Origin: an uncultured virus (IMG/VR IMGVR_UViG_3300005573_000084)
Lineage: Duplodnaviria > Heunggongvirae > Uroviricota > Caudoviricetes
DNA: 64,000 nucleotides
Direction: 5' to 3' (one strand)
Virus record (IMG/VR): IMGVR_UViG_3300005573_000084
The notes beneath the pieces are model-generated. The model was not told the DNA's origin and ran no database searches. It saw nothing but the letters and a program-made list of their open reading frames with translations. The position numbers and the translations under genes are program-made. Shown piece by piece: positions 1 through 64,000 of the stretch (position 1 is the stretch's first letter; every line of letters begins with the position of its first letter).

Positions 1-3000
1 CTAAATCTTTAGTTAGATCATCATTTTCTTCAGAGAATTTCTCAAGTAAACTTTCTTTAACAACTTTACCATTGTCATTCATGTATTTCTTAAGAAGCTC
101 AACAACATCTTTATGACCATTTGATGCCGCTAATCTTAAAGGTTCATCATTATTAACATGAACATTTGCGCCAGCTTTAAGTAGAAGCTCAACAATATCT
201 TTATATCCATCAAATGAAGCCATTCTTAAAGCTTCATCATCTTTAGCATGAACATTTGCCCCGGCTTTAAGAAGAAGCTCAACAACATCTTTATGACCAT
301 TTTCTGAAGTGCTTCTTAAAGCATAATCATTAGCGGCATGAATGTCTGCTCCAGCTTTAAGTAGAAGCTCAACAACATCTTTATGACCATTTCTTGAAGC
401 CCAGCTTAAAGCTTCATCATCTTTAGCATGAACATTTGCTCCAGCTTTAAGAAAAAGCTCAACAATATCTTTATGGCCATTAAATGAAGCCCATCTTAAA
501 GCTTCATCATCTTTGGCATGAACATTTGCTCCGGCTTTAAGTAGAAGCTCAACAATATCTTTATGACCATTTTGTGAAGCCAATCTTAAAGCTTCATCAT
601 CATTAGCATGAACGTTTGCTCCAGCTTTAAGCAAAAATTTAACAAATGAAGTTTTTCCATATTCTACACATTTGATTAAAGCATTATCTGTAGTATATTC
701 TTGATGCATACTTTGCATAAATTGTTTAATCTGAGCTTCAATTCCTATGCCTAAATCTTTAACTAGATCATCACCTTCTTCAGAGAACTTCTCAAGTAAA
801 CTTTCTTTAACAACTTTACCATTATTATTTCTGTATTTCTTAAGAAGCTCAACAACATCTTTATATCCATTAGATGAGGCCGCTTTTAATGCTTCATCAT
901 CTTTAGCATGAACATTTGCTCCAGCTTTAAGAAGAAGTTCAACAACATCTTTATGACCATTATGTGAAGCCCTTATTAAAGCATAATCATCATAAGCATG
1001 AACGTTTGCTCCAGCTTTAAGTAGAAGCTCAACAACATCTTTATGGCCATTTCTTGAAGCCCATCTTAAAGCTTCATCATCTTTAGCATGAACATTTGCT
1101 CCAGCTTTAAGAAAAAGCTCAACAATATCTTTATGACCATTAAATGAAGCCCATCTTAAAGCTTCATCATCATTAGTATTAACATCTGCTCCAGCTTTAA
1201 GTAGAAGCTCAACAACATCTTTATGGCCATATCTTGAAGCCCATCTTAAAGCATAATCATCATAAGCATGAACATTTGCTCCAACTTTAAGTAGAAGCTC
1301 AACAATATCTTTATGACCATTTTCTGAAGCTATTCTTAAAGCATAATCACCATGGATATGAACATCTGCTCCAGCTTTAAGTAAAAATTTAACAAATAAA
1401 GTTTTCCCGTGTTTTGTGCATTCAGCTAAAGCATTATCTAAAGTATATTCTTCATCTATACTTTCCATGAATTCTTTAATCCGAGCTTCAATTCCGATGC
1501 CCAAATCTTTAACTAGATCATCACTTTCTTCAGAGAACTTCTCAAGTAAGCTTTCTTTAACAATTTTACTATCTTTATTCATATATTTCTTAAGAAGCTC
1601 AACAACATCTTTATGACCATTTGATGATGCTAATCTTAAAGCTTCATCATTATTAGCATGAACATTTGCTCCAGCTTTAAGAAGAAGTTCAACAACATCT
1701 TTATGACCTTTTCGTGAAGCCTCTCTTAAAGCTTCATCATCTTTAGCATGAACATTTGCTCCAGCTTTAAGCAGAAGCTCGACAACATCTTTATGACCAC
1801 TATATGAAGCCCATCTTAAAGCATAATCATTTTGCGCATGAATATCTGCTCCAGCTTTAAGTAGAAGCTCAACAACATCTTTATGACCATTTCTTGAAGC
1901 CCATTTTAAAGCTTCATCATCAGAAACATGAACATCTGCTCCAGCTTTAAGAAGAAGCTCAACAACATCTTTATGACCATTTTGTGAAGCCCATTTTAAA
2001 GCAACATCATCTTCGGCATGAACATTTGCTCTAGCCTTAAGTAGAATCTCAACAACATCTTTATGACCATTATATGAAGCCCATCTTAAAGCATAGTCAT
2101 TATCAGCATGAACATCTGCTCCAGCTTTAAGTAAAAATTTAACAAATAAAGTTTTCCCGTGTCTTGCGCATTCAGCTAAAGCATTATCTAAAGTATATTC
2201 TTCACCTATACTTTTCATGAATTGTTTAATCTGAGCTTCAATTCCGATGCCTAAATCTTTAGCTAGATCATCACTTTCTTCAGAGAATTTCTCGAATAAA
2301 CTTTCTTTAACAACTTTACCATTGTCATTCATGTATTTCTTAAGAAGCTTGGCAATATCTTTATAACCATTTTCTATAGCAAGTTTTAAAGCTTCATTGT
2401 TTTGAGCATGAACATCTGCACCAGCTTTAAGTAGAAGATCAACAACATCTTTATTACCATTTTGTGAAGCCCATCTTAAAGCATCATCATCTTTAGCATG
2501 AACATCTGCTCCAGCTTTAAGTAAAAGCTCAACAACATCTTTATAACCATATATTGAAGCTCGTATTAAAGCTTCATTGTTTTGAGCATGAACATCTGCA
2601 CCAGCTTTAAGTAGAAGCTCAACAATATCTTTATGGTCATTATTTGTGGCCGATCTTAAAGCTTCATCATCATTAGCATGAACATTTGCTCCGACTTTAA
2701 GAAGAAGCTCAACAATATCTTTATGACCATTTTTTGAAGCCCATCTTAAAGCATAGTCATTATCAGCATGAACATCTGCTCCAGCTTTAAGTAGAAGATC
2801 AACAACATCTTTATAACCATTTTTTGAAGCCCATCTTAAAGCATCATCATCTTTAGCATGAACATCTGCTCCGGCTTTAAGCAGAAGCTCAACAACATCT
2901 TTATGACCATTTACTGAAGCCCATCTTAAAGCATAGTCATTATCAGCATGAACATCTGCTCCAGCTTTAAGTAAAAATTTAACAAATAACGTTTTTCCGT

Positions 3001-3130
3001 ATTCTGCACATTTATCCAAAGCATTATCTAGACTATATTCTTCATTTATACTTTTCATAAATTGTTTAATCTGAGCTTCAATTCCGATGACTAAATCTTT
3101 AGTTAGATCATTACTATCTTCAGAGAATTT
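1..3130. repeat. Two-level tandem repeat: 90-bp ankyrin units nested in 750/840-bp super-repeats
   Basis: gaagctcaaca recurs every 90 bp (about 95, 185, 275...). The linker cagagaa(t/c)tt recurs at 31, 781, 1531, 2281 and 3121 (spacing 750, 750, 750, 840 = 6 or 7 x 90 + 210). Confidence 0.95.
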
Positions 3131-3205
3131 CTCAGATAAACCTTCTTTTATAATTTTATTTGATTGTATAAATGGATTATTTGTATTATCTTTTGCTTTT
3201 TTCAT
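1..3205 (-). CDS. Large modular ankyrin-repeat protein (3' end runs off the left edge; >1,068 aa)
   Basis: Manual translation from ATG at 3205 (MKKAKDNTNNPFIQ...) gives the same frame at both ends of the region. It contains 30-aa units such as ELLLKAGADVHAxDDxALRWASxNGHKDVV. Absent from the ORF track because no stop lies inside the window. Confidence 0.9.
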   Translation of the reverse strand, partial: MKKAKDNTNNPFIQSNKIIKEGLSEKFSEDSNDLTKDLVIGIEAQIKQFMKSINEEYSLDNALDKCAEYGKTLFVKFLLKAGADVHADNDYALRWASVNGHKDVVELLLKAGADVHAKDDDALRWASKNGYKDVVDLLLKAGADVHADNDYALRWASKNGHKDIVELLLKVGANVHANDDEALRSATNNDHKDIVELLLKAGADVHAQNNEALIRASIYGYKDVVELLLKAGADVHAKDDDALRWASQNGNKDVVDLLLKAGADVHAQNNEALKLAIENGYKDIAKLLKKYMNDNGKVVKESLFEKFSEESDDLAKDLGIGIEAQIKQFMKSIGEEYTLDNALAECARHGKTLFVKFLLKAGADVHADNDYALRWASYNGHKDVVEILLKARANVHAEDDVALKWASQNGHKDVVELLLKAGADVHVSDDEALKWASRNGHKDVVELLLKAGADIHAQNDYALRWASYSGHKDVVELLLKAGANVHAKDDEALREASRKGHKDVVELLLKAGANVHANNDEALRLASSNGHKDVVELLKKYMNKDSKIVKESLLEKFSEESDDLVKDLGIGIEARIKEFMESIDEEYTLDNALAECTKHGKTLFVKFLLKAGADVHIHGDYALRIASENGHKDIVELLLKVGANVHAYDDYALRWASRYGHKDVVELLLKAGADVNTNDDEALRWASFNGHKDIVELFLKAGANVHAKDDEALRWASRNGHKDVVELLLKAGANVHAYDDYALIRASHNGHKDVVELLLKAGANVHAKDDEALKAASSNGYKDVVELLKKYRNNNGKVVKESLLEKFSEEGDDLVKDLGIGIEAQIKQFMQSMHQEYTTDNALIKCVEYGKTSFVKFLLKAGANVHANDDEALRLASQNGHKDIVELLLKAGANVHAKDDEALRWASFNGHKDIVELFLKAGANVHAKDDEALSWASRNGHKDVVELLLKAGADIHAANDYALRSTSENGHKDVVELLLKAGANVHAKDDEALRMASFDGYKDIVELLLKAGANVHVNNDEPLRLAASNGHKDVVELLKKYMNDNGKVVKESLLEKFSEENDDLTKDL

Positions 3206-3415
3206 ATTTATAAAAATCACTAAGAGAGTTAATCTTTATATTTTTATAAAATAATTTTCTTTCAATTTAACATAAAAATATTTTTGTAACTCTCATTTTT
3301 TATTTTATTTATTCACTAAAATAAAAGAAAATTACAAAAATAAAAATAAAATTTAAAATAATTCTATGATTATTTTAGCAAATAGACACCTTTACAGAAT
3401 TTAATTCATCTTTTT

Positions 3416-5143
3416 TCAATCTTCAATTATTCTTATACGATTTATAAATTCTTCAGGAAAAGATTTTCTATTTGTATGCATTAAATCAGCCATGGATCCA
3501 TCTAAAATATAAGTTATAGCCCAGTCATTTTCATTTCTTATACTTCTTCCCGTTCCCTGTAATAATGAAATGATAGCTTTTTCTCTATACCAATCTGGAT
3601 TTATTTTTAGCTTTGTTGCAACAAAACGATCCTTTAAACTCAAATATGGAACTTTTGCAAATATTGTAAATCTGCTCCAATCATCTTTTAAATCTAATCC
3701 TTCTATTAAACTTGGACCCATTAAAACTTTATTCTTATTATTCTTTAAAATATTTAGTACTTCTCTTTTTTCCTCAGATCCATTATAAACTAATACTCTT
3801 CTTTTATTTTTACGACTTAGATTATTTAAAATTTTTATTGAAAGATCATAAGAAGCTGTGTGTATTATTCCATTTTCATTGGCATGTTTATCTAATATTT
3901 CATTAATAGTTTGATATAACCAGGGAAGATTTTGTTCAATTTGTGAATAAGACATTTTTCTCTTATTATAAAAATAAATAGGAGACATATCAAAATTAAA
4001 TTGAGATTTAATTTTGATGTACTTAGCATCTTTAAGAGCTATACTTCTTAAATATTTACTAGCATCGGCAAATGTGGCACTCATCAAAACTGTAAATCCT
4101 GTCCATCTATGAAAATATTTATGCATTAAATAAGATTCTTCTAAACAATTAAAAACGATTTCTTTTTCATTTAGAGAATTTTTTATTAAGTTTCTAACAG
4201 AAGTATTTTGTATTATAGTATTGTAATCTTCTACTTTACAATGCAAATCTTTCAGCCAATCATAAAGATATAACATTTCTTTCCATTCTTTTGGGGGCTC
4301 TTCATTTTTATATTTTTTGTTTACAGTATCTTTTAATGTATTATATGTTACTAAATATTTCTCAAATATTTTCTCTATATTTAATAAAATTTCACTCAAT
4401 TCATCTTGATTCTCTGTATTAAATAAACTCTCAATATTTTCTTTTACTTCTTTAAAATCTAAAGAATGATCACCCAATTTATAAAGAGAAAAAAAATGTG
4501 TAATGTCTTCTAGTCTTTTTAACACTTTACTATCAAATCTTGGAGAATAATGATTCTGAACTATATCTAGAATTTTATGCGCCTCATCACAAATTGTAAA
4601 ATCTCTTGGTAAAAAAATTGATTCTGCTCCCATTTTAGTGTATACATAATTCATCATTATTAACCAATACGAATAATTTAATAATGATGTTGAAGATGCT
4701 GCAGCAATATCTCTTGCAGTATAATATGGGCATGAATTATAACAATGCATTTTCTTTGGGGGTTTATTTCTTATGTGGCATGTTCCATTAGAAGTTTTCT
4801 GCATGTTATCTATGCACACATAATTATCTACGCCTTTAACAGATCCCCATGAAAAATTATAGCGATTAAAATCTCTTTCGTATTGTTCTTGAAGAGATAT
4901 ATCAGAAGTTAAAATATATCCTTTTTTAGAATCTTGATTAAGAATCCAAGAAACTGCCATAGCTATTATAGATTTTCCACCTCCCGTTGGGCAATCAAGT
5001 ATTACAACATTATGTGATTTTTTATAATATGTTAACAATATTTCTATAATAGCTTCTTTTTGGCCTTTTCTCCATGAGAAATCTTTATCAAAGAAAGTAT
5101 TTCTAAATTCTTCAAGTTTTAAATTTATATCCTCAGATGTCAT
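3416..5143 (-). CDS. DinG/Rad3(XPD)-like SF2 helicase
   Basis: Q motif (WRKGQ), Walker A CPTGGGKS, Fe-S-type Cys cluster, DEAH, SAT, EGLD, QGTGRSIRNEND. Confidence 0.88.
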   Translation of the reverse strand: MTSEDINLKLEEFRNTFFDKDFSWRKGQKEAIIEILLTYYKKSHNVVILDCPTGGGKSIIAMAVSWILNQDSKKGYILTSDISLQEQYERDFNRYNFSWGSVKGVDNYVCIDNMQKTSNGTCHIRNKPPKKMHCYNSCPYYTARDIAAASSTSLLNYSYWLIMMNYVYTKMGAESIFLPRDFTICDEAHKILDIVQNHYSPRFDSKVLKRLEDITHFFSLYKLGDHSLDFKEVKENIESLFNTENQDELSEILLNIEKIFEKYLVTYNTLKDTVNKKYKNEEPPKEWKEMLYLYDWLKDLHCKVEDYNTIIQNTSVRNLIKNSLNEKEIVFNCLEESYLMHKYFHRWTGFTVLMSATFADASKYLRSIALKDAKYIKIKSQFNFDMSPIYFYNKRKMSYSQIEQNLPWLYQTINEILDKHANENGIIHTASYDLSIKILNNLSRKNKRRVLVYNGSEEKREVLNILKNNKNKVLMGPSLIEGLDLKDDWSRFTIFAKVPYLSLKDRFVATKLKINPDWYREKAIISLLQGTGRSIRNENDWAITYILDGSMADLMHTNRKSFPEEFINRIRIIED

Positions 5144-5170
5144 TATTTTTATTTTTTATATGTAAAAATC

Positions 5171-5533
5171 TTATCGTTGTTTCGATAATTGTCTATAAAT
5201 TTCATCAAATAGAAGATTAGATGCTTCATCTACTGGTGTTTTTGAATAAAAGTAGTCTATTGCAGTTGAATAAAGATATCTTTTTTCATTAGAAGTTATA
5301 AGTTCTTTTAAACTTTTTTTATCAAATTTAATAGATTTTAAAAATTCAGGAGAAAACTTACGTATCAGTCTATACCATATTTTATGAACTATTTCATCTA
5401 TATATTGTTTAAAACTTAATTGTTTATTTTTATTTTCCCACTTTTCAATTTCTTCATTAGCCCATGAATCCTCATCATTAAAATTAGTGAAAATGAAATC
5501 ATTCAACATAAAGTTTTTTATTTTTAACAACAC
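5171..5533 (-). CDS. Hypothetical protein
   Basis: ORF fills the gap in the minus-strand gene string; start uncertain. Confidence 0.6.
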   Translation of the reverse strand: MLLKIKNFMLNDFIFTNFNDEDSWANEEIEKWENKNKQLSFKQYIDEIVHKIWYRLIRKFSPEFLKSIKFDKKSLKELITSNEKRYLYSTAIDYFYSKTPVDEASNLLFDEIYRQLSKQR

Positions 5534-5536
5534 CGT

Positions 5537-6208
5537 TTAACTTTCATAATCTTCTTCATAATCTTCTTCCGGTTCTTCATTTTCATCTTCTTCATATTCA
5601 TCTTCTTCATATTCATCATATTCATCATATTCATCATATTCATCATAATCTTCTGGAAAATCTTTTACTTCTTCATATTCATCATCTACTTCTTCGTATT
5701 CATCATCTGATTCAAAATCATCTTCCTTTAAAAATTTAGTTTTTTCAAATATAGTTTTTGCTCTACTTTCTTCTATATTTTCATTTTCAACTATAATGTC
5801 TTTTAAATAAAATTTCTTTAAGCTTCCATTATTTAATTTAAATAAAAATGCGTCATTTCCCATTTTAGCCATTGGAATACCATAATATCTTTTTCGCGGG
5901 TCATCTTTCGTAGAAAATATGAGAATTCTTCTATAAGGTTCAATTACTTTAAGTTCATTATTTAATGCTCTAAGAAGCTGATCATCAAAAATATCATCTT
6001 CATCTTCAATTTCTATTTCATCAGAATTTTTTGTATCAGATGCATCTAAATAAAAATTATCAGGGTCGATTTCATCTTTATCTTCATCATCCAAATCTTC
6101 AAATGAATCTGATTCAAGATCTGAAAATTTTTTTGTATCTTGTTCTTTACGTTTTCTTCCTCTTTTATTTTCATATAAAGATTCCTTAACCATAAACATC
6201 TTTTTCAT
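5537..6208 (-). CDS. Highly acidic hypothetical protein with (YDE)n tail
   Basis: D/E-rich C-terminus encoded by 9-bp tandem repeats near 5605-5650; N-terminal VKESLYE motif. Confidence 0.7.
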   Translation of the reverse strand: MKKMFMVKESLYENKRGRKRKEQDTKKFSDLESDSFEDLDDEDKDEIDPDNFYLDASDTKNSDEIEIEDEDDIFDDQLLRALNNELKVIEPYRRILIFSTKDDPRKRYYGIPMAKMGNDAFLFKLNNGSLKKFYLKDIIVENENIEESRAKTIFEKTKFLKEDDFESDDEYEEVDDEYEEVKDFPEDYDEYDEYDEYDEYEEDEYEEDENEEPEEDYEEDYES

Positions 6209-6272
6209 GATAGTATCTTATTTTAATTATATAAAATTTATTTTATATATTTTTATGAAAAAATGAAAAAAT

Positions 6273-8411
6273 CTAATTATTCAATTTCTCTATTAAAATA
6301 TCACTAAATCCTGCGTTTTTATTTATTTCTATTCTATAATCAAAATGTTCTATAGGTAAAGAAGTATGATTTATGATGAATATATTTATCTTTAAATCTT
6401 TTGCCATTTTCTGAAGAATTCCTATTATATCAAAAATTCCATCACCATCTATAGACGAAAGAACTTCATCTAACATAAGTATATTAATCTCAGGATATTT
6501 TCTTTTTAACATTCTTAATATAGAAATAAGAGCGGCTAAATCAACTTTCTTTTTTTCACCCGTACTTAAAGTATCTACACTAATACTTACACCTAAATGA
6601 TATAAGATAGGTTCGAACTCTGAATCAAAATATAAAGTATAAGGAAAATGAAGCTCATTTAATGTATATTCTATCTCTTTATTAAGAGTTGGTAAATAAC
6701 TTTCTAATATTTTTTTCTTTACACCCGCGTCAGAATATAATTGTTCAAGTATAGAAAGATATTTATATTCTTCATCGTGTTTTTGTCTTTCTTGATTTTT
6801 ATTATTAAGTGTTATCGTATTATCAGATATTATATTTTGAATGCTTTTAAATTCATCTGATTTATTAACTTTTATTCTATTTAATTCTGATTTAATTGTT
6901 CTATACCCTGTTTGAATATTTATGATAAAATTATTAATTGTTTTTAAGCCTTCATTTATTTTATCAATCATTATATTATATTTCTGTTCTTCATTTTTAA
7001 GGTTTTCTAAATTACTAACTTGTTGTTTATATTCATCTTGTAGATTATGTTTAACCGTATCATACATATGATGAGAAAAAGGCGCACCACACGTCGGGCA
7101 TTTATCTTTATTAAAGAGATTTATCTGCTGTTCTATATGTTCAATTGTATGCATTATTTTAATTTTTTGTTTCATAAATAATTTTTGTGATCTTGAAACA
7201 TCGTTCAGTTTTTCTTCCCATTCTTTCTTTTTATTATAAGCCTCTTGTAATTTAATCTCGTATTCTTCTAAGTTTTTTGTTAACTCTTCAATTTTAGTAG
7301 TATTATTTTCGTTTATTCTTTGTTTAAGCTCTTTTAATTCTTTTACTGCTACATCTATGTTTGCTCTAATAGATGAAATTTCTTTATCAAATAAGTCAAT
7401 ATTAGTCTTAATGCTACGAAGATCTTTTCTTATTATCTCATCCATTTTATTTATGATCTCCATAGAAAATAATTTATCGATAATCACTCTCTTATCACCA
7501 GGTGTCATCGATAAAAAAGATTTAAAATCATTAATACTTAAAGAAATTGTGTTCGAGAAGATATGATAGGGTAAACTCACCACTTCTGAGTCAATATATG
7601 ATTGATAATCTGTTATTCCCGCTTTTCCTATATCTTCTCCATTTTTCATAACGATTAAAGATGATGGAGATAAATTTCTTTCTATTGTTATAGTTGTTTC
7701 AGGAGACACTTCTATAATTCCTCTTATCCATCCATGTTTATTTAAGCGATTTGCTATCTCATCTTTTTTAAACCTATCAAATTTTCCATAATATAAAATC
7801 TTTGGTAAGTTAACAAAGAAAGAATTATGAGAAACTATATCATTTGCATAAAACTCATTTACTTCTTCAACCTGAATATCATATAGATCTTCTTGTTTCT
7901 CGATTAATATTTTTTTTATAAGAGTTTCATATCCATCTCTCGTTTTAATTCTTTCTCCAATATTTATATTTTTAATTGCAGTCCACCTTCCGTTAAATAA
8001 TAAATGATCTGGAGAAATTTCCAAAGTTTTTCCCGTCTCAGTTTCTATTTTATATCTTTTAGAGTTTTTCGCTGTTATATCTACACCTAATATTCTTTTA
8101 AATCCAAATTGAGTTTCAACTTTAAAAAATCCAGCATCTATAGATGAGGTTACTTTATTAAATAAATAAAGATCCCCAAGTTTGCAGTTCACTCTTTTAC
8201 TCCATTCTTTTGAATTTATGTAATTCAAAAATATGTTTCTGATATAAATATCATCAATTTCTACTGTTAATTTAGTGTTCTTTGAATGACACTTTCCATT
8301 TCCATTCTTTCCAGTAACCATCCACAGGCCTCCATCTTCTGGTAAGTCTATAGATTGTAATTTATTTCCGAATGGACCTATATTCCGAAATTCTATCTTT
8401 TTAAGTTTCAA
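6273..8411 (-). CDS. gp46/Rad50/SbcC-like recombination ATPase containing a mini-intein
   Basis: Walker A GKNGNGK|S split by the intein, coiled coil with CPTC zinc hook, signature LSTGE, Walker B LMLDE. Confidence 0.92.
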   Translation of the reverse strand: MKLKKIEFRNIGPFGNKLQSIDLPEDGGLWMVTGKNGNGKCHSKNTKLTVEIDDIYIRNIFLNYINSKEWSKRVNCKLGDLYLFNKVTSSIDAGFFKVETQFGFKRILGVDITAKNSKRYKIETETGKTLEISPDHLLFNGRWTAIKNINIGERIKTRDGYETLIKKILIEKQEDLYDIQVEEVNEFYANDIVSHNSFFVNLPKILYYGKFDRFKKDEIANRLNKHGWIRGIIEVSPETTITIERNLSPSSLIVMKNGEDIGKAGITDYQSYIDSEVVSLPYHIFSNTISLSINDFKSFLSMTPGDKRVIIDKLFSMEIINKMDEIIRKDLRSIKTNIDLFDKEISSIRANIDVAVKELKELKQRINENNTTKIEELTKNLEEYEIKLQEAYNKKKEWEEKLNDVSRSQKLFMKQKIKIMHTIEHIEQQINLFNKDKCPTCGAPFSHHMYDTVKHNLQDEYKQQVSNLENLKNEEQKYNIMIDKINEGLKTINNFIINIQTGYRTIKSELNRIKVNKSDEFKSIQNIISDNTITLNNKNQERQKHDEEYKYLSILEQLYSDAGVKKKILESYLPTLNKEIEYTLNELHFPYTLYFDSEFEPILYHLGVSISVDTLSTGEKKKVDLAALISILRMLKRKYPEINILMLDEVLSSIDGDGIFDIIGILQKMAKDLKINIFIINHTSLPIEHFDYRIEINKNAGFSDILIEKLNN
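7824..8291 (-). mobile_element. Contiguous mini-intein (156 aa, no homing endonuclease) in gp46 Walker A
   Basis: Starts at Cys (CHSKNT), block B SPDH, ends YDIQV...FYANDIVSHN, followed by Ser. Confidence 0.9.
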
Positions 8412-8438
8412 TTTTTACAATTTTAATGTTAACAAAAA

Positions 8439-8879
8439 CTAAGATTTTTTATTTTTCTTATTCTTTTTATTTGTATGTTTTACATTATCCTCGGATACAT
8501 CTGTTTTAACGCAACGTATAATTGTTATAGCTTTTGGCAAAAGTTCATCTATAGGTAAATTTTCTTTTCCAAATCTTGCGTCTCCTTCCATTAATATATA
8601 AAGATCTTCTTCAAGCTTATCTGCAACATTTTTAAGGTTATCAAAATCTAATGTAATGTTTAAATCTCCATACCAGATTTTTCCACGATTTTTTGTTAAA
8701 ACATTTGCATTAAAAATTACAAGTTCATCCTGGTGTTCTTTACAATATTCACTCTTTGAGAAAGCTATTATTCTTCCCATTGTTAAGCCATTAGTTGCAA
8801 ATAATACATAGATAGTTGGATCCGGCTCAAATTCAGATGGATACTGATTATAATCAAGTTTATGATCTTTTTCTCCCAT
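8439..8879 (-). CDS. Hypothetical protein
   Basis: 146-aa ORF translationally coupled to the gp47-like gene. Confidence 0.7.
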   Translation of the reverse strand: MGEKDHKLDYNQYPSEFEPDPTIYVLFATNGLTMGRIIAFSKSEYCKEHQDELVIFNANVLTKNRGKIWYGDLNITLDFDNLKNVADKLEEDLYILMEGDARFGKENLPIDELLPKAITIIRCVKTDVSEDNVKHTNKKNKKNKKS

Positions 8880-9988
8880 TACTCTAAATCCTCCTTTGAT
8901 GCTTTTTCGTAATAATTACGATTAATTATTTTTAGTTTTTCTAGTGTTTCAGATTTATATCCTAAATCATTTATACTTTTCTCCAATAATGTTAATATGT
9001 CCTTTATATCATCACCTTCAGATATATTTATTATATCTTCTTCTATTTTTTTTCTTTCAGCAACAGTTTCAATTCTTTTATAATTACAATTATTTAATAT
9101 ATCTATAAATTTAGTTAAATTAAATATTTGTATATATTTATCGGGTACTATTATGTCAGTATAATTGTTATTTAATAATTTTATTGTATCATTTAAAGAA
9201 AGTTCTAATAAAGATTGTAAATATACTCTTTGATATATTGGTGAATAATCATTTAATGTTACTTCATAGGTATTATTAGATGGATCAAAAAGATATAATG
9301 CTTTAGTATTTCCTATATCACCCCTTTTTGTATGATAAGGTGATCCTATATAAATGACATTATTTTGCTCTTGTCTTTTATGAATATGTCCTGAAAATAT
9401 TCTTTTTATAGATTTAAACTTTGTAAAATCTATACTTGTATTTTTAACTTCCTTTCCTGTATCATACATAAAACCATTTATGTCTGTATGAGTAAATACA
9501 TAATCACATTTATTTGCTCTAACAAACAATTCTTCTGTTTCTGCATTTCCTATCCACGGAATAACAAGAATTTTAGAAGAATTGTTTGTTATTAACACAG
9601 GTTTTTCAAAAATAGTAACATTTGGTATATACTTAAAGGCTACTATTGAATTTACATCTGTTGTGTTTTTCTTATATATGTCATGATTTCCTGTTATGAA
9701 ATATACAGGTAAAATTTTAGAAATCTCAAGAATAATATCAATTCCTGCATTAAGAACGTTTATGTCAATAAGTTGACGATTATCAAAAAAGTCCCCAAGA
9801 AAAAACAAAATATCACCATCTTGTACATTTCTTTTTAAATATGGAATATAAAAATTTGTAAAAAATTTTTTTATATTATCTAACCATTCTAGAGAATTAG
9901 CTCTTATGCCTAAATGTGTATCACTTAAAAGAAATATTTTTTTATAATTAATATATTTAGTTTCTACAATAAAATCTTTTAAATTCAT
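8879..9988 (-). CDS. gp47/Mre11/SbcD-like metallophosphoesterase nuclease
   Basis: SDTHLG, GDFFD, GNHD and GHIH motifs; next to the gp46-like gene. Confidence 0.92.
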   Translation of the reverse strand: MNLKDFIVETKYINYKKIFLLSDTHLGIRANSLEWLDNIKKFFTNFYIPYLKRNVQDGDILFFLGDFFDNRQLIDINVLNAGIDIILEISKILPVYFITGNHDIYKKNTTDVNSIVAFKYIPNVTIFEKPVLITNNSSKILVIPWIGNAETEELFVRANKCDYVFTHTDINGFMYDTGKEVKNTSIDFTKFKSIKRIFSGHIHKRQEQNNVIYIGSPYHTKRGDIGNTKALYLFDPSNNTYEVTLNDYSPIYQRVYLQSLLELSLNDTIKLLNNNYTDIIVPDKYIQIFNLTKFIDILNNCNYKRIETVAERKKIEEDIINISEGDDIKDILTLLEKSINDLGYKSETLEKLKIINRNYYEKASKEDLE

Positions 9989-10011
9989 GAGAAATATTTA
10001 AATTAAATTTT

Positions 10012-10037
10012 TATATAGATGTAAATGATAAAAGTTT
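10012..10037 (-). promoter_or_regulatory. Bipartite AAAC-N16-TATATA putative phage promoter (one of at least 6 copies)
   Basis: Same motif and spacing upstream of genes at 13771-13796, 15902-15927, 53821-53846, 55345-55370 and 58763-58788. Confidence 0.65.
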
Positions 10038-10077
10038 TTTATATCTTTTATCAAACATGTGTAATCAAAAAAGCACT

Positions 10078-10563
10078 TTAAAACAATCTTTTTGTTTTAA
10101 TTTTATCCATCAACCCATATTTTTCATTTAATTCTTTTATTATAGCTTCTTTATCTAGAACTCCTACTTCAGAGTAAAGCTGATCATAATTTATTTTAAA
10201 GAATTCTGCAAATGCTATAAATATTTCCATGCTAGTATACTTCTTCTCCTTTATTAATCTCTCCTTAAAATAATAGTACATTTTTATTCTATCATTTCCA
10301 TCTATTTTTTTAAGTTTTTTATATTTTTCATAATAAGAAGATTCTTTAAATATTTCATACATTTCATTATCTAACATTTTTAATGTCATTTTTTCTATAA
10401 CATTTTCTCCTAATTGATCATCATAGAAATTATAAACGCTTTCATGAAGTTTTATTATAGACCCAAAATCTTCATAAGTTTGTTCTCCTTGATTATAAAA
10501 ATTATTAGCAGTTTTATCTTCTCTAGATTCATCCTTTTTATTATCATTTTTCATACAATACAT
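10078..10563 (-). CDS. Hypothetical protein, possibly gp33-like late transcription coactivator
   Basis: Weak resemblance of TSMEIFIAFAEFFKINYDQLYSEVGVLDKEAIIKEL to the gp33 helical core; ends KTKRLF. Confidence 0.35.
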   Translation of the reverse strand: MYCMKNDNKKDESREDKTANNFYNQGEQTYEDFGSIIKLHESVYNFYDDQLGENVIEKMTLKMLDNEMYEIFKESSYYEKYKKLKKIDGNDRIKMYYYFKERLIKEKKYTSMEIFIAFAEFFKINYDQLYSEVGVLDKEAIIKELNEKYGLMDKIKTKRLF

Positions 10564-10578
10564 TTATTTTTTTTACAT

Positions 10579-12045
10579 TTAAAATAATCCTTCATTTTTA
10601 TCTTCATAATTATATTGTGATTCTGATGAATAATTTTCACTCTTTATTAAATTATCACTATTAATAGTCTCGGGTTTCTTAAAATTGCCTCTTGGGTGTT
10701 TATGCCCCGCAGTCACTTGATTAATAAAAAAATCCATATCTTGAATAGGAGAATTTCTGTCTTCTTCTATTCTTAAATATTTCCAATCTATTGTGTATCT
10801 TTTTCTAGTATTTTCGTATCCTGTGACTCTATTAGCTAAACATTTGAGATAATATTCTCCACCAGCTTTCATCTCAGCTGTTGTAATAATACCAAAAAGA
10901 ATATCTACTGTATGTAATAATCCTGCAGATTCTGCTATCGATGTAATGCTTAAATCATTTGCTTCCCATCCGCTACGGTTTGTCTGTGAAACTGAGATTA
11001 TTGCCCAATTATTCTCTTGGCCTATAGCTCTAAGATCTTCTGATATTTGTTTAATTTTTATATATGTATTCTCACTATTTGGATTTCTCCAATTTCTCAT
11101 AATATTAATATAATCAATAAAAATATTATCAAATTTATATCCTAACAATTCTTGTGTTTTCTTCAAATAAGCTTCTATATCATTTGATGATGCACTCGAA
11201 GATGGAAATTCTTTAACATGAAGATCTCCCAATTGTTTTAAAGATCTCTCTTTTAGATTATTTAATTTTTGTTTAATTAAAGTTTGATTCTCTGAAATTC
11301 TCTCATATTCATCTATTGGAATGTTTAATAAATTTGCTCCTATTCTTGAATTAACAAGTTCAGATTGAAGTTCAAGAGTTATATATGCTGTATTATATCC
11401 ATTTAAAATTGATTTAGCTGCTAAATTACAAAGCCACGTTGATTTACCTGATTTAGGCATTCCAAATAAAACTATTAAAGAGCCTTTCCAGTAACCTCCT
11501 TTTGTACAAAGATCAATATATTCATATCCAGTTGGTGTTCTAGCTAATCTAGTTTGTAAATGTGATGCTGGATCGAAAAAGCTTTTTCCTAAATTAAAAG
11601 AAAAATCTATTGCGGTTTCTGATGATAACATATTACGCACCCTTTCAACAACCTCGCTAGCATTCTCCGGTGTAACGCTAGTAGTTTTCATATATGCAAT
11701 AGCTTTTCTTATAGTTACATCTAGATTTCTTACTCTAATCCACGGTTTAACATTTTTGTCTAACCACTCTTCTCCATACTGAGGTAACAGTTGTCTAAAA
11801 TTATATAAACCATCTATTATATCTTCATTATATTTTTCTGCAAGCCCTTTTATTTGAATTAATTGAATCATTTGTTCTTTTGTTGGAGCCTCTTTGTATT
11901 TTAAAGCATGTTCTCTTGCAATCTCAAATAATTCAGCCATATTATTATTTGAGAAATAATTTGGTTTTGTTGCCTCAAGTAATAAAGGATTACTTAATAT
12001 GTAATGATAAAATATTTGTTCTTGAAAACTTGAAAATGAATTCAT
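10579..12045 (-). CDS. gp41/DnaB-like replicative helicase
   Basis: Walker A GMPKSGKS, ITLEL, FIDYINIM, SQTNRSG, IAESAGL. Confidence 0.92.
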   Translation of the reverse strand: MNSFSSFQEQIFYHYILSNPLLLEATKPNYFSNNNMAELFEIAREHALKYKEAPTKEQMIQLIQIKGLAEKYNEDIIDGLYNFRQLLPQYGEEWLDKNVKPWIRVRNLDVTIRKAIAYMKTTSVTPENASEVVERVRNMLSSETAIDFSFNLGKSFFDPASHLQTRLARTPTGYEYIDLCTKGGYWKGSLIVLFGMPKSGKSTWLCNLAAKSILNGYNTAYITLELQSELVNSRIGANLLNIPIDEYERISENQTLIKQKLNNLKERSLKQLGDLHVKEFPSSSASSNDIEAYLKKTQELLGYKFDNIFIDYINIMRNWRNPNSENTYIKIKQISEDLRAIGQENNWAIISVSQTNRSGWEANDLSITSIAESAGLLHTVDILFGIITTAEMKAGGEYYLKCLANRVTGYENTRKRYTIDWKYLRIEEDRNSPIQDMDFFINQVTAGHKHPRGNFKKPETINSDNLIKSENYSSESQYNYEDKNEGLF

Positions 12046-12055
12046 GACATTGATT

Positions 12056-12337
12056 TTAAATTTCTTTTTCCCACGGATGCTTAACTACACAATAATTAGA
12101 ATATTTAGTTTTCTTTAAATACCCCATTTCTGTTAATTTGTCTAAATCATCAGATAGTAAAGAAGATAATCTTACTTTTGTTTTTAGAAATGCTTCATGT
12201 GTTTTAAATTCGTCGTCATACCTTCCTTCACTATCTAAAAAATAAACTATCTCAAATAAAAGATCTTCTAATGTAGGATTATCTATAATGTTAATAAGAT
12301 TTTTTATTTTTACTTTTCCATAATCAACCGGTTTCAT
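12056..12337 (-). CDS. Small hypothetical protein (possibly winged-helix)
   Basis: 93-aa ORF between uvsX and the helicase; LDKLTEMGYLKK resembles a wHTH wing. Confidence 0.6.
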   Translation of the reverse strand: MKPVDYGKVKIKNLINIIDNPTLEDLLFEIVYFLDSEGRYDDEFKTHEAFLKTKVRLSSLLSDDLDKLTEMGYLKKTKYSNYCVVKHPWEKEI

Positions 12338-12362
12338 TTTTTAAATTTATATTATTTTTTAT

Positions 12363-12402
12363 AAACATAATGGCCTGAAGTTTTATTCAGACCATTATGT
12401 TT
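12363..12402. terminator. Long intergenic hairpin, probable terminator
   Basis: aaacataatgg(c)ctgaa...ttcagaccattatgttt inverted repeat just downstream of uvsX. Confidence 0.6.
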
Positions 12403-12427
12403 GAATTAAAATTTAAAACGTTTCATC

Positions 12428-13750
12428 TTATATATTTATATCATCTACAGATATTTCATTTTCACCATCTATTACATCAGAATCTGATAGTTTAGCATTG
12501 TCTAATAATTCACCGGAAATTTCATTTAAGTCTTCCAGAGATTCTATACTCGGTAACATAAATACTTTCTTAATTATATTTTCATCCAATTGTTTTAACA
12601 CATCTTCTGTAAAGACTTTATCTGTATAAAGTTCTGAAAGAGGAACTTCACCCTTTAAATGTTTGCAAACAAGAGTTCTTGCGGTTTCTTTTGGAAGAGC
12701 ATAAACTTTTTCTTTATTTTCAGATTCGAATTCATAACATGTTTTTTTCTCTGATTCTGGTAACTTTGAGTACTCTTTTTCGGAAAGCATTTTTCCTCTT
12801 ACAATTCCGCATGTTTCCCATGATACAAATTTTTCTAAGCCTACATATGGATTTGGTTTCTTATAAAATGGAATATGAATTTGAACTTTGATTGGTCTAG
12901 CAAATCTTTGTTTAATAGGATTAATAGTTACAACTATTCCAATCTTAGTAGCTTCTATTCCTGTTTTTTTAACATGATCTTCTGAATCTTTATCTGTCAT
13001 TTTTGATTTTGAAAGCATCATTATAATTGATGCAGAATATTTTCCTCCACCTCCTCCAGAAACAACATTTCCGGGAATATATGAAGATATTGCAGAATAA
13101 ACATGATTACAAATTATAAAAGGTATACCATTTTTAGCAAAATCATTACCAATAACTCTAAATGTTTTTCTAATCGCCTGTTGCTTAGTCATATCTCTTT
13201 TATCTGATCCAATTAAAGAATCATTTTTCTCCTTTAAAGAAGATAATGCGCCAAGAGAGTCTAAAACAACTATAATTTTTGGAGGGACTTTACCAGAAGA
13301 TCTTATATTTGCAATCGTTTCATTTAATTTAGCTGCAAGAGTTGTAAATTCTTCAACCGTTCCAATATTTTCAATTCGAAATTTTGATGTATCAACACCC
13401 AATCTTCTTACAAAATCTATATCAATAGCGCCTTCAGAATCATAATAAATTGCAAAATATCCCATTTTTTGAGCATTTCTTACTATGCTCAATGATAAAT
13501 ATGTTTTTCCAGTTGATTCTTCTCCTGCTAACATAAGAGATCTTCTATTTGGCATTCCTCCAAATAAAGACCCACTTAATGCGGCATTAAAGATATATGA
13601 ACCGGTAGAAATCCACTCATCAATTTTAGCATATATACTATCTTCTATAATCGCTCCATCTGGAGAAATTTTCGATAGCATATCATTTAATTCATTAAAC
13701 GAGCTTTCTGGTAAATTTTGATTTTTAGATTGTGATGCTTTTTTTGTCAT
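12428..13750 (-). CDS. uvsX: UvsX/RecA-like recombinase
   Basis: ISTGSYIFNAALSG, Walker A GEESTGKT, YDSEGA, VVLDSLG, DMTK, NHVY, SGGGG. Confidence 0.92.
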   Translation of the reverse strand: MTKKASQSKNQNLPESSFNELNDMLSKISPDGAIIEDSIYAKIDEWISTGSYIFNAALSGSLFGGMPNRRSLMLAGEESTGKTYLSLSIVRNAQKMGYFAIYYDSEGAIDIDFVRRLGVDTSKFRIENIGTVEEFTTLAAKLNETIANIRSSGKVPPKIIVVLDSLGALSSLKEKNDSLIGSDKRDMTKQQAIRKTFRVIGNDFAKNGIPFIICNHVYSAISSYIPGNVVSGGGGGKYSASIIMMLSKSKMTDKDSEDHVKKTGIEATKIGIVVTINPIKQRFARPIKVQIHIPFYKKPNPYVGLEKFVSWETCGIVRGKMLSEKEYSKLPESEKKTCYEFESENKEKVYALPKETARTLVCKHLKGEVPLSELYTDKVFTEDVLKQLDENIIKKVFMLPSIESLEDLNEISGELLDNAKLSDSDVIDGENEISVDDINI

Positions 13751-13811
13751 GAGAATACATTATTTTTATTTATATACACATATAAAAAAATAGTTTTTAG
13801 CGATATTTTAT

Positions 13812-14216
13812 CTATTTAAGAAATTTCAATAAAGGCCTAAATCTCCAATATATTCTTTTTTCAGCGTCTTCTTTAGTTAAAAATCCTGCGTAATCAACTT
13901 CTTCTCTTTGTAGTTTAGAGCTATCTATTTTAATAGGTTCTTTAAGTTCTATGATAAAAAAATAAACTCTTTTAAATATATTTCCATTTTCATCTCTATA
14001 ATTTACATATCCTTCGCTATCAGGTTTAACTTGCTCTCTATCAAATTTAATTCCTATTTCTTCTTCAGTTTCTCTTATTGCTGCTTCTAGAGAATCCTCT
14101 CCTTCTTCAATTAACCCCTTTGGAATAGAATATGTTCCATACCATTTCGATCCAGTTGGATGAACTAATAAAATTTTATTATCGTATAAAATGACTAATC
14201 CTGCAGAAGTTTTCAT
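13812..14216 (-). CDS. NUDIX hydrolase
   Basis: Nudix box GLIEEGEDSLEAAIRETEEEIG; start moved to MKTSAG (14216) to avoid overlapping the polymerase gene. Confidence 0.9.
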   Translation of the reverse strand: MKTSAGLVILYDNKILLVHPTGSKWYGTYSIPKGLIEEGEDSLEAAIRETEEEIGIKFDREQVKPDSEGYVNYRDENGNIFKRVYFFIIELKEPIKIDSSKLQREEVDYAGFLTKEDAEKRIYWRFRPLLKFLK

Positions 14217-14241
14217 AATTAAATTTTGTATTTTATTTATT

Positions 14242-15888
14242 TTAAAATAAGTTTTTTGAATATATGAGATTTCCTGGAATAGGATTGAATCCCATTGTTT
14301 CAAGAATACGATTAAACGGTTCTATGATAGTTTTTTCAAATTGTAAATCATAATTTACAGGCGGCGCAAATTCATAAGGATAATTTCCAGGAAGAAATGC
14401 AAAAACCTCATTTTCATCCATTGTATAATAATATTTAATTTTATCACCCGTTTTAATAAGATTATATTTCGTTTTCCATTTACTATTTAATAATATATGA
14501 TTATAAACTGCAGCTGCTCTAACATTCTGTGGGCATTTAAGTGCTAATTTTATTTGCTTTCTATCTTCTATACAATATTTTTCATAATCTCCTATTGCTT
14601 GTGTTTTTGCTATATCTTCTGGCATTTGAAATGAGTATTCTCTTTTATACTCTTTTAATTGTTTAACAACACCTGAATAATCCAATTTCTTCTTTTGATT
14701 ACATATCATTTTTATCATTTCTCTTAAAACTTTTCTTGCATATTTAGGTGTTGAACCTTGAACAATTTCAATACCCACAAATTTAATCTTATCTTGAGGA
14801 TTTATATATACTCCAGGATCTTTCCATGCTAAATCTAGAATATATTTCTTTTTAGCTATCATTATAGCCGAATAAGAAATTTTTTCCAGCTCAAGATTTT
14901 GTATATTTTTTGTATGATATTTTTTAGCATATTCTTCGAATTTTTGATTTAAAAAAGAGTTTAATCTTAATTCTTTTATTTTAAGAAAAAAGTCTATAGG
15001 ATTTCCATTATAATCACATGATTTAAGAACTGGATCATATGTAACATAACAAGAATTATGAACTAAAATATCATTTGCAATAAATGTATGAGTTTCATCA
15101 AATACTTCAACATCATATACATATTCACTATTAAAGTTTCCTACTCTTTCACAATATTCAACTTCATCAAAATAAAACTCTAAAGAATCATTAACACATA
15201 AGATTTTATCTCCAACCACAATTTTTTCCGGCTTAACTTTTACTGCTTTATTTTCATTAAATATTATTAACGAATGATCATTTGTAATTAAAATAGATTT
15301 ATTAGATTTAGTTTTTAATTGCCACTTTGGTTTAATAACAGAATGCTTAATTATTCTTACTACATCTGCGTAATATAATCCTTTTTCAGGACTCCAATTT
15401 AAAATTTTATCACTAGTCTTTACCGATTGATGTCCTAAAACTGTAAATTCATTTTCATTACTTTTATTTTCATTATACCACTCTTCAATAGTTTTAATTC
15501 CATTTGTTGTGTTCACGATACTTTTAGCATCAACACTATCTGTATCCATGTAAATAGTAAGTGTTTTTTCATTTATCTTATTTACATAATTTAATCCTAA
15601 TTGTTTATGAAGTTCTTTATCTTTATGCCAATATTCAAAAAAGTACTCATCAATACATTTACTTGCATATTTAGCAACATCTTGGCCTTGTAATGTAACA
15701 GCTTCTGCAATATTAACATTATAATAGCTAAAAAATGGAGATCCTATGGCACCATAAACGGAGTTAATGAAAATCTTGATAGATTGCTCTAGATTATAAT
15801 ATTCTTCATTTAAAGATTTTAAACGAGAGATCTCTGCCCGAAGTTCATCTAAACTACATTTATTATAATCAATATTTGATAATTCCAT
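14242..15888 (-). CDS. Family B DNA polymerase, C-terminal subunit (split gp43-like) with mini-intein
   Basis: Motif B KIFINSVYG, motif C YMDTD|S, KKKY, GIEIVQGSTP; exonuclease domain and motif A are absent. Confidence 0.9.
   Translation of the reverse strand: MELSNIDYNKCSLDELRAEISRLKSLNEEYYNLEQSIKIFINSVYGAIGSPFFSYYNVNIAEAVTLQGQDVAKYASKCIDEYFFEYWHKDKELHKQLGLNYVNKINEKTLTIYMDTDSVDAKSIVNTTNGIKTIEEWYNENKSNENEFTVLGHQSVKTSDKILNWSPEKGLYYADVVRIIKHSVIKPKWQLKTKSNKSILITNDHSLIIFNENKAVKVKPEKIVVGDKILCVNDSLEFYFDEVEYCERVGNFNSEYVYDVEVFDETHTFIANDILVHNSCYVTYDPVLKSCDYNGNPIDFFLKIKELRLNSFLNQKFEEYAKKYHTKNIQNLELEKISYSAIMIAKKKYILDLAWKDPGVYINPQDKIKFVGIEIVQGSTPKYARKVLREMIKMICNQKKKLDYSGVVKQLKEYKREYSFQMPEDIAKTQAIGDYEKYCIEDRKQIKLALKCPQNVRAAAVYNHILLNSKWKTKYNLIKTGDKIKYYYTMDENEVFAFLPGNYPYEFAPPVNYDLQFEKTIIEPFNRILETMGFNPIPGNLIYSKNLF
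15055..15537 (-). mobile_element. Contiguous mini-intein (161 aa) in polymerase motif C
   Basis: Starts at Ser (SVDAKS), block B TNDHS, ends YDVEV...FIANDILVHN, followed by Ser; no LAGLIDADG domain. Confidence 0.9.
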
Positions 15889-15943
15889 AAACTTTTTTAT
15901 TTATATCATAAAAAGTTTATGTAGTTTCAATTTTAACATCACA

Positions 15944-18472
15944 TTAAATACTAAAATCAATAGTATCTATAAAATCATCAACATTTAAATTTAGATTAGA
16001 TATGTATTCTGGTAATACGTGATCAATTTTCAATTCATCTAGATAATATGCAGCAAATAATTTATTTATTCCATCTTCAGATATCCCAATCTTTATTTTA
16101 TCTTTTGAGAATTCTTCATCTGATGACATTTCATATTGTTTTTTTATACTATTTTTTAGATCTTCATATATTGAATCTTGTTGTAATACAGCCATATATT
16201 CATTAAATGCCTGTAAAACATTTTTCCCTATCTTGTTATACAATGAAGAATCTTCCGAAAATAACGATAACAGTTCTTCTAAATTTGATACTTCGTTAAC
16301 TTTATTAGAAAATTTTAAACAAATGCTCTTAAGATAATTAAATAACTTTTTCTGTTTTTGCTCATCTAAATATTGTAAAATATCATCAAAATCATAATCA
16401 TTTGAAAAATATTCATATAAGACATCATCTGAATTTAAAATATCTTTTACAAATTTTTCATTTAAACTTGACTTATTGAAATATTCAGAAAAGATATACC
16501 AATCATCAAACATTAAATTGTAATAATTTTCACCTTCATATGATAGCTTTTTATCGGCAAAGTATTTTAGATTCGGTATAAATCTAACTCCCATTTTATA
16601 CATAATTTCTACATCGCTTTCATCCCATTCTTTTATAGGTTCTCTTCCTTGTCTTAAAATATATTCTATCCAATTTTTTTTGATTGCGTTGTTTAATTTT
16701 TCATGTAGAATAAATATGGCTGGAGAGATCTCTCCAAATTTAACTGAATCATTAGTATCATGTTCTTGTATATACTTATCTATAATATGTGATAACCCTA
16801 TATTTAAATCTTTATGTATATTAGTATCTTCTGAAAATTTTTCATTTAAAGGTTTTCTATTATTTAAATATGTATAAGATTTTTCACTTTCATTCAAATC
16901 TTTAAATTTTTGCCATTTGGCAATTTCTATTGAAACTTGTACATTTTTTCTCTTACTTGTTTTAGATCTTATTGATAATTTCGCGTAATAAATAACTCCT
17001 GAGAATTCTATATAATATTGTATGTGTACATCCTTACTTTCATTAGAATCTCTTATCTTTATTTTACCATCAAAATTTTCATTTATAGCATCATATAATT
17101 GTATTCCGCCTAATGCCGGAAATATTTCCATATCATTTTCCACCATTTTTTCATCTCCTTCTATGTTTCCTCTTAATAGAAAAAATGTAGGATTTTTTTC
17201 TAATGACAATCCATATCTTACGATATCTGTAAAAATGTTTTTATTATTAACAGCTTTATTTAATATGAACAAAAGCATTTTAAGAGCAGCATATTTCTTT
17301 AATGGCTCATCTCCTCTATAATCATCAATTTCACCTTTTTCTATTACATATTTAAAATGATTAAGTTTTGTTTTAATCAATTCATCTATAAGAATTCTTT
17401 TTTTCTTAATTTCATCTAATAATTTTTTATTGTCTTCAAACCAAGTTTTTTCTTCTTTAGATAGATTATACTCATCTTCAAAATTTGGTTCAAGTCTTTT
17501 AATAAAACCTTTCGCATTTCCAGATTTAGAATATTGTTCTTTTAGAGATATAGCTATTATAAGATTATTTGGATTATTAGAATCCAAATCATTTACAAAC
17601 ATAGAGTTTATTTTTCCTAAACGTAAATTAACATCATCTTCATTTTTCACATTCTCTATAATCTCTTTAATTTTTTCTTCTGTGTCTCCTTTTGGGTTAA
17701 TTAACACGATATCCATAGGGCTCCATTTATCAGGCTTTAAAAAACCAAATATGCCAGAGCCAATTTCCTTTTTTAGATAATCAAATAAATCAGATCTATC
17801 TACTATCCACTTATCCTTTCCAAATTTTGTTTCTCTTAAAAAATTACCTATTGATAATGAATTAAATATAGTGTTAACTAAATTCAAATTATATTGATTA
17901 ACTTCAGGTTTTAAAAAATCTAATACTTCTTCTACATCTTTTTCTTTACATCCAGGTATTCTATTTTCCTCTATATCATCTATAATTTTCTTTAAAAAAT
18001 CTTTATATAACTTATATTTTTCTTCATTTTTAATATTTTTACTAAATGGCTCGTATTTTTCTTTAGATTCATAAAAATAGCATACTAAACATTCTTTAAC
18101 ATTTGTTGAAGAGGAATATTCGTTACTAACTATATCTCCTCGTAAAACAAACTTTTCATCTCTACCATTTATTGTAATAAATACAGTAGGATACTTTCCA
18201 GATAATCCTTCAGGCTCGGGTGCTAATCTAATATTAGGTTTTGATACTGTCCAATTTGGTTCATTTTCTTTAACAATTTGTATAATATCATTCGCAAAAT
18301 CTTCAGGAGTTATGGCGCCCCTTTGTCTTGTTTTAACAGATTTAGGTGATGAACTGTTAGTATATTTTTCTGGAAATTTTTCTATCAATTTTTTTCTTAT
18401 ATCCGAATTCATGAATATATTATTAGAAATAGATTCATATAATCTTGGATAAAATTTTTTAGAGATATGCAT
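15944..18472 (-). CDS. Large hypothetical protein; possible PD-(D/E)xK-like N-terminal domain and internal LNEKFSE motif
   Basis: DKWSPMDIV...IAISLKE; LNEKFSEDTNIHKDLNIG matches the ankyrin-protein linker. Confidence 0.6.
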   Translation of the reverse strand: MHISKKFYPRLYESISNNIFMNSDIRKKLIEKFPEKYTNSSSPKSVKTRQRGAITPEDFANDIIQIVKENEPNWTVSKPNIRLAPEPEGLSGKYPTVFITINGRDEKFVLRGDIVSNEYSSSTNVKECLVCYFYESKEKYEPFSKNIKNEEKYKLYKDFLKKIIDDIEENRIPGCKEKDVEEVLDFLKPEVNQYNLNLVNTIFNSLSIGNFLRETKFGKDKWIVDRSDLFDYLKKEIGSGIFGFLKPDKWSPMDIVLINPKGDTEEKIKEIIENVKNEDDVNLRLGKINSMFVNDLDSNNPNNLIIAISLKEQYSKSGNAKGFIKRLEPNFEDEYNLSKEEKTWFEDNKKLLDEIKKKRILIDELIKTKLNHFKYVIEKGEIDDYRGDEPLKKYAALKMLLFILNKAVNNKNIFTDIVRYGLSLEKNPTFFLLRGNIEGDEKMVENDMEIFPALGGIQLYDAINENFDGKIKIRDSNESKDVHIQYYIEFSGVIYYAKLSIRSKTSKRKNVQVSIEIAKWQKFKDLNESEKSYTYLNNRKPLNEKFSEDTNIHKDLNIGLSHIIDKYIQEHDTNDSVKFGEISPAIFILHEKLNNAIKKNWIEYILRQGREPIKEWDESDVEIMYKMGVRFIPNLKYFADKKLSYEGENYYNLMFDDWYIFSEYFNKSSLNEKFVKDILNSDDVLYEYFSNDYDFDDILQYLDEQKQKKLFNYLKSICLKFSNKVNEVSNLEELLSLFSEDSSLYNKIGKNVLQAFNEYMAVLQQDSIYEDLKNSIKKQYEMSSDEEFSKDKIKIGISEDGINKLFAAYYLDELKIDHVLPEYISNLNLNVDDFIDTIDFSI

Positions 18473-18510
18473 AATGTACTTTATTTTATATATTTTATGT
18501 ATCTAAACAC

Positions 18511-18545
18511 ATAAGAGCTCAGATGAAATTCATTTGAGCTCTTAT
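18511..18545. terminator. Intergenic hairpin
   Basis: ataagagctc agatgaa/ttcatt t gagctcttat inverted repeat downstream of the clamp-like gene. Confidence 0.6.
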
Positions 18546-18571
18546 ATACAAAAATTTCCAAACGTTTAATT

Positions 18572-19372
18572 TTATTTATCTTTTTCAATTTTAGATATAA
18601 CTACACAAGTATCACTTTCTAATGATGAAAATACGATACGATCTTCTCCAAATTTAACATTATAATTTTCAAAATCTATAGAAGAAAATTGCTCTTTAAA
18701 AATAGACAATGAAAATGATTCTTTTCCATCTATTTTAGATATAAACAATTCATATGTTTTTCCGCCAACAGTAATTTGTTTATTATCTATTTTAAATGTC
18801 ATAGATTTTTCATCGTCGTCATCATCCAATCCATTTAACATTCCAATTTTTGATATACTTTCTTTAGTTAATTCAAATGTTTCTAACGGATCAACTGCAG
18901 AAATTTGATTATTGAATAAATCATCAGAAATATATTTAAAAATATTTAAAGATGAACACTGTACAACAAATTTCAATGTTTTATTTTTAAATATAAGTTT
19001 TTCGGCGGCATATTCAGATTCATTGTTACCAGATAATAATTCTTTAAATTCAATTACAAAAGAAAACTCATCATCGTTAAACTGCTCTAATATTTTTATC
19101 AAATGCGAAATATTAAAAATTCCAACTTTTACTCTAGATGAAATAGAAGGTTTAGCAGATTTCAAACTTAAACCAGAGTCATTATACTTAATTGAACTCA
19201 TTTTGACAAGAGATCTCTCTTCATTGTGTGTTTTTGCTATAAACTTTTCAGATTCTTTAACATCAATTTCCAAAAGTAATGATTTATCTATAGATGAAAA
19301 TTTTTTAAGCCACATCATGAAAGGCTTAACGTTCTTACCAGTAAATTCTAATACTAATTTATCAGTTGTCAT
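18572..19372 (-). CDS. Probable gp45-like sliding clamp
   Basis: 266 aa, acidic, N-terminal LKKFSSIDKSLLL resembles gp45 LKNFATINSGIML; lies in the replication cluster. Confidence 0.55.
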   Translation of the reverse strand: MTTDKLVLEFTGKNVKPFMMWLKKFSSIDKSLLLEIDVKESEKFIAKTHNEERSLVKMSSIKYNDSGLSLKSAKPSISSRVKVGIFNISHLIKILEQFNDDEFSFVIEFKELLSGNNESEYAAEKLIFKNKTLKFVVQCSSLNIFKYISDDLFNNQISAVDPLETFELTKESISKIGMLNGLDDDDDEKSMTFKIDNKQITVGGKTYELFISKIDGKESFSLSIFKEQFSSIDFENYNVKFGEDRIVFSSLESDTCVVISKIEKDK

Positions 19373-19465
19373 AAAATTAAAAATTTAGTGTATTTAAAGA
19401 TTTTATACATGAAATAGAAAAAGTTTTATATTTTTAAAACTTTTTTAAGAAAAATTGTAATTTAA

Positions 19466-19864
19466 TCACTTTGAATTAAATTTGATATAATCGTTTACAT
19501 CTCTATATCTATTATAAAAATAAAGATCTATTAATTCTTTATACTCTTCTTTTGATATTCCAAGATACTTTCTTATCTTTGATAATCTTTTTTTCTTCTT
19601 AATAAAAATTGTAATCCAATATACACCAAATAATGTTATCAATAAAATGTATATCATATGTATAATAAAATTTATACAGAAAGAATAGTGAAATATACTA
19701 AAAAATAATTGAGCTAAAAATGGAATTGATAATATTATAGAAACTAATATAAACCAACTTGTCTCTCTTATTCCATGAGCTGATATATACTTAAGAAAAA
19801 ATAACTCGTATTTATCCGGAGAAAATTTCCTATAAACATTTTCAAATTCTGTTCTTGTTGTCAT
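19466..19864 (-). CDS. Small membrane protein (2 TM)
   Basis: Two hydrophobic segments followed by KKKKR. Confidence 0.7.
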   Translation of the reverse strand: MTTRTEFENVYRKFSPDKYELFFLKYISAHGIRETSWFILVSIILSIPFLAQLFFSIFHYSFCINFIIHMIYILLITLFGVYWITIFIKKKKRLSKIRKYLGISKEEYKELIDLYFYNRYRDVNDYIKFNSK

Positions 19865-19889
19865 AGAATTACATGTATCTTTTTTCTAT

Positions 19890-21329
19890 TTATTCATCGT
19901 CACCTTCTTCGCTTTTATCCTCTTCGTCATATATATCATGGCCACTCCAAATTTCAATACCATTAACAGTTTCAATATCAGATGTTTCAAAGAGATTTAT
20001 AGTATTAGATTTATGTGTTATTCCACGAGATAATGTTGGATCTGGAAACTTATCAAAATTTTCTTGTGCCTCCTTCAATTCTTTTTCTTTTTCTTTTAAC
20101 TCACCCGTTAATTTTTTTATCTTTTCTTTAGTTTCTTGTAATTCATCTTTACTGAATCTTTTTGATGTCATACTCTCAAGGCGAGAAGAAATCTCTTTAT
20201 CATAAGATTTAAGCCATTCATCTATTTCTTGTATTGTTCTAGTTTTCTGAAGTATAAATGTTATAAATAATTCTTTTGCTTTATTAAATTTAAGATCAAA
20301 TGATAATTTATCTCTTTCATATAAAGTGTTTTTCAATTTTAATCTTGCAAGTTGCCATTTATAATCTTCAAGATACTGTTCAATTGAATCATAAGTTAAA
20401 ACTGTTCCGTCTTTTATAAAAACAATGTTTTCGGTGACAATAATAGAAAATGCTTTATTTATATAGTTAACGATTTCATCAAATTCTATTTGATTTTTAC
20501 CAAGATATATTATATCAATATTTACTTTAATGTTAGAATTATTAATGATCTTTATACTATTTTCATATTTATTTAGAAGATGGTCTAGTTTTTTTAGTAT
20601 AGCTTCATATCTAATAATAGGAGGAATTTCTCTTATACTTATTTTATTATTTTCTACAGTTATGTTAGATGAAATTAACCAGGATTTGTCTACATTTTGA
20701 AACTTTTCTATTTTACCGCTAAAGCCTTCAAAATAAGGGTTTAAGCTTTTTCGATTTCCTTTTAAAAAATCTTCTATATCTTTTAATTTTCTAGGGAGTA
20801 TGGTTGATTTATATCCTACTGCTATACCAACAATAGGAATAACCAAACCTATAGGAACATCTAACCACAATGGATCGTATGGCCCATCAGGCTCTCGAGT
20901 TGTTAAATGTTTATATTTGCTAATTATATTATTTACAGTAGAAGAAAGCCTCACTCCAGTGTATCGTGGAGCCGCCGGAGATGGAGATACTTCAGTTCCA
21001 AAAAATCCATCTCCCTCTAGTATTTGAAGTGCGTTTCCAAAGGGTCTAGCTAATTTATTAAGAGCATTTATACATGCAGCATCACCATGATGATAGCCAT
21101 CCTGTATAACCTTTCCAATTATTGTAAGAGTTTTCTGAAAACTGGTTGGCGAATTTTGTAATATATACCTTTGAACCGGAGTAAGAGCATCATAAAAATT
21201 AGGAATTCCTCGTTGCTCTAATACATATATAGCATAATCTCTAAATTTTGAATCAATAAATTTTGAAATTGGAAGGCGAATAATTTTTTCTTTATGTTTT
21301 GGTTTTGTTAAATCTTTTGATTTACGCAT
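19890..21329 (-). CDS. Type II topoisomerase subunit A (gp52/GyrA/ParC-like)
   Basis: RGIPNFYDALTPVQR, YHHGD, catalytic AAPRYT, GIAVGY. Confidence 0.93.
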   Translation of the reverse strand: MRKSKDLTKPKHKEKIIRLPISKFIDSKFRDYAIYVLEQRGIPNFYDALTPVQRYILQNSPTSFQKTLTIIGKVIQDGYHHGDAACINALNKLARPFGNALQILEGDGFFGTEVSPSPAAPRYTGVRLSSTVNNIISKYKHLTTREPDGPYDPLWLDVPIGLVIPIVGIAVGYKSTILPRKLKDIEDFLKGNRKSLNPYFEGFSGKIEKFQNVDKSWLISSNITVENNKISIREIPPIIRYEAILKKLDHLLNKYENSIKIINNSNIKVNIDIIYLGKNQIEFDEIVNYINKAFSIIVTENIVFIKDGTVLTYDSIEQYLEDYKWQLARLKLKNTLYERDKLSFDLKFNKAKELFITFILQKTRTIQEIDEWLKSYDKEISSRLESMTSKRFSKDELQETKEKIKKLTGELKEKEKELKEAQENFDKFPDPTLSRGITHKSNTINLFETSDIETVNGIEIWSGHDIYDEEDKSEEGDDE

Positions 21330-21481
21330 ATAAAGTTTTTTTATTTTTTGCTATTATTCAATACTCTCGTCATGACTTTTTCATGAAAAAGGTGTTTGCT
21401 TTTATATCATCAAGTTTTTTTAAAGATTTAAGATTGTACAGTCTTTTAGTTTCTTTTTTCAAGTATTTTCATTATAATTAG

Positions 21482-21516
21482 TGCAAATATAATCATTTTT
21501 TCTGACATGAAAAAAT
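21482..21516 (-). promoter_or_regulatory. Bacteroidota-type (-7 TAnnTTTG) promoter, copy 1
   Basis: Minus strand ATGTCA-N7-TGATTATATTTGCA; near-identical copy at 37269-37303. Confidence 0.65.
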
Positions 21517-21647
21517 ATTTTACTATAAAAGTAAAATTTTTTTGTTATTGCGTCTGTTTTTCCTAAAGAAGCTGACCCAAAAGCTGTACTAACCATAAAA
21601 GCAATTACGGTTATTTCTCTCTCCGGTAAATATAGATTAGTAAATAA

Positions 21648-21956
21648 TTATTTAAGTTCTTTTAGTATAGAAGCATAAGGATCTTCGTTTTCAGTAACTT
21701 GCTGAATTGGTTCTGATATGGTTTCTTCAATTATATTTTCTTCAATTATATTTTCTTCGTTTATAGGTTCTTCGTGTTCTTCGTGTTCTTCGTGTTCTTC
21801 GTTTATATTTTCTTCATTTATAGGATCTTCTATAATTTCAGATATTTCTTCATCTAAATCTTCAAGATTTTGAAAGGATTCGCCCAAATCATAAAAATTT
21901 TTAGGATTTGATGGATTATCTTTCCAGGGCCCCCATGGAGTAAGAGTTCTATTCAT
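21648..21956 (-). CDS. Acidic low-complexity protein with (EEH)n and NI(N/I)EE repeats
   Basis: Tandem ttcgtgttc repeats at about 21770-21800. Confidence 0.6.
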   Translation of the reverse strand: MNRTLTPWGPWKDNPSNPKNFYDLGESFQNLEDLDEEISEIIEDPINEENINEEHEEHEEHEEPINEENIIEENIIEETISEPIQQVTENEDPYASILKELK

Positions 21957-21957
21957 A

Positions 21958-22524
21958 TCATTTAATATTTTTTATTAGATCTCTTTTAATAGACTGAACA
22001 TGCTCAGGATTATTTATATAATTTAAATGACAATAAGTTTCAACTAATTTATTAAATACCTTTTTATTTTCTACTAAATTTTTTCTATTGACATTATTTC
22101 TCTCTAAAATCTTATATATTTCTTCTAAGTGTATTTTTGTGTCAAATTCGTCAGGAATTATACTAAATGACATTTTTGGTTTTATTTCAACGGGTGTTTC
22201 AGTACTTTCGATTAATTTATTTTCAAAATTAACTTCAACTTTCTTTGATAGTGTAGCCTGATAATCACTTTCCCAGGGTTTAAATCTTGTGTCATCTGCT
22301 ATTATTTCTAGAGATATTTTTCCTGTATAATTTTCTTTTAAGATACCTTTAAGTTTAGTAATTGGAATTTTAACAGTTCCATCAGGTTTTATATCACCAC
22401 TAAATGATAATGTAAAATTTTCGGCTTCAATTAAAAGACGAGCCTCGCTATCAGATAATGATGCGCCTTCAATTTTTACACTACATTCAAAAATTTTATT
22501 TTTGTCAAGAAATAACTTGTACAT
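21958..22524 (-). CDS. Hypothetical phage protein
   Basis: 188-aa ORF in the operon. Confidence 0.7.
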   Translation of the reverse strand: MYKLFLDKNKIFECSVKIEGASLSDSEARLLIEAENFTLSFSGDIKPDGTVKIPITKLKGILKENYTGKISLEIIADDTRFKPWESDYQATLSKKVEVNFENKLIESTETPVEIKPKMSFSIIPDEFDTKIHLEEIYKILERNNVNRKNLVENKKVFNKLVETYCHLNYINNPEHVQSIKRDLIKNIK

Positions 22525-22840
22525 CTACTTTAATATTATTTTTTAAAAGTTCATTAACTATAATATCTATGTGATCTGCTGTAATAGTAATGTCTTCATT
22601 TTTATATTTATATGATATGTATTCACTATCATCTCCCTTAATTTTACAAACGATTTTTATTATCTTTCGTTTTTTCTCTTTAGATAATTTATTTAATTTT
22701 TTTAAATCATGTTCAGGTTTTCCGGAAAATGGAGCAGATAACGGAATAACCTCTTTAATAATAAACCCCACTTCTTCCCAGTTCATATTAACCGCTTCCC
22801 AGTTAATATTTAATTCTTCCCATTTATAGTATTGCCACAT
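22505..22840 (-). CDS. Hypothetical phage protein
   Basis: 111-aa ORF with W-x6-W-x6-W N-terminus. Confidence 0.65.
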   Translation of the reverse strand: MWQYYKWEELNINWEAVNMNWEEVGFIIKEVIPLSAPFSGKPEHDLKKLNKLSKEKKRKIIKIVCKIKGDDSEYISYKYKNEDITITADHIDIIVNELLKNNIKVDVQVIS

Positions 22841-22866
22841 ACGAACATTTTTTATATAGAATATAT

Positions 22867-22951
22867 ATTAAAAATTAACAATAATTTATGATAAAAACAT
22901 AAAAAAAAATATAATTTTCTTTAATAATATATATTATATAGTTAAAGTAAT
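22867..22951 (+). repeat. About 85-bp copy of the sequence upstream of tnpB (60799-60896, opposite strand)
   Basis: attaaaaattaacaataattt(a/g)tgataaaaac(a/g)taaaaaaa..tataattttctttaat...agttaaagtaat is shared by both sites. Confidence 0.8.
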
Positions 22952-22974
22952 AAAATATCTTAATATTTAATGAA

Positions 22975-23343
22975 ATGAGTTATGAATTAACAGGAAATCG
23001 TGTATCAGATACGTATATTAGATTAGTACAATGTGTAAGTGGTAATTATTATGATGGCGCCGGTAATCCTTTAAATATTACTGACGCTTCATTTAGATTA
23101 GACCCTTCTTTAGATTATGCAACATATGAACCTATGGTTTCAAATGTATCATTTAACTACGCAGGTGAACTAATAACTCAAATAATTACAACCAATATAT
23201 TAGGAACAAAGACTGTTGACTTTATTTATGATGCCAATGATGATATATCTGTTATAAATATAAATAATTATGGCAAATGGTTAAGAACTATTACGTTTGA
23301 AAAAGATGTAAATGAAAATATAACAGCAATTCACATTGCATAA
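22975..23343 (+). CDS. Putative virion structural protein
   Basis: First gene of the plus-strand island; LTGNRVSDTYIRLVQ...YYDGAGN type N-terminus. Confidence 0.6.
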   Translation: MSYELTGNRVSDTYIRLVQCVSGNYYDGAGNPLNITDASFRLDPSLDYATYEPMVSNVSFNYAGELITQIITTNILGTKTVDFIYDANDDISVININNYGKWLRTITFEKDVNENITAIHIA

Positions 23344-23376
23344 AATATATAAAAGGCAATTTAAAATTAAAAATTT

Positions 23377-26300
23377 ATGGCAGTTCAAACCGTCCCCAAA
23401 AGTGTAAATATAGATGACGTCATGACTCCTTGGTTTGTAGGAGTTTCGAAAAGTGCAGTTGCTACTGCTTTTGTTACAGCACCTATGCCTGTTCCTGGTG
23501 CTGACGTAGTTGCAACTGATAGACCAGCTCCTTTAGATGCTAACTGGAATGGTATTGCGTATGGAAATGAAATATTTTTAGCAGTATCAAGTTCTACTGG
23601 AGTTACGGGAGAATCTCCTTGGGCGGCATCTTCTGTAGATGGCAGTACATGGGCACTTAGAATTATGCCAGTTAGCGCTAGTTGGGGTTCTATTGCTTTT
23701 GGTAATGGAAAATTTGTAATAGTCGCGGATGGAAGTACAACAGTATTAGTAACAACAGATGGGTTTAACTGGCAAATTAATTCTTTAGAACGTAATGGAA
23801 GATATCTTTCTATTCAATACGGAGGAGGACAATTTATAACTATAGGTTGGAATTCATCTACAGCACAAGTATCGACAGATGGTTCTTTGTGGGAATACAG
23901 AGCATTGCCAGCTTCTAGAAACTGGAGTAGTTTAGCATATGACGCATGTTTAGGACGTTGGGTTGCAATTGCGTCAAATAGTGATAAAGGCGCGTATTCT
24001 GATGATGGATCTGTTTGGATTGAAATGAACATGGTTAAAAATAGCAGTTGGAATTCAGTTGCTAGTAATAATAGAGGAATGTTTGTTGCTGTCGCTAATT
24101 CTTTAGATACTTCTACTATTTCATATTCAACGGATGGCATAAATTGGAATTATGCAAATGGTGATACTACAGATTCTTTCGCATTAAAAGCTGTATGTTA
24201 TGCTGAAAACTATCATCCTGATTATGGAGCAAAATGGTGGGCATTATCTAATAATACAAGAAACTATTCGTCTGATAATGGAATAACGTGGGTAAGATCT
24301 TCATCGGTAACAACGGCTAAAGAATATACATGTGTAATTCCAGCTTATATTCCTTGGCGTACAAATGATACACTTATTATAAATAATGGCGCGGTTGTAA
24401 CAGTTAATACTAATCAAACTAAATTTTGGTCAGGGATAACTATAAATGATGGCGTATTGAATATTGTAAATTCATCTTCAACAAATGCAATAAGATTTAC
24501 AACAGGCAGAACTTCTGGCGCTGCCGCACAAACAATAGCTCCTGCGTCTGCACTAGGAAGCATAAATGTTCAAGGGGGATGGATTGATTTAAGTGTTGGA
24601 ACAGGATTACCGAATCAACGAATAACAGTGCCTTACACTGATTATGTACCAGCTGTATGGGTAGAAACTGAGAAAGATTCTTCTATATTTGAAATTTGGT
24701 TAAATGTAACTGGTTCTTATGGCGGAACAGTTCCTAAGTTTGTAGAAGGATTAGAATCTGTAAGTAATGGCCAAAGAGGAAAGTTTTTTGTTCAAGAACC
24801 CGCAGTTAATCAAGATACGATAATTCTTATTAATAACGTATCAACAAATATTCAATCACGAAGAATAATTCTTTCAGACACTACGGGATTATTTCCTGGC
24901 GCTCAAATATCATCAAAATCGTCACCAGCAATTCCCGCGGCTTCAGTTATTGAAAGAATTATTGATGGTTCAACAATTGATATAAATCTTCCATGTAATG
25001 CGCAATCTACAGTTGCAGATGTATCGATATATAATCCTTATGTCGCTCAGTTATCAAACGTTATAAGATTCGGAGATGGAATAAATGGAAATGTTATCCC
25101 AGCTGGAGCAAGAGTACGTATTCCTAATATAATGTTAACGAGTGATACTCCTGCAAACTTACAAACTTCGTCATTACGATTAAATCTAAATTTTGTGATG
25201 ACAAATGAAGGAAACATCAATCTTGAAAATTGTTTAATAGATGAAGCTTATATTGATTTCACACAGGCTCAAAGTGTAAGAATAAAAAATGTTGGTATGT
25301 GGAATCAATCAGTATTATCAAGATGTTATGACGTTAATATAGATGGTTTAGGTATTGCGCTTCCTCCTATAAGAAGATGGTATAATCCTGCGGGTGTTGG
25401 ATGGATAACTAGAGGTCTAAGAGATGATTTTACTTCAGTATTTATTTCTACTACTATTTACGCAACATATCTTAATAATATGTCTATTAATAATTTAGTA
25501 GCAGTTTCAAACGAATTAAGTATGACAGCGGGTACTGCGTCTTCTCCTTTAGGATTATTAAGTATCGGATATTCATCTGGAATAAAAGCGACTAATTTAA
25601 GACTTTATAAATTACAAAATTATATAGCTGGACACTATGGAATAGCTTTACGTGGATACGTTACCAATTCAAATTTTTCAAACATAGAAACCTATGGGAT
25701 GATGCCTGTAGCAATCTCATCAAGTTTTAATAATACATTTACTAATATTACATATTCTCATGATATGCGTAATATGACAATGGGATATTCTCCGGGACAA
25801 AGAATAGGATACGATCCGATTACAGATGAAAAATTAGTTGATAATACGCCATATTATTTCAAGGTTAGAAATTTCTTTACAAGAGATAGGTCTGTATATG
25901 TTGATAGTTCAGAATTTTCTTCTACACCATTTTTAGGTGATAAATATTTTCCCGATTATTTAACATGTTATGCTAACGCATCAAAGTCTGTATTATTAGC
26001 TTGGCCTCAAAGAGACCCAACTCATCAAAACCCGGCATATGAAATATATCGAGGAACTTCTCCAGGATTTACAAGAGATTTATCGAGTTTAATTTTTAGA
26101 ACTGATTCATCAACAACTTTAACTTGGACAGATACTCATACTAAACCAGTCATAACAGCTTCAACCTCTAGATCACTTACATTTGATGGTTCTACTTGCG
26201 GAAGAATAATATTAAGTGGAACTGCTCCGGGTACGTGGATCGATGGCTCTATTTTTATAAATGATAAACTTATTGTTACTGGTACTAATTTAAATAATGG

Positions 26301-28983
26301 AGTCTATACTGTTAAAGCTTTTGACTCTTCGCTAATATTGAGAGTAAATGAACCAATGGCTACAGAACCTATATATACTTCATCAGCGACTATTACAGTA
26401 GTACACGATAAAGTTAAACAACCATTAACAGCTTCTCCAGAAAGAACATTAACTTTTAACAGTGACAAAACTATAACATTGGGGGGTACTGATACATTTT
26501 CATCTTTTATCAATTTAGGTTTTATAGTTGGAGATGTAGTTGATATAACAGGATGTATGGATCCTACAAATAATGGTAAAAAAACTATAACTGCTTTAAC
26601 TCATAAAGTAATGACAGTTAGAGAGGCATTAGTAACAGAATCAACATATTCTTCATCTGCTACTATTGCTGGACAATCTATAAATGATGGTTCTACTTAT
26701 TATTATGTTTTAAGAAAATATGATCCACCTATGTTTGGATCTGCAACTCATGATAGTGCTGAACAAGAAGTTTATGTTCATGACCCAAACAAAATTTCAA
26801 CGAATAGACTTTTATACAATAACGCATTTGATAACGCTGTATGGATAAAAACAAATGCTACTGTAATAGCTAATCAGGCTATTTCCCCCGTTGCATTACC
26901 AAACGTAGCAGATACAACGTATGATGCAGATTTACTTGTTGCAACTGCTGATAATGGAAACATTTCTCAAAGATTCAAAACAGCTATAGATGCTTCTTAT
27001 AATTTTTCAGTATTTGTAGCAAATCAACCTTATAATTCTTCTTCGAATACAATATCCGGAGTTATAATGTTGAAAGGAATTAATAATGCTTCTACGAATT
27101 TTGTAGTGGATTCTTCTTTTAGAAGAGTGGATGTTACGTTAAAAGCAGACGCATCATCTTTAGTTGCAACAATTTTTATTAATAAAAATGGAGGACGTCT
27201 TCTATTAGCCGCAGCAATGGCAAATTTAGGAGAAACTCCCGACCCTCCAATACCAACGACAACGGCGCCTGTTACTAACGTGAATAGCACAAGATATCCA
27301 ATTCTTATGAGATCTTGGTGCCGATCTTATGGTAATGAAGATCATAACTCTGGAATTGAAATTCAATATCATGGAACAGTTCCAGCAGGTACTGTATGGA
27401 CTGAAGTTTATTGTAGTTCAACTCGAGGTTTTACACCATCTTTACAAAATAGAGTTGCAAATATTACAAATACTACGTATAATCCTTCAATTGTTAACTT
27501 ATATATCTCTAGTTATAACACAATCAGTAATATTACACAAGTTAATAAAGCCTTTGCTGCTACTTACGCAGCATACGCAATAGCAGGTCTTTATGGCTCA
27601 AATTCTACTATTAAGAATGCAAAAATGTATTTAAATTATTGTAATATAGCAAATTTAATATATTCCGCCACAGGATCATATAATATATTTATACATAATT
27701 GGGATGTAGGTGGATATAACAATTATACTTCAAAACCTATAGTTTTCAGAACAACAGTTGCTAACCTTGCAGCAGGAGTAACTATTCAAAATTTACGAAT
27801 GGATAATTCAGATAATCCTGTTAGTAGTACAATATCAAATACAATAATTAAAGGTATGAGTGGTGCCAATGCATCTCCTGCTAATAATGCTATAACTTAT
27901 CAATTGGGGTCAACTGTAGATGGCGCAGCAACTGAATATCTTGCCGTGTATGATTCCATATTTAATGAATTTTATTGGAGTGCTTCTACAGGAGCATTAC
28001 ACATTAATTTTAATGCTTCTTTAAAAAATCCTCCACCTTATGTTTTATTAGGTTCTTCAAAATTTTCTAATACAGGAAAATTATTTTTACAAAATCCTAG
28101 TGATGGTATAATTTACACCTGGCCTCATAGAATTTATGGAGTTAAAGGATTTAGAGCAGTTCCAAGAACTTATTTACAAGACGGTTCTATTTCAGGAATA
28201 CTAGATATGTATAAAGTAAATGGTCTTGATCTTGGAACAACAGATGATTTATTAGAAGGATTAGATATTAAATATGACATAGATAAGGGGTCTGGGTATA
28301 CAGGATTTAGAAGTTGTACTTCTTCAAATATGCTTGCCGAAACTATTTCTCCAAGTGAAGGTTTTCTTTTAAAGATAAAATTGGAAGCAGTTAAATTTAT
28401 GAAATACAGCACAAAATCAAGTGCATTCATTATCGGAGAAACTATTACGGGAAGAACATCAAGAGCAACCGCAAAAGTCGATAACTTGTTTGAAGTATCT
28501 ACTGGTTCTTTAATCGGAACAATTTGGGTATCTGATGTTTCTGGAACATTTATTGCAGGTGAAATTATAGAATCTTCAACTGGTGTAACTAGAGCTACGA
28601 ATGTGGCGACTAACATTTTTCCCTTTGGTCCTTCATTTACCTCTTATATCGATGGTCTTCAACTATATACTTATATTGATACTTCTGTTTTATATCCTTC
28701 TGAAACTATAACGCTTCAAATGATAGTAAAAGATGAATCAAATAATCCTATCGTAGGTGCGAATGCTTTTATAGATGATGCAGAAGCTACCGCTCCATTT
28801 ATAATGAATACGAGTACAAATGCCTCAGGTATTGCATCAGTATCATATTCTGGAGGACCTACTACAGGGTCAATTTGGAGAGTACGAAAATATGGATATA
28901 AACCATATAGTCAAAGAATAGATATTGAAGATGAAGATATAACTCTTCCTATTACTTTGATTGCAGATCCTCAACAAATATAA
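23377..28983 (+). CDS. Large tail-fibre/receptor-binding-like virion protein (1,868 aa)
   Basis: Asp-box/BNR (S-x-D-G-x-x-W) propeller repeats, beta-helix-like N/S/T-rich stretches, FN3-like YEIYRGTSPGF, C-terminal RVRKYGYKPY domain. Confidence 0.7.
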   Translation: MAVQTVPKSVNIDDVMTPWFVGVSKSAVATAFVTAPMPVPGADVVATDRPAPLDANWNGIAYGNEIFLAVSSSTGVTGESPWAASSVDGSTWALRIMPVSASWGSIAFGNGKFVIVADGSTTVLVTTDGFNWQINSLERNGRYLSIQYGGGQFITIGWNSSTAQVSTDGSLWEYRALPASRNWSSLAYDACLGRWVAIASNSDKGAYSDDGSVWIEMNMVKNSSWNSVASNNRGMFVAVANSLDTSTISYSTDGINWNYANGDTTDSFALKAVCYAENYHPDYGAKWWALSNNTRNYSSDNGITWVRSSSVTTAKEYTCVIPAYIPWRTNDTLIINNGAVVTVNTNQTKFWSGITINDGVLNIVNSSSTNAIRFTTGRTSGAAAQTIAPASALGSINVQGGWIDLSVGTGLPNQRITVPYTDYVPAVWVETEKDSSIFEIWLNVTGSYGGTVPKFVEGLESVSNGQRGKFFVQEPAVNQDTIILINNVSTNIQSRRIILSDTTGLFPGAQISSKSSPAIPAASVIERIIDGSTIDINLPCNAQSTVADVSIYNPYVAQLSNVIRFGDGINGNVIPAGARVRIPNIMLTSDTPANLQTSSLRLNLNFVMTNEGNINLENCLIDEAYIDFTQAQSVRIKNVGMWNQSVLSRCYDVNIDGLGIALPPIRRWYNPAGVGWITRGLRDDFTSVFISTTIYATYLNNMSINNLVAVSNELSMTAGTASSPLGLLSIGYSSGIKATNLRLYKLQNYIAGHYGIALRGYVTNSNFSNIETYGMMPVAISSSFNNTFTNITYSHDMRNMTMGYSPGQRIGYDPITDEKLVDNTPYYFKVRNFFTRDRSVYVDSSEFSSTPFLGDKYFPDYLTCYANASKSVLLAWPQRDPTHQNPAYEIYRGTSPGFTRDLSSLIFRTDSSTTLTWTDTHTKPVITASTSRSLTFDGSTCGRIILSGTAPGTWIDGSIFINDKLIVTGTNLNNGVYTVKAFDSSLILRVNEPMATEPIYTSSATITVVHDKVKQPLTASPERTLTFNSDKTITLGGTDTFSSFINLGFIVGDVVDITGCMDPTNNGKKTITALTHKVMTVREALVTESTYSSSATIAGQSINDGSTYYYVLRKYDPPMFGSATHDSAEQEVYVHDPNKISTNRLLYNNAFDNAVWIKTNATVIANQAISPVALPNVADTTYDADLLVATADNGNISQRFKTAIDASYNFSVFVANQPYNSSSNTISGVIMLKGINNASTNFVVDSSFRRVDVTLKADASSLVATIFINKNGGRLLLAAAMANLGETPDPPIPTTTAPVTNVNSTRYPILMRSWCRSYGNEDHNSGIEIQYHGTVPAGTVWTEVYCSSTRGFTPSLQNRVANITNTTYNPSIVNLYISSYNTISNITQVNKAFAATYAAYAIAGLYGSNSTIKNAKMYLNYCNIANLIYSATGSYNIFIHNWDVGGYNNYTSKPIVFRTTVANLAAGVTIQNLRMDNSDNPVSSTISNTIIKGMSGANASPANNAITYQLGSTVDGAATEYLAVYDSIFNEFYWSASTGALHINFNASLKNPPPYVLLGSSKFSNTGKLFLQNPSDGIIYTWPHRIYGVKGFRAVPRTYLQDGSISGILDMYKVNGLDLGTTDDLLEGLDIKYDIDKGSGYTGFRSCTSSNMLAETISPSEGFLLKIKLEAVKFMKYSTKSSAFIIGETITGRTSRATAKVDNLFEVSTGSLIGTIWVSDVSGTFIAGEIIESSTGVTRATNVATNIFPFGPSFTSYIDGLQLYTYIDTSVLYPSETITLQMIVKDESNNPIVGANAFIDDAEATAPFIMNTSTNASGIASVSYSGGPTTGSIWRVRKYGYKPYSQRIDIEDEDITLPITLIADPQQI

Positions 28984-28998
28984 CATAATAGATAAAAT

Positions 28999-30402
28999 AT
29001 GGCTATTAATAATGACTTTTTAATTAATTATGATACAAAAACTGTAACACATGTTAGTGGCACTACTGTTTACACTGTATTAGAATTCTTTCAATGGCTA
29101 GCAAGAACATTTGCCGAATCATCTCAAATGGACGATGATTATGCATTTGTATCTGATACACCTACTGTATATCGTTGGGTTAATGGTTGGGGATTTGGTA
29201 ATCCTACAGAAGATTATAAGTTTTTAAAAGGCGGTGGTATAACTTCATGGGATTCTAATTACGTTTGGTCTAACTTATATTCTATCGGAACACAAGAACC
29301 CGGAACTCAAATTGCTCTTTTCCAAAATGGTGAAGAAATTCCACATTGGTGGCCAACCGGAAACATAGATATACTTGTATTAGTAAAATCCAACGGAACA
29401 TGGATAAAATCGGTTAACACTGAAGGTGTTCCAACAGATGGAGGAGTTTGGGTTTATGCTAGAAAATATGGAGATTTGTATGACCATGGATATGTTAACT
29501 TAGCGGGTGGGGATAGAACTCCTGTGGGTGTGAACACTTCGCCCGATCCCGGTAACACATCACCTATAGAAGATGCTTCAAGATGGGCAAATGATCTTTC
29601 TATTGGATTTGGTCTAATTATGAGAAACTTAAATAACGGAGCAGGACCACAACCATATCTAGTTGAAATTGACTGTTCTAAACACACAATGACAGAAGTA
29701 TATGAAGCACTTAAGTACTTAACAAGATATGGTTCTTTAACACAATTAAATGGAGAACCTGGACAAGTATATCGTTCGGCAAGTGAAGGTTTTTATACAG
29801 ATGTAAAAGTTGCTCCATTCGGAACACTTGTAGGTAATACATTACACGGTGCTAGAGGCGTATGGTTTAGCAATTATGCATCGCAATCATTTGTATTAAA
29901 AGATGCTAACAACGTAATACAAACACCACCTAACTATCAAAAAGTTACAGTGAATCATGCTAACCTTGCAGGTTGTAATGTTTTTGTGGCTGAAATTTCA
30001 ACTAATGGTGAAATTTGGAAAGAAATGTATGGAATTGCAGAATCTAACACTTTTGGAAGTGTTATTAATGTATCAACAAACATTATGGTAAATAGAACGC
30101 CTCAATCAGGTTCTTTAAGAATAGGTGATGCAAGATACACATATACAAGCTTCGATGGTTCAGCATTCTTGGGCGTATCACCATCAGTAACAGGAGTATC
30201 AGGATATGTTTATGTTCCTCTACTCGATGGTTCAACTAATACAACTAGTATATCATCAGATAACATTATTTATGCATATAATATTCCAGTAAGAACAGTT
30301 GTACGTAAATATGGATTTAAGCCTTATACGGCTGATACAGAATTTGGACCAACTGGATTATCATTCTCACCTATCTTAACAGATGATTCTCAGGTAACAT
30401 AA
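28999..30402 (+). CDS. Putative virion structural protein
   Basis: G/T/S-rich; C-terminal VVRKYGFKPY domain paralogous to that of the upstream protein. Confidence 0.65.
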   Translation: MAINNDFLINYDTKTVTHVSGTTVYTVLEFFQWLARTFAESSQMDDDYAFVSDTPTVYRWVNGWGFGNPTEDYKFLKGGGITSWDSNYVWSNLYSIGTQEPGTQIALFQNGEEIPHWWPTGNIDILVLVKSNGTWIKSVNTEGVPTDGGVWVYARKYGDLYDHGYVNLAGGDRTPVGVNTSPDPGNTSPIEDASRWANDLSIGFGLIMRNLNNGAGPQPYLVEIDCSKHTMTEVYEALKYLTRYGSLTQLNGEPGQVYRSASEGFYTDVKVAPFGTLVGNTLHGARGVWFSNYASQSFVLKDANNVIQTPPNYQKVTVNHANLAGCNVFVAEISTNGEIWKEMYGIAESNTFGSVINVSTNIMVNRTPQSGSLRIGDARYTYTSFDGSAFLGVSPSVTGVSGYVYVPLLDGSTNTTSISSDNIIYAYNIPVRTVVRKYGFKPYTADTEFGPTGLSFSPILTDDSQVT

Positions 30403-30488
30403 AATTTTAGGTTTATATTTTTTACTAAAAATGAAAACAAAACAAGTTCCCGTTTTTACCAATAATATATAAAATAAAGTAATTTAAC

Positions 30489-30689
30489 ATGGAAAATAAT
30501 TTAAATGAAAATGAATTATTTAAAGATAATGAATTTTCAGAAAAAATAATTAAAGAAAATTTAAGAATAAGTAATTATGTAACCGGCCAAAGATGGGTAA
30601 CTCTTCATGGAGATTTTACATCTTCCGAACTATATGATATTGCAAACAAAATAGAAGCGGCATTCAATAAAGCATTTAAAAAAAAATAG
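30489..30689 (+). CDS. Small hypothetical protein
   Basis: 66-aa ORF preceded by an AATATATAA motif. Confidence 0.5.
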   Translation: MENNLNENELFKDNEFSEKIIKENLRISNYVTGQRWVTLHGDFTSSELYDIANKIEAAFNKAFKKK

Positions 30690-30711
30690 CAATCAATAAA
30701 TTTAAAATAAA

Positions 30712-31227
30712 ATGATTAGAAGTGATATAGTAATTAATTGGGAAACTAGACCAAGAATAATAACCATATTAGCTCCATCTACTGAAGTAATATTACAAGA
30801 TCTTTATGATACCATTAGAGCTTTAGAAGATGATCCTGAGAATATGGATGATGATTATATTGCTTCTGGATCGGGGAAAGAACCTTTAGGAGGAGGTGTT
30901 TATGTTGGTTTAACAGTTACATTAAATAATGCTCAAGTTGCCTTTGAGAGTAGACCTGGGCCAGAATTTGTGCAATGTAAAATATATGGAGGAAACTTAG
31001 TGGCATTTGATAAAGATGGAAATACTATTTCTCCTGTTCATGCTACACCATATACACAAGTTATTTTAACATCATCATCTTCTGCAATTATAATAGGTGT
31101 AGAGCCAACATCAATTAGAAATGCTGTATGGGATGCATCTATTCTTAATCATCAGATACCAGGTACTACAGGAAAAACATTATCTGACATAGTAAAAAAG
31201 ATTATTCCATTCTTTTTTGCCAAATAA
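30712..31227 (+). CDS. Putative virion structural protein
   Basis: QDLYDTIR...SGKEPLGGG and IRNAVWDA motifs; same island. Confidence 0.6.
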   Translation: MIRSDIVINWETRPRIITILAPSTEVILQDLYDTIRALEDDPENMDDDYIASGSGKEPLGGGVYVGLTVTLNNAQVAFESRPGPEFVQCKIYGGNLVAFDKDGNTISPVHATPYTQVILTSSSSAIIIGVEPTSIRNAVWDASILNHQIPGTTGKTLSDIVKKIIPFFFAK

Positions 31228-31232
31228 AATAT

Positions 31233-31610
31233 TTAAAATAGAGGTTTATTCTTAGAAAAATTCTCAGTCTCATCAGATATATTCCACTCTTCTACTTTTA
31301 TTCCAAGTTTCTCTTCTATCCAATCTGCTACAATTTTTCTATGGCAAAATGTGTTATCTTTTTCCCAACATAAAAGAACATTATCTTTAAGAGTATTATA
31401 TATGCTCTGAGCATCTAATTTATCTAAAACTTCTTTTCTATAAGATTCTTTGTATTGTTCCCATGTAATTTGTTTATTTTTAATCGCAAAAAATAGATTT
31501 CTTGGAGGAGCTAAAGCTGGAAATGTTGCTCCATTCCAATCATAAGGAGGGTATAAACATATTGCCACTCCCATATCACCTGTATAACATTTAAAACAAC
31601 TAGTTTTCAT
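31233..31610 (-). CDS. DUF488-family protein
   Basis: LAPP, W..Y...Y..EVL, LLCWEK..FCHR motifs. Confidence 0.75.
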   Translation of the reverse strand: MKTSCFKCYTGDMGVAICLYPPYDWNGATFPALAPPRNLFFAIKNKQITWEQYKESYRKEVLDKLDAQSIYNTLKDNVLLCWEKDNTFCHRKIVADWIEEKLGIKVEEWNISDETENFSKNKPLF

Positions 31611-31792
31611 GAAAAGAATTCATAGAATATTCCCATTATTACCGCGCATACAAAGAATATGAGGGCAAATTCAATAAGCATATTTTTAAGATGTTTTTTA
31701 AAAGGTTCATCGGGTATCATAAATTTAGATAAAAATACTCCTGCTGATACACAGAGCAAATACAATAAGAAAATTCCTACAAAAAGTTTCAT
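31607..31792 (-). CDS. Small 2-TM membrane protein
   Basis: Two hydrophobic helices; ATGA overlap with the DUF488 gene. Confidence 0.6.
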   Translation of the reverse strand: MKLFVGIFLLYLLCVSAGVFLSKFMIPDEPFKKHLKNMLIEFALIFFVCAVIMGIFYEFFS

Positions 31793-31828
31793 AATTATTT
31801 ATTTTTAATGGTTTTATAATTTAGTTCA

Positions 31829-32662
31829 TTATTTAAATCCTATTTTAACTTTATCTTTATCTTTCAATTTTGCATTATTATCTTTTCCATAAAAATAAAT
31901 ATCTGAAAGTTTCATTGGTTCTTTAACTTCAACATCTTTATGCCCTAAAGATTCTAATAATTTCTTTGATTTTTCAATACTTAATCTTTCAAATTTATAA
32001 TGCATTAATAATCTTCCTTTTCTTAATAAAGCGTCATCTATATTATCGGCAGATGTGTTAAATGTTGCAATTACAGATATATTTAAACAATCTGAAAGAA
32101 GCCCATCAGTTAAATTGAGAATATTTGTTACAGCAGAGCTTCTTCCCTTTTCTCTTTTTTCTAGAGCAGGTTCTGCATCTTCTATTATTAAAATTGAATT
32201 ATTGTTATTCATCAAAAATGGTATAAACGCGGGATCTGTTATAGAACTTACCATATCTGAAGAAATAAAAATAATATCTTTCCTCAATTTAGAAGCCAAA
32301 TATCTTAAATATGTAGTATTATGAGACAAAATGCCATTAGTGTAATATCTTTTATTAGATTCAGAATCTAATTCAAGATCATACATATTTTCATATTTAG
32401 ATGTTTTTTCTATCGATAAAACTTTAGTTGGGCCATCAATAGATTCAATAATATCATTAGGTTTTAAATCTTTAACAAAAACCTCTTTATTATTACTAAA
32501 AACTATATGATTATCTGCACAAAAAAGATCATGTAATTCAGTTTTTAAATGATAAATTTGATATTTAACCGTTTTATGAATTGCTTCAATATTAACCCAG
32601 CCACTATCAGTTAATACTTCGTATTCATCTATCTTTTTTGATTCAATAAATTTTTTATTCAT
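31829..32662 (-). CDS. Split-intein C fragment (115 aa) fused to the AAA+ ATPase C-extein
   Basis: VLTDSGW...CADNH...YDLEL...YYTNGILSHN|TT, then Walker B IIEDAE, LNLTDGLL, ATFN, IDDALLRKGRL. Confidence 0.9.
   Translation of the reverse strand: MNKKFIESKKIDEYEVLTDSGWVNIEAIHKTVKYQIYHLKTELHDLFCADNHIVFSNNKEVFVKDLKPNDIIESIDGPTKVLSIEKTSKYENMYDLELDSESNKRYYTNGILSHNTTYLRYLASKLRKDIIFISSDMVSSITDPAFIPFLMNNNNSILIIEDAEPALEKREKGRSSAVTNILNLTDGLLSDCLNISVIATFNTSADNIDDALLRKGRLLMHYKFERLSIEKSKKLLESLGHKDVEVKEPMKLSDIYFYGKDNNAKLKDKDKVKIGFK
32318..32662 (-). mobile_element. IntC of an atypically split intein (long C fragment)
   Basis: Contains blocks B, F and G, ends His-Asn, +1 residue is Thr. Confidence 0.88.
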
Positions 32663-32692
32663 TATTTAAAAATTTTATCTTAATAAAAATTG

Positions 32693-33628
32693 CTAAATAT
32701 CCATCAAATCTTCAATGTTAATTTCTTCAGATATACCGGTTTTTTTATTTCTTACTATTATCTTGGTTTTTCCGATTACACATTTTCCTACTCCAGGTTC
32801 TCCACTTAATATAACTAAACTTGTTTTATTTTTATTATTTAAACCTGAAATAATTTTTTCGGAAAATTCTTTAAAATCATCATTGTAATTTTTATCTATA
32901 TCTATCTTAACCTTTTTTATATCAAAACGTATTTTATCAAATCCACCATTAGTCTGATAAACTATATATATTTTATTCTTTTCAACAGTAGTTTTTAAGA
33001 AATATTTTCTAATTATACACATTAACTTATAAAAATCTGAATTTGGGTCTTTCTCTTCTTTTGGGTCATAATATATTATACAGCCATGTCCATCTTCAAC
33101 ATAAAGTAGTTTTTTAGAGAATGCTATTGATAACATAGAAGTAATTATTGGTTTTGAGTGAGCTGTGTAATTCTCATAACTAATGGATTTATTATAAGAA
33201 TATATAGGAGGTTTCAAATATTTTAAAATATTATTTACAAATCTAGATGAATCAAAATAAGTTATTTTAAGAATATTAGGAAAAATATTATTGATTTTAT
33301 TATACGCATATGAAAAAAAGTTTGATTCAGAATACGCAGATAAATATGATTCAAATGCTTTATTAGCATCCGGAAAAAATTTATTAATTTCATAATAAGG
33401 AAAATTTTCTATAGAAGAAATACTTTTCTTGGGATAGTATTTAATATTAAATAGAGATGTTTGTTTTAAAGTTTCTTCTTCAAATCTATCAGACTCATTA
33501 GCGTTTTCAAGATTTATATTCATATCATTTTGTATTTCGTTTAACACAACTTTATTAACCTCCTCTAATAATTGAGGAGATAACTTTATATTCTTTTCTT
33601 CCAAAAATTTCATTTCCCTTCTAGCCAT
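32693..33628 (-). CDS. AAA+ ATPase N-extein fused to a 29-aa intein N fragment
   Basis: Ends ILSGEPGVGK|CVIGKTKIIVRNKKTGISEEINIEDLMDI*. Confidence 0.88.
   Translation of the reverse strand: MARREMKFLEEKNIKLSPQLLEEVNKVVLNEIQNDMNINLENANESDRFEEETLKQTSLFNIKYYPKKSISSIENFPYYEINKFFPDANKAFESYLSAYSESNFFSYAYNKINNIFPNILKITYFDSSRFVNNILKYLKPPIYSYNKSISYENYTAHSKPIITSMLSIAFSKKLLYVEDGHGCIIYYDPKEEKDPNSDFYKLMCIIRKYFLKTTVEKNKIYIVYQTNGGFDKIRFDIKKVKIDIDKNYNDDFKEFSEKIISGLNNKNKTSLVILSGEPGVGKCVIGKTKIIVRNKKTGISEEINIEDLMDI
32696..32782 (-). mobile_element. IntN of an atypically split intein (29 aa)
   Basis: Block A C-V-x-G-x-T-x-I directly after the Walker A lysine; ends IEDL like TerL-type atypical IntN fragments. 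Confidence 0.85.
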
Positions 33629-34149
33629 TTTTTTCTTTTATTTGATGAATCACCGAATGCTATTTCTAAAAAACGATTAGCGCTTCTATCCTCAAGAATC
33701 ATAAACAACGTTTTATTATTCATCACATACTCCCAATCCTTTAAAGAAAGAGAACCGAGGCCCTTTAAATATTTAACGTTACTAACCTTATGTGTTTTTG
33801 CAAACTCATTAAAATCATCCAGTGTAAAAAAATACTTTTTCTCTTTTTCAAAATCACAAGATACTAAAGGAGTTATTATCCTATAAAGTTTTTTATTTTC
33901 TATTATATGAGGAAACCATTTATGAAAAAAGTTAATAATTAAAGATGATATATGTTGGCCATCACAATTATGTGCCAATACTTTATGATCTTCATCTAAA
34001 TAAATGTAAAATGTATGATCATCTTTTACAGTTATATCATACATAGTTGTTTCCTTTTTAACTTTTCTTATAGATGTAGGATGAGCTAGTTTAAATTTCG
34101 ATAAATCTATATTCATACTTCTATTATTTGTGTTTTTTATTTCATTCAT
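33610..34149 (-). CDS. Split-intein C fragment fused to the topoisomerase II B-subunit C-terminal part (gp60-like)
   Basis: MYDITVKDDHTF...LAHN|CDGQHI..., ITPLV, KYLKGLGS, RKKWL. Confidence 0.9.
   Translation of the reverse strand: MNEIKNTNNRSMNIDLSKFKLAHPTSIRKVKKETTMYDITVKDDHTFYIYLDEDHKVLAHNCDGQHISSLIINFFHKWFPHIIENKKLYRIITPLVSCDFEKEKKYFFTLDDFNEFAKTHKVSNVKYLKGLGSLSLKDWEYVMNNKTLFMILEDRSANRFLEIAFGDSSNKRKKWLEGK
33967..34149 (-). mobile_element. IntC of a canonically split intein (50-61 aa)
   Basis: Blocks F and G, terminal His-Asn, +1 Cys; basic N-terminal half. Confidence 0.85.
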
Positions 34150-35869
34150 TTTTTAAAAGTAAAAAATCAGTTTCTCTTAAATCTTTTGCAAAAATTTCTT
34201 GTATCTCATTATCTCTATATACGACTAAAATATGATACTCAGAACAATTTATTTTTTTACCATCAATTTCTATTTCAATGCTTTCTTCCTTTTTTGTTTC
34301 TACTATTTTTTCTATATTTTTAAATTCACCAGAATGTGTTAAAACTTTATCACTATATGTTAAATCTTTAATCTTTTTGTTACCATTTTCTGTAATTACT
34401 AATGAATTTTCATCTATACAATCTTCATCTGTAGCAATTATAATTTTATCAAATGTTGGCAACTTTTTGTTTCCAGGTTCTATTTCTAATATGCTTATTA
34501 TATCCATCCATTCAGTGCTTGCGGTAAGATCAGATAATTTACGAACATTTTTTATTTTTCCTTTTATTGCATATATACCTTCATTCTCAGAATCTCTTGC
34601 TTGTTTAAGAGATCCTGATGCAGATAACCCCTCAGTTATATAAAGATGTTGTTTATATCTGGATGGAGGAGTATATTTATCAGATATTTTACGCTTAGAT
34701 TGTTTTTGAGCTCTTTTTATTTTATTTATATTTTCATTATGCAATCTATCTTCTATAGCCTTTTCTATATTTTTAGATATTTGAGAATTTTGTAAAACTC
34801 TTAAAAGTTTACTCTTGAATCTTTCAGTTAATTGTTCTTCTATTTCTCCTCTAGATACTGCAAATTTTGTTTTATTTTGATCTGCAAATCTCATTAATGT
34901 AGAAGGTACATTTAGAATAATTAGTGTTTCATAGAAATGATGAGAAAAATTATATTTAAAGTAATCATTAACCCAATCATTTACAATCTTCTGGTGAATT
35001 CCAGTACACTGAGATCCATTAACAAATGATAATGAACATGAATTCTCATAAGATTCCCATAAATAAATTGAGCCGAAAGAATTTGAAATAACAATATGTT
35101 CTTTTGGAATAAAATTTGATATCACTTCTATGGGATATTCATTTCCATTTTCTATAAAATATCCATGAAGGTTAAGCTTACTAATAACAGGGTCTCTTTC
35201 GATAAGAAACTTTTTAAATGACAGATAAGTAATTATTAAATCTTTATCCCATTTATAATCTGGAAATATATCTGGAGATGGTATAAATGATATTTTAGTT
35301 CCAGTTTTTTCATCAGAGTTTCTTTTTCTTATTTCTTCATCTACAACTTTAAAATTATCCCAAACAAATCTTACATAATGCGTTTTATTAACTGTTTCAA
35401 CAGCAAATTTTTGTGACAATATATTCGTTACAGCAGCACCCAGACCAAAAGTTCCAAGTATATTCGTAGAAGTATCTATAAAATTTGACCCCGCATGAAG
35501 ATCTTCTAGAGCAGTACGAACAACATTCTTATTTGTTTTAGGATGTTTTTTTGCAGCATTATGAAAACCCAATCCTTCATCTATTACAGTAACCTCATTA
35601 TTATCATTGTTAATTTTAATAATGATATTTTTCATTTTTCCTTTACAGCGCTTAGCTTCATCTAATGCATTTTCAAGTATCTCTATCAGTAATTGATAAA
35701 ACCCCGGAGAATATTTTTTTTCTATATTTAAAAGTTTTCCATTAATAACTAACGGATATTTTTCTTCTATGTTAGCAATTTGCCCCACATATAATGTAGG
35801 ACGCAATCGTATAGCATCAAAATTACTAAGTGCTATAATTTCTTTATTATTAGTAATATTTTTCAACAT
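34142..35869 (-). CDS. Type II topoisomerase B subunit (gp39/GyrB-like) N part fused to an intein N fragment
   Basis: IRLRPTLYVG, EILENALDE, DEGLG, LHAGSNF, GTFGLGA, TEGLSA, KGKIKN, IIIATDED|C. Confidence 0.93.
   Translation of the reverse strand: MLKNITNNKEIIALSNFDAIRLRPTLYVGQIANIEEKYPLVINGKLLNIEKKYSPGFYQLLIEILENALDEAKRCKGKMKNIIIKINNDNNEVTVIDEGLGFHNAAKKHPKTNKNVVRTALEDLHAGSNFIDTSTNILGTFGLGAAVTNILSQKFAVETVNKTHYVRFVWDNFKVVDEEIRKRNSDEKTGTKISFIPSPDIFPDYKWDKDLIITYLSFKKFLIERDPVISKLNLHGYFIENGNEYPIEVISNFIPKEHIVISNSFGSIYLWESYENSCSLSFVNGSQCTGIHQKIVNDWVNDYFKYNFSHHFYETLIILNVPSTLMRFADQNKTKFAVSRGEIEEQLTERFKSKLLRVLQNSQISKNIEKAIEDRLHNENINKIKRAQKQSKRKISDKYTPPSRYKQHLYITEGLSASGSLKQARDSENEGIYAIKGKIKNVRKLSDLTASTEWMDIISILEIEPGNKKLPTFDKIIIATDEDCIDENSLVITENGNKKIKDLTYSDKVLTHSGEFKNIEKIVETKKEESIEIEIDGKKINCSEYHILVVYRDNEIQEIFAKDLRETDFLLLKNE
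34145..34420 (-). mobile_element. IntN of a canonically split intein (92 aa)
   Basis: CIDENSLVITENG..IKDL...VLTHSG...CSEYH...AKDL, then stop; acidic C-terminal half. Confidence 0.85.
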
Positions 35870-35930
35870 GTATGTTTCTTGTAATTTTTATATATTTTAT
35901 ATTTACAAAAAGTTTTTTGAAAAACGTCGA

Positions 35931-36248
35931 TCATCGAGAGTGTCGAGATACCGTTTTTTTAGTATTAACCAACCTATATCCTTTAGAAGCTCTTTCAAAA
36001 TATTGCTCTTTTTCTTCTTTTGGTAATGAATTTAATGCTATTTTTTTGTTTTTATTTTTTTCATATGATAATTTTTTCTTATTAGTACTATTCTTGTTTT
36101 TAAGATCAATATAATTGATTACATTAAGTAAAAAAGCAAATGACATCAATAGAGCCAATAAAAAATATCCACTCTCAAATGTAAATAGAGCCGCAATTAA
36201 AGTTGTGATAATTGATATCCAATACATAGTAGTTACAAAGGTTCTCAT
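35931..36248 (-). CDS. Small membrane protein
   Basis: Two N-terminal TM helices and a basic tail. Confidence 0.6.
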   Translation of the reverse strand: MRTFVTTMYWISIITTLIAALFTFESGYFLLALLMSFAFLLNVINYIDLKNKNSTNKKKLSYEKNKNKKIALNSLPKEEKEQYFERASKGYRLVNTKKTVSRHSR

Positions 36249-36390
36249 TTGTTTTTTATTTTATATTAAAAATTCATAATAAGTTTTATGGCAAACGTTG
36301 ATCATTAAGTTTATCGAGAAACTCTCTTTTAACAATTGAAAATGTTTTCGTAATTGTTTTTTATTTTATATACATAAGTTGATACATAGT

Positions 36391-37239
36391 TTATTTTACA
36401 TTAAAAAATAAATTTTCTGCTGTTTGCCACAGTTTAATGTTAAAGTCAATATTTCTGGCAGCATTGTTTATACCACGAGGCTTTGTTCTACGTCCGGAAA
36501 GAGTTTGACGATCAAATTCTCCTTTTACGAGACGTTCTTGAATGATATTAAAAATTGTCCAAAGATCATTTCTATTATCTTCTTCACGAATAGGCTTAAC
36601 GATTTGCGCAGGGTTTACTATTTTTGTAGCTTTTACCATATCAATAGAACCATCATCCTTAATGAATACGTGAGGTTCTCTAATTGCGATTGCATTTATT
36701 GCTAACTCCTCTTTTTGAGATTGATTAAGAATGATATTTTGCATTTCAGAAACATGTACTCCAATGTTTTTATACTGATCCGAAATAACTTCCAATATCT
36801 TCTTAAGCTCTTCTGTCTTTATTCCTATGTGTCTGAGCTTAACAGCAGTAAACATTCCTGGCATAGAAACTACAAGACCATTTGTGCAAATGAGTCTAAA
36901 CAAACCAAGAAAAATCTGAGCATTAGAAACTCCATTATGCGAGTTATCAAGAATGATTTGTGGTCTGACTTTATCAGACTTAATGTCTAAGAAACCAAGA
37001 TCTGGATGTACAAAACGAATAACATGTCTAGCATAGTCATTAGACCCATGTTGACGAACATGTGTAAGTTGCCAGCCAAGTTTAAGAAAAGATTCTATCA
37101 ATTCTCTGGTTGAAACAAAAGAATATCGATCAGAAACTTTAGGACTCTTGGTATCTGCAAAAGCAGCAGGAGCATAGATCTTAAGATCTTCAATTCCAGA
37201 AACTGGATAACCAATGTTAGTTAATAATTTTGTTTCCAT
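36391..37239 (-). CDS. DUF932/DUF945-family protein
   Basis: SDRYSFVST, NSHNG, GLFRLICTNGLV, DLWTIFNIIQE, N..LW motifs. Confidence 0.85.
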   Translation of the reverse strand: METKLLTNIGYPVSGIEDLKIYAPAAFADTKSPKVSDRYSFVSTRELIESFLKLGWQLTHVRQHGSNDYARHVIRFVHPDLGFLDIKSDKVRPQIILDNSHNGVSNAQIFLGLFRLICTNGLVVSMPGMFTAVKLRHIGIKTEELKKILEVISDQYKNIGVHVSEMQNIILNQSQKEELAINAIAIREPHVFIKDDGSIDMVKATKIVNPAQIVKPIREEDNRNDLWTIFNIIQERLVKGEFDRQTLSGRRTKPRGINNAARNIDFNIKLWQTAENLFFNVK

Positions 37240-37268
37240 GATAATATGTGTTTAAGAATTATTTGTAA

Positions 37269-37303
37269 TGCAAATATAATCAATTTTTTTGACATAAAAA
37301 ATT
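37269..37303 (-). promoter_or_regulatory. Bacteroidota-type (-7 TAnnTTTG) promoter, copy 2
   Basis: Minus strand ATGTCA-N7-TGATTATATTTGCA, about 30 nt upstream of the DUF932 start. Confidence 0.7.
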
Positions 37304-37459
37304 TTTTTAACTTTTTTGAAAAAAATTTCTTAATTCATTAAAAATGAAATATTTAGATATAAGCTCATTTATATACACATATTTATATATTTATATGTGT
37401 TAATATTTTTAAAAAAACAACAAAATTAAAATATATAAACAAAAATAACTACATTTAAC

Positions 37460-37855
37460 ATGATACTTCCCGGAAATGAAATAAATACATTACCAGTCAT
37501 ACAATATGATGAGGTCAAAGGAACTATACATATAAAAGGTAGATCAATAGGTTTACAAACTCAAGAATACTTTGAAGAGTTTTTTACTTATTTCAAAGAT
37601 TGTGTAGAAAAATTTCCAATAAATTTAGATATCACATTTGAGTTAGATTACTTTAACACAGTAACTTCTAAAATGATATGTCACTTTCTGTACATGGTAA
37701 AAACTTATATAATAGATAAAGGATTTAAAGCTAACATAACATGGATATACGAAGAAGATGATGAGGATCAAAAGGAATCGGGTGAAAACTTTCAAATATT
37801 AACAGGTTTAAAATTTAATATGATGAGTAAGCCTTCAAAATTTGAGAGATTTTAA
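37460..37855 (+). CDS. SiaC-family (DUF1987) regulatory phosphoprotein
   Basis: P.I..D...G.I.IKGRS, LDYFNTVTSK, W.YEEDDED..ESGE.F. Confidence 0.8.
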   Translation: MILPGNEINTLPVIQYDEVKGTIHIKGRSIGLQTQEYFEEFFTYFKDCVEKFPINLDITFELDYFNTVTSKMICHFLYMVKTYIIDKGFKANITWIYEEDDEDQKESGENFQILTGLKFNMMSKPSKFERF

Positions 37856-37858
37856 AAA

Positions 37859-38128
37859 AACTTTAACGCAACTTTAACACACAAAGTGAAACTTTTTCGA
37901 AAGTAACCATATAATTAGTACCTAAGCCCCCCGGAAGGTATGGATCTAGAGCTTAGCTTAGAATATCTGGATTCTCAGGAGACTCGAGACTCTCGGGGGC
38001 GAATTTCTACTAAATTACTAAAAATTTCTCTTGAGTGAGATTTTCTATTGAATTGCTGAAAATTTCTCTTAAGTGAGATTATTTAAATATCTATCAGTTA
38101 ACTTTAACAAAACTTTAACAAAACTTTT
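37859..38128. other. Structured non-coding (or micro-ORF) region with GC-rich stem and iterated repeats
   Basis: aactttaac x4; gccccccg...cgggggc inverted repeat; two copies of aaatttctctt(g/a)agtgagatt. Confidence 0.5.
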
Positions 38129-38273
38129 TAAACAATTGTGTATATATATTTATGAAAAAAAAAAATAAAAATAATGACTTAAGAGCATTATTTTATTTTT
38201 TTTAATTGTTTAACATTGGCTGGATCTTATGACTGGCCTAACTAAAATAAACTTATCTAAGGAGGGTTTAACT

Positions 38274-38729
38274 ATGACAAACATTGCAAAATTCATTCAA
38301 TCAGATTTTAGCAGAATGCTTGAACCGTGGGACATCCTTTTCAAGGATATTTTCTCTACAGATTCCTTTTTTCTTCCTATAACAAATTCTGAAATTCATT
38401 ATCCAGTAGATATCTATGAAGATAAAAAAAATATGTTCATAGAAATTGCTGCTGCTGGACTAAATAAAGAAGATATTGATATTGAGAAAGAAGACAGCAC
38501 AATATATGTATCTTATTCAAAAGAAGAAAAAGAAGAAAAAGAAGAAAAAGAATTTAACTACTTTAAGCGAGGAATTGCTAGAAGATCATTTGATTTTAGT
38601 TGGAAGCTTTCACCTGATAAATTTGATTTAGATAAAATAGAAGCAACAATGGATAAAGGAATCTTAAAGATTCAAATTCCTAAAAAAGCTGCATCTGAAA
38701 TTGTAAAAAACAAAATTAAAATTAAATGA
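38274..38729 (+). CDS. Small heat-shock protein (Hsp20/alpha-crystallin)
   Basis: YPVDIYE, IEIAAAGL.KEDIDI, RGIARRSF, A.MDKGILKIQIPK; AAGGAGG upstream of ATG 38274. Confidence 0.93.
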   Translation: MTNIAKFIQSDFSRMLEPWDILFKDIFSTDSFFLPITNSEIHYPVDIYEDKKNMFIEIAAAGLNKEDIDIEKEDSTIYVSYSKEEKEEKEEKEFNYFKRGIARRSFDFSWKLSPDKFDLDKIEATMDKGILKIQIPKKAASEIVKNKIKIK

Positions 38730-38756
38730 AAAAATAAAAATAATGCTCTTAAGTCA

Positions 38757-38785
38757 AAGGGAGAGAAACACTCTCCCTTTTTTTA
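38757..38785. terminator. Bidirectional intrinsic terminator
   Basis: aaagggagag-aaaca-ctctccctttttt between convergent genes. Confidence 0.8.
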
Positions 38786-41700
38786 AATAGGAAATGGAGC
38801 ATATCCTGGCCACCCAAATGTTTTTGCCCCCGTTGTAACAAAATTCTTATATAAAAATGTTATCCATGGCACATTTTTAATATCTAATTTTTCATATTTA
38901 GGAAAAACATCTTTCTTAATCATGAGAAGATTTGCTAAAGATAACGCGTTATCATATATATCATAGTTAACTATAGAAGATTTTATTTTTTCTGAAAAAG
39001 ATAAATTGGTCAATTCATCTTCATTTATCTTAAATTTGTCAAATATTTCTTTTAAAGGTCCTTCATTAATATTATCATCTAACTCGTCTTCAATAAGAAT
39101 AACAGGGTTGAGATTTTTTAATGTCATTCCAAAATTTACACTATATGGTTCCATTGCGTTTGGTAATGCTGCCACAACTTTATTAAGTTTTCCTACTAAA
39201 GATGATAAATCGTCTAATTTTGAATTTATAGACTTTTCAGTTTTATCTAAGAATTCTTCAGATGTTTCTTTAAGTGATGTTCCTAAACTTTTTGCGTCTT
39301 TTAACATCTTTTGTTTTGTTTCAAGTTTCCATAGATTAATTTGTTCTGTTTTAAGTAACTCTTGAGCTTTTAATAATTCTTCTGTCCAATTTTCATATTC
39401 TAATATTTTATTTTGAGATGGTTTGTTAGCTTTAATTTCTAATATCCTTTCTCTATATTTTTTTATATTTTTCTGTGAAGAATCTATCTTTTTTTCATTT
39501 ATATCTATAAATTTTTGTATTGTAATTTTTTTAAATTTAGATATTTGTTCTGATATTTCTTTTTTAAGAGCATCAATTTCATTTCTAATAGCTCTCACTG
39601 GATCTCCAACCGCAACATTATAGGAAGATGTCAGGTTAGCTGTTAACACCCATGGATATATCCACAAACCACAGATACTTATTCCTAAAACTATAAGACC
39701 CCATTTAGTATTTATGGGTTTGATTGGAATATAAATAACTGGTAATAAAATAGGATTTGGAAATATCCATCCAGTCGACCATCCTGTAATAGGATTTGTC
39801 ACACTTGCTAATGTTGCAAATGAACAATATTTTAACCAATATTCTATGTCTGTATATTCATGTTTAGATCTTTTAAAATTATCATTCTTAATATCACACT
39901 TAGGAGTATCTGCAATAGTATATAGCCTTGCTCTTTTTTCTTCATATGTAACAATTGAATATGTTTGAAATAAAGATAAGCTATCAACAAGTTTCTGTAT
40001 CTCTAATATTTCATTATTTAAATTCTTATATTCTAACCACAAATTATTTAAAAAGCTATTTATATCTAAACCTTCTTTTATTGTTTCTTTTTTAGACGTT
40101 GTTTCCTTTTTAAGAATGTTATATTTTTCAACTAATTTATCATAATCTAAATATAGATTAAAAAGAAAAATCGTTTGTTTAACTAGTGAATTTCTTTCGT
40201 TAGAATCTAATTTATTATTTTTATTAGCTAAACCATTAAGCCAATTCTCGAGATCTTTTATTGATTTCTTCTCATCATAATTTTTTAATGCTTTTTCAAA
40301 CCAATTTCCGGGTGATGCTCCTTTTTCTATTTTTTTTATTAAATCATTAATTTTATTAGACAATGTTTTTTTCTTATAATCATCAACAATCAATCTTTTT
40401 CGTATTATTTCATTTATTTTATCTCTAAATTCTATTTCTAAATCATTTGGGTTTTCAATTGTGTTAAACACTGAACTTAATCTAAGAGCATAATATTCAA
40501 GTAAAATAAATTCAGATGATTTTGACTTTGTAACTTTAGCTTGATTTTCAGCTCTTTTTCCTATTAAGTCTAAGTTATTATAAAATAATTCTGTTTCTTT
40601 TTCTACGTCTTCTTTTATCTTATAAAGAGTTTCATTTTTAGCATGTTTTTCTACATTATCTTTATCTGTTATTCTTTTTATATTTTTTTCAAAATTTTTA
40701 TCTATTATTTCGTTTTCTTTCAACGCATTTTTCCATTGACTTTCAACACCTGAATATGTGTCAAATGTAGAAGAATCATCTAAAATTGATATAGATAGTA
40801 ATGATGGATATAAAACTAATGTATAATATTGTTTTAAAAACAATTTAACGTTATTCAATCTTTCATATTTTTGAGATAAAATATCAATTTGTTTCATTAA
40901 AAAATCTTCATCAGAATCAAAAATGTTTCTTATAACAATCTCATTTTTTGTTATTTTATCAATATATCCATTAACAGGAGAATAGAAAGGAGTACCTCCA
41001 ATTTTTCCAATTATAGTGCTTTGTGAAACTAAACTATCTACAGATAAATTAATCGTTAATTTGTCTTTTTCTTTTAAATTTTTTATTATAGCAAATGTAT
41101 CCAATTCTTCTGTATCTTTAATTTCTGGAGTTATTTCTTTATTTTGAGATATTTCACAACTATTAACATTTTCCATTTTTAATGATAATGGAATATGCGG
41201 CGTTGTTATATTATCTTTATTAATTGGGCAATTTATATTTATAGATGAAGTATCTATAGTAATTGGTTCAGGCTTAATATTTATATCTACGGGATCAATA
41301 GAATCTTCATTACATGTTATATTTTTTCTTATATTTTTAAGAGATTCTCTTGAATGTTTCTGGAGAGTTTTTCTATTTTTTATATATAATGTTGTTAATA
41401 CAGTAATTGCTATTAGAATATCATCTAATTTTTTAAATGCATCCTTTATTTTCTCAAGTTTTGTTTTTATGTCTATATTAGAATATTCACTTTTAGTATC
41501 TTGATATCCTTTTTTTAGAGAAACTAATTCTAAACTTATTAAATAATAAGTATTGCGAATAAGTTTTTGAAGATACTTTGTTCTATATCTAGATGGATGT
41601 TCATGTTTTATTAATAGATCATTTACATCTTTTACACATTTTCTTAATAGTTCCTTATATGTATTAATTGATTCTTTTTCAAAAGAATAAGATGAACTCA

Positions 41701-42163
41701 AAGCTATAATACCAATTTGTGATAGAAGATTTTTTGTTTTATTTTCATTGTATTTACTATCTATATCATTTTTTAATGATACGTTATTTAAAATATTATC
41801 ATTTAACGCGTTTTCATTTAAATATTTATTAATATCAATATTTTCTTCATCATTGTAACATTCTTTTATTATATCAGATATTGCATCATCATTCATTTCA
41901 TTATTTGTAAATTTTAATATTACTTTTGCTCTTTTGTCATTTCTTAAAAAATCAACATTTATTTTAGATGACACGTTATCATCTAATAATTCTTTTGCTA
42001 TAATTGCAAGTAATTCTAAAGATGCTTTTTCTAATAATTGTAATTTTATACTTTTTAAAAAAAACTTTTTTTCTTTCAAAATATTTTCCTTTAATAATAA
42101 ACTTTGTTTATTAAGATGATCTTTCTTTTTTGTAAGTTTTTTTAATTTATTTAGCACACTCAT
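38783..42163 (-). CDS. Large coiled-coil hypothetical protein (1,126 aa)
   Basis: Long ORF downstream of the baseplate module, with a hydrophobic P/W-rich segment. Confidence 0.7.
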   Translation of the reverse strand: MSVLNKLKKLTKKKDHLNKQSLLLKENILKEKKFFLKSIKLQLLEKASLELLAIIAKELLDDNVSSKINVDFLRNDKRAKVILKFTNNEMNDDAISDIIKECYNDEENIDINKYLNENALNDNILNNVSLKNDIDSKYNENKTKNLLSQIGIIALSSSYSFEKESINTYKELLRKCVKDVNDLLIKHEHPSRYRTKYLQKLIRNTYYLISLELVSLKKGYQDTKSEYSNIDIKTKLEKIKDAFKKLDDILIAITVLTTLYIKNRKTLQKHSRESLKNIRKNITCNEDSIDPVDINIKPEPITIDTSSININCPINKDNITTPHIPLSLKMENVNSCEISQNKEITPEIKDTEELDTFAIIKNLKEKDKLTINLSVDSLVSQSTIIGKIGGTPFYSPVNGYIDKITKNEIVIRNIFDSDEDFLMKQIDILSQKYERLNNVKLFLKQYYTLVLYPSLLSISILDDSSTFDTYSGVESQWKNALKENEIIDKNFEKNIKRITDKDNVEKHAKNETLYKIKEDVEKETELFYNNLDLIGKRAENQAKVTKSKSSEFILLEYYALRLSSVFNTIENPNDLEIEFRDKINEIIRKRLIVDDYKKKTLSNKINDLIKKIEKGASPGNWFEKALKNYDEKKSIKDLENWLNGLANKNNKLDSNERNSLVKQTIFLFNLYLDYDKLVEKYNILKKETTSKKETIKEGLDINSFLNNLWLEYKNLNNEILEIQKLVDSLSLFQTYSIVTYEEKRARLYTIADTPKCDIKNDNFKRSKHEYTDIEYWLKYCSFATLASVTNPITGWSTGWIFPNPILLPVIYIPIKPINTKWGLIVLGISICGLWIYPWVLTANLTSSYNVAVGDPVRAIRNEIDALKKEISEQISKFKKITIQKFIDINEKKIDSSQKNIKKYRERILEIKANKPSQNKILEYENWTEELLKAQELLKTEQINLWKLETKQKMLKDAKSLGTSLKETSEEFLDKTEKSINSKLDDLSSLVGKLNKVVAALPNAMEPYSVNFGMTLKNLNPVILIEDELDDNINEGPLKEIFDKFKINEDELTNLSFSEKIKSSIVNYDIYDNALSLANLLMIKKDVFPKYEKLDIKNVPWITFLYKNFVTTGAKTFGWPGYAPFPI

Positions 42164-42482
42164 ATTTTATTCTATAGTTTCAATTTTTCATTTTTATGTC
42201 TATAAGAATACACTACCATATTAAATGAATCATTAAAAAAATTATTTTTTTATATATTTTTTTTATCAAACACTTTTTTATATTTTAAAAAATAACATAT
42301 ATAACATAAACATGATAAGTATATACATTTTAATATTTTTTTTAAAAATGTTCTTTGTAATAATTTAAATATTTATAGAACTCAATATCAAATTTAATAT
42401 CACTAGTGTTAATATTCTCTAAATCATTGATATTACATAAAACTAGATTTATAACTTTTATATTCACTTAAATGAATTTTAT

Positions 42483-43262
42483 TTAAACGCTAATCATCAC
42501 ATTTGTTGATGATATAGATTGCTTTACAGACTCAACTAAACCAGCATTAACTCCAGGTGTCATTGGAAATTTTGCATCTATTGCTGTTGCTAGCGTAGAT
42601 AATAATGCAAGTATAGGTTCTGCTAAAACAGCATGAGAATAGGGCCCCGGACCAACTTTAGTAGTTTGAGCTCCATTAACTATAACTTCATCTGCTGTAA
42701 CTTCAACTTTTGAACCTGCCGCAACATTAACCTCATTTTTGGTTGTAATGTTTGTAACATCTCCATCCATTTGAATAATAGAGTCACCGTTAGGCGTAGA
42801 TAATGTTATCATTGTATCAGGAGTAATCTGAAACTTTGATTCTTTATAATAAACTTGTATTCCACTTTTTTTCTGAAAAATAATTGTCACATCTTCATCC
42901 GGGTCATATAATAAAACATGAGTACCTTCATAATCATCTTTAATTCTCTTTATAAGTTCAGTGTCGACATTCTGAATGCTCGTATATTCTGGAGCATACT
43001 GATCTCCATTATTAAATTGAACTCTTACAAAATGACCAACTTTAGGAACTGACAATGAGCCAGATCCATTTCCAGCAAATACACCCGATATAAGAGGTAC
43101 TGCCCATGGACAATGTTCATCTTTTATTCCATCATGAAGGCCAAATACTCTTACTTGGCACCTTCCTGAAAATGTTGGATCTTTAGTGTTAATAACAACT
43201 CCTATCCAATCATTATCTCTATAATCATGCTCTATAAAATCAACATCTGGTGTGTAATCCAT
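42483..43262 (-). CDS. gp5-like baseplate hub/spike protein (OB-fold, no lysozyme domain)
   Basis: GVVINTKDP..SGRCQVRVFGLH...PWA...SVPKVG..V.V.F.NGD. Confidence 0.85.
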   Translation of the reverse strand: MDYTPDVDFIEHDYRDNDWIGVVINTKDPTFSGRCQVRVFGLHDGIKDEHCPWAVPLISGVFAGNGSGSLSVPKVGHFVRVQFNNGDQYAPEYTSIQNVDTELIKRIKDDYEGTHVLLYDPDEDVTIIFQKKSGIQVYYKESKFQITPDTMITLSTPNGDSIIQMDGDVTNITTKNEVNVAAGSKVEVTADEVIVNGAQTTKVGPGPYSHAVLAEPILALLSTLATAIDAKFPMTPGVNAGLVESVKQSISSTNVMISV

Positions 43263-43263
43263 T

Positions 43264-45273
43264 TTATTTCTCTATTTTACTATTAGTTGCTTTACTTGGT
43301 TCTGGTTGTTTTAATTTTTCATCTTCAATTTTTTTATTGATTACTGATGTCGGGCTATATTCTATAATGTTTGAGAGTTCAATTGTCTTTTTTCTAATAT
43401 TAGATTTATCTTGTAATAAAGACGAAGAGATCTCACCCTTAAGTTTTTCAGAAGGAACTGCCTTTTCAGTTTCAACAATTTCTATCTGATCATTTAGTTT
43501 ATTTGAAGAAGTTCCTTGATATAGTTTATCACTTTCTATATTTGTTGATAATTTTGAAGATGGAGGAATTTGAGACAAATTATTTTTAATATTATTATTT
43601 AATTTGCTAGATGGAGATTCGTTATAAAGTTTTTCAGATTCAATTTTTCCCGAAACAGCATTAGGCAAAATTATAGGAATCTGAGCTGTTTCAATGTTAT
43701 CTTTTTTTATTTTAGATTGTTTGTTAACAATTTCAGAGTACTCATCTGCATTATTTAAACTCTTCTCTACATTTTCTTCATTACTTGAAACTAAATTAGT
43801 TGCTAATGAATAATCTTTTATTTTTTCCCACATACCTTTATCATTTAATGCAAGAGTTGCTCCTGCTACTAATAATTTAGTTTCTTCATCAGTAGCTTTA
43901 GATTTTGATAATTTTACTAATACTTCTTTTAACATACTATCTGTAGATATAGGGCCATTTAATTTCTCAGATGGCGCATTACCAAATTGTCTGCTATATT
44001 CATCTACGCCTTTTCTTATTAATCCTAATGCTCCTACAACATTTTTTGCTTGTAACATTAACTGTATTTCATTGAAAGAAACTCCTAATAGCGGAATATT
44101 CATCATTTTAGATTTATCTATTATTTGATGAACTTCATTTTTTACATATGATTTTCCAAATGAAAGCGCATTACTGACCCATGTTGCAGGTTCTGTTGGT
44201 TTTACTTCTATAGGTTTGTTTTCACTTTCAAAAACGTTTCCTATTTTAGCTCCATAAAAAGTGGTATTATTAGCGTTTTCATTATAAGGCAATCCTGAAG
44301 TATGTTCTTCTTCTTGCGTATCTATATTTTGCGCAATATTCTGCATATCTTTTATAGTAGTAATATCCGAAGGCTTTTCTTCTGTTAAAGAAATAGATTC
44401 ATTTGTTCTATCTATTCCATTAAGTTTTCTATCAACTAAATATTTATGTTTAAATAATGGATATATTTGAGTTTCTTTAACATTGCCAACATTTATTGAA
44501 AATTTTACAGTAGCTTGTGTAGGTTCAGAACCTACATTTAAACTTTCTAATTCAGAAAAAGATATATCGGATAGATTAAATTCACACATTTCACATTTTA
44601 TTTTCCATATAGGAAATGTATCATTTAATATTTTAAGAGTCATATTTTTTGTTTCATAATTTGTGACATTATTCCATGAATGAAAAGTTCTATATTCTGT
44701 TAAATAAATATCTAACGTAAAATATCTCATCATATCGGGAAGAACCCATCTTTGCCACACATCATCCCAAACAATTTTCCTATAAAGATTTAACAAATAA
44801 CTCATTTTTAAATCTACGCTTTCTAAACATGTTATAGTTAGTTTTTTATCTACTATTCTTCTACCTTTAGTTGTATCAATTTTTAATAATTCTCCTACTC
44901 CTTCTATAGATTGAAAGTAATATGGATATTTTTCTTGAATAATGTTAAATTTATTTATAAAATCTATTAACATTTTTGCTCTAATTGGTTCATTGGAATC
45001 ATATAGATATTGAACTGATGAATATAATAAAGGATCTGTCTTATTATCTATGATATTTGAAGATTTTTTAAGTTCTTCTATATTTGATGTATTAAATAAA
45101 GGATGCGGCATTACATCAAAACTTGCAGAATCTGTTGCATCGTTATAAGTTTTATCTCCATTACTACCAAATATTAACCTAAATGAAAAATATGTAGGCT
45201 CATCGTAACGTTTATTAATCTCATTTAATAAAGGAATTGTGTTAACACTTCTAAAATCTTTGTATACAGACAT
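43264..45273 (-). CDS. Putative tail-tube-related/baseplate protein
   Basis: Position in the baseplate module; PYYFQSIEG...ITCLESVDL. Confidence 0.45.
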   Translation of the reverse strand: MSVYKDFRSVNTIPLLNEINKRYDEPTYFSFRLIFGSNGDKTYNDATDSASFDVMPHPLFNTSNIEELKKSSNIIDNKTDPLLYSSVQYLYDSNEPIRAKMLIDFINKFNIIQEKYPYYFQSIEGVGELLKIDTTKGRRIVDKKLTITCLESVDLKMSYLLNLYRKIVWDDVWQRWVLPDMMRYFTLDIYLTEYRTFHSWNNVTNYETKNMTLKILNDTFPIWKIKCEMCEFNLSDISFSELESLNVGSEPTQATVKFSINVGNVKETQIYPLFKHKYLVDRKLNGIDRTNESISLTEEKPSDITTIKDMQNIAQNIDTQEEEHTSGLPYNENANNTTFYGAKIGNVFESENKPIEVKPTEPATWVSNALSFGKSYVKNEVHQIIDKSKMMNIPLLGVSFNEIQLMLQAKNVVGALGLIRKGVDEYSRQFGNAPSEKLNGPISTDSMLKEVLVKLSKSKATDEETKLLVAGATLALNDKGMWEKIKDYSLATNLVSSNEENVEKSLNNADEYSEIVNKQSKIKKDNIETAQIPIILPNAVSGKIESEKLYNESPSSKLNNNIKNNLSQIPPSSKLSTNIESDKLYQGTSSNKLNDQIEIVETEKAVPSEKLKGEISSSLLQDKSNIRKKTIELSNIIEYSPTSVINKKIEDEKLKQPEPSKATNSKIEK

Positions 45274-45288
45274 ATCTTTAAATTTATT

Positions 45289-46887
45289 TTATGAAACTTT
45301 TGTTTTTATTGGTTCTACTGGAACAGGTGCGGGCCATTCTCTTCTAGTTAAAATAAATTCTTGTGTAAAATTACTTGTTATTTTACTTTTTTGTGTGCCG
45401 TCCCATTCAAGTGTGAAACCCTTTACTATGTACCAACCACTGTAAAATAAATCTAACATTTCATTAAAATTTGAATCTGGATTAATAGCCATAGTTTCAA
45501 ATGTATCTGTTCGAATTAATGCTAGAGGAATTCTATCATATTTAATAATGTTAAAATTGTTTCCTATTACTTCTACACTAACGTTTAATTTATCTAATTC
45601 TTTGTTATTTATTAAGTTTTGAACAATTGCTACTTTATAATTTTTATGATGATTTCCATCCCATTCTAAATTATCTTTTTCTGGATTACTTATTGTATAT
45701 TGAATTCCTAACCAAGGAAATTTTTGATAATATTCTGTAAATGGATAATTTGCTCTTCTTAGTTCATCATTATTTTTATCAGGGACATATGATGCTCTTC
45801 CTCTTAATAAAATTGTTTTATTAGTTTTTTCGTTATCATATGTAGGCTCAACTGTAACAGCCCAATATTTTTCTTTCGTTTTATCTTCATATAAATGAGC
45901 ATTGTGTTCAAATAGTTCACATGTCATTTTAGTTCCTATTTGAAATGTTATAGTTGATGATACGTTAATAGGTTTCCATCTCTTAATATAAAATGAAGAT
46001 GTTTTAAATTGTGAGAAATTTGAAAAAACTTTCACAGTTGGTATAGTGGATTTTTGTGATGTATCTGCACCATAATGAAAATTTTTATCTATATTACTCA
46101 CTAATGCAGCTATTTCAATTTCAGATTCAGCAGAAATTAATTGCTTATTAACATTTATAAAATTTAAGTTGTAGTAAATATCTATAAATGATTTGTAAAA
46201 TGAGTCATTATCTTTCCAAGCTCTTTGAGTTATATGATTAACATACATATCACCACTAATATTAGCCTTTAGCCAAATTTGTTTGTCATTTGTATCATCT
46301 TCATTTGAGGCAAATCCTAATTTATATCTTTTTGCGAAATCTTGTAATGCATAATAACTCGTGCCTTCGAATGAAAAATCATTAATTTGACTTTTTAAAC
46401 CTGGAATAAATAATTCTCCGAAAAATGTTATCATTATAGGTGCTGTAGTATCAGTTAAATTCGGAGAAACGTGAACACCCGTTATAACATAATCATTACG
46501 TATTATTTTTAGTGCATCTGTTGTATTTCTTATTGCTATTGATATTATATCTCCATCTTTAGGCATATTTTTTGCTATAAATGCACTATGTATCATCAAA
46601 GCTGTAACAGATATCTTGGGCAAAAATCCAGTACAATCAATTTTTACAGATTGTAATTCATTTCTAGAGAAAATGTAATCATTTATTTTAACAATAGGAT
46701 ATTCTACAGATGCAACATCTTCATTTTTTTGATTACCGCTCCTTTCATCGGCTAGAATTGAAAGTTCATCTAATTCTAAAGTTTTCTCAAAAACTGTTAT
46801 TATTTTATAAACAGCTCTTTTTTCTTGGGGCGGTTTATTTAATTTTGTTGAGTCAGGAGGTTTTATAATATTAATAGGTTTATTCAT
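45289..46887 (-). CDS. Putative baseplate hub protein (gp27-like)
   Basis: Position between gp53-like and gp5-like genes; C-terminal YSGWYIVKG...F.LTRREW. Confidence 0.5.
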   Translation of the reverse strand: MNKPINIIKPPDSTKLNKPPQEKRAVYKIITVFEKTLELDELSILADERSGNQKNEDVASVEYPIVKINDYIFSRNELQSVKIDCTGFLPKISVTALMIHSAFIAKNMPKDGDIISIAIRNTTDALKIIRNDYVITGVHVSPNLTDTTAPIMITFFGELFIPGLKSQINDFSFEGTSYYALQDFAKRYKLGFASNEDDTNDKQIWLKANISGDMYVNHITQRAWKDNDSFYKSFIDIYYNLNFINVNKQLISAESEIEIAALVSNIDKNFHYGADTSQKSTIPTVKVFSNFSQFKTSSFYIKRWKPINVSSTITFQIGTKMTCELFEHNAHLYEDKTKEKYWAVTVEPTYDNEKTNKTILLRGRASYVPDKNNDELRRANYPFTEYYQKFPWLGIQYTISNPEKDNLEWDGNHHKNYKVAIVQNLINNKELDKLNVSVEVIGNNFNIIKYDRIPLALIRTDTFETMAINPDSNFNEMLDLFYSGWYIVKGFTLEWDGTQKSKITSNFTQEFILTRREWPAPVPVEPIKTKVS

Positions 46888-47468
46888 TTTATTTTTTTAC
46901 TTTTAATGACAGTTGTTAAAAATTCTGATTGAGACATTCCATTTTGTAAACATGTGTTTGCGTTTTCTCCAAAATAAACTCTTCCATTTCTATATGTTAT
47001 TTGTGTCTCATCTTCTTTTGCAATATTTGGAGGAAGAGCGCCTTCTTCAGCTCCGCCAACAATTGGTCTATTTTGAAATGTTGTATCTCTTTTGGGAATT
47101 TTAAGAGGATCTATGTATTTATAACTATTTCTAATTGCTTTAGCGCCATCAACATCTATGCCCTTAGGTTTTGAAATAATAGGTTGTATTGAATCCAATA
47201 TAGGAATTAATATTAAATCTCCCTCTTTAATAGAAAATGGATTTGATATTCCATTAAATTTCAATATAATTTCAGCATATAGAGAATTATTATATACGGC
47301 TCCAGATATTAAATCTGGTCTCATTTCAAATTCTTTAGGAACTTTATATACGTTATATTTTATATAATTTTTATTTTTAAGATCAAACATAGGTGCTGTT
47401 AAATCTTTAATTTCTATTTTATCCGGTCTTAAAAATGTTGGCTTTCTATCTAAACTGTTTAAAAACAT
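46884..47468 (-). CDS. gp53-like/LysM baseplate wedge protein
   Basis: RPDLIS..VY.......IILKFNGISNPFSIKEGDLILIP. Confidence 0.75.
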   Translation of the reverse strand: MFLNSLDRKPTFLRPDKIEIKDLTAPMFDLKNKNYIKYNVYKVPKEFEMRPDLISGAVYNNSLYAEIILKFNGISNPFSIKEGDLILIPILDSIQPIISKPKGIDVDGAKAIRNSYKYIDPLKIPKRDTTFQNRPIVGGAEEGALPPNIAKEDETQITYRNGRVYFGENANTCLQNGMSQSEFLTTVIKSKKIK

Positions 47469-47483
47469 ATGATAAATTTTATT

Positions 47484-50003
47484 TTATTGTAGAGATTTCA
47501 TTGCAATCCAATCAGCTGTTCTATATGCACTTCTAAATATTTCATTTGTATTTGCTTCAATTGTCGAGTTTTCAGAAATTCCTAAACTAAAACTTGCTCT
47601 GTTCCAAATTGTTACTTCACTGCCATGATTTGAAGGCTCTTTTCCTTTAAGTTCTTGAGAAGAAATATTTCTTCCTGACATTCTATTCTTATATACTATA
47701 CCAGTTTTAGCGCCCGGTGCAGTTCCAACTTGAGTACGCGTTTTAGTAGCTTGATCTACAACAGTTTGATAATCTGCGCTACCAAGAAATGATTCAGGAA
47801 GACTATAAATTCTACCCATACCTCTATTAAACATAGATTCTATTGCATCTCTATCTCTTGCCATAGCATGTTTAAGTGTTACAACTATTTTTATTTCTGT
47901 TGGAAAATCGTCTGGGCCCAATTCATCATTGAACTCAACTGATATATTATCACATACAAGATTTCCTATCATTGCAATTGGATTAAGAGGATTTCCTATT
48001 GTAAGATGCCATTCTCCGACAGGCTCTCCTGTTAATATAGCTTTCATTCCTGTCATAAACGGAATTTGTCCTGCACTCTTTTTTGCCATTTCATTTGATA
48101 TTATGTTTCCAATTCCTCCGCTAAATAAGGACGTTAATGCTTCGAATCCTGATCCTTTTTCTCCACTAAATAAATTCGAGAAAAATCCTTTAACGCTTTC
48201 TAATATATTTGTTCCTGCACCTAATATACTTGCATTTTTTCCACCACTACTCTGTTTAGATTCAGATCCTCCGTGTGCAAATTGTTTTATTACAGTCATA
48301 CCCCACTCTATTGGTTTTCCTTGATACCATTTTTCTATACCCTCATCACCACCAAGAAATGGATACATTGCCGGGTTTGCCATAAATCTATGCGCGCCTC
48401 CAAAAAACACTGCTGTAGCAGAACCCATTACTAAAAAATTAGATAATATGTCTAATAAAACTGCCTTAGGATTAATTCCACCTACAGGCCTGGCGACATA
48501 TTCAAATGTAATATTTAATGATTCTTGATTGAAAATTAATCCAGGTTTACGTTTTTTTACACTATCTATTCTATTTACTGGCCCTATTATTCTATTTTCA
48601 TAGGGGCCATCTTTATATGGATCTGGAGGAAGATGGCCTTTATCAAAAATGTATTCTTTATTAAAATTTCCGCCCGCAACATTAAGCATTTCAGCAAATT
48701 TAGCCAGTCCTCCATATAAACCGGCCGGGCCTGCATTATTATCAGGTACTGATTCGGTATTAGCCTCCCAAACACTTGCTTGAACATCTTCCCAAGGAAA
48801 ACCCGTTGTGAATTTAAGAAGAGAATTTAAAGAATTTGAAGTTCCTTCTCCGAAATATGTTACTGCAGTTGCCATTGGAGGAAAAGATACATTATTTGGA
48901 ATTGAACCCGCATCTTCTTTACCTCCAGTTTCAGAACTTCCTGGATTAGTGTTACTGGTCATTCCGGGAAAATTTAAATTATCTAGTATAGGAGCTGCGT
49001 ATCTTCTAAGTGTTATTAATCTATTATTTTCAATTTTTTTCCAATACTTACAAAATACAAAGTCTGTGAAATGATATGGCGTTCTTCCATAAGGATCTCC
49101 ATTTCCCCAAGATATTAATGCTGAAGTAGTTGGTGTAGTTGATACTCCAATTCTTCCCTTTATATCTTCATCAACTTCATACCACTTTCTTTGTCCCTTT
49201 TGATTTACTAAATTATTGCCACCCTTTGATCCATATAAACGAATTAAAGCATAAGTATTTTGAAGTGCTGGAACTCCTTTATAAAAATCATCTTTAGACA
49301 TTTCATCATATTGTCTAGAACGAGCTCTTTTTAAATCTTCTTTATTTTTAGCTGTAGAATTTTCTATAGCATCACTTGTTATAATATATCCAGTTGTACT
49401 TAATTCTTGATAATTTAAAGAATAGGGAACTATTAAAGTTGGATGATCATCATTATATCTATGCGCTTCAAATCTACTTAATCTTCTATCAAAAGGATCT
49501 CTACCAGAATTTATATTTTCAATTGAACTAATGTTTGTATTTTTGTTTTCATTAGATTTATCACTTGCTTTCTTTTTTTGAAGACAACTTTTAACAATTG
49601 ATTTTGCTTCTTCTTTGTAATTTCTCCAAACCCAATCAGCCATTCTATTTACTTCAGCAGAATTTTCTTCATCGGTTACATCAATTGATTTAGAATGTTT
49701 TAGATTATATTTCTTAAGAGATATTTGTGCATTTATCTCTTTTACTACAATGCCGTCTGGTAATACTTTTCCAGATGCTTGAATAATTTTTTTATTTTTA
49801 TTACTTGGATCATCTAGATATTTTTGTACATTTTGCTTATTAACTTCTCTCTCATTTCCCGGGTATCTAGATAAGTAGATATTGACAATTTTATCTCTTA
49901 TACATGAATTTTCTGAGACTAATAATTGAAAATCTGCCCATTCATATACTCCACTTATATACTTATCATCTAATGTTTTTAAATATTCTTCAAATTTACC
50001 CAT
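47484..50003 (-). CDS. Putative baseplate/tail-tube initiator protein
   Basis: C-terminal WHLTIGNPLNPIAMIGNLVC...GPDDFPTEIK; position in the tail module. Confidence 0.5.
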   Translation of the reverse strand: MGKFEEYLKTLDDKYISGVYEWADFQLLVSENSCIRDKIVNIYLSRYPGNEREVNKQNVQKYLDDPSNKNKKIIQASGKVLPDGIVVKEINAQISLKKYNLKHSKSIDVTDEENSAEVNRMADWVWRNYKEEAKSIVKSCLQKKKASDKSNENKNTNISSIENINSGRDPFDRRLSRFEAHRYNDDHPTLIVPYSLNYQELSTTGYIITSDAIENSTAKNKEDLKRARSRQYDEMSKDDFYKGVPALQNTYALIRLYGSKGGNNLVNQKGQRKWYEVDEDIKGRIGVSTTPTTSALISWGNGDPYGRTPYHFTDFVFCKYWKKIENNRLITLRRYAAPILDNLNFPGMTSNTNPGSSETGGKEDAGSIPNNVSFPPMATAVTYFGEGTSNSLNSLLKFTTGFPWEDVQASVWEANTESVPDNNAGPAGLYGGLAKFAEMLNVAGGNFNKEYIFDKGHLPPDPYKDGPYENRIIGPVNRIDSVKKRKPGLIFNQESLNITFEYVARPVGGINPKAVLLDILSNFLVMGSATAVFFGGAHRFMANPAMYPFLGGDEGIEKWYQGKPIEWGMTVIKQFAHGGSESKQSSGGKNASILGAGTNILESVKGFFSNLFSGEKGSGFEALTSLFSGGIGNIISNEMAKKSAGQIPFMTGMKAILTGEPVGEWHLTIGNPLNPIAMIGNLVCDNISVEFNDELGPDDFPTEIKIVVTLKHAMARDRDAIESMFNRGMGRIYSLPESFLGSADYQTVVDQATKTRTQVGTAPGAKTGIVYKNRMSGRNISSQELKGKEPSNHGSEVTIWNRASFSLGISENSTIEANTNEIFRSAYRTADWIAMKSLQ

Positions 50004-50032
50004 TTTTTAGATTTATTTTTATTTATATATTC

Positions 50033-50073
50033 AAAATAAAAGCTCAACCATACTATGATTGAGCTTTTATTTT
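50033..50073. terminator. Intergenic hairpin, probable terminator
   Basis: aaaataaaagctcaa...ttgagcttttatttt inverted repeat. Confidence 0.7.
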
Positions 50074-50088
50074 CTAATTTTCATTCAT

Positions 50089-50529
50089 TTATTTTTTCCA
50101 TTCAATATCTTTCATATACGTTATTTTTTGGCATTCAATTAATCTAACTCTTTTAATAGTTGGAAAGAATATAATTTCATCAAATAAGTGATATAGGTGT
50201 TCTAATTTAGGAACATTATAATCATCCATTAAAACAACTTCACTTATTGTGTCTATTTTCGATAAAACATCATATAAATTTAATATTAAATCTTCTGATA
50301 TATTTGAATTTGAATATACTATGCCACGCATTCTTTTAGATTTAGAATATGACTTAATAAGCTCATTTATCTTATTACTTATAATAAATGAGCCATATTC
50401 ATCTATTGTAGAATATGTGTATCCATATTCTTCCAATATATCGGGAACATATATTATATAAAATAATTTAAGATTAAGAAATGATTTTTTAAGTTGTTGT
50501 ATATTTTCTATTGTAACATAAAACTTCAT
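50089..50529 (-). CDS. Hypothetical protein
   Basis: ORF in operon. Confidence 0.65.
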   Translation of the reverse strand: MKFYVTIENIQQLKKSFLNLKLFYIIYVPDILEEYGYTYSTIDEYGSFIISNKINELIKSYSKSKRMRGIVYSNSNISEDLILNLYDVLSKIDTISEVVLMDDYNVPKLEHLYHLFDEIIFFPTIKRVRLIECQKITYMKDIEWKK

Positions 50530-50532
50530 ATC

Positions 50533-50832
50533 TTATTTTTCATATTTTTTCTCTTCTTCTATTTCTTTTTTAGCTCTCTCTACAGCCTCAGAAAAAGGAA
50601 TATTTTCAGATTGAGAAATAAAAATAGCTTTATTATAAATTTTTTCTTCTTTTAATTCTTGTTCTAGTTCTTGTTGTGTAAGCTTACTTCTTCTAACAAA
50701 TTCCTCATGCATTCGTTTGCCTTCTAATATATTTTCTCTTATTAAATTAAATTTTTTATTACGAGAGAGGTTTGATTGATATTGAAGAATACCAAGCTTT
50801 TTTGCCATTTTACGACGTTCTTTTCTATTCAT
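50533..50832 (-). CDS. Hypothetical protein (MNRKERR N-terminus)
   Basis: ORF in operon. Confidence 0.65.
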   Translation of the reverse strand: MNRKERRKMAKKLGILQYQSNLSRNKKFNLIRENILEGKRMHEEFVRRSKLTQQELEQELKEEKIYNKAIFISQSENIPFSEAVERAKKEIEEEKKYEK

Positions 50833-50855
50833 ATAAAATAAAATTAAAAATATAT

Positions 50856-51392
50856 TTATTTTCTGTTATTTAATGAATTAACATAAAAGTAATTAAACAA
50901 TCTGAAGAATGAAGATAGCAATAAACTGTCATCAGATGTTATAACATATGATGAGTCTATCATATTAAAATTATTATTTTGTTGATTTTCAATATCTTGT
51001 ATGATATTTTCATCTGTTAAATTAACACAATATAAGTGAATAGCCGAATCTGATGTTAAATTATTATAAAGCCCACCTAAATACATCCATTTATTCGCAT
51101 TAGTAATGTTTAAGTTAATTCTATCTTGTAATATTCTATTTGCTGCTACAAGATTAGTTGCATCATCTAGAGATATATAACCACTTAAAATAGTATAATC
51201 ATATTTTTCTAAAATATAATTGTAATCTCTTATAACGCCCACTTTATCTAAAAGACCTTCTGAACTTATTGTATAAGGCAATACTGCCACTCTATTCTTT
51301 TTAAATATGATATAAAAGTGATCTTTGATTTGAACAACATCTTCATATCTTCCTTGAATAATAACCCTTTTCTCTATGTTAGAATTATTCAT
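50856..51392 (-). CDS. Hypothetical protein, possibly degenerate NUDIX fold
   Basis: VAVLPY...SGYI..DD..NLVAANRILQD resembles a Nudix box lacking the catalytic glutamates. Confidence 0.45.
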   Translation of the reverse strand: MNNSNIEKRVIIQGRYEDVVQIKDHFYIIFKKNRVAVLPYTISSEGLLDKVGVIRDYNYILEKYDYTILSGYISLDDATNLVAANRILQDRINLNITNANKWMYLGGLYNNLTSDSAIHLYCVNLTDENIIQDIENQQNNNFNMIDSSYVITSDDSLLLSSFFRLFNYFYVNSLNNRK

Positions 51393-51406
51393 TCTTATAT
51401 TTTATT

Positions 51407-52123
51407 TTATTTAGTATTTTCTACATTATTTATTTCATTATTTGAGGAATTGCTCTCATACATATTCTTAATAGCTATTTTAAGAGAATCTTTAATTTTA
51501 GAAATAGATATATTTTCTATTATATATTCAATGAATTTTTTATCACCCTGGTCAAAGGAATTTTTAGATATGTCATATAAACTTTTTGAAGGAAGAGATA
51601 TCGTAAGTGTCATTTCAACATCAACATCTTCTTTCTTTGATTTAGATATTAAAATATAAACTGGATCTGTTGTTTTATCAAAAACATTTTCATTCATTTC
51701 TTCTGTTTTTGGTTTTTCTTGTTTTTCTTGCTTTTCCTGTTCTTCTTTTTCTTGAAGATTTTGTTCAAATTTTGATGGCTTAGGTGTAAATTTTGGCGGA
51801 ATTAAATGAACAACTTTTCTGCCCGGATTTCCTGGATCAACGCAAACTAATACGCCATCCGCATTTTTTTCCCATTTTTCTTCTTCTTTTCCAACCCACT
51901 CTTCTTTAAAATTCCAACAATTTTGAGGATCATCTATTTCAGCCATAAATTTTCCTGTTAAATCTCTTTGATTTATAGGAGCAACAAATTCCTCATTTAT
52001 TCTAGTTCCATCATCAAACACGATGTAATTTATTCCATCTTCATATTCTATTTTATTAAATGTTTTAATTTCTCCTATCTTTTCTCCGGCTATCCATTGA
52101 AAATAACGCTTTATATTACTCAT
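51407..52123 (-). CDS. Hypothetical protein
   Basis: 238-aa ORF in operon. Confidence 0.7.
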   Translation of the reverse strand: MSNIKRYFQWIAGEKIGEIKTFNKIEYEDGINYIVFDDGTRINEEFVAPINQRDLTGKFMAEIDDPQNCWNFKEEWVGKEEEKWEKNADGVLVCVDPGNPGRKVVHLIPPKFTPKPSKFEQNLQEKEEQEKQEKQEKPKTEEMNENVFDKTTDPVYILISKSKKEDVDVEMTLTISLPSKSLYDISKNSFDQGDKKFIEYIIENISISKIKDSLKIAIKNMYESNSSNNEINNVENTK

Positions 52124-52168
52124 ATTTTATTTTTTATTGATATTTTTTTTATATTTTTAATTGATATA

Positions 52169-52510
52169 TCATATAATGATGAATCTTGAGTACTGTTGTT
52201 CATACTCTTTTTCCCAATCTGTTTCGAATCCTTTTTCTTTCCATGTAATATAATCTTCTCTAAAATTTTCCAAAGCATTTTCAAAATGTGACTTATAATT
52301 TCCACTGCTTAAATAATCTAATCTTATAGCTGGAATAACAAATGTATGAAGCGTCCCCTTAACTCTCCAAAAAAAACAAGGAACACCAGAAAAATATTTA
52401 GGGTCTTCATGTATTGCATATTGTACATATAAATCATTAATCCAACCTTTTGGTTCAACTTTAATTTCTTTAATTTCATTAATATTTGAAAAATCAAAAT
52501 TATGAGGCAT
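52169..52510 (-). CDS. Hypothetical protein
   Basis: 113-aa ORF in operon. Confidence 0.65.
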   Translation of the reverse strand: MPHNFDFSNINEIKEIKVEPKGWINDLYVQYAIHEDPKYFSGVPCFFWRVKGTLHTFVIPAIRLDYLSSGNYKSHFENALENFREDYITWKEKGFETDWEKEYEQQYSRFIII

Positions 52511-52528
52511 TTTATCAATTTTAAAAAC

Positions 52529-52822
52529 TTATCCTTTATTTTCTGTTTCGTTGTTATTTCCTAAAATTTTATTTTTAGATCCTGCAAAAATCTTTCTTAC
52601 TCCAAGTAATCCACCTGAAACTAATAGTAATGATATTATTTTTTCCATTACATCTATAGTTCCCGGAATTTCAAGAAAAAAAGCAACCATAGCAGCAATA
52701 AAACTAGCACCTCCTATTAATCCTAATATAACACCTACAAATCCAGAACCAGACGTCTTACCAGATTCAGTATTAATAAATGTCTCATGAAAAACAAATT
52801 TTTTTTCATCAAATGTGCTCAT
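52529..52822 (-). CDS. 2-TM membrane protein (holin-like)
   Basis: GKTSGS followed by two TM helices and a basic C-terminus. Confidence 0.5.
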   Translation of the reverse strand: MSTFDEKKFVFHETFINTESGKTSGSGFVGVILGLIGGASFIAAMVAFFLEIPGTIDVMEKIISLLLVSGGLLGVRKIFAGSKNKILGNNNETENKG

Positions 52823-52881
52823 AAAAATATATTTTTTTATTTATATATTTTCGTGAGCACATCTATTTAAATTTTAATAAC

Positions 52882-53091
52882 TTAATCAATCACATCTACA
52901 ACATTAGATATATTTATGCCAATTATTTCATAATCTAATTTATAGCTTCTTGTTTCAAAATATTTTTCTATTTTAGCTTCAACTTCTGTAGGAGAAACTG
53001 CAGATACAATGTAACTTTCTTTTTTAAATTTAAGATTTCCTTTTTTATCTTCAACTTGAATTTTAACAGTTGCTTTGTAATATTGATTCAT
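52882..53091 (-). CDS. DUF4494-like protein
   Basis: YKATVK....G..K..KESYIVSAVSPTEVEAKI pattern typical of Bacteroidota DUF4494. Confidence 0.65.
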   Translation of the reverse strand: MNQYYKATVKIQVEDKKGNLKFKKESYIVSAVSPTEVEAKIEKYFETRSYKLDYEIIGINISNVVDVID

Positions 53092-53109
53092 ATTTATTTT
53101 ATTTAGTTT

Positions 53110-53391
53110 TTATTTTATTATATTAGTATCTTTTGTGATAATTTCATCTGGAAGAATGTTACCAATATTTAATTCTTTAGGAACTTTTCCGCATTTTTTA
53201 CATACTAAAACATCAATTGGTTGAATTTCTTCTTTTCCTGTTGGTGAGACTAATGGAGAAATTTTTTTAAGAATGATAGCTTCTTCAAAAATCATACTGC
53301 CGCAAGAACATGTTACAGTTTTGAAGTTTTTTATCATTTCTGGAGTAATAGTTACTCTTGGTTTTTCAACTTTATTATTCATAGATATCAA
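53110..53391 (-). CDS. Zinc-ribbon protein
   Basis: CSCG...CKKCG, SPLVSPTG. Confidence 0.7.
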   Translation of the reverse strand: MISMNNKVEKPRVTITPEMIKNFKTVTCSCGSMIFEEAIILKKISPLVSPTGKEEIQPIDVLVCKKCGKVPKELNIGNILPDEIITKDTNIIK

Positions 53392-53789
53392 TTTTTTTCA
53401 TTATTTTTATTTTTTAATGTCAATTCTTTTTCTCTATGTATAGATGAAAATGTTCCAAGAGGACCATCAATCTCAAGATAACTAACATACCATTTATTAG
53501 GATCTATGTTAAATTTCTGAATCTCTCCATTTTCACTAACCTTTATGTAATATCCCTTTGTTATGTACATGTTCCAATTTACGCTTAAAATGTCCTCTCT
53601 TTTTATAAGATTCATATCTTTAAGAAAGTAAGATTTTAATCTTTCCTCAAATATTACATCTTTAACAAATAGAGGAAAATCAAAATCAGAAGAAGAGCAA
53701 TCAATTTTAAGAACATACAATTTATTAAGTTTCCTAACATCAACAATCTTTATGTTCTTATGTGTCCAATCAATACTAGATGTCATCAT
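53388..53789 (-). CDS. Hypothetical protein
   Basis: ORF preceded by the AAAC-N16-TATATA motif. Confidence 0.65.
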   Translation of the reverse strand: MMTSSIDWTHKNIKIVDVRKLNKLYVLKIDCSSSDFDFPLFVKDVIFEERLKSYFLKDMNLIKREDILSVNWNMYITKGYYIKVSENGEIQKFNIDPNKWYVSYLEIDGPLGTFSSIHREKELTLKNKNNEKN

Positions 53790-53849
53790 AATAATTAATT
53801 TTTATGTTAAACTTTTTATTTATATACTCGTACTTTAAAATAGTTTTAT

Positions 53850-54728
53850 TTATGCATATATTTTTTCTAAAGACCAATTGATAATATTATTATCAGTTTT
53901 TTGTTTAACTGGAACTACTCCATTTAAAATAGGCTCAAATATATTTTTATACTTTGGAAGAAATTTTCCAGTTTCATCTATAATAGAAGTATTAAAAAAT
54001 GGTGTACTGTTTTCAACAAAATCGTATTTAAGCATTTGTTCAACTTTTTCATAATGATTACTATAGAGATGCATTGAATTGGATATATGCACATATTTTC
54101 CTATTTCTAAATCTTTATAATATTTTTTTAAATGAGTAAATATTTGTTGTTGCAATATGCTAAAAAAGGCAAAATCTGTCATAAACCCTAATATTACATC
54201 ATTACTTCTCATAGATACTGTCATATTTAGCTTATTATCTCTAATATGAAAAAGCGCATACATAGTGCAAACTTGATCAGGGTTTAAAAAGTATTGATGA
54301 TAAGGTTTATTAAAGTGCATAAATGCTTGTCGCGTATCTTTATCTTTAACTAATGAGCTAATAACCCACTCATATTGAGTTAAACCGTGTTCATTTTTTT
54401 GATTGAATATTAAATTTCCATAAGCAGAATTAACTTCTCCTTTTTCATTTTCTAATTTTTCCCATAATGATGCATACTTTTTAATAAATGCAGATTTATT
54501 TGATCCTGAAAAATAATATAAAATTTCTGCACCAATGTATTTTTCTTTAGAGCCTCTTACTTCATTTATATAAAGATTTTTAGTTGGATCTTCTACTTCA
54601 ATTATACAGTTAATAATTTCATTTACTTGTAGTCCTCTTGGTTTGGTGACAAACTCGGGATTATTTAATAAATCATTTAGTATATCTTTATAAAGATTGG
54701 CTACAAATTTACTCTTATAAACTCTCAT
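53850..54728 (-). CDS. Thymidylate-synthase-fold enzyme, probably dCMP hydroxymethylase-like
   Basis: NSAYG, DKDTRQA, catalytic DQVCT, MRSNDVILGFMTD (Asp at the specificity position), SMHLY. Confidence 0.75.
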   Translation of the reverse strand: MRVYKSKFVANLYKDILNDLLNNPEFVTKPRGLQVNEIINCIIEVEDPTKNLYINEVRGSKEKYIGAEILYYFSGSNKSAFIKKYASLWEKLENEKGEVNSAYGNLIFNQKNEHGLTQYEWVISSLVKDKDTRQAFMHFNKPYHQYFLNPDQVCTMYALFHIRDNKLNMTVSMRSNDVILGFMTDFAFFSILQQQIFTHLKKYYKDLEIGKYVHISNSMHLYSNHYEKVEQMLKYDFVENSTPFFNTSIIDETGKFLPKYKNIFEPILNGVVPVKQKTDNNIINWSLEKIYA

Positions 54729-54730
54729 AT

Positions 54731-55318
54731 TTATTTTGTTTTTTCTAAAAATTGTACTACTTCATTAAAAATATCCTCTTTTTTTCTAAATTTGCCTTTA
54801 TCATCTACTTTAACTAATAATTTATATGGTATTGTGCTAAATTGATGAACTTCTGTAAAAAGATTTATTTCTTTAGTTTTATCAATTAAATTTTGTGAGA
54901 AAGATTTTCCGTCATCTATATTTAGAAAAAATTCAGGATCTGCTGTAAGTGTTATTAAATAAACTATATGTGATGTAAATGCTTTTTCCAAATTAATTAT
55001 CTTTCTTTTAACAACATCTGGATTTGCATTTCTAAATAATGTGGAATATACGTATTCTCCTAAGTGAGATCGATTCCATATCATAATATTTTCATAATAT
55101 TGATAATCATTTTCTCTATTTAAAAAACTATTATAAAGCTTTATTTCTGATCTAAATTTTTTAAATTGAAATCGCAGCGTTTCTTCTGGACTCATTCCTT
55201 TTGGAGGTTTCCCAAAATGTCTAATAGTTATATTGTCATAATTAAAGTATTCGCAAAGTTCTTTTATTAAAGATGACTTTCCGAGTTGGTCTCCTCCCTC
55301 GATAATTATTAGTTTCAT
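54731..55318 (-). CDS. dNMP (thymidylate-like) kinase
   Basis: IIIEGGDQLGKSS P-loop; NRSHLGEYVY. Confidence 0.8.
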   Translation of the reverse strand: MKLIIIEGGDQLGKSSLIKELCEYFNYDNITIRHFGKPPKGMSPEETLRFQFKKFRSEIKLYNSFLNRENDYQYYENIMIWNRSHLGEYVYSTLFRNANPDVVKRKIINLEKAFTSHIVYLITLTADPEFFLNIDDGKSFSQNLIDKTKEINLFTEVHQFSTIPYKLLVKVDDKGKFRKKEDIFNEVVQFLEKTK

Positions 55319-55381
55319 ATATTTAAATTTTCATGTATATTTTTTATATAACTAATGATAAAATTTGTTTTCATTTTTATC

Positions 55382-56605
55382 TTAAAAAAGTGATTTATGC
55401 TTATGATTGTATTTTTTAGTATTGTCTTGCATTAAAACTGAATCTTTGTAAAATTCTCTATTTCCTTTTATTATTTCCACAATTTCATTTGTTATATCTT
55501 CTCCTGTACAAACTGGAATATTTTGAGTAATTTTAACATACTCTTTAGGACTTTCAAGTTCATAATCGTGAGGTAGCCCCATCATATGCATGTATTCTCT
55601 AACATTCATGATTCTATCTTCAACTGGATGAATCTCTTTTCCCATAACTTCTCCTATAATTGCATATGTATAATCTTTATCTACTTCAAGCACTCTATAA
55701 TTTATTCTTGAATTTTTTCCTTCTGCTGCTTTTTTTAGAATATGTTCTACATTTTTTGTAACAATGAGCGATCTTTCATTTTCCGGTAAACTTTTTTGCC
55801 ACTCTAAGAATTCAACTAACCAATCTCTTCTTTTAAGATATTCATATGTTGTAAGATGAGGTTTAAAATTATTAAGTTCTTCTCTCCATTTTTCTCCATG
55901 TTTAATCTTAAGAAACTTATAAATCTCATACTTAGTAATGTCTACTTCATTATGAACATATTCATTTTGATGTTTTGCTTCTTTAGGAATCTGAGATAGA
56001 TAATCTTTAAATTTAAGATATGGCTTATCATAATAAGATAAAATAGGAGCATAATCTCCTTTATAAAATATTCCAAAAGTTCTTGGCCTAAATTGAGGTA
56101 TTCCATGTTTTAATGTATTTGTTTTATAGAATGTTATAGAGTATCCATGTTTCCTTGCAATATCTATAAGTTTATTTCTTACGTCATTTCCGGAATTAGT
56201 AAAAAGAGTAGGAGCATTCTCAAATGAATACACTATTGGTTGAAGATTATTTAAAATAAATTCTGCAGATTTATACATCCAATCATTTGGAGGCGCTGAA
56301 CCTCTTGTTCCTGCTTTTCTTTGAGCAGCTTGAGATAGACCAGAACATGGAGGTATTCCGCAAAAAATATGAATCTTATTTTTATATTGTTCTGTTATTT
56401 CATCTATATTAATATTTTCGTCATCTATTTGATAATACGGAACATTATAATTATGTTTTTGTAAATATCTTAGATACAATTTGTCATTATTATAAAATGG
56501 TTTCCATGAAAATATGACGCTTGGGAGTTCATTTAAAATCTTTGATGCTCCTAATGAAAATCCTCCAGCTAAAGGTATGATAGCGCCGTGTTTTATAAAT
56601 TGCAT
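55382..56605 (-). CDS. Atypical C5-cytosine DNA methyltransferase-like protein
   Basis: PPCSGLS (IV), FENAP (VI), PQFRPRTF (VIII), NVREYMHMMGLP (IX); motif I is degenerate (IPLAGG). Confidence 0.75.
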   Translation of the reverse strand: MQFIKHGAIIPLAGGFSLGASKILNELPSVIFSWKPFYNNDKLYLRYLQKHNYNVPYYQIDDENINIDEITEQYKNKIHIFCGIPPCSGLSQAAQRKAGTRGSAPPNDWMYKSAEFILNNLQPIVYSFENAPTLFTNSGNDVRNKLIDIARKHGYSITFYKTNTLKHGIPQFRPRTFGIFYKGDYAPILSYYDKPYLKFKDYLSQIPKEAKHQNEYVHNEVDITKYEIYKFLKIKHGEKWREELNNFKPHLTTYEYLKRRDWLVEFLEWQKSLPENERSLIVTKNVEHILKKAAEGKNSRINYRVLEVDKDYTYAIIGEVMGKEIHPVEDRIMNVREYMHMMGLPHDYELESPKEYVKITQNIPVCTGEDITNEIVEIIKGNREFYKDSVLMQDNTKKYNHKHKSLF

Positions 56606-56632
56606 TTTAAATAAGTTTAGAGGGAAATATTT

Positions 56633-56950
56633 CTATTTTATTTTTAGAAGTGAATCTACAGTTTCATTTTGTTTTTTGATAATAGAATCTGTTTTTTCTA
56701 GTTTCTGAAGTTTTTTAAGATATTCGTTTCTTTTTATTTTAGATTCTTTAGATGAATCAACGGTAATATAGATAATCTTTTTAAAAATTGTATCATTTTC
56801 TTTTTGATATGATAAAGTTTTTACATTAATGATACTATCTTTATATTTTTCATTTTTTTGTTGAGCAGATGAATTTAAAGTACAAGAATTAAATGATAAA
56901 ATTATAGTTATCATTATTAAAATTGTGATAAAGAGATTTGAAGTTTTCAT
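56633..56950 (-). CDS. Predicted lipoprotein/secreted protein
   Basis: MKTSN + hydrophobic stretch + SFNSC lipobox-like; several D-S/T-I/L sites. Confidence 0.6.
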   Translation of the reverse strand: MKTSNLFITILIMITIILSFNSCTLNSSAQQKNEKYKDSIINVKTLSYQKENDTIFKKIIYITVDSSKESKIKRNEYLKKLQKLEKTDSIIKKQNETVDSLLKIK

Positions 56951-56960
56951 AATATGAATT

Positions 56961-57224
56961 TTATTTATTTTGCATGAACTGTATGATTTTTCCATTTAAT
57001 TCTTGTTGTTTGTATAAGATTTCATTTATTTTTTCTAATTGTTTTGTATTTTCTTGAAGTTGTATACTTAATTGTTCTATTTTTTCTTCCATCTTAGTTC
57101 TTTTTATTGTTTCTGATCTTATCCATCCAATAGTAGAACTCAAAAACATTACAATAAGAATTATGTCTTTTATAAACGTTGTGTATTTTTTCCATTGCGA
57201 TTCTTTAATCTGGTTCATTTTCAT
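56961..57224 (-). CDS. Single-TM coiled-coil protein
   Basis: TM segment followed by a heptad-rich C-terminus. Confidence 0.6.
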   Translation of the reverse strand: MKMNQIKESQWKKYTTFIKDIILIVMFLSSTIGWIRSETIKRTKMEEKIEQLSIQLQENTKQLEKINEILYKQQELNGKIIQFMQNK

Positions 57225-57525
57225 CTTTATTTTTTTTATCTATAAAATATTTTTTATATGCGTTAAGATCTTCTGCATCAGAAAATAATCCATCCTTTAC
57301 GCCTTCACTGTAAAATTTAGAATTCTTTGATAAATTTTGAAGAACTAATTGTTTTCTAACAGCTAAATTTTTTGAATGCTTTTTTTCTATTGCTAATCCT
57401 AGTAAGAATTCTTTTTTATCAACATCGTCGAAAGATACAATTGGCTCTACTCCTCCTTTAATTATTTCACTTTCAGATAGGTTAGAAACAAATTCTGCTA
57501 AAGATTCAGATATAAATTTTTTCAT
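57205..57525 (-). CDS. Hypothetical protein (DUF5661-like, degenerate)
   Basis: N-terminal ISESLAE; GLAIEKKH...L....FYS pattern. Confidence 0.5.
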   Translation of the reverse strand: MKKFISESLAEFVSNLSESEIIKGGVEPIVSFDDVDKKEFLLGLAIEKKHSKNLAVRKQLVLQNLSKNSKFYSEGVKDGLFSDAEDLNAYKKYFIDKKNKDENEPD

Positions 57526-57569
57526 ATTAAGAGCTTTTTTATTATATATTTATGAAGAATTTAAATTGT

Positions 57570-58736
57570 TTAGTTATCTTCTTTATATTCTAGAATTTTA
57601 CCGCTATAAGTTCTTAATTGATACACTCCATTTTTATTAGATACAATATTATCTGATATATCAATTTTTCCATATTCTGAATCTAAAATTAAATGTGGAA
57701 CACACATTCCAGAAGTGTAACCTCTTAATCCTCTTATTATCTCAATTCCTTTTTTTATAGAAGTTCTAAAATGACTAGTTCCTGATACACGATCAGCAAT
57801 ATACAAATAATATGGCTTAACGCGAATCATTATTAATTTATGCATAAGCTTTTTCATCGTTTCCACATTGTCATTAACGTTTTTTAATAAAACAGTTTGA
57901 GATCCCAATGGAATTCCATTATCAACAAGAATATCGCATGCGCGTTCAACTTCAGGAGTTATTTCATCGGGATGTGTAAAATGAATGTTAACAAATGCTT
58001 TATATTTTCGTAAAATTTTAGCTAATTTAGAAGTAATTCTTTGGGGTAAAACAACTGGTACCTTTGTACCTATTCTTAAAAGCTCAACGTGATCAATACT
58101 TCTTATTTCTTTTAACAAATATTCAATATTATCATCATCCATCGTAAACGGATCACCTCCAGATATTAATACGTCTCTTACTTCTGTATGATTTCTTATA
58201 TATTCGATTGCATTATTCCATGAACTTTTAGGTATAGATTTTCTATTAACTAATCTGCTTCTTGTACAATAACGACAATTTGAAGAACAAAAATCTGTAA
58301 CTAAAAATAAAACTCTATCTGGATATCTATGAACTATGCATTCTACTGGGCTTTGTTTTTCTTCTGATAATGAATCTTCATATTCATTTTCAGTTACAAT
58401 AAGTTCATTGCTTGTTGGAATAACACATTTTCCAATTCCTGAATTTAATGATGTTATTAAACTCGCATAATATGGAGTTATTCTTAGAGGTAAATTAATA
58501 TCTTCAGATAACTCATATTCTGAATTTCCAAATATTCTAATTAATTCTTCATAAGAAGTTATGCTATTACGAATTTGCCATTTCCAATCATTCCAGTCTT
58601 CTTGAGAAATAGTTGGATAAAATTTATTCTTAAAATTTTTTGTTTTTTGAGAAACCACGAGAGGAGGCTCATCGCCATTAGAAATTTCATCTAAATTATT
58701 AGAGTGAGAATTTTTAGAAAAATTACTTTGATTCAT
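57570..58736 (-). CDS. KamA-family radical SAM protein (lysine 2,3-aminomutase-like)
   Basis: W.DWKWQ, ITPYY, HRYPDRVL, CSSNCRYC, SGGDP, QTVLLKNVND, PYY, HFR, GK(I) candidate PLP lysine. Confidence 0.9.
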   Translation of the reverse strand: MNQSNFSKNSHSNNLDEISNGDEPPLVVSQKTKNFKNKFYPTISQEDWNDWKWQIRNSITSYEELIRIFGNSEYELSEDINLPLRITPYYASLITSLNSGIGKCVIPTSNELIVTENEYEDSLSEEKQSPVECIVHRYPDRVLFLVTDFCSSNCRYCTRSRLVNRKSIPKSSWNNAIEYIRNHTEVRDVLISGGDPFTMDDDNIEYLLKEIRSIDHVELLRIGTKVPVVLPQRITSKLAKILRKYKAFVNIHFTHPDEITPEVERACDILVDNGIPLGSQTVLLKNVNDNVETMKKLMHKLIMIRVKPYYLYIADRVSGTSHFRTSIKKGIEIIRGLRGYTSGMCVPHLILDSEYGKIDISDNIVSNKNGVYQLRTYSGKILEYKEDN

Positions 58737-58811
58737 TTTAATTATTTTTTATGTGTTATTTTTATATATCATTTTTATATTTTAGTTTTTTGTTTATTAA
58801 AAAAAGTTCTA

Positions 58812-59147
58812 TCATTTTCCTAGTGTTATGCCAATTGCTGTAGTAACTAATCTACTTGTTAATAATTTACCAAGAGGTCCATCTTCTTTTACACCAAGAA
58901 CAGAACATATAGCTTTTCCTATCGCCGGGCCAACTAATGCTCCCGCCGTTCCTCCAACTAAAGCACCAAATAGTCCCTCATCTATAGGTTCATTATTTTT
59001 TAATTTTTCTGTTAGTAGATAATAAAGTTTTTCGGCCTCTTTTACTTGTTCTGAAGTCATCCCTTTTATTTCTTCTGACTCAAAAATTTTAGATGAACTA
59101 TTATATTTTAAATCATAATATGTTGGTAAATCAGAATTTGTTATCAT
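58812..59147 (-). CDS. Small protein with acidic N-terminus and glycine-zipper hydrophobic C-terminus
   Basis: ...EPIDE|GLFGALVGGTAGALVGPAIG... Confidence 0.7.
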   Translation of the reverse strand: MITNSDLPTYYDLKYNSSSKIFESEEIKGMTSEQVKEAEKLYYLLTEKLKNNEPIDEGLFGALVGGTAGALVGPAIGKAICSVLGVKEDGPLGKLLTSRLVTTAIGITLGK

Positions 59148-59246
59148 AGTAAAATAATTTATTTTAATAAATTAATTAATTTTCTTTACATATACTTTAT
59201 ATATTTATATATATAAAGGTTTTTGAAATTTCTAAATACTATAGTT

Positions 59247-59459
59247 TTATTTCTTAAACATGTATTTCTTAAGAAGCTCAACAATATCTTTATAGCCTTT
59301 TTCTGTTGCAAACCTTAAAGCTTCATTATCATTAGCATGAACATTTGCTCCAGCTTTAAGAAGAAGCTCAACAACATCTTTATGACCATATAATGAAGCC
59401 AGTCTTAAAGCTTCATCATCATTAGCATGAACATTTGCTCCAGCTTTGATAAGAAGTTC
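59247..59459 (-). pseudogene. 3' remnant of an ankyrin-repeat gene, truncated by the TnpB element
   Basis: About 2.3 ankyrin units nearly identical to those at 1-3205; homology stops abruptly at about 59459. Confidence 0.8.
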
Positions 59460-60896
59460 TATAAAATACAAAATTCAATAAATTAAATAATTAATCATAA
59501 AAAATATAATTTAAAACCATACTTTTATGACTTGAATTTTGCTGAAAAACATTAAATTTATGCAAGCATTCATTTAATGAAACTCGATATTTCAATTTCA
59601 AGTTTTTTATTTCAAGAAAGAATTCTTTCCAATCTTTATATTTAGTAGCCATTTCCTTCCACTGGTGTTTTACCAATAGATCTGGATAGAATGCTTTCTT
59701 GTTTTTCTTTATTTTGTACTCAAAACCACGTCTTGCGATTTCAATTGAAGCATTTACTGCATCTGTATAGTTATGTTGTAAATTTCCAATGAAACTTGAG
59801 TAAGCTGGATTAACTGAATAAAGTTTAATTCCTTCTACGTTTAATCTCTTATTTAAATTGTTGATGAATAATTCTCTTTTCCAAAGATTTTTGTTCTTTC
59901 TATTTGATATTTTTATCGCTGAAGAGCCTTTAAAATGTAAATCTTCAATAAAAACTGATTTACAATTAAAGTATTTTGCTAGATTTGTAATCGATTTACT
60001 TATTTCATAGGTTTCAAACTTTAATTTGTTTTGAAAATATTTCATTCTGTCTGAATTTGAACTTAGTTTTTCATTTAAAATTTTGTTAAAAATAGGTTTC
60101 AAACTAAATTCTTGAGTATAGATAACATTTTCATTTTCTAAAACTGAAATTCCAATTGTATCTGGATTTAAGTCAATACCTAAATATCTGTTTTCGTTTA
60201 ACTTAACTTCTTTTTCATTTTTAAATTCTTCAAATGAAATATAGACATTTTTTAAATCAAAACGAATTGAATAGGTATAGCCCCTTTGATTAGATTTAAC
60301 TTCATTAAGTTGTTGAAGTTTGAATAATTCATTCTTTATATTGTTTCTTAAATTAGGCAATTTTAGCTCAATGTGCTTTTTCCTATTTAATTTAAAGATG
60401 ATTTGATTGTTTTCAATCATATCTAACTTAAATGAACGATTTCCTTGTTTAAGTTCTTCACCTTGAATATTTATAGGACTTAATCGTTTAAGTTGATACT
60501 CTTCCTTTGATATTTTACCTCGACATCTCAAAATGAAATTTTTCTTTTCTCCAAATATAACTTTTTTATTTCCAGAACGTGCATGAATTGCTTTGCCATC
60601 TTTGATTGCACATTGAACCAACCAAGAATTTAATAAATTAATGTTTTTCAATGATTTAGTTAAATTTCTAACTTCTTTTTCTGTTTTGCCCTCAAGAAAA
60701 CGATTATAACTATACCTAACAACAGATGAATATTGTTTAAGTATAGGTATTAAATCTTCAGATGATTTGTATGGAAGCTTAATCGTTTTCATGCTATCAT
60801 TACTTTAACTGTATAAAACTTATATATTATAAAATATATATTAAAGAAAATTATATTTTTTTACGTTTTTATCACAAATTATTGTTAATTTTTAAT
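59460..60896 (-). mobile_element. Non-autonomous tnpB-only IS200/IS605- or IS607-type element
   Basis: tnpB with no tnpA, flanked by the 5' and 3' remnants of an ankyrin gene; ends are approximate. Confidence 0.7.
59491..60792 (-). CDS. tnpB: TnpB/Cas12f-like RNA-guided nuclease
   Basis: VRYSYNR N-terminus, RuvC-I LGIDLN, RuvC-II FIEDL, VNPAYSS, RuvC-III DAVNASIEIARRG; no zinc finger. Confidence 0.88.
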   Translation of the reverse strand: MKTIKLPYKSSEDLIPILKQYSSVVRYSYNRFLEGKTEKEVRNLTKSLKNINLLNSWLVQCAIKDGKAIHARSGNKKVIFGEKKNFILRCRGKISKEEYQLKRLSPINIQGEELKQGNRSFKLDMIENNQIIFKLNRKKHIELKLPNLRNNIKNELFKLQQLNEVKSNQRGYTYSIRFDLKNVYISFEEFKNEKEVKLNENRYLGIDLNPDTIGISVLENENVIYTQEFSLKPIFNKILNEKLSSNSDRMKYFQNKLKFETYEISKSITNLAKYFNCKSVFIEDLHFKGSSAIKISNRKNKNLWKRELFINNLNKRLNVEGIKLYSVNPAYSSFIGNLQHNYTDAVNASIEIARRGFEYKIKKNKKAFYPDLLVKHQWKEMATKYKDWKEFFLEIKNLKLKYRVSLNECLHKFNVFQQNSSHKSMVLNYIFYD

Positions 60897-60935
60897 CAAA
60901 TTGTTGCTTTCTTCAGAGAATTTCTTAGTATACAT
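60885..60935 (-). pseudogene. 5' remnant of the ankyrin gene (MYTKKFSEESNNLIKN*)
   Basis: Matches the EKFSEESDDLTKD module-leader sequence of the 1-3205 gene at nucleotide level (cttcagagaatttct). Confidence 0.65.
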
Positions 60936-60948
60936 TGGTATAGTGTTT

Positions 60949-62724
60949 TTATCTTAAAATTTTTCCACTCCATAATCTATATTCTTCAAATATATTATTG
61001 AATAAATTGTGGATACATTTTGGAGTTAACTCCATAAAAAGTGAATAATTGTTATCTTCAATTGCTCTAAATGCATTAAGCTTATCTTCATTTTCTAATT
61101 CTCCGACATTTAGATCTTTTTGAACATTTATTCTTCCTCCCATGACTTCTTCTTCAAAAAATAATTGAATGGCTATTTCTGATTTTTTACCCTTATCTGT
61201 AATGATTACTATTGGTTCAAATCTTGGACGACAGAGTTCGAATATTTCCTTTAAGCTCCATGTTGATAATAAACTATAAAAAGGAATTAATTCTGGATTG
61301 TTTTCAGATAAAGATTTCATTTGAGCTTCTATTAAATTATCACTTGGATAAAATTCTGTTCCTATTAAATTATGTTTATTACTTATGCTCATTAAAACAA
61401 CAGGACAATTCCAATTTTTATTTATAATTTGAACATTATTCATTTGTGAAATTGTAAATGGCTCAAATGATGTAATATAAACTGCGCACTTTGTTTCTCC
61501 TCTTTTTGCGTTTGATATTATTGGTTCAAATGTTTTTTGTATTGAGGATATAACTCTCATGTTATCTATGTCTGTATATTTTCTCTTCTTTATTTCATCT
61601 ATAACAACATTATCAGATCTAGATTCAAATAATTGTTGATCTTTAACTTCTTTAAAGTTATTAATATAATTATTTATGAGATTCACATAATTATTAAATT
61701 TTTCAACAATTGTTTCATTTAATAAACCGTGAGGCTTTTTAGTCTTTCTTAATGATGATAAAAAAACTTTAAATAAAGCTTCATATATAGGAGCTTTATT
61801 AATTAATTCTAATGTTTCTTCGTTTGTTATTAGTTTTTTGTTTAATTTTCCGTTATATCCAAATTGTAAAGGAGTGAGATATTTTTCATCCAAATTCTCA
61901 TCAATTACTTTATTTTTACAGTAATTGTTAAATATATTATAAATGATATTTAAATATAATTCATCTTTATTTTCAGCTTCTAAAATAGGAATATTATAAT
62001 TTGATAAAAAATTACTAAGATCTGTTATAATTATATCATAAAAATCTCTAGATTCATTTTCTTTTTCATAAGCTTCATTAAGTAATTCAAATTCATAAGA
62101 GATTATCTGAGCTAATTTATCTCCAGATTTAATGATAATTCCTTCTATAATATCCTCTTTAGAATATGATGCTCCAAGAGTCTTTTTTATCATTTCAGAG
62201 AAAGTTAACGTTTCTCCATTATATTGTTTTGTGTCATAAGCTATAAGAAGTCTTTTTTGTTCATCTGTTAATTTTCCCTCAAATAAAATTGGAGGTCTCC
62301 CCATACATAATATTGAAGCCCAATTTTTTACTTCATCATAATCTAAAGATTCTACAATTTTATTGTAACTATTTCTTTTTGTAACATCTGTTAAAATATA
62401 TTTTGGAATTTTAGAATAAGGAATTCTTAAAGGTCTCTCTGTAGGAGTATAATAAAATCCAAAAAAATATCCTTCAGGAATGTTAACATCTTTAGTAATT
62501 AAAGGAATTTCTGTAATAGCATCTTCATATATGTCTGTTAAAACTCTTGAAGGTAAATCGATTTTTTCATTATTTTTTTTATAAAAGATATATTGATCTC
62601 CTTTTTTCTCGAAGATTAATCTAAAAGTATCAATCTTTTCAGTGATTATTACATTTTCTTTAAGAAAATTTTCAACATATTTTGGTCCTCTTTTATCTAA
62701 GACCTCATATAATCTATTAATCAT
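60949..62724 (-). CDS. Two-domain protein: ligase-like nucleotidyltransferase N part and degenerate cytidylyltransferase-like C part
   Basis: ITEKID (KxD motif I-like), IEGIIIK; C-terminal SFEPFT resembles RFQPFH without the HxGH histidines. Confidence 0.5.
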   Translation of the reverse strand: MINRLYEVLDKRGPKYVENFLKENVIITEKIDTFRLIFEKKGDQYIFYKKNNEKIDLPSRVLTDIYEDAITEIPLITKDVNIPEGYFFGFYYTPTERPLRIPYSKIPKYILTDVTKRNSYNKIVESLDYDEVKNWASILCMGRPPILFEGKLTDEQKRLLIAYDTKQYNGETLTFSEMIKKTLGASYSKEDIIEGIIIKSGDKLAQIISYEFELLNEAYEKENESRDFYDIIITDLSNFLSNYNIPILEAENKDELYLNIIYNIFNNYCKNKVIDENLDEKYLTPLQFGYNGKLNKKLITNEETLELINKAPIYEALFKVFLSSLRKTKKPHGLLNETIVEKFNNYVNLINNYINNFKEVKDQQLFESRSDNVVIDEIKKRKYTDIDNMRVISSIQKTFEPIISNAKRGETKCAVYITSFEPFTISQMNNVQIINKNWNCPVVLMSISNKHNLIGTEFYPSDNLIEAQMKSLSENNPELIPFYSLLSTWSLKEIFELCRPRFEPIVIITDKGKKSEIAIQLFFEEEVMGGRINVQKDLNVGELENEDKLNAFRAIEDNNYSLFMELTPKCIHNLFNNIFEEYRLWSGKILR

Positions 62725-62759
62725 GTTTTAAATATTTTTATTATATATATTTAAAAAAA

Positions 62760-62782
62760 ATAGGGATTGAAAGAATCCCTAT
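62760..62782. terminator. Intergenic hairpin
   Basis: atagggatt-gaaag-aatccctat with an A tract on the left (U tract on the minus strand). Confidence 0.65.
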
Positions 62783-62803
62783 ATTTAATTTTTTTAATTT
62801 ATT

Positions 62804-63565
62804 TTATTTCCATGAATCTGGTATCAAATCATATTTTCCCATTTGTCTAGCTCTTTTCTTTATATGTCTTTTAGCTAATTCAGGATCTTTAGCTCTTCCG
62901 TGAGCTTTAATTGCATTCTTAAGATCTTCTACTGTAACTATTGGAAAAGATCCATCTGGTAAAGCTTTTCCTTCTTTAGCAAGTTTTTCTCTTCTACTCC
63001 CTGAAAATTCTCTTTCATTGATAAGTTTTGCTTTTATAATATATTTTTTATTATAATTTGTGCTTTCTTTAAGTTCATTATACATAGATTCAAAAAATTC
63101 ATCAAAAGATTTATCAAATACAGTCCTAACAATACCTACTATTTCAGTTGGACTCAATACTTCACTAATATCACGTGCTTTAACTTGTTTATACATTTCA
63201 TCTAGAATATCATATATCTTATATTTAAGATTATTTTTTTCAATAGATTCTTTTAAAATAGAATAAGTTTTTTTGCTTAAATAATTTTTCTTTTGTTTTA
63301 CTGTAGAATTCTCATTTAAATTCATTGAACGATTTTTAATAAAATCAAGACCCTTTTCATTTAATCCGCTTTCTTCTGACCAATATTCTGATAATTCAGT
63401 AAGAAATGAATCTTGTGAAGCTTCATCTAAATTTTTTACAGAAGTTATACCGTAATTATCCAGCATAGTTTTATATATAAGATTAAAATCATTTAAAATC
63501 TTATTTTCGTGAAGTTTTTCAGCTTCATTTATTTTCTGTTTATAAACTTCTATAAACTTTTTCAT
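62804..63565 (-). CDS. Probable head/core-associated protein with basic C-terminal domain
   Basis: Several I/L-x-E sites (INE, LHE, LNE, LINE); C-terminal ALPDGSFPI...DLKNAI.A.GR...HIKKRA domain of the kind seen on phage head proteins. Confidence 0.55.
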   Translation of the reverse strand: MKKFIEVYKQKINEAEKLHENKILNDFNLIYKTMLDNYGITSVKNLDEASQDSFLTELSEYWSEESGLNEKGLDFIKNRSMNLNENSTVKQKKNYLSKKTYSILKESIEKNNLKYKIYDILDEMYKQVKARDISEVLSPTEIVGIVRTVFDKSFDEFFESMYNELKESTNYNKKYIIKAKLINEREFSGSRREKLAKEGKALPDGSFPIVTVEDLKNAIKAHGRAKDPELAKRHIKKRARQMGKYDLIPDSWK

Positions 63566-63717
63566 AACAAACTTAATTTATTTTATTTATATATTCACAT
63601 ATTTTTATAAAAAAATTAAAGTATTTTATTTTTATATATAAAAACTTTAACATATATTTAAAATACTATTAAATAGTTTGGCATACTTTTTATTGTATTA
63701 TATAAATAAAAAACAAT

Positions 63718-64000
63718 ATGAAAAAGTTTATTTTAATTATTTTTATACTATTGATGGGATCGATAGTTTTATCTCAGGAAAATACGAGAAAATTATCTGA
63801 TTATGAAAAGTATGTAATGGAAAAAGAAAAACAAAAAAACAGTGGACAGAAAAATGACACAATCATTATTTATGACACATTAGCTGTAAATTCAGCAACA
63901 GAAAAAGAAGAAAACGATGATTTATATTACACTCCTCGCAAAAGTAATAATAAATCTAATAATCATAATTATGTTAACACAAAAGATAACTCAAGTGAAA
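63718..64000 (+). CDS. Secreted protein, 5' part (runs off the right edge)
   Basis: Manual translation MKKFILIIFILLMGSIVLS|QEN...NDTIIIYDTL...DDLYYTP: signal peptide followed by Gln. Confidence 0.7.
   Translation, partial: MKKFILIIFILLMGSIVLSQENTRKLSDYEKYVMEKEKQKNSGQKNDTIIIYDTLAVNSATEKEENDDLYYTPRKSNNKSNNHNYVNTKDNSSE

Follow-up and report, generated by a model that had tools for sequence, protein, structure and literature searches.

Two putative natural split-intein loci lie side by side in the topoisomerase and AAA+ ATPase genes of a large T4-like phage

Analysis of the window, i.e. the whole 64,000-nucleotide stretch of DNA from a large uncultured phage, revealed four minus-strand ORFs tightly packed at 31829-35869 in the same operon, in the order Topo2L-N+IntN (92 aa) / IntC (50-61 aa)+Topo2L-C / AAA-N+IntN (29 aa) / IntC (115 aa)+AAA-C. 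All four ORFs of the original prediction were recovered on this strand and at these coordinates, and its claim that no endonuclease gene separates the halves was borne out, with no ORF lying between the halves of either pair. The features were assigned as follows:

34142-35869, minus strand: ORF1, 575 aa
34421..35869, minus strand: N-extein of Topo2L (GyrB-like large subunit), ORF1 residues 1-483, C-terminal ...IIIATDED
34145..34420, minus strand: IntN1, 92 aa, C484-E575 of ORF1; stop (TGA) at 34142-34144
33610-34149, minus strand: ORF2, 179 aa
33967..34149, minus strand: IntC1, 61 aa if begun at the first ATG (34149), 50 aa if begun at M12 (34116); C-terminus ...VLAHN (H60-N61 of ORF2), then C62-DGQHI
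33613..33966, minus strand: Topo2L C-extein, ORF2 residues 62-179, starting at the +1 Cys, CDGQHISSLI...
32693-33628, minus strand: ORF3, 311 aa
32783..33628, minus strand: AAA+ ATPase N-extein, ORF3 residues 1-282, last motif Walker A GEPGVGK
32696..32782, minus strand: IntN2, 29 aa, C283-I311 of ORF3, CVIGKTKIIVRNKKTGISEEINIEDLMDI, directly behind GEPGVGK; stop at 32693-32695
32663..32692, minus strand: spacer at junction 2, 30 nt, with in-frame TAG, TAA and TAA
31829-32662, minus strand: ORF4, 277 aa
32318..32662, minus strand: IntC2, 115 aa, M1-N115 of ORF4; block B C48-A-D-N-H52, terminal S-H-N115
31832..32317, minus strand: AAA+ ATPase C-extein, ORF4 residues 116-277, starting at the +1 Thr, TTYLRYLASKL; Walker B IIEDAE

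The true start of IntC1 is probably M12 ('MNIDL'), giving an IntC1 of 50 aa, because two relatives (P0002 and P0003) start there and this ATG is aligned with the IntC start codon of homologue L020. ORF3 may start at M6 (33613), so that its start codon and the stop of ORF2 would overlap as ATGA; a copy of the AAA N-fragment in the searched collection has 306 aa.

Both host proteins could be assigned from their exteins. ORF1 matched phrog_543 (E 9.8e-69), and its N-extein, 27-28% identical to T4-like Topo2L, carries Pfam HATPase_c and Toprim domains, both above their cut-offs. The Topo2L C-extein matched Pfam TOPRIM_C (E 6e-11) as well as phrog_543 and phrog_7229, and aligned to the residues behind DSDA/DEDP in the intein-free homologues L001 and L010. 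Intein-free topoisomerases run uninterrupted through the insertion site (L001 ASDSDADGEH, L012 ASDSDPDGEH, L010 ATDEDPDGQH), with exactly one residue, A or P, in place of the +1 Cys. For the AAA+ ATPase, whose nearest solved relatives are AFG2, Cdc48/p97 and BCS1, the N-extein aligned to the N-fragments of L001 and L012, and the C-extein matched Pfam AAA above cut-off (E 6.5e-6). Matches of ORF3 to intein-free representatives (407-438 aa) end at query positions 283-285; among the matches listed, 31 of 149 non-self representatives extend through IntN2, which is conserved in L001 and L012. The intein-free homologue of L010 (416 aa) reads GDPGTGKTTYIRYLAGKL at the C-extein, and at the insertion site intein-free ATPases read GDPGTGKTTYIRYL (L010) and GEPGTGKTTWVRYL (L020), with an unbroken GxPGxGK-TTY. 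Because intein-free homologues are uninterrupted at both sites, the insertion pattern is beyond chance, and the products predicted here agree with these relatives in the rebuilt motifs ATDED-CDGQHI and GEPGVGK-TT that had been proposed originally.

The catalytic set of intein 1, in the topoisomerase, comprises C1, block B S-E-Y-H (S543, H546), a terminal H-N and the +1 Cys. Its S-x-x-H aligns to the same motif in gp41-1, and IntN1 matched the gp41-1 intein at the sequence level (PDB 6qaz, E 1.9e-4); a PDB sequence search with IntC1 alone gave no significant match. The homologue L018 holds a contiguous 140-aa intein, 74% identical to the N-junction piece of the window (IntN1 plus 5 extein residues), and its fold model (mean pLDDT 75.6, pTM 0.66) contains a low-confidence loop at residues 96-102, matching the split position in the window. 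The top Foldseek matches of this model were all inteins, among them gp41-1 (E 4e-8, TM 0.66-0.79) and AceL NrdHF (E 9e-9). Sequence and model together indicate that intein 1 is a mini-intein of the gp41-1 type, with its break in the loop where endonucleases usually insert.

Intein 2, in the ATPase, comprises C1, C-A-D-N-H, a terminal H-N and the +1 Thr, and these catalytic residues are invariant in alignment A3. The C-A-D-N-H segment aligns to its equivalents in CatC and VidaL, which were also the PDB sequence matches of IntC2 (6dsl_B, E 4.7e-5; 6vgv, E 4.2e-4). Complex prediction for IntN2 with IntC2 scored 0.81, compared with 0.03 for the best of 3 controls, against a mark that 116 of 157 solved complexes attain, as do 2 of 215 mismatched pairs; prediction runs shared at least 77% of contacts, with a partner pLDDT of at least 70. 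This pass may reflect mere likeness to the solved complexes 6dsl and 6vgv. By its sequence, intein 2 belongs to the AceL-TerL/Cat/VidaL-like atypical family and has its break after block A; this family amounts to 1010 protein clusters in the searched collection.

Intein profiles, which had been proposed as a check of the four ORFs, gave a mixed outcome. TIGR01443 (intein_Cterm) recognized IntC1 of ORF2 above its cut-off (15.7 vs 15.6 bits), whereas the remaining profiles stayed below theirs: Pfam Intein_splicing with IntN1 (E 3.3e-4) and IntC2 (E 1.7e-4), scoring 20.9 and 21.9 bits vs 35.8, TIGR01445 with 10.7 vs 24.5, and TIGR01443 on ORF4 with 14.6 vs 15.6. Such low scores are expected for half-domains.

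The two breaks differ in form. At junction 1 the end of ORF1 (stop TGA) and the start of ORF2 (first ATG) share 8 nt, the reading frames are offset by one base, and an A6 run sits just upstream; at junction 2, ORF3 and ORF4 share a frame and are parted by three in-frame stops across 30 nt. Junction 1 could be an artefact of a single base in the A6 run, introduced by sequencing or assembly and hiding a contiguous, cis-splicing mini-intein like that of L018, as removing one A fuses ORF1 to ORF2 and L018 provides a natural contiguous allele. We consider this highly improbable: all seven diverged relatives (P0005-P0011, 574-577 aa, IntN identity 62-74%) stop within a few residues of the ORF1 end with differing tails, both C-fragment relatives (P0002 and P0003) begin at the conserved MNIDL, and the topoisomerase halves of L019 (>200 nt apart) and L020 (a 332-aa homing endonuclease gene, HEG, between them) cannot be fused. 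The read-mapping check suggested for 34140-34160 and 32660-32700 also spoke for real breaks, the comparison being made with assembled contigs, not raw reads. In run X4, from another study, a 210-nt contig over 34031-34240 bridges junction 1 with 0 gaps, and junction 2 is crossed with 0 differences by a 151-nt contig over 32561-32711, so that both breaks are spanned without an indel, and two contigs of run X2 likewise cross junction 1. A minor X2 contig (144 nt, depth 10.7) over 34069-34206 differs by 4 letters and 6 gap letters somewhere within that span. Alternatively, a +1 ribosomal or transcriptional slip at CTT TTA AAA AAT G might yield a fused cis-splicing topoisomerase precursor, besides or in place of trans-splicing, since a +1 shift on AAA-A gives ATG-AAT-GAA in the ORF2 frame. 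However, the A site holds neither a slow codon nor a stop, no more than 6 A residues stand in the run, L019 and L020 keep the same split without the option to slip, and the tails of the relatives differ, which leaves this explanation scarcely plausible as well.

A genuine split is also consistent with the history recorded in the relatives, which display every earlier stage: no intein, a contiguous intein, a split with an HEG and a split with an HEG remnant. Between the atypical intein halves, L001, L013 and L014 hold HEGs of 338-410 aa, and L012 holds an 80-aa remnant of the same PHROG. The 30-nt spacer at junction 2 is identical at 24 of 30 positions to the last codons of the 338-aa HEG of L001, with a 3-nt deletion, which marks it as a footprint left by the 3'-terminal part of a Vsr-like HEG since lost. 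At junction 1, 34117-34141 has 17/25 identity to the 3' end of the L020 HEG and is a possible footprint of the same kind. First, a conserved catalytic motif would have been entered by an intein. The intein gene would next have been invaded, and broken in two, by a free-standing Vsr-like HEG, which would later have been deleted except for its last few codons. This history corresponds to the step of HEG loss in the "fractured genes" model of 2009.

In the proposed mechanism, each half-protein would be translated on its own from the packed operon, and IntN and IntC would come together as a HINT fold. The exteins would then be joined by class-1 protein trans-splicing: an N-S acyl shift at Cys1, nucleophilic attack (by the +1 Cys in the topoisomerase, by the +1 Thr in the ATPase) and cyclisation of the terminal Asn. 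The products would be a Topo2L of 601 aa with an intact TOPRIM DxD motif and an AAA+ ATPase of ~444 aa with an intact Walker A.

A different possibility is that the halves bind but never splice, the intein pieces serving as mere interaction domains that join the enzyme halves, as MobA/MobE tails do in split T4-type Topo2L and Aeh1 NrdA. The split ORFs of T4-type Topo2L indeed yield a working non-covalent complex, and the halves of Aeh1 NrdA are assembled via tails derived from a mobile element (10.1101/2022.08.31.505936; see also PMC3045599); moreover, the block B Thr is non-canonical in both inteins, being Ser in intein 1 and Ala in intein 2. We regard this reading as unlikely, because every aligned relative retains Cys1 and the +1 nucleophile as well as the block B His and the terminal His-Asn, and 140-150 unspliced residues inside the DxD metal site or P-loop would very likely impair catalysis. 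Furthermore, the aligned segments of gp41-1, CatC and VidaL share the same non-canonical block B residues. Both gp41-1 and VidaL are active splicers. Cat is an active splicer as well (PMC11766414). Even less probable is that the split genes are decaying pseudogenes in a phage relying on host enzymes or other copies: broken genes are tolerated in phage genomes, but all four ORFs are intact, many diverged relatives keep the same split state, the intein is as conserved as the extein (IntN1 62-74% vs extein 58-72% identity among relatives), and the gene for the gp52-like partner topoisomerase subunit is intact at 19890-21329.

We therefore favour, with a probability of roughly 0.8, the view that the two gene pairs represent true natural split-intein loci of a large T4-like phage, in the end state after HEG loss. 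The anatomy, exact insertion sites, conserved breaks, family likeness and evolutionary intermediates of both loci are directly observed, and we infer that splicing takes place, efficiently and orthogonally, at both. The original reading of one canonical and one atypical split intein is backed by the intein-free, contiguous and HEG-bearing relatives, the PDB matches, the fold model and the complex prediction. Mutual orthogonality can reasonably be expected from the sequences, because the families and break points differ. The suggestion of a post-translational control point found no support; the arrangement can be accounted for entirely as what selfish elements left behind (intein, HEG invasion, HEG loss).

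The supposed novelty of the two hosts did not hold up. A preprint mentions a phage Topo2L ORF from a metagenome that is interrupted by a VSR endonuclease with flanking Hint/HintC domains (10.1101/2022.08.31.505936), and the family of intein 2 is numerous, as noted above. The split-intein arrangement is real, known in kind and common in such large phages; these loci add HEG-less split inteins in Topo2L and an AAA+ ATPase, adjoining in one operon, with intermediates in relatives.

Among the closest precedents is the fractured-genes model of Dassa, London, Stoddard, Schueler-Furman and Pietrokovski (2009; PMC2677866), in which HEG loss leaves the halves adjacent, with a downstream start codon from the 3' end of the element. 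Relatives of the window likewise hold a free-standing Vsr-like HEG between the halves, and its spacers fit this prediction, step III of that model, for which the HEG-less locus gp41-7 stands. The hosts differ, topoisomerase, gyrase and ATPase each occurring 0 times in that paper; in addition, the window has two HEG-less loci side by side in one operon, and relatives of the same genes cover the full series, from no intein through contiguous, HEG-split and remnant-bearing forms to HEG-less ones. In the preprint case, a passing mention, the HEG is kept, unlike at the window locus. The MobA/bypass cassette of T4 gene 39/60 targets the same host protein and TOPRIM domain as intein 1, yet MobA splits leave no intein and assembly is non-covalent (10.1101/2022.08.31.505936). 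MobA sites lie at aa 466-473 in RB14 numbering, and intein 1 between the equivalents of D488 and H489 of the 605-aa ECML-134 protein, if the two numberings match as assumed.

Intein 1 shares with gp41-1 (PDB 6qaz, 6riz) the canonical break, an IntN of ~90 aa with a short IntC, Cys1 and the block B S-x-x-H, and the model of the contiguous L018 homologue matches its fold (TM 0.66-0.79) at 26-28% identity. It differs in its +1 Cys, longer IntC (50-61 aa) and low sequence identity, and in sitting in the Topo2L TOPRIM DxD motif, whereas gp41-1 sits in a DnaB-like helicase. Intein 2, with a 29-aa IntN holding block A only, a 115-aa IntC holding blocks B, F and G, and a P-loop insertion, resembles AceL-TerL, GOS-TerL, Cat-TerL (6dsl) and VidaL (6vgv); reported fragment lengths are 25/104 for AceL-TerL, 37/115 for GOS-TerL and 30/104 for consensus Cat-TerL (PMC11766414), and a contiguous relative lies in a TerL P-loop (L015). 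Its host is an AAA+ ATPase rather than a terminase, and its nucleophiles are Cys1 and Thr+1, in contrast to Cys or Ser at position 1 and Cys at +1 in the TerL inteins described there. Natural atypical split inteins have been called rare in the same source (PMC11766414), which contrasts with the 1010 clusters of the intein 2 family in the searched collection.

Four consecutive minus-strand ORFs fill positions 31829-35869 of the window, and in them two enzymes, the topoisomerase II large subunit (Topo2L) and an AAA ATPase, are each encoded as two separate polypeptides with intein halves at the ORF ends, in agreement with the split-intein layout of the original prediction.

34142-35869, minus strand: ORF1 (575 aa), Topo2L N-part (phrog_543, E 9.8e-69; Pfam HATPase_c and Toprim) ending in ...IIIATDED, then 92 residues from a Cys (IntN1)
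33610-34149, minus strand: ORF2 (179 aa), 61 residues ending in VLAHN (IntC1), then CDGQHISS... leading into the C-terminal part of TOPRIM (Pfam TOPRIM_C, E 6e-11)
32693-33628, minus strand: ORF3 (311 aa), ATPase part ending in GEPGVGK, then 29 residues from a Cys (IntN2)
31829-32662, minus strand: ORF4 (277 aa), 115 residues ending in ILSHN (IntC2), then TTYLRYLASKL... of the AAA domain (Pfam AAA, E 6.5e-6)

Each intein appears to possess a complete set of class 1 catalytic residues, and the intein halves are as conserved as their exteins. Intein 1 (IntN1 and IntC1) combines the position-1 nucleophile C484 of ORF1 with the terminal H60-N61 and the +1 nucleophile C62 of ORF2, all of which are kept in all aligned relatives, while its block B reads S-E-Y-H (S543, H546), with the His of the T-x-x-H motif retained and Ser in place of Thr; the aligned segment of the canonical split intein gp41-1 shows the same S-x-x-H. 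Intein 2 (IntN2 and IntC2) displays the atypical layout, namely a short IntN of 29 aa with block A only and a 115-aa IntC with blocks B, F and G, including the motifs C48-A-D-N-H52 and S-H-N115. The profile searches that had been proposed as a check gave mixed results, low scores being expected for half-domains: Pfam Intein_splicing stayed below its cut-off for both inteins (E 3.3e-4 and 1.7e-4; 20.9 vs 35.8 bits for intein 1), as did TIGR01445 for intein 1 (10.7 vs 24.5 bits), and TIGR01443 was just reached by ORF2 (15.7 bits at a cut-off of 15.6) and narrowly missed by ORF4 (14.6 bits).

Comparison with related contigs located both insertion sites in catalytic motifs. Contig L010 has neither intein, its Topo2L (602 aa) reading IIIATDEDPDGQHI and its ATPase (416 aa) reading GDPGTGKTTYIRYLAGKL; the Topo2L genes of L001 (602 aa, ASDSDADGEH) and L012 (603 aa, ASDSDPDGEH) are likewise intein-free, and L020 encodes a 411-aa ATPase without intein. 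Intein 1 is accordingly an in-frame insertion at a conserved site, absent from the homologues on L001, L012 and L010, whose single Ala or Pro is replaced by the +1 Cys. Mapped onto the Topo2L that Escherichia phage ECML-134 encodes as one unsplit protein of 605 aa, the insertion point falls between the equivalents of D488 and H489, within D486-A-D-H-D-G, the metal-binding motif of TOPRIM. The predicted spliced products measure 601 aa (Topo2L) and 444 aa (ATPase). Two further observations concern the same gene. Directly upstream of the intein-free Topo2L of L001, and overlapping its start, lies a 313-aa DUF7487/homing-endonuclease-like ORF (1624-2565; phrog_3339, E 9e-19), a free-standing nuclease next to an allele without intein. 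On the 1341-bp metagenome contig L018, the ORF opens with another IntC at 132-266 (...ANGIISHN followed by SAAGSVKQ), so that Topo2L has a further site for a split intein, the motif ITEGL/SA.

The two inteins were assigned to different families. The closest PDB sequence to IntN1 is the naturally split gp41-1 intein (6qaz, E 1.9e-4), to whose equivalent segment the C-S-E-Y-H segment aligns; IntC1 alone returned nothing significant from the PDB sequences (best E 0.6; the intein 2jmz only at E 1.2). The topoisomerase intein also occurs on L018, there as a contiguous allele of 140 aa, 74% identical to the N-junction piece of the window (IntN1 plus five extein residues) and 79% identical to the IntC1 core (alignment A5). 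Its AlphaFold2 model (mean pLDDT 75.6, pTM 0.66) has a sole internal low-confidence stretch, residues 96-102, at the position where the window intein is split, and all top Foldseek matches of the model were inteins or HINT domains, among them AceL NrdHF (E 9e-9), gp41-1 (E 4e-8, TM 0.66-0.79) and Aes123 PolB1 (E 9e-8). A HINT fold is thus predicted for intein 1 on the contiguous L018 homologue rather than on the window halves. For IntC2, the closest PDB sequence is CatC, a consensus atypical split intein (6dsl_B, E 4.7e-5, residues 13-114), followed here by VidaL (6vgv, E 4.2e-4), and the C-A-D-N-H segment aligns to block B of both; by sequence, intein 2 is related to the characterized AceL-TerL/GOS-TerL/Cat/VidaL-like members. 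Complex prediction with ORF3 residues 268-311 and ORF4 residues 1-128 yielded a score of 0.81 vs 0.03 for the best of three controls, with at least 77% of contacts in agreement between runs and a partner pLDDT of at least 70; the mark applied to such predictions lets through 116 of 157 solved complexes as against 2 of 215 mismatched pairs. Association of IntN2 and IntC2 into one domain is a prediction which, as complexes of this kind have been solved, speaks for likeness rather than for binding.

Both ORF borders were inspected for alternatives. At junction 2, the border of ORF3 and ORF4, the break is unambiguous: a 30-nt spacer (32663-32692) keeps the frame and contains in-frame TAG, TAA and TAA, three different stops that rule out both stop-codon readthrough and an alternative code. 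At junction 1, ORF1 and ORF2 share 8 nt (34142-34149), from the first ATG of ORF2 to the ORF1 stop, with the frames one base apart. Because of an A6 run close upstream, the loss of a single A would fuse ORF1 and ORF2, and a sequencing error has to be considered. Reading TGA as Trp at this position would lengthen ORF1 by no more than 6 residues, up to a TAA, and was discarded. Several lines of evidence argue against a sequencing error. Apart from the query protein itself, a search with IntN1 retrieved seven proteins, 574-577 aa long and with 62-74% identity in IntN; all seven stop at the same position give or take a few residues (alignment A1), with tails that differ (NE, KE, ND, NQ, K, NDKNI). 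The two non-self proteins found with IntC1 (170 and 168 aa) both begin with MNIDL, which corresponds to M12 of ORF2. On L020, a 332-aa ORF lies between the intein 1 halves at the same break point, and on contig L019 more than 200 nt separate the IntN stop from the next feature, the start of another gene.

Sequencing runs were also consulted, and here the bridging of junctions rests on assembled contigs, not on raw reads. Contigs of run X2, possibly the source sample, are free of differences at both junctions (records 9 and 15), and run X4, from another study, provided a 210-nt contig across junction 1 (34031-34240; two other letters, no gaps) and a 151-nt contig over the junction 2 spacer (32561-32711; no differences). 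One caveat is a minor X2 contig over 34069-34206 (144 nt, depth 10.7 vs 31.6 for the main form), which spans junction 1 with four substitutions and six gap letters; the position of the gap letters is not given, and the listing of inserted or deleted letters contains none. The relatives of the topoisomerase intein came only from metagenome contigs and the protein collection, as the IntN1 piece found no relative among viral contigs (0 of 139 pattern matches). Intein 1 shows the canonical break, with separate ORFs and a conserved break at the endonuclease-insertion loop. Together, catalytic residues, insertion sites, conserved breaks and family likeness bear out the core of the original prediction, i.e. 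two natural split inteins, one canonical and one atypical.

The absence of an endonuclease gene between the halves was confirmed as well, the 8-nt overlap at junction 1 and the 30-nt spacer at junction 2 being all that separates them. Judging from the sequences, every stage of the life cycle of inteins and homing endonuclease genes (HEGs) appears among the relatives of the two genes. For the ATPase these are the intein-free form (L010, L020), a split form with a 338-aa ORF between the halves (L001) and a split form in which a remnant of 80 aa from this ORF family is left (L012), ORF and remnant both matching phrog_22677 (E 4.3e-21 and 4.7e-11). For Topo2L they comprise the intein-free form (L001, L012, L010), the contiguous intein (L018), the split form with the 332-aa ORF (L020) and the split without an intervening ORF, found in the window and in seven protein relatives. 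The intervening ORFs of L001 and L020 have a C-terminal nuclease core in common (38% over 72 aa, E 5e-9). A Pfam scan of the 338-aa L001 HEG gave no family, and that of the L012 remnant only sub-threshold matches to REase_MTES_1575 and DUF1477; by our reading, the intervening ORFs may be termed Vsr-like, as in the fractured genes of Dassa et al. 2009 (PMC2677866), on account of the core common with the L020 HEG, the same PHROG and the likeness to the family of that paper.

Traces of such an element were detected in the window itself. The 30-nt spacer aligns to the codons that end the endonuclease ORF on L001 (24 of 30 positions identical, one 3-nt deletion), and the 25 nt from the ORF1 stop to M12 of ORF2 match the 3' end of the L020 endonuclease gene in 17 of 25 positions, with M12 falling on the L020 IntC start codon; being short and AT-rich, the junction 1 footprint is only suggestive. 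With an 8-nt overlap (or 25 nt) at one junction and a 30-nt spacer at the other, the window lies outside the fractured-gene definition of Dassa et al. 2009, to which L001, L013, L014 and L020 conform, and represents the derived HEG-less state. It corresponds to step III of the model of these authors, in which the endonuclease gene is lost and the halves are left adjacent, the downstream start stemming from the 3' end of the element. The footprints provide direct sequence support for this HEG-loss step of the 2009 fractured-gene model.

The atypical family turned out to be abundant. When proteins of 152-485 aa were searched with IntC2, 1010 of 1027 candidates reached E <= 0.001. Among the 120 proteins listed, 101 have the HN junction followed by T or S at protein residue 94-145 and hence start with the IntC; in one the junction lies at residue 292, and 18 fall outside this restrictive pattern. 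The exteins belong to Pfam AAA, AAA_2/ClpB_D2-small, DnaB_C or Terminase_6N. A full HMMER search with ORF3 returned 391 representatives at E <= 0.001; 31 of the 149 non-self representatives listed match through IntN (query end at least 303), 28 of them ending at most 6 residues from their own C-terminus, and other listed representatives of 407-438 aa stop matching at 283-285, corresponding to the intein-free form. Individual loci extend this picture: on L013 and L014 the family resides in Clp-like ATPases whose halves are separated by endonuclease ORFs of 380 and 410 aa, on L015 it is contiguous in the TerL P-loop, and on L016/L017 (2598-5657) a DnaB-like helicase in three pieces carries an atypical split intein at the P-loop with an IntN of only 15 aa, CVHPSTKIKVRIRKV, together with a second, canonical split intein further downstream, so that the pairing of both types also occurs inside one gene. 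A 2025 review (PMC11766414) calls natural atypically split inteins rare, as opposed to about a thousand protein clusters in the collection searched here, with at least four P-loop hosts.

The wider window is AT-rich (about 24-34% G+C) and encodes a T4-like replication/recombination module with a UvsX-like recombinase, a DnaB/gp41-like helicase, SbcC/SbcD-like genes, the C-half of a family B polymerase, a gp52-like topoisomerase subunit and a baseplate OB-fold protein. As related contigs reach up to 259,840 bp (L005, the largest), it is best read as a piece of a large uncultured tailed phage. Genes referred to in the following are:

14242-15888, minus strand: family B DNA polymerase C-half (548 aa) with a third, contiguous mini-intein inside
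31233-31610, minus strand: DUF488 gene (125 aa), one flank of the Topo2L-ATPase pair
36391-37239, minus strand: DUF932 gene (282 aa), the other flank
37460-37855, plus strand: SiaC-family regulatory phosphoprotein homologue (E 1.3e-21), just past the topoisomerase operon
38229-38729, plus strand: Hsp20/alpha-crystallin gene (E 2.9e-15), also just past the operon

The order DUF932, Topo2L, AAA, DUF488 is retained on L010, its DUF932-Topo2L-AAA part on L020 and the order Topo2L-AAA...DUF488 on L012, which makes the AAA ATPase of unknown function a conserved neighbor of Topo2L. A promoter/terminator scan of 31200-36500 found 32 promoter-like sites vs 41.2 expected and one terminator-like site vs 0.8 expected. 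The polymerase intein matches Pfam Intein_splicing below the cut-off (residues 128-278, E 3.5e-7) and by eye spans S118 to N278 within the motif YxDTD/S; with Ser at position 1 and at +1, its nucleophile pair is cysteine-less. The N-half of the polymerase seems to be located elsewhere, as the ORF starts near polymerase motif B and the 842-aa ORF upstream (15944-18472) gave neither a Pfam nor a polymerase match. At the window edge, an ankyrin-repeat ORF of at least 1073 aa (2-3220, minus strand; Pfam Ank_2, E 2.8e-171, 16 stretches) runs off the stretch, and such an ORF is unusual in a phage. Runs X1 and X2, possible sources that contain nearly all of 31829-35869, and the later run X3 of another study are labelled as hot springs metagenomes, a notable label for DNA of about 26% G+C. 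Runs X5-X7 contain small shares, and the sequencing runs listed include no RNA run.

At both loci, a catalytic motif is interrupted by an insertion with structural likeness to active split inteins. The halves would associate and splice in trans, restoring the TOPRIM DxD metal site and the Walker A lysine-threonine of the ATPase, and since the inteins interrupt precisely these motifs, both enzymes would depend on splicing. The predicted orthogonality of the two inteins is likely on topological grounds, as break points and families differ. The idea of a post-translational control point found no support: nothing suggests a regulatory role, and a selfish-element history explains the anatomy. We consider it improbable that the inteins form a co-evolved orthogonal pair of which one or both splice conditionally, be it through redox control via Cys1/Cys+1 of intein 1 or through temperature, the latter being suggested by the hot springs label of several runs; if true, assembly of the phage topoisomerase and the neighboring ATPase would be gated after translation. 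For intein engineering, a canonical and an atypical natural split intein (29-aa IntN, Cys1/Thr+1) coexisting in one cell are plausible candidates for orthogonal ligation parts, with known native extein junctions.

With respect to published systems, the original prediction was aware of no examples in these two host enzymes. The paper of Dassa et al. 2009 (PMC2677866) covers eight host enzyme types and does not contain the words topoisomerase, gyrase or ATPase. Literature searches, with subscription papers mostly outside their scope, brought up no report of an intein in "topoisomerase II large subunit" and no relevant one on a naturally split intein in a metagenomic topoisomerase. However, a 2022 preprint on T4 gene 60 (10.1101/2022.08.31.505936) briefly mentions that a VSR endonuclease with Hint and HintC flanks splits a metagenomic Topo2L ORF; the preprint places the MobA insertion always in the Toprim domain. 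A HEG-less locus, gp41-7, is already known from PMC2677866, as is a terminase intein with an unusual break point and a C part of 122 residues, and PMC10189870 describes PolB16 OarG, which has a 15-aa IntN. The biology itself is not new, and ideas of what inteins are or do remain unchanged. The window inteins are additions to two known split-intein families, in hosts little or not described in print and in a HEG-less end state; what is new is that both types are paired within one operon, that lost endonucleases have left footprints there, and that the atypical family is now documented as abundant.
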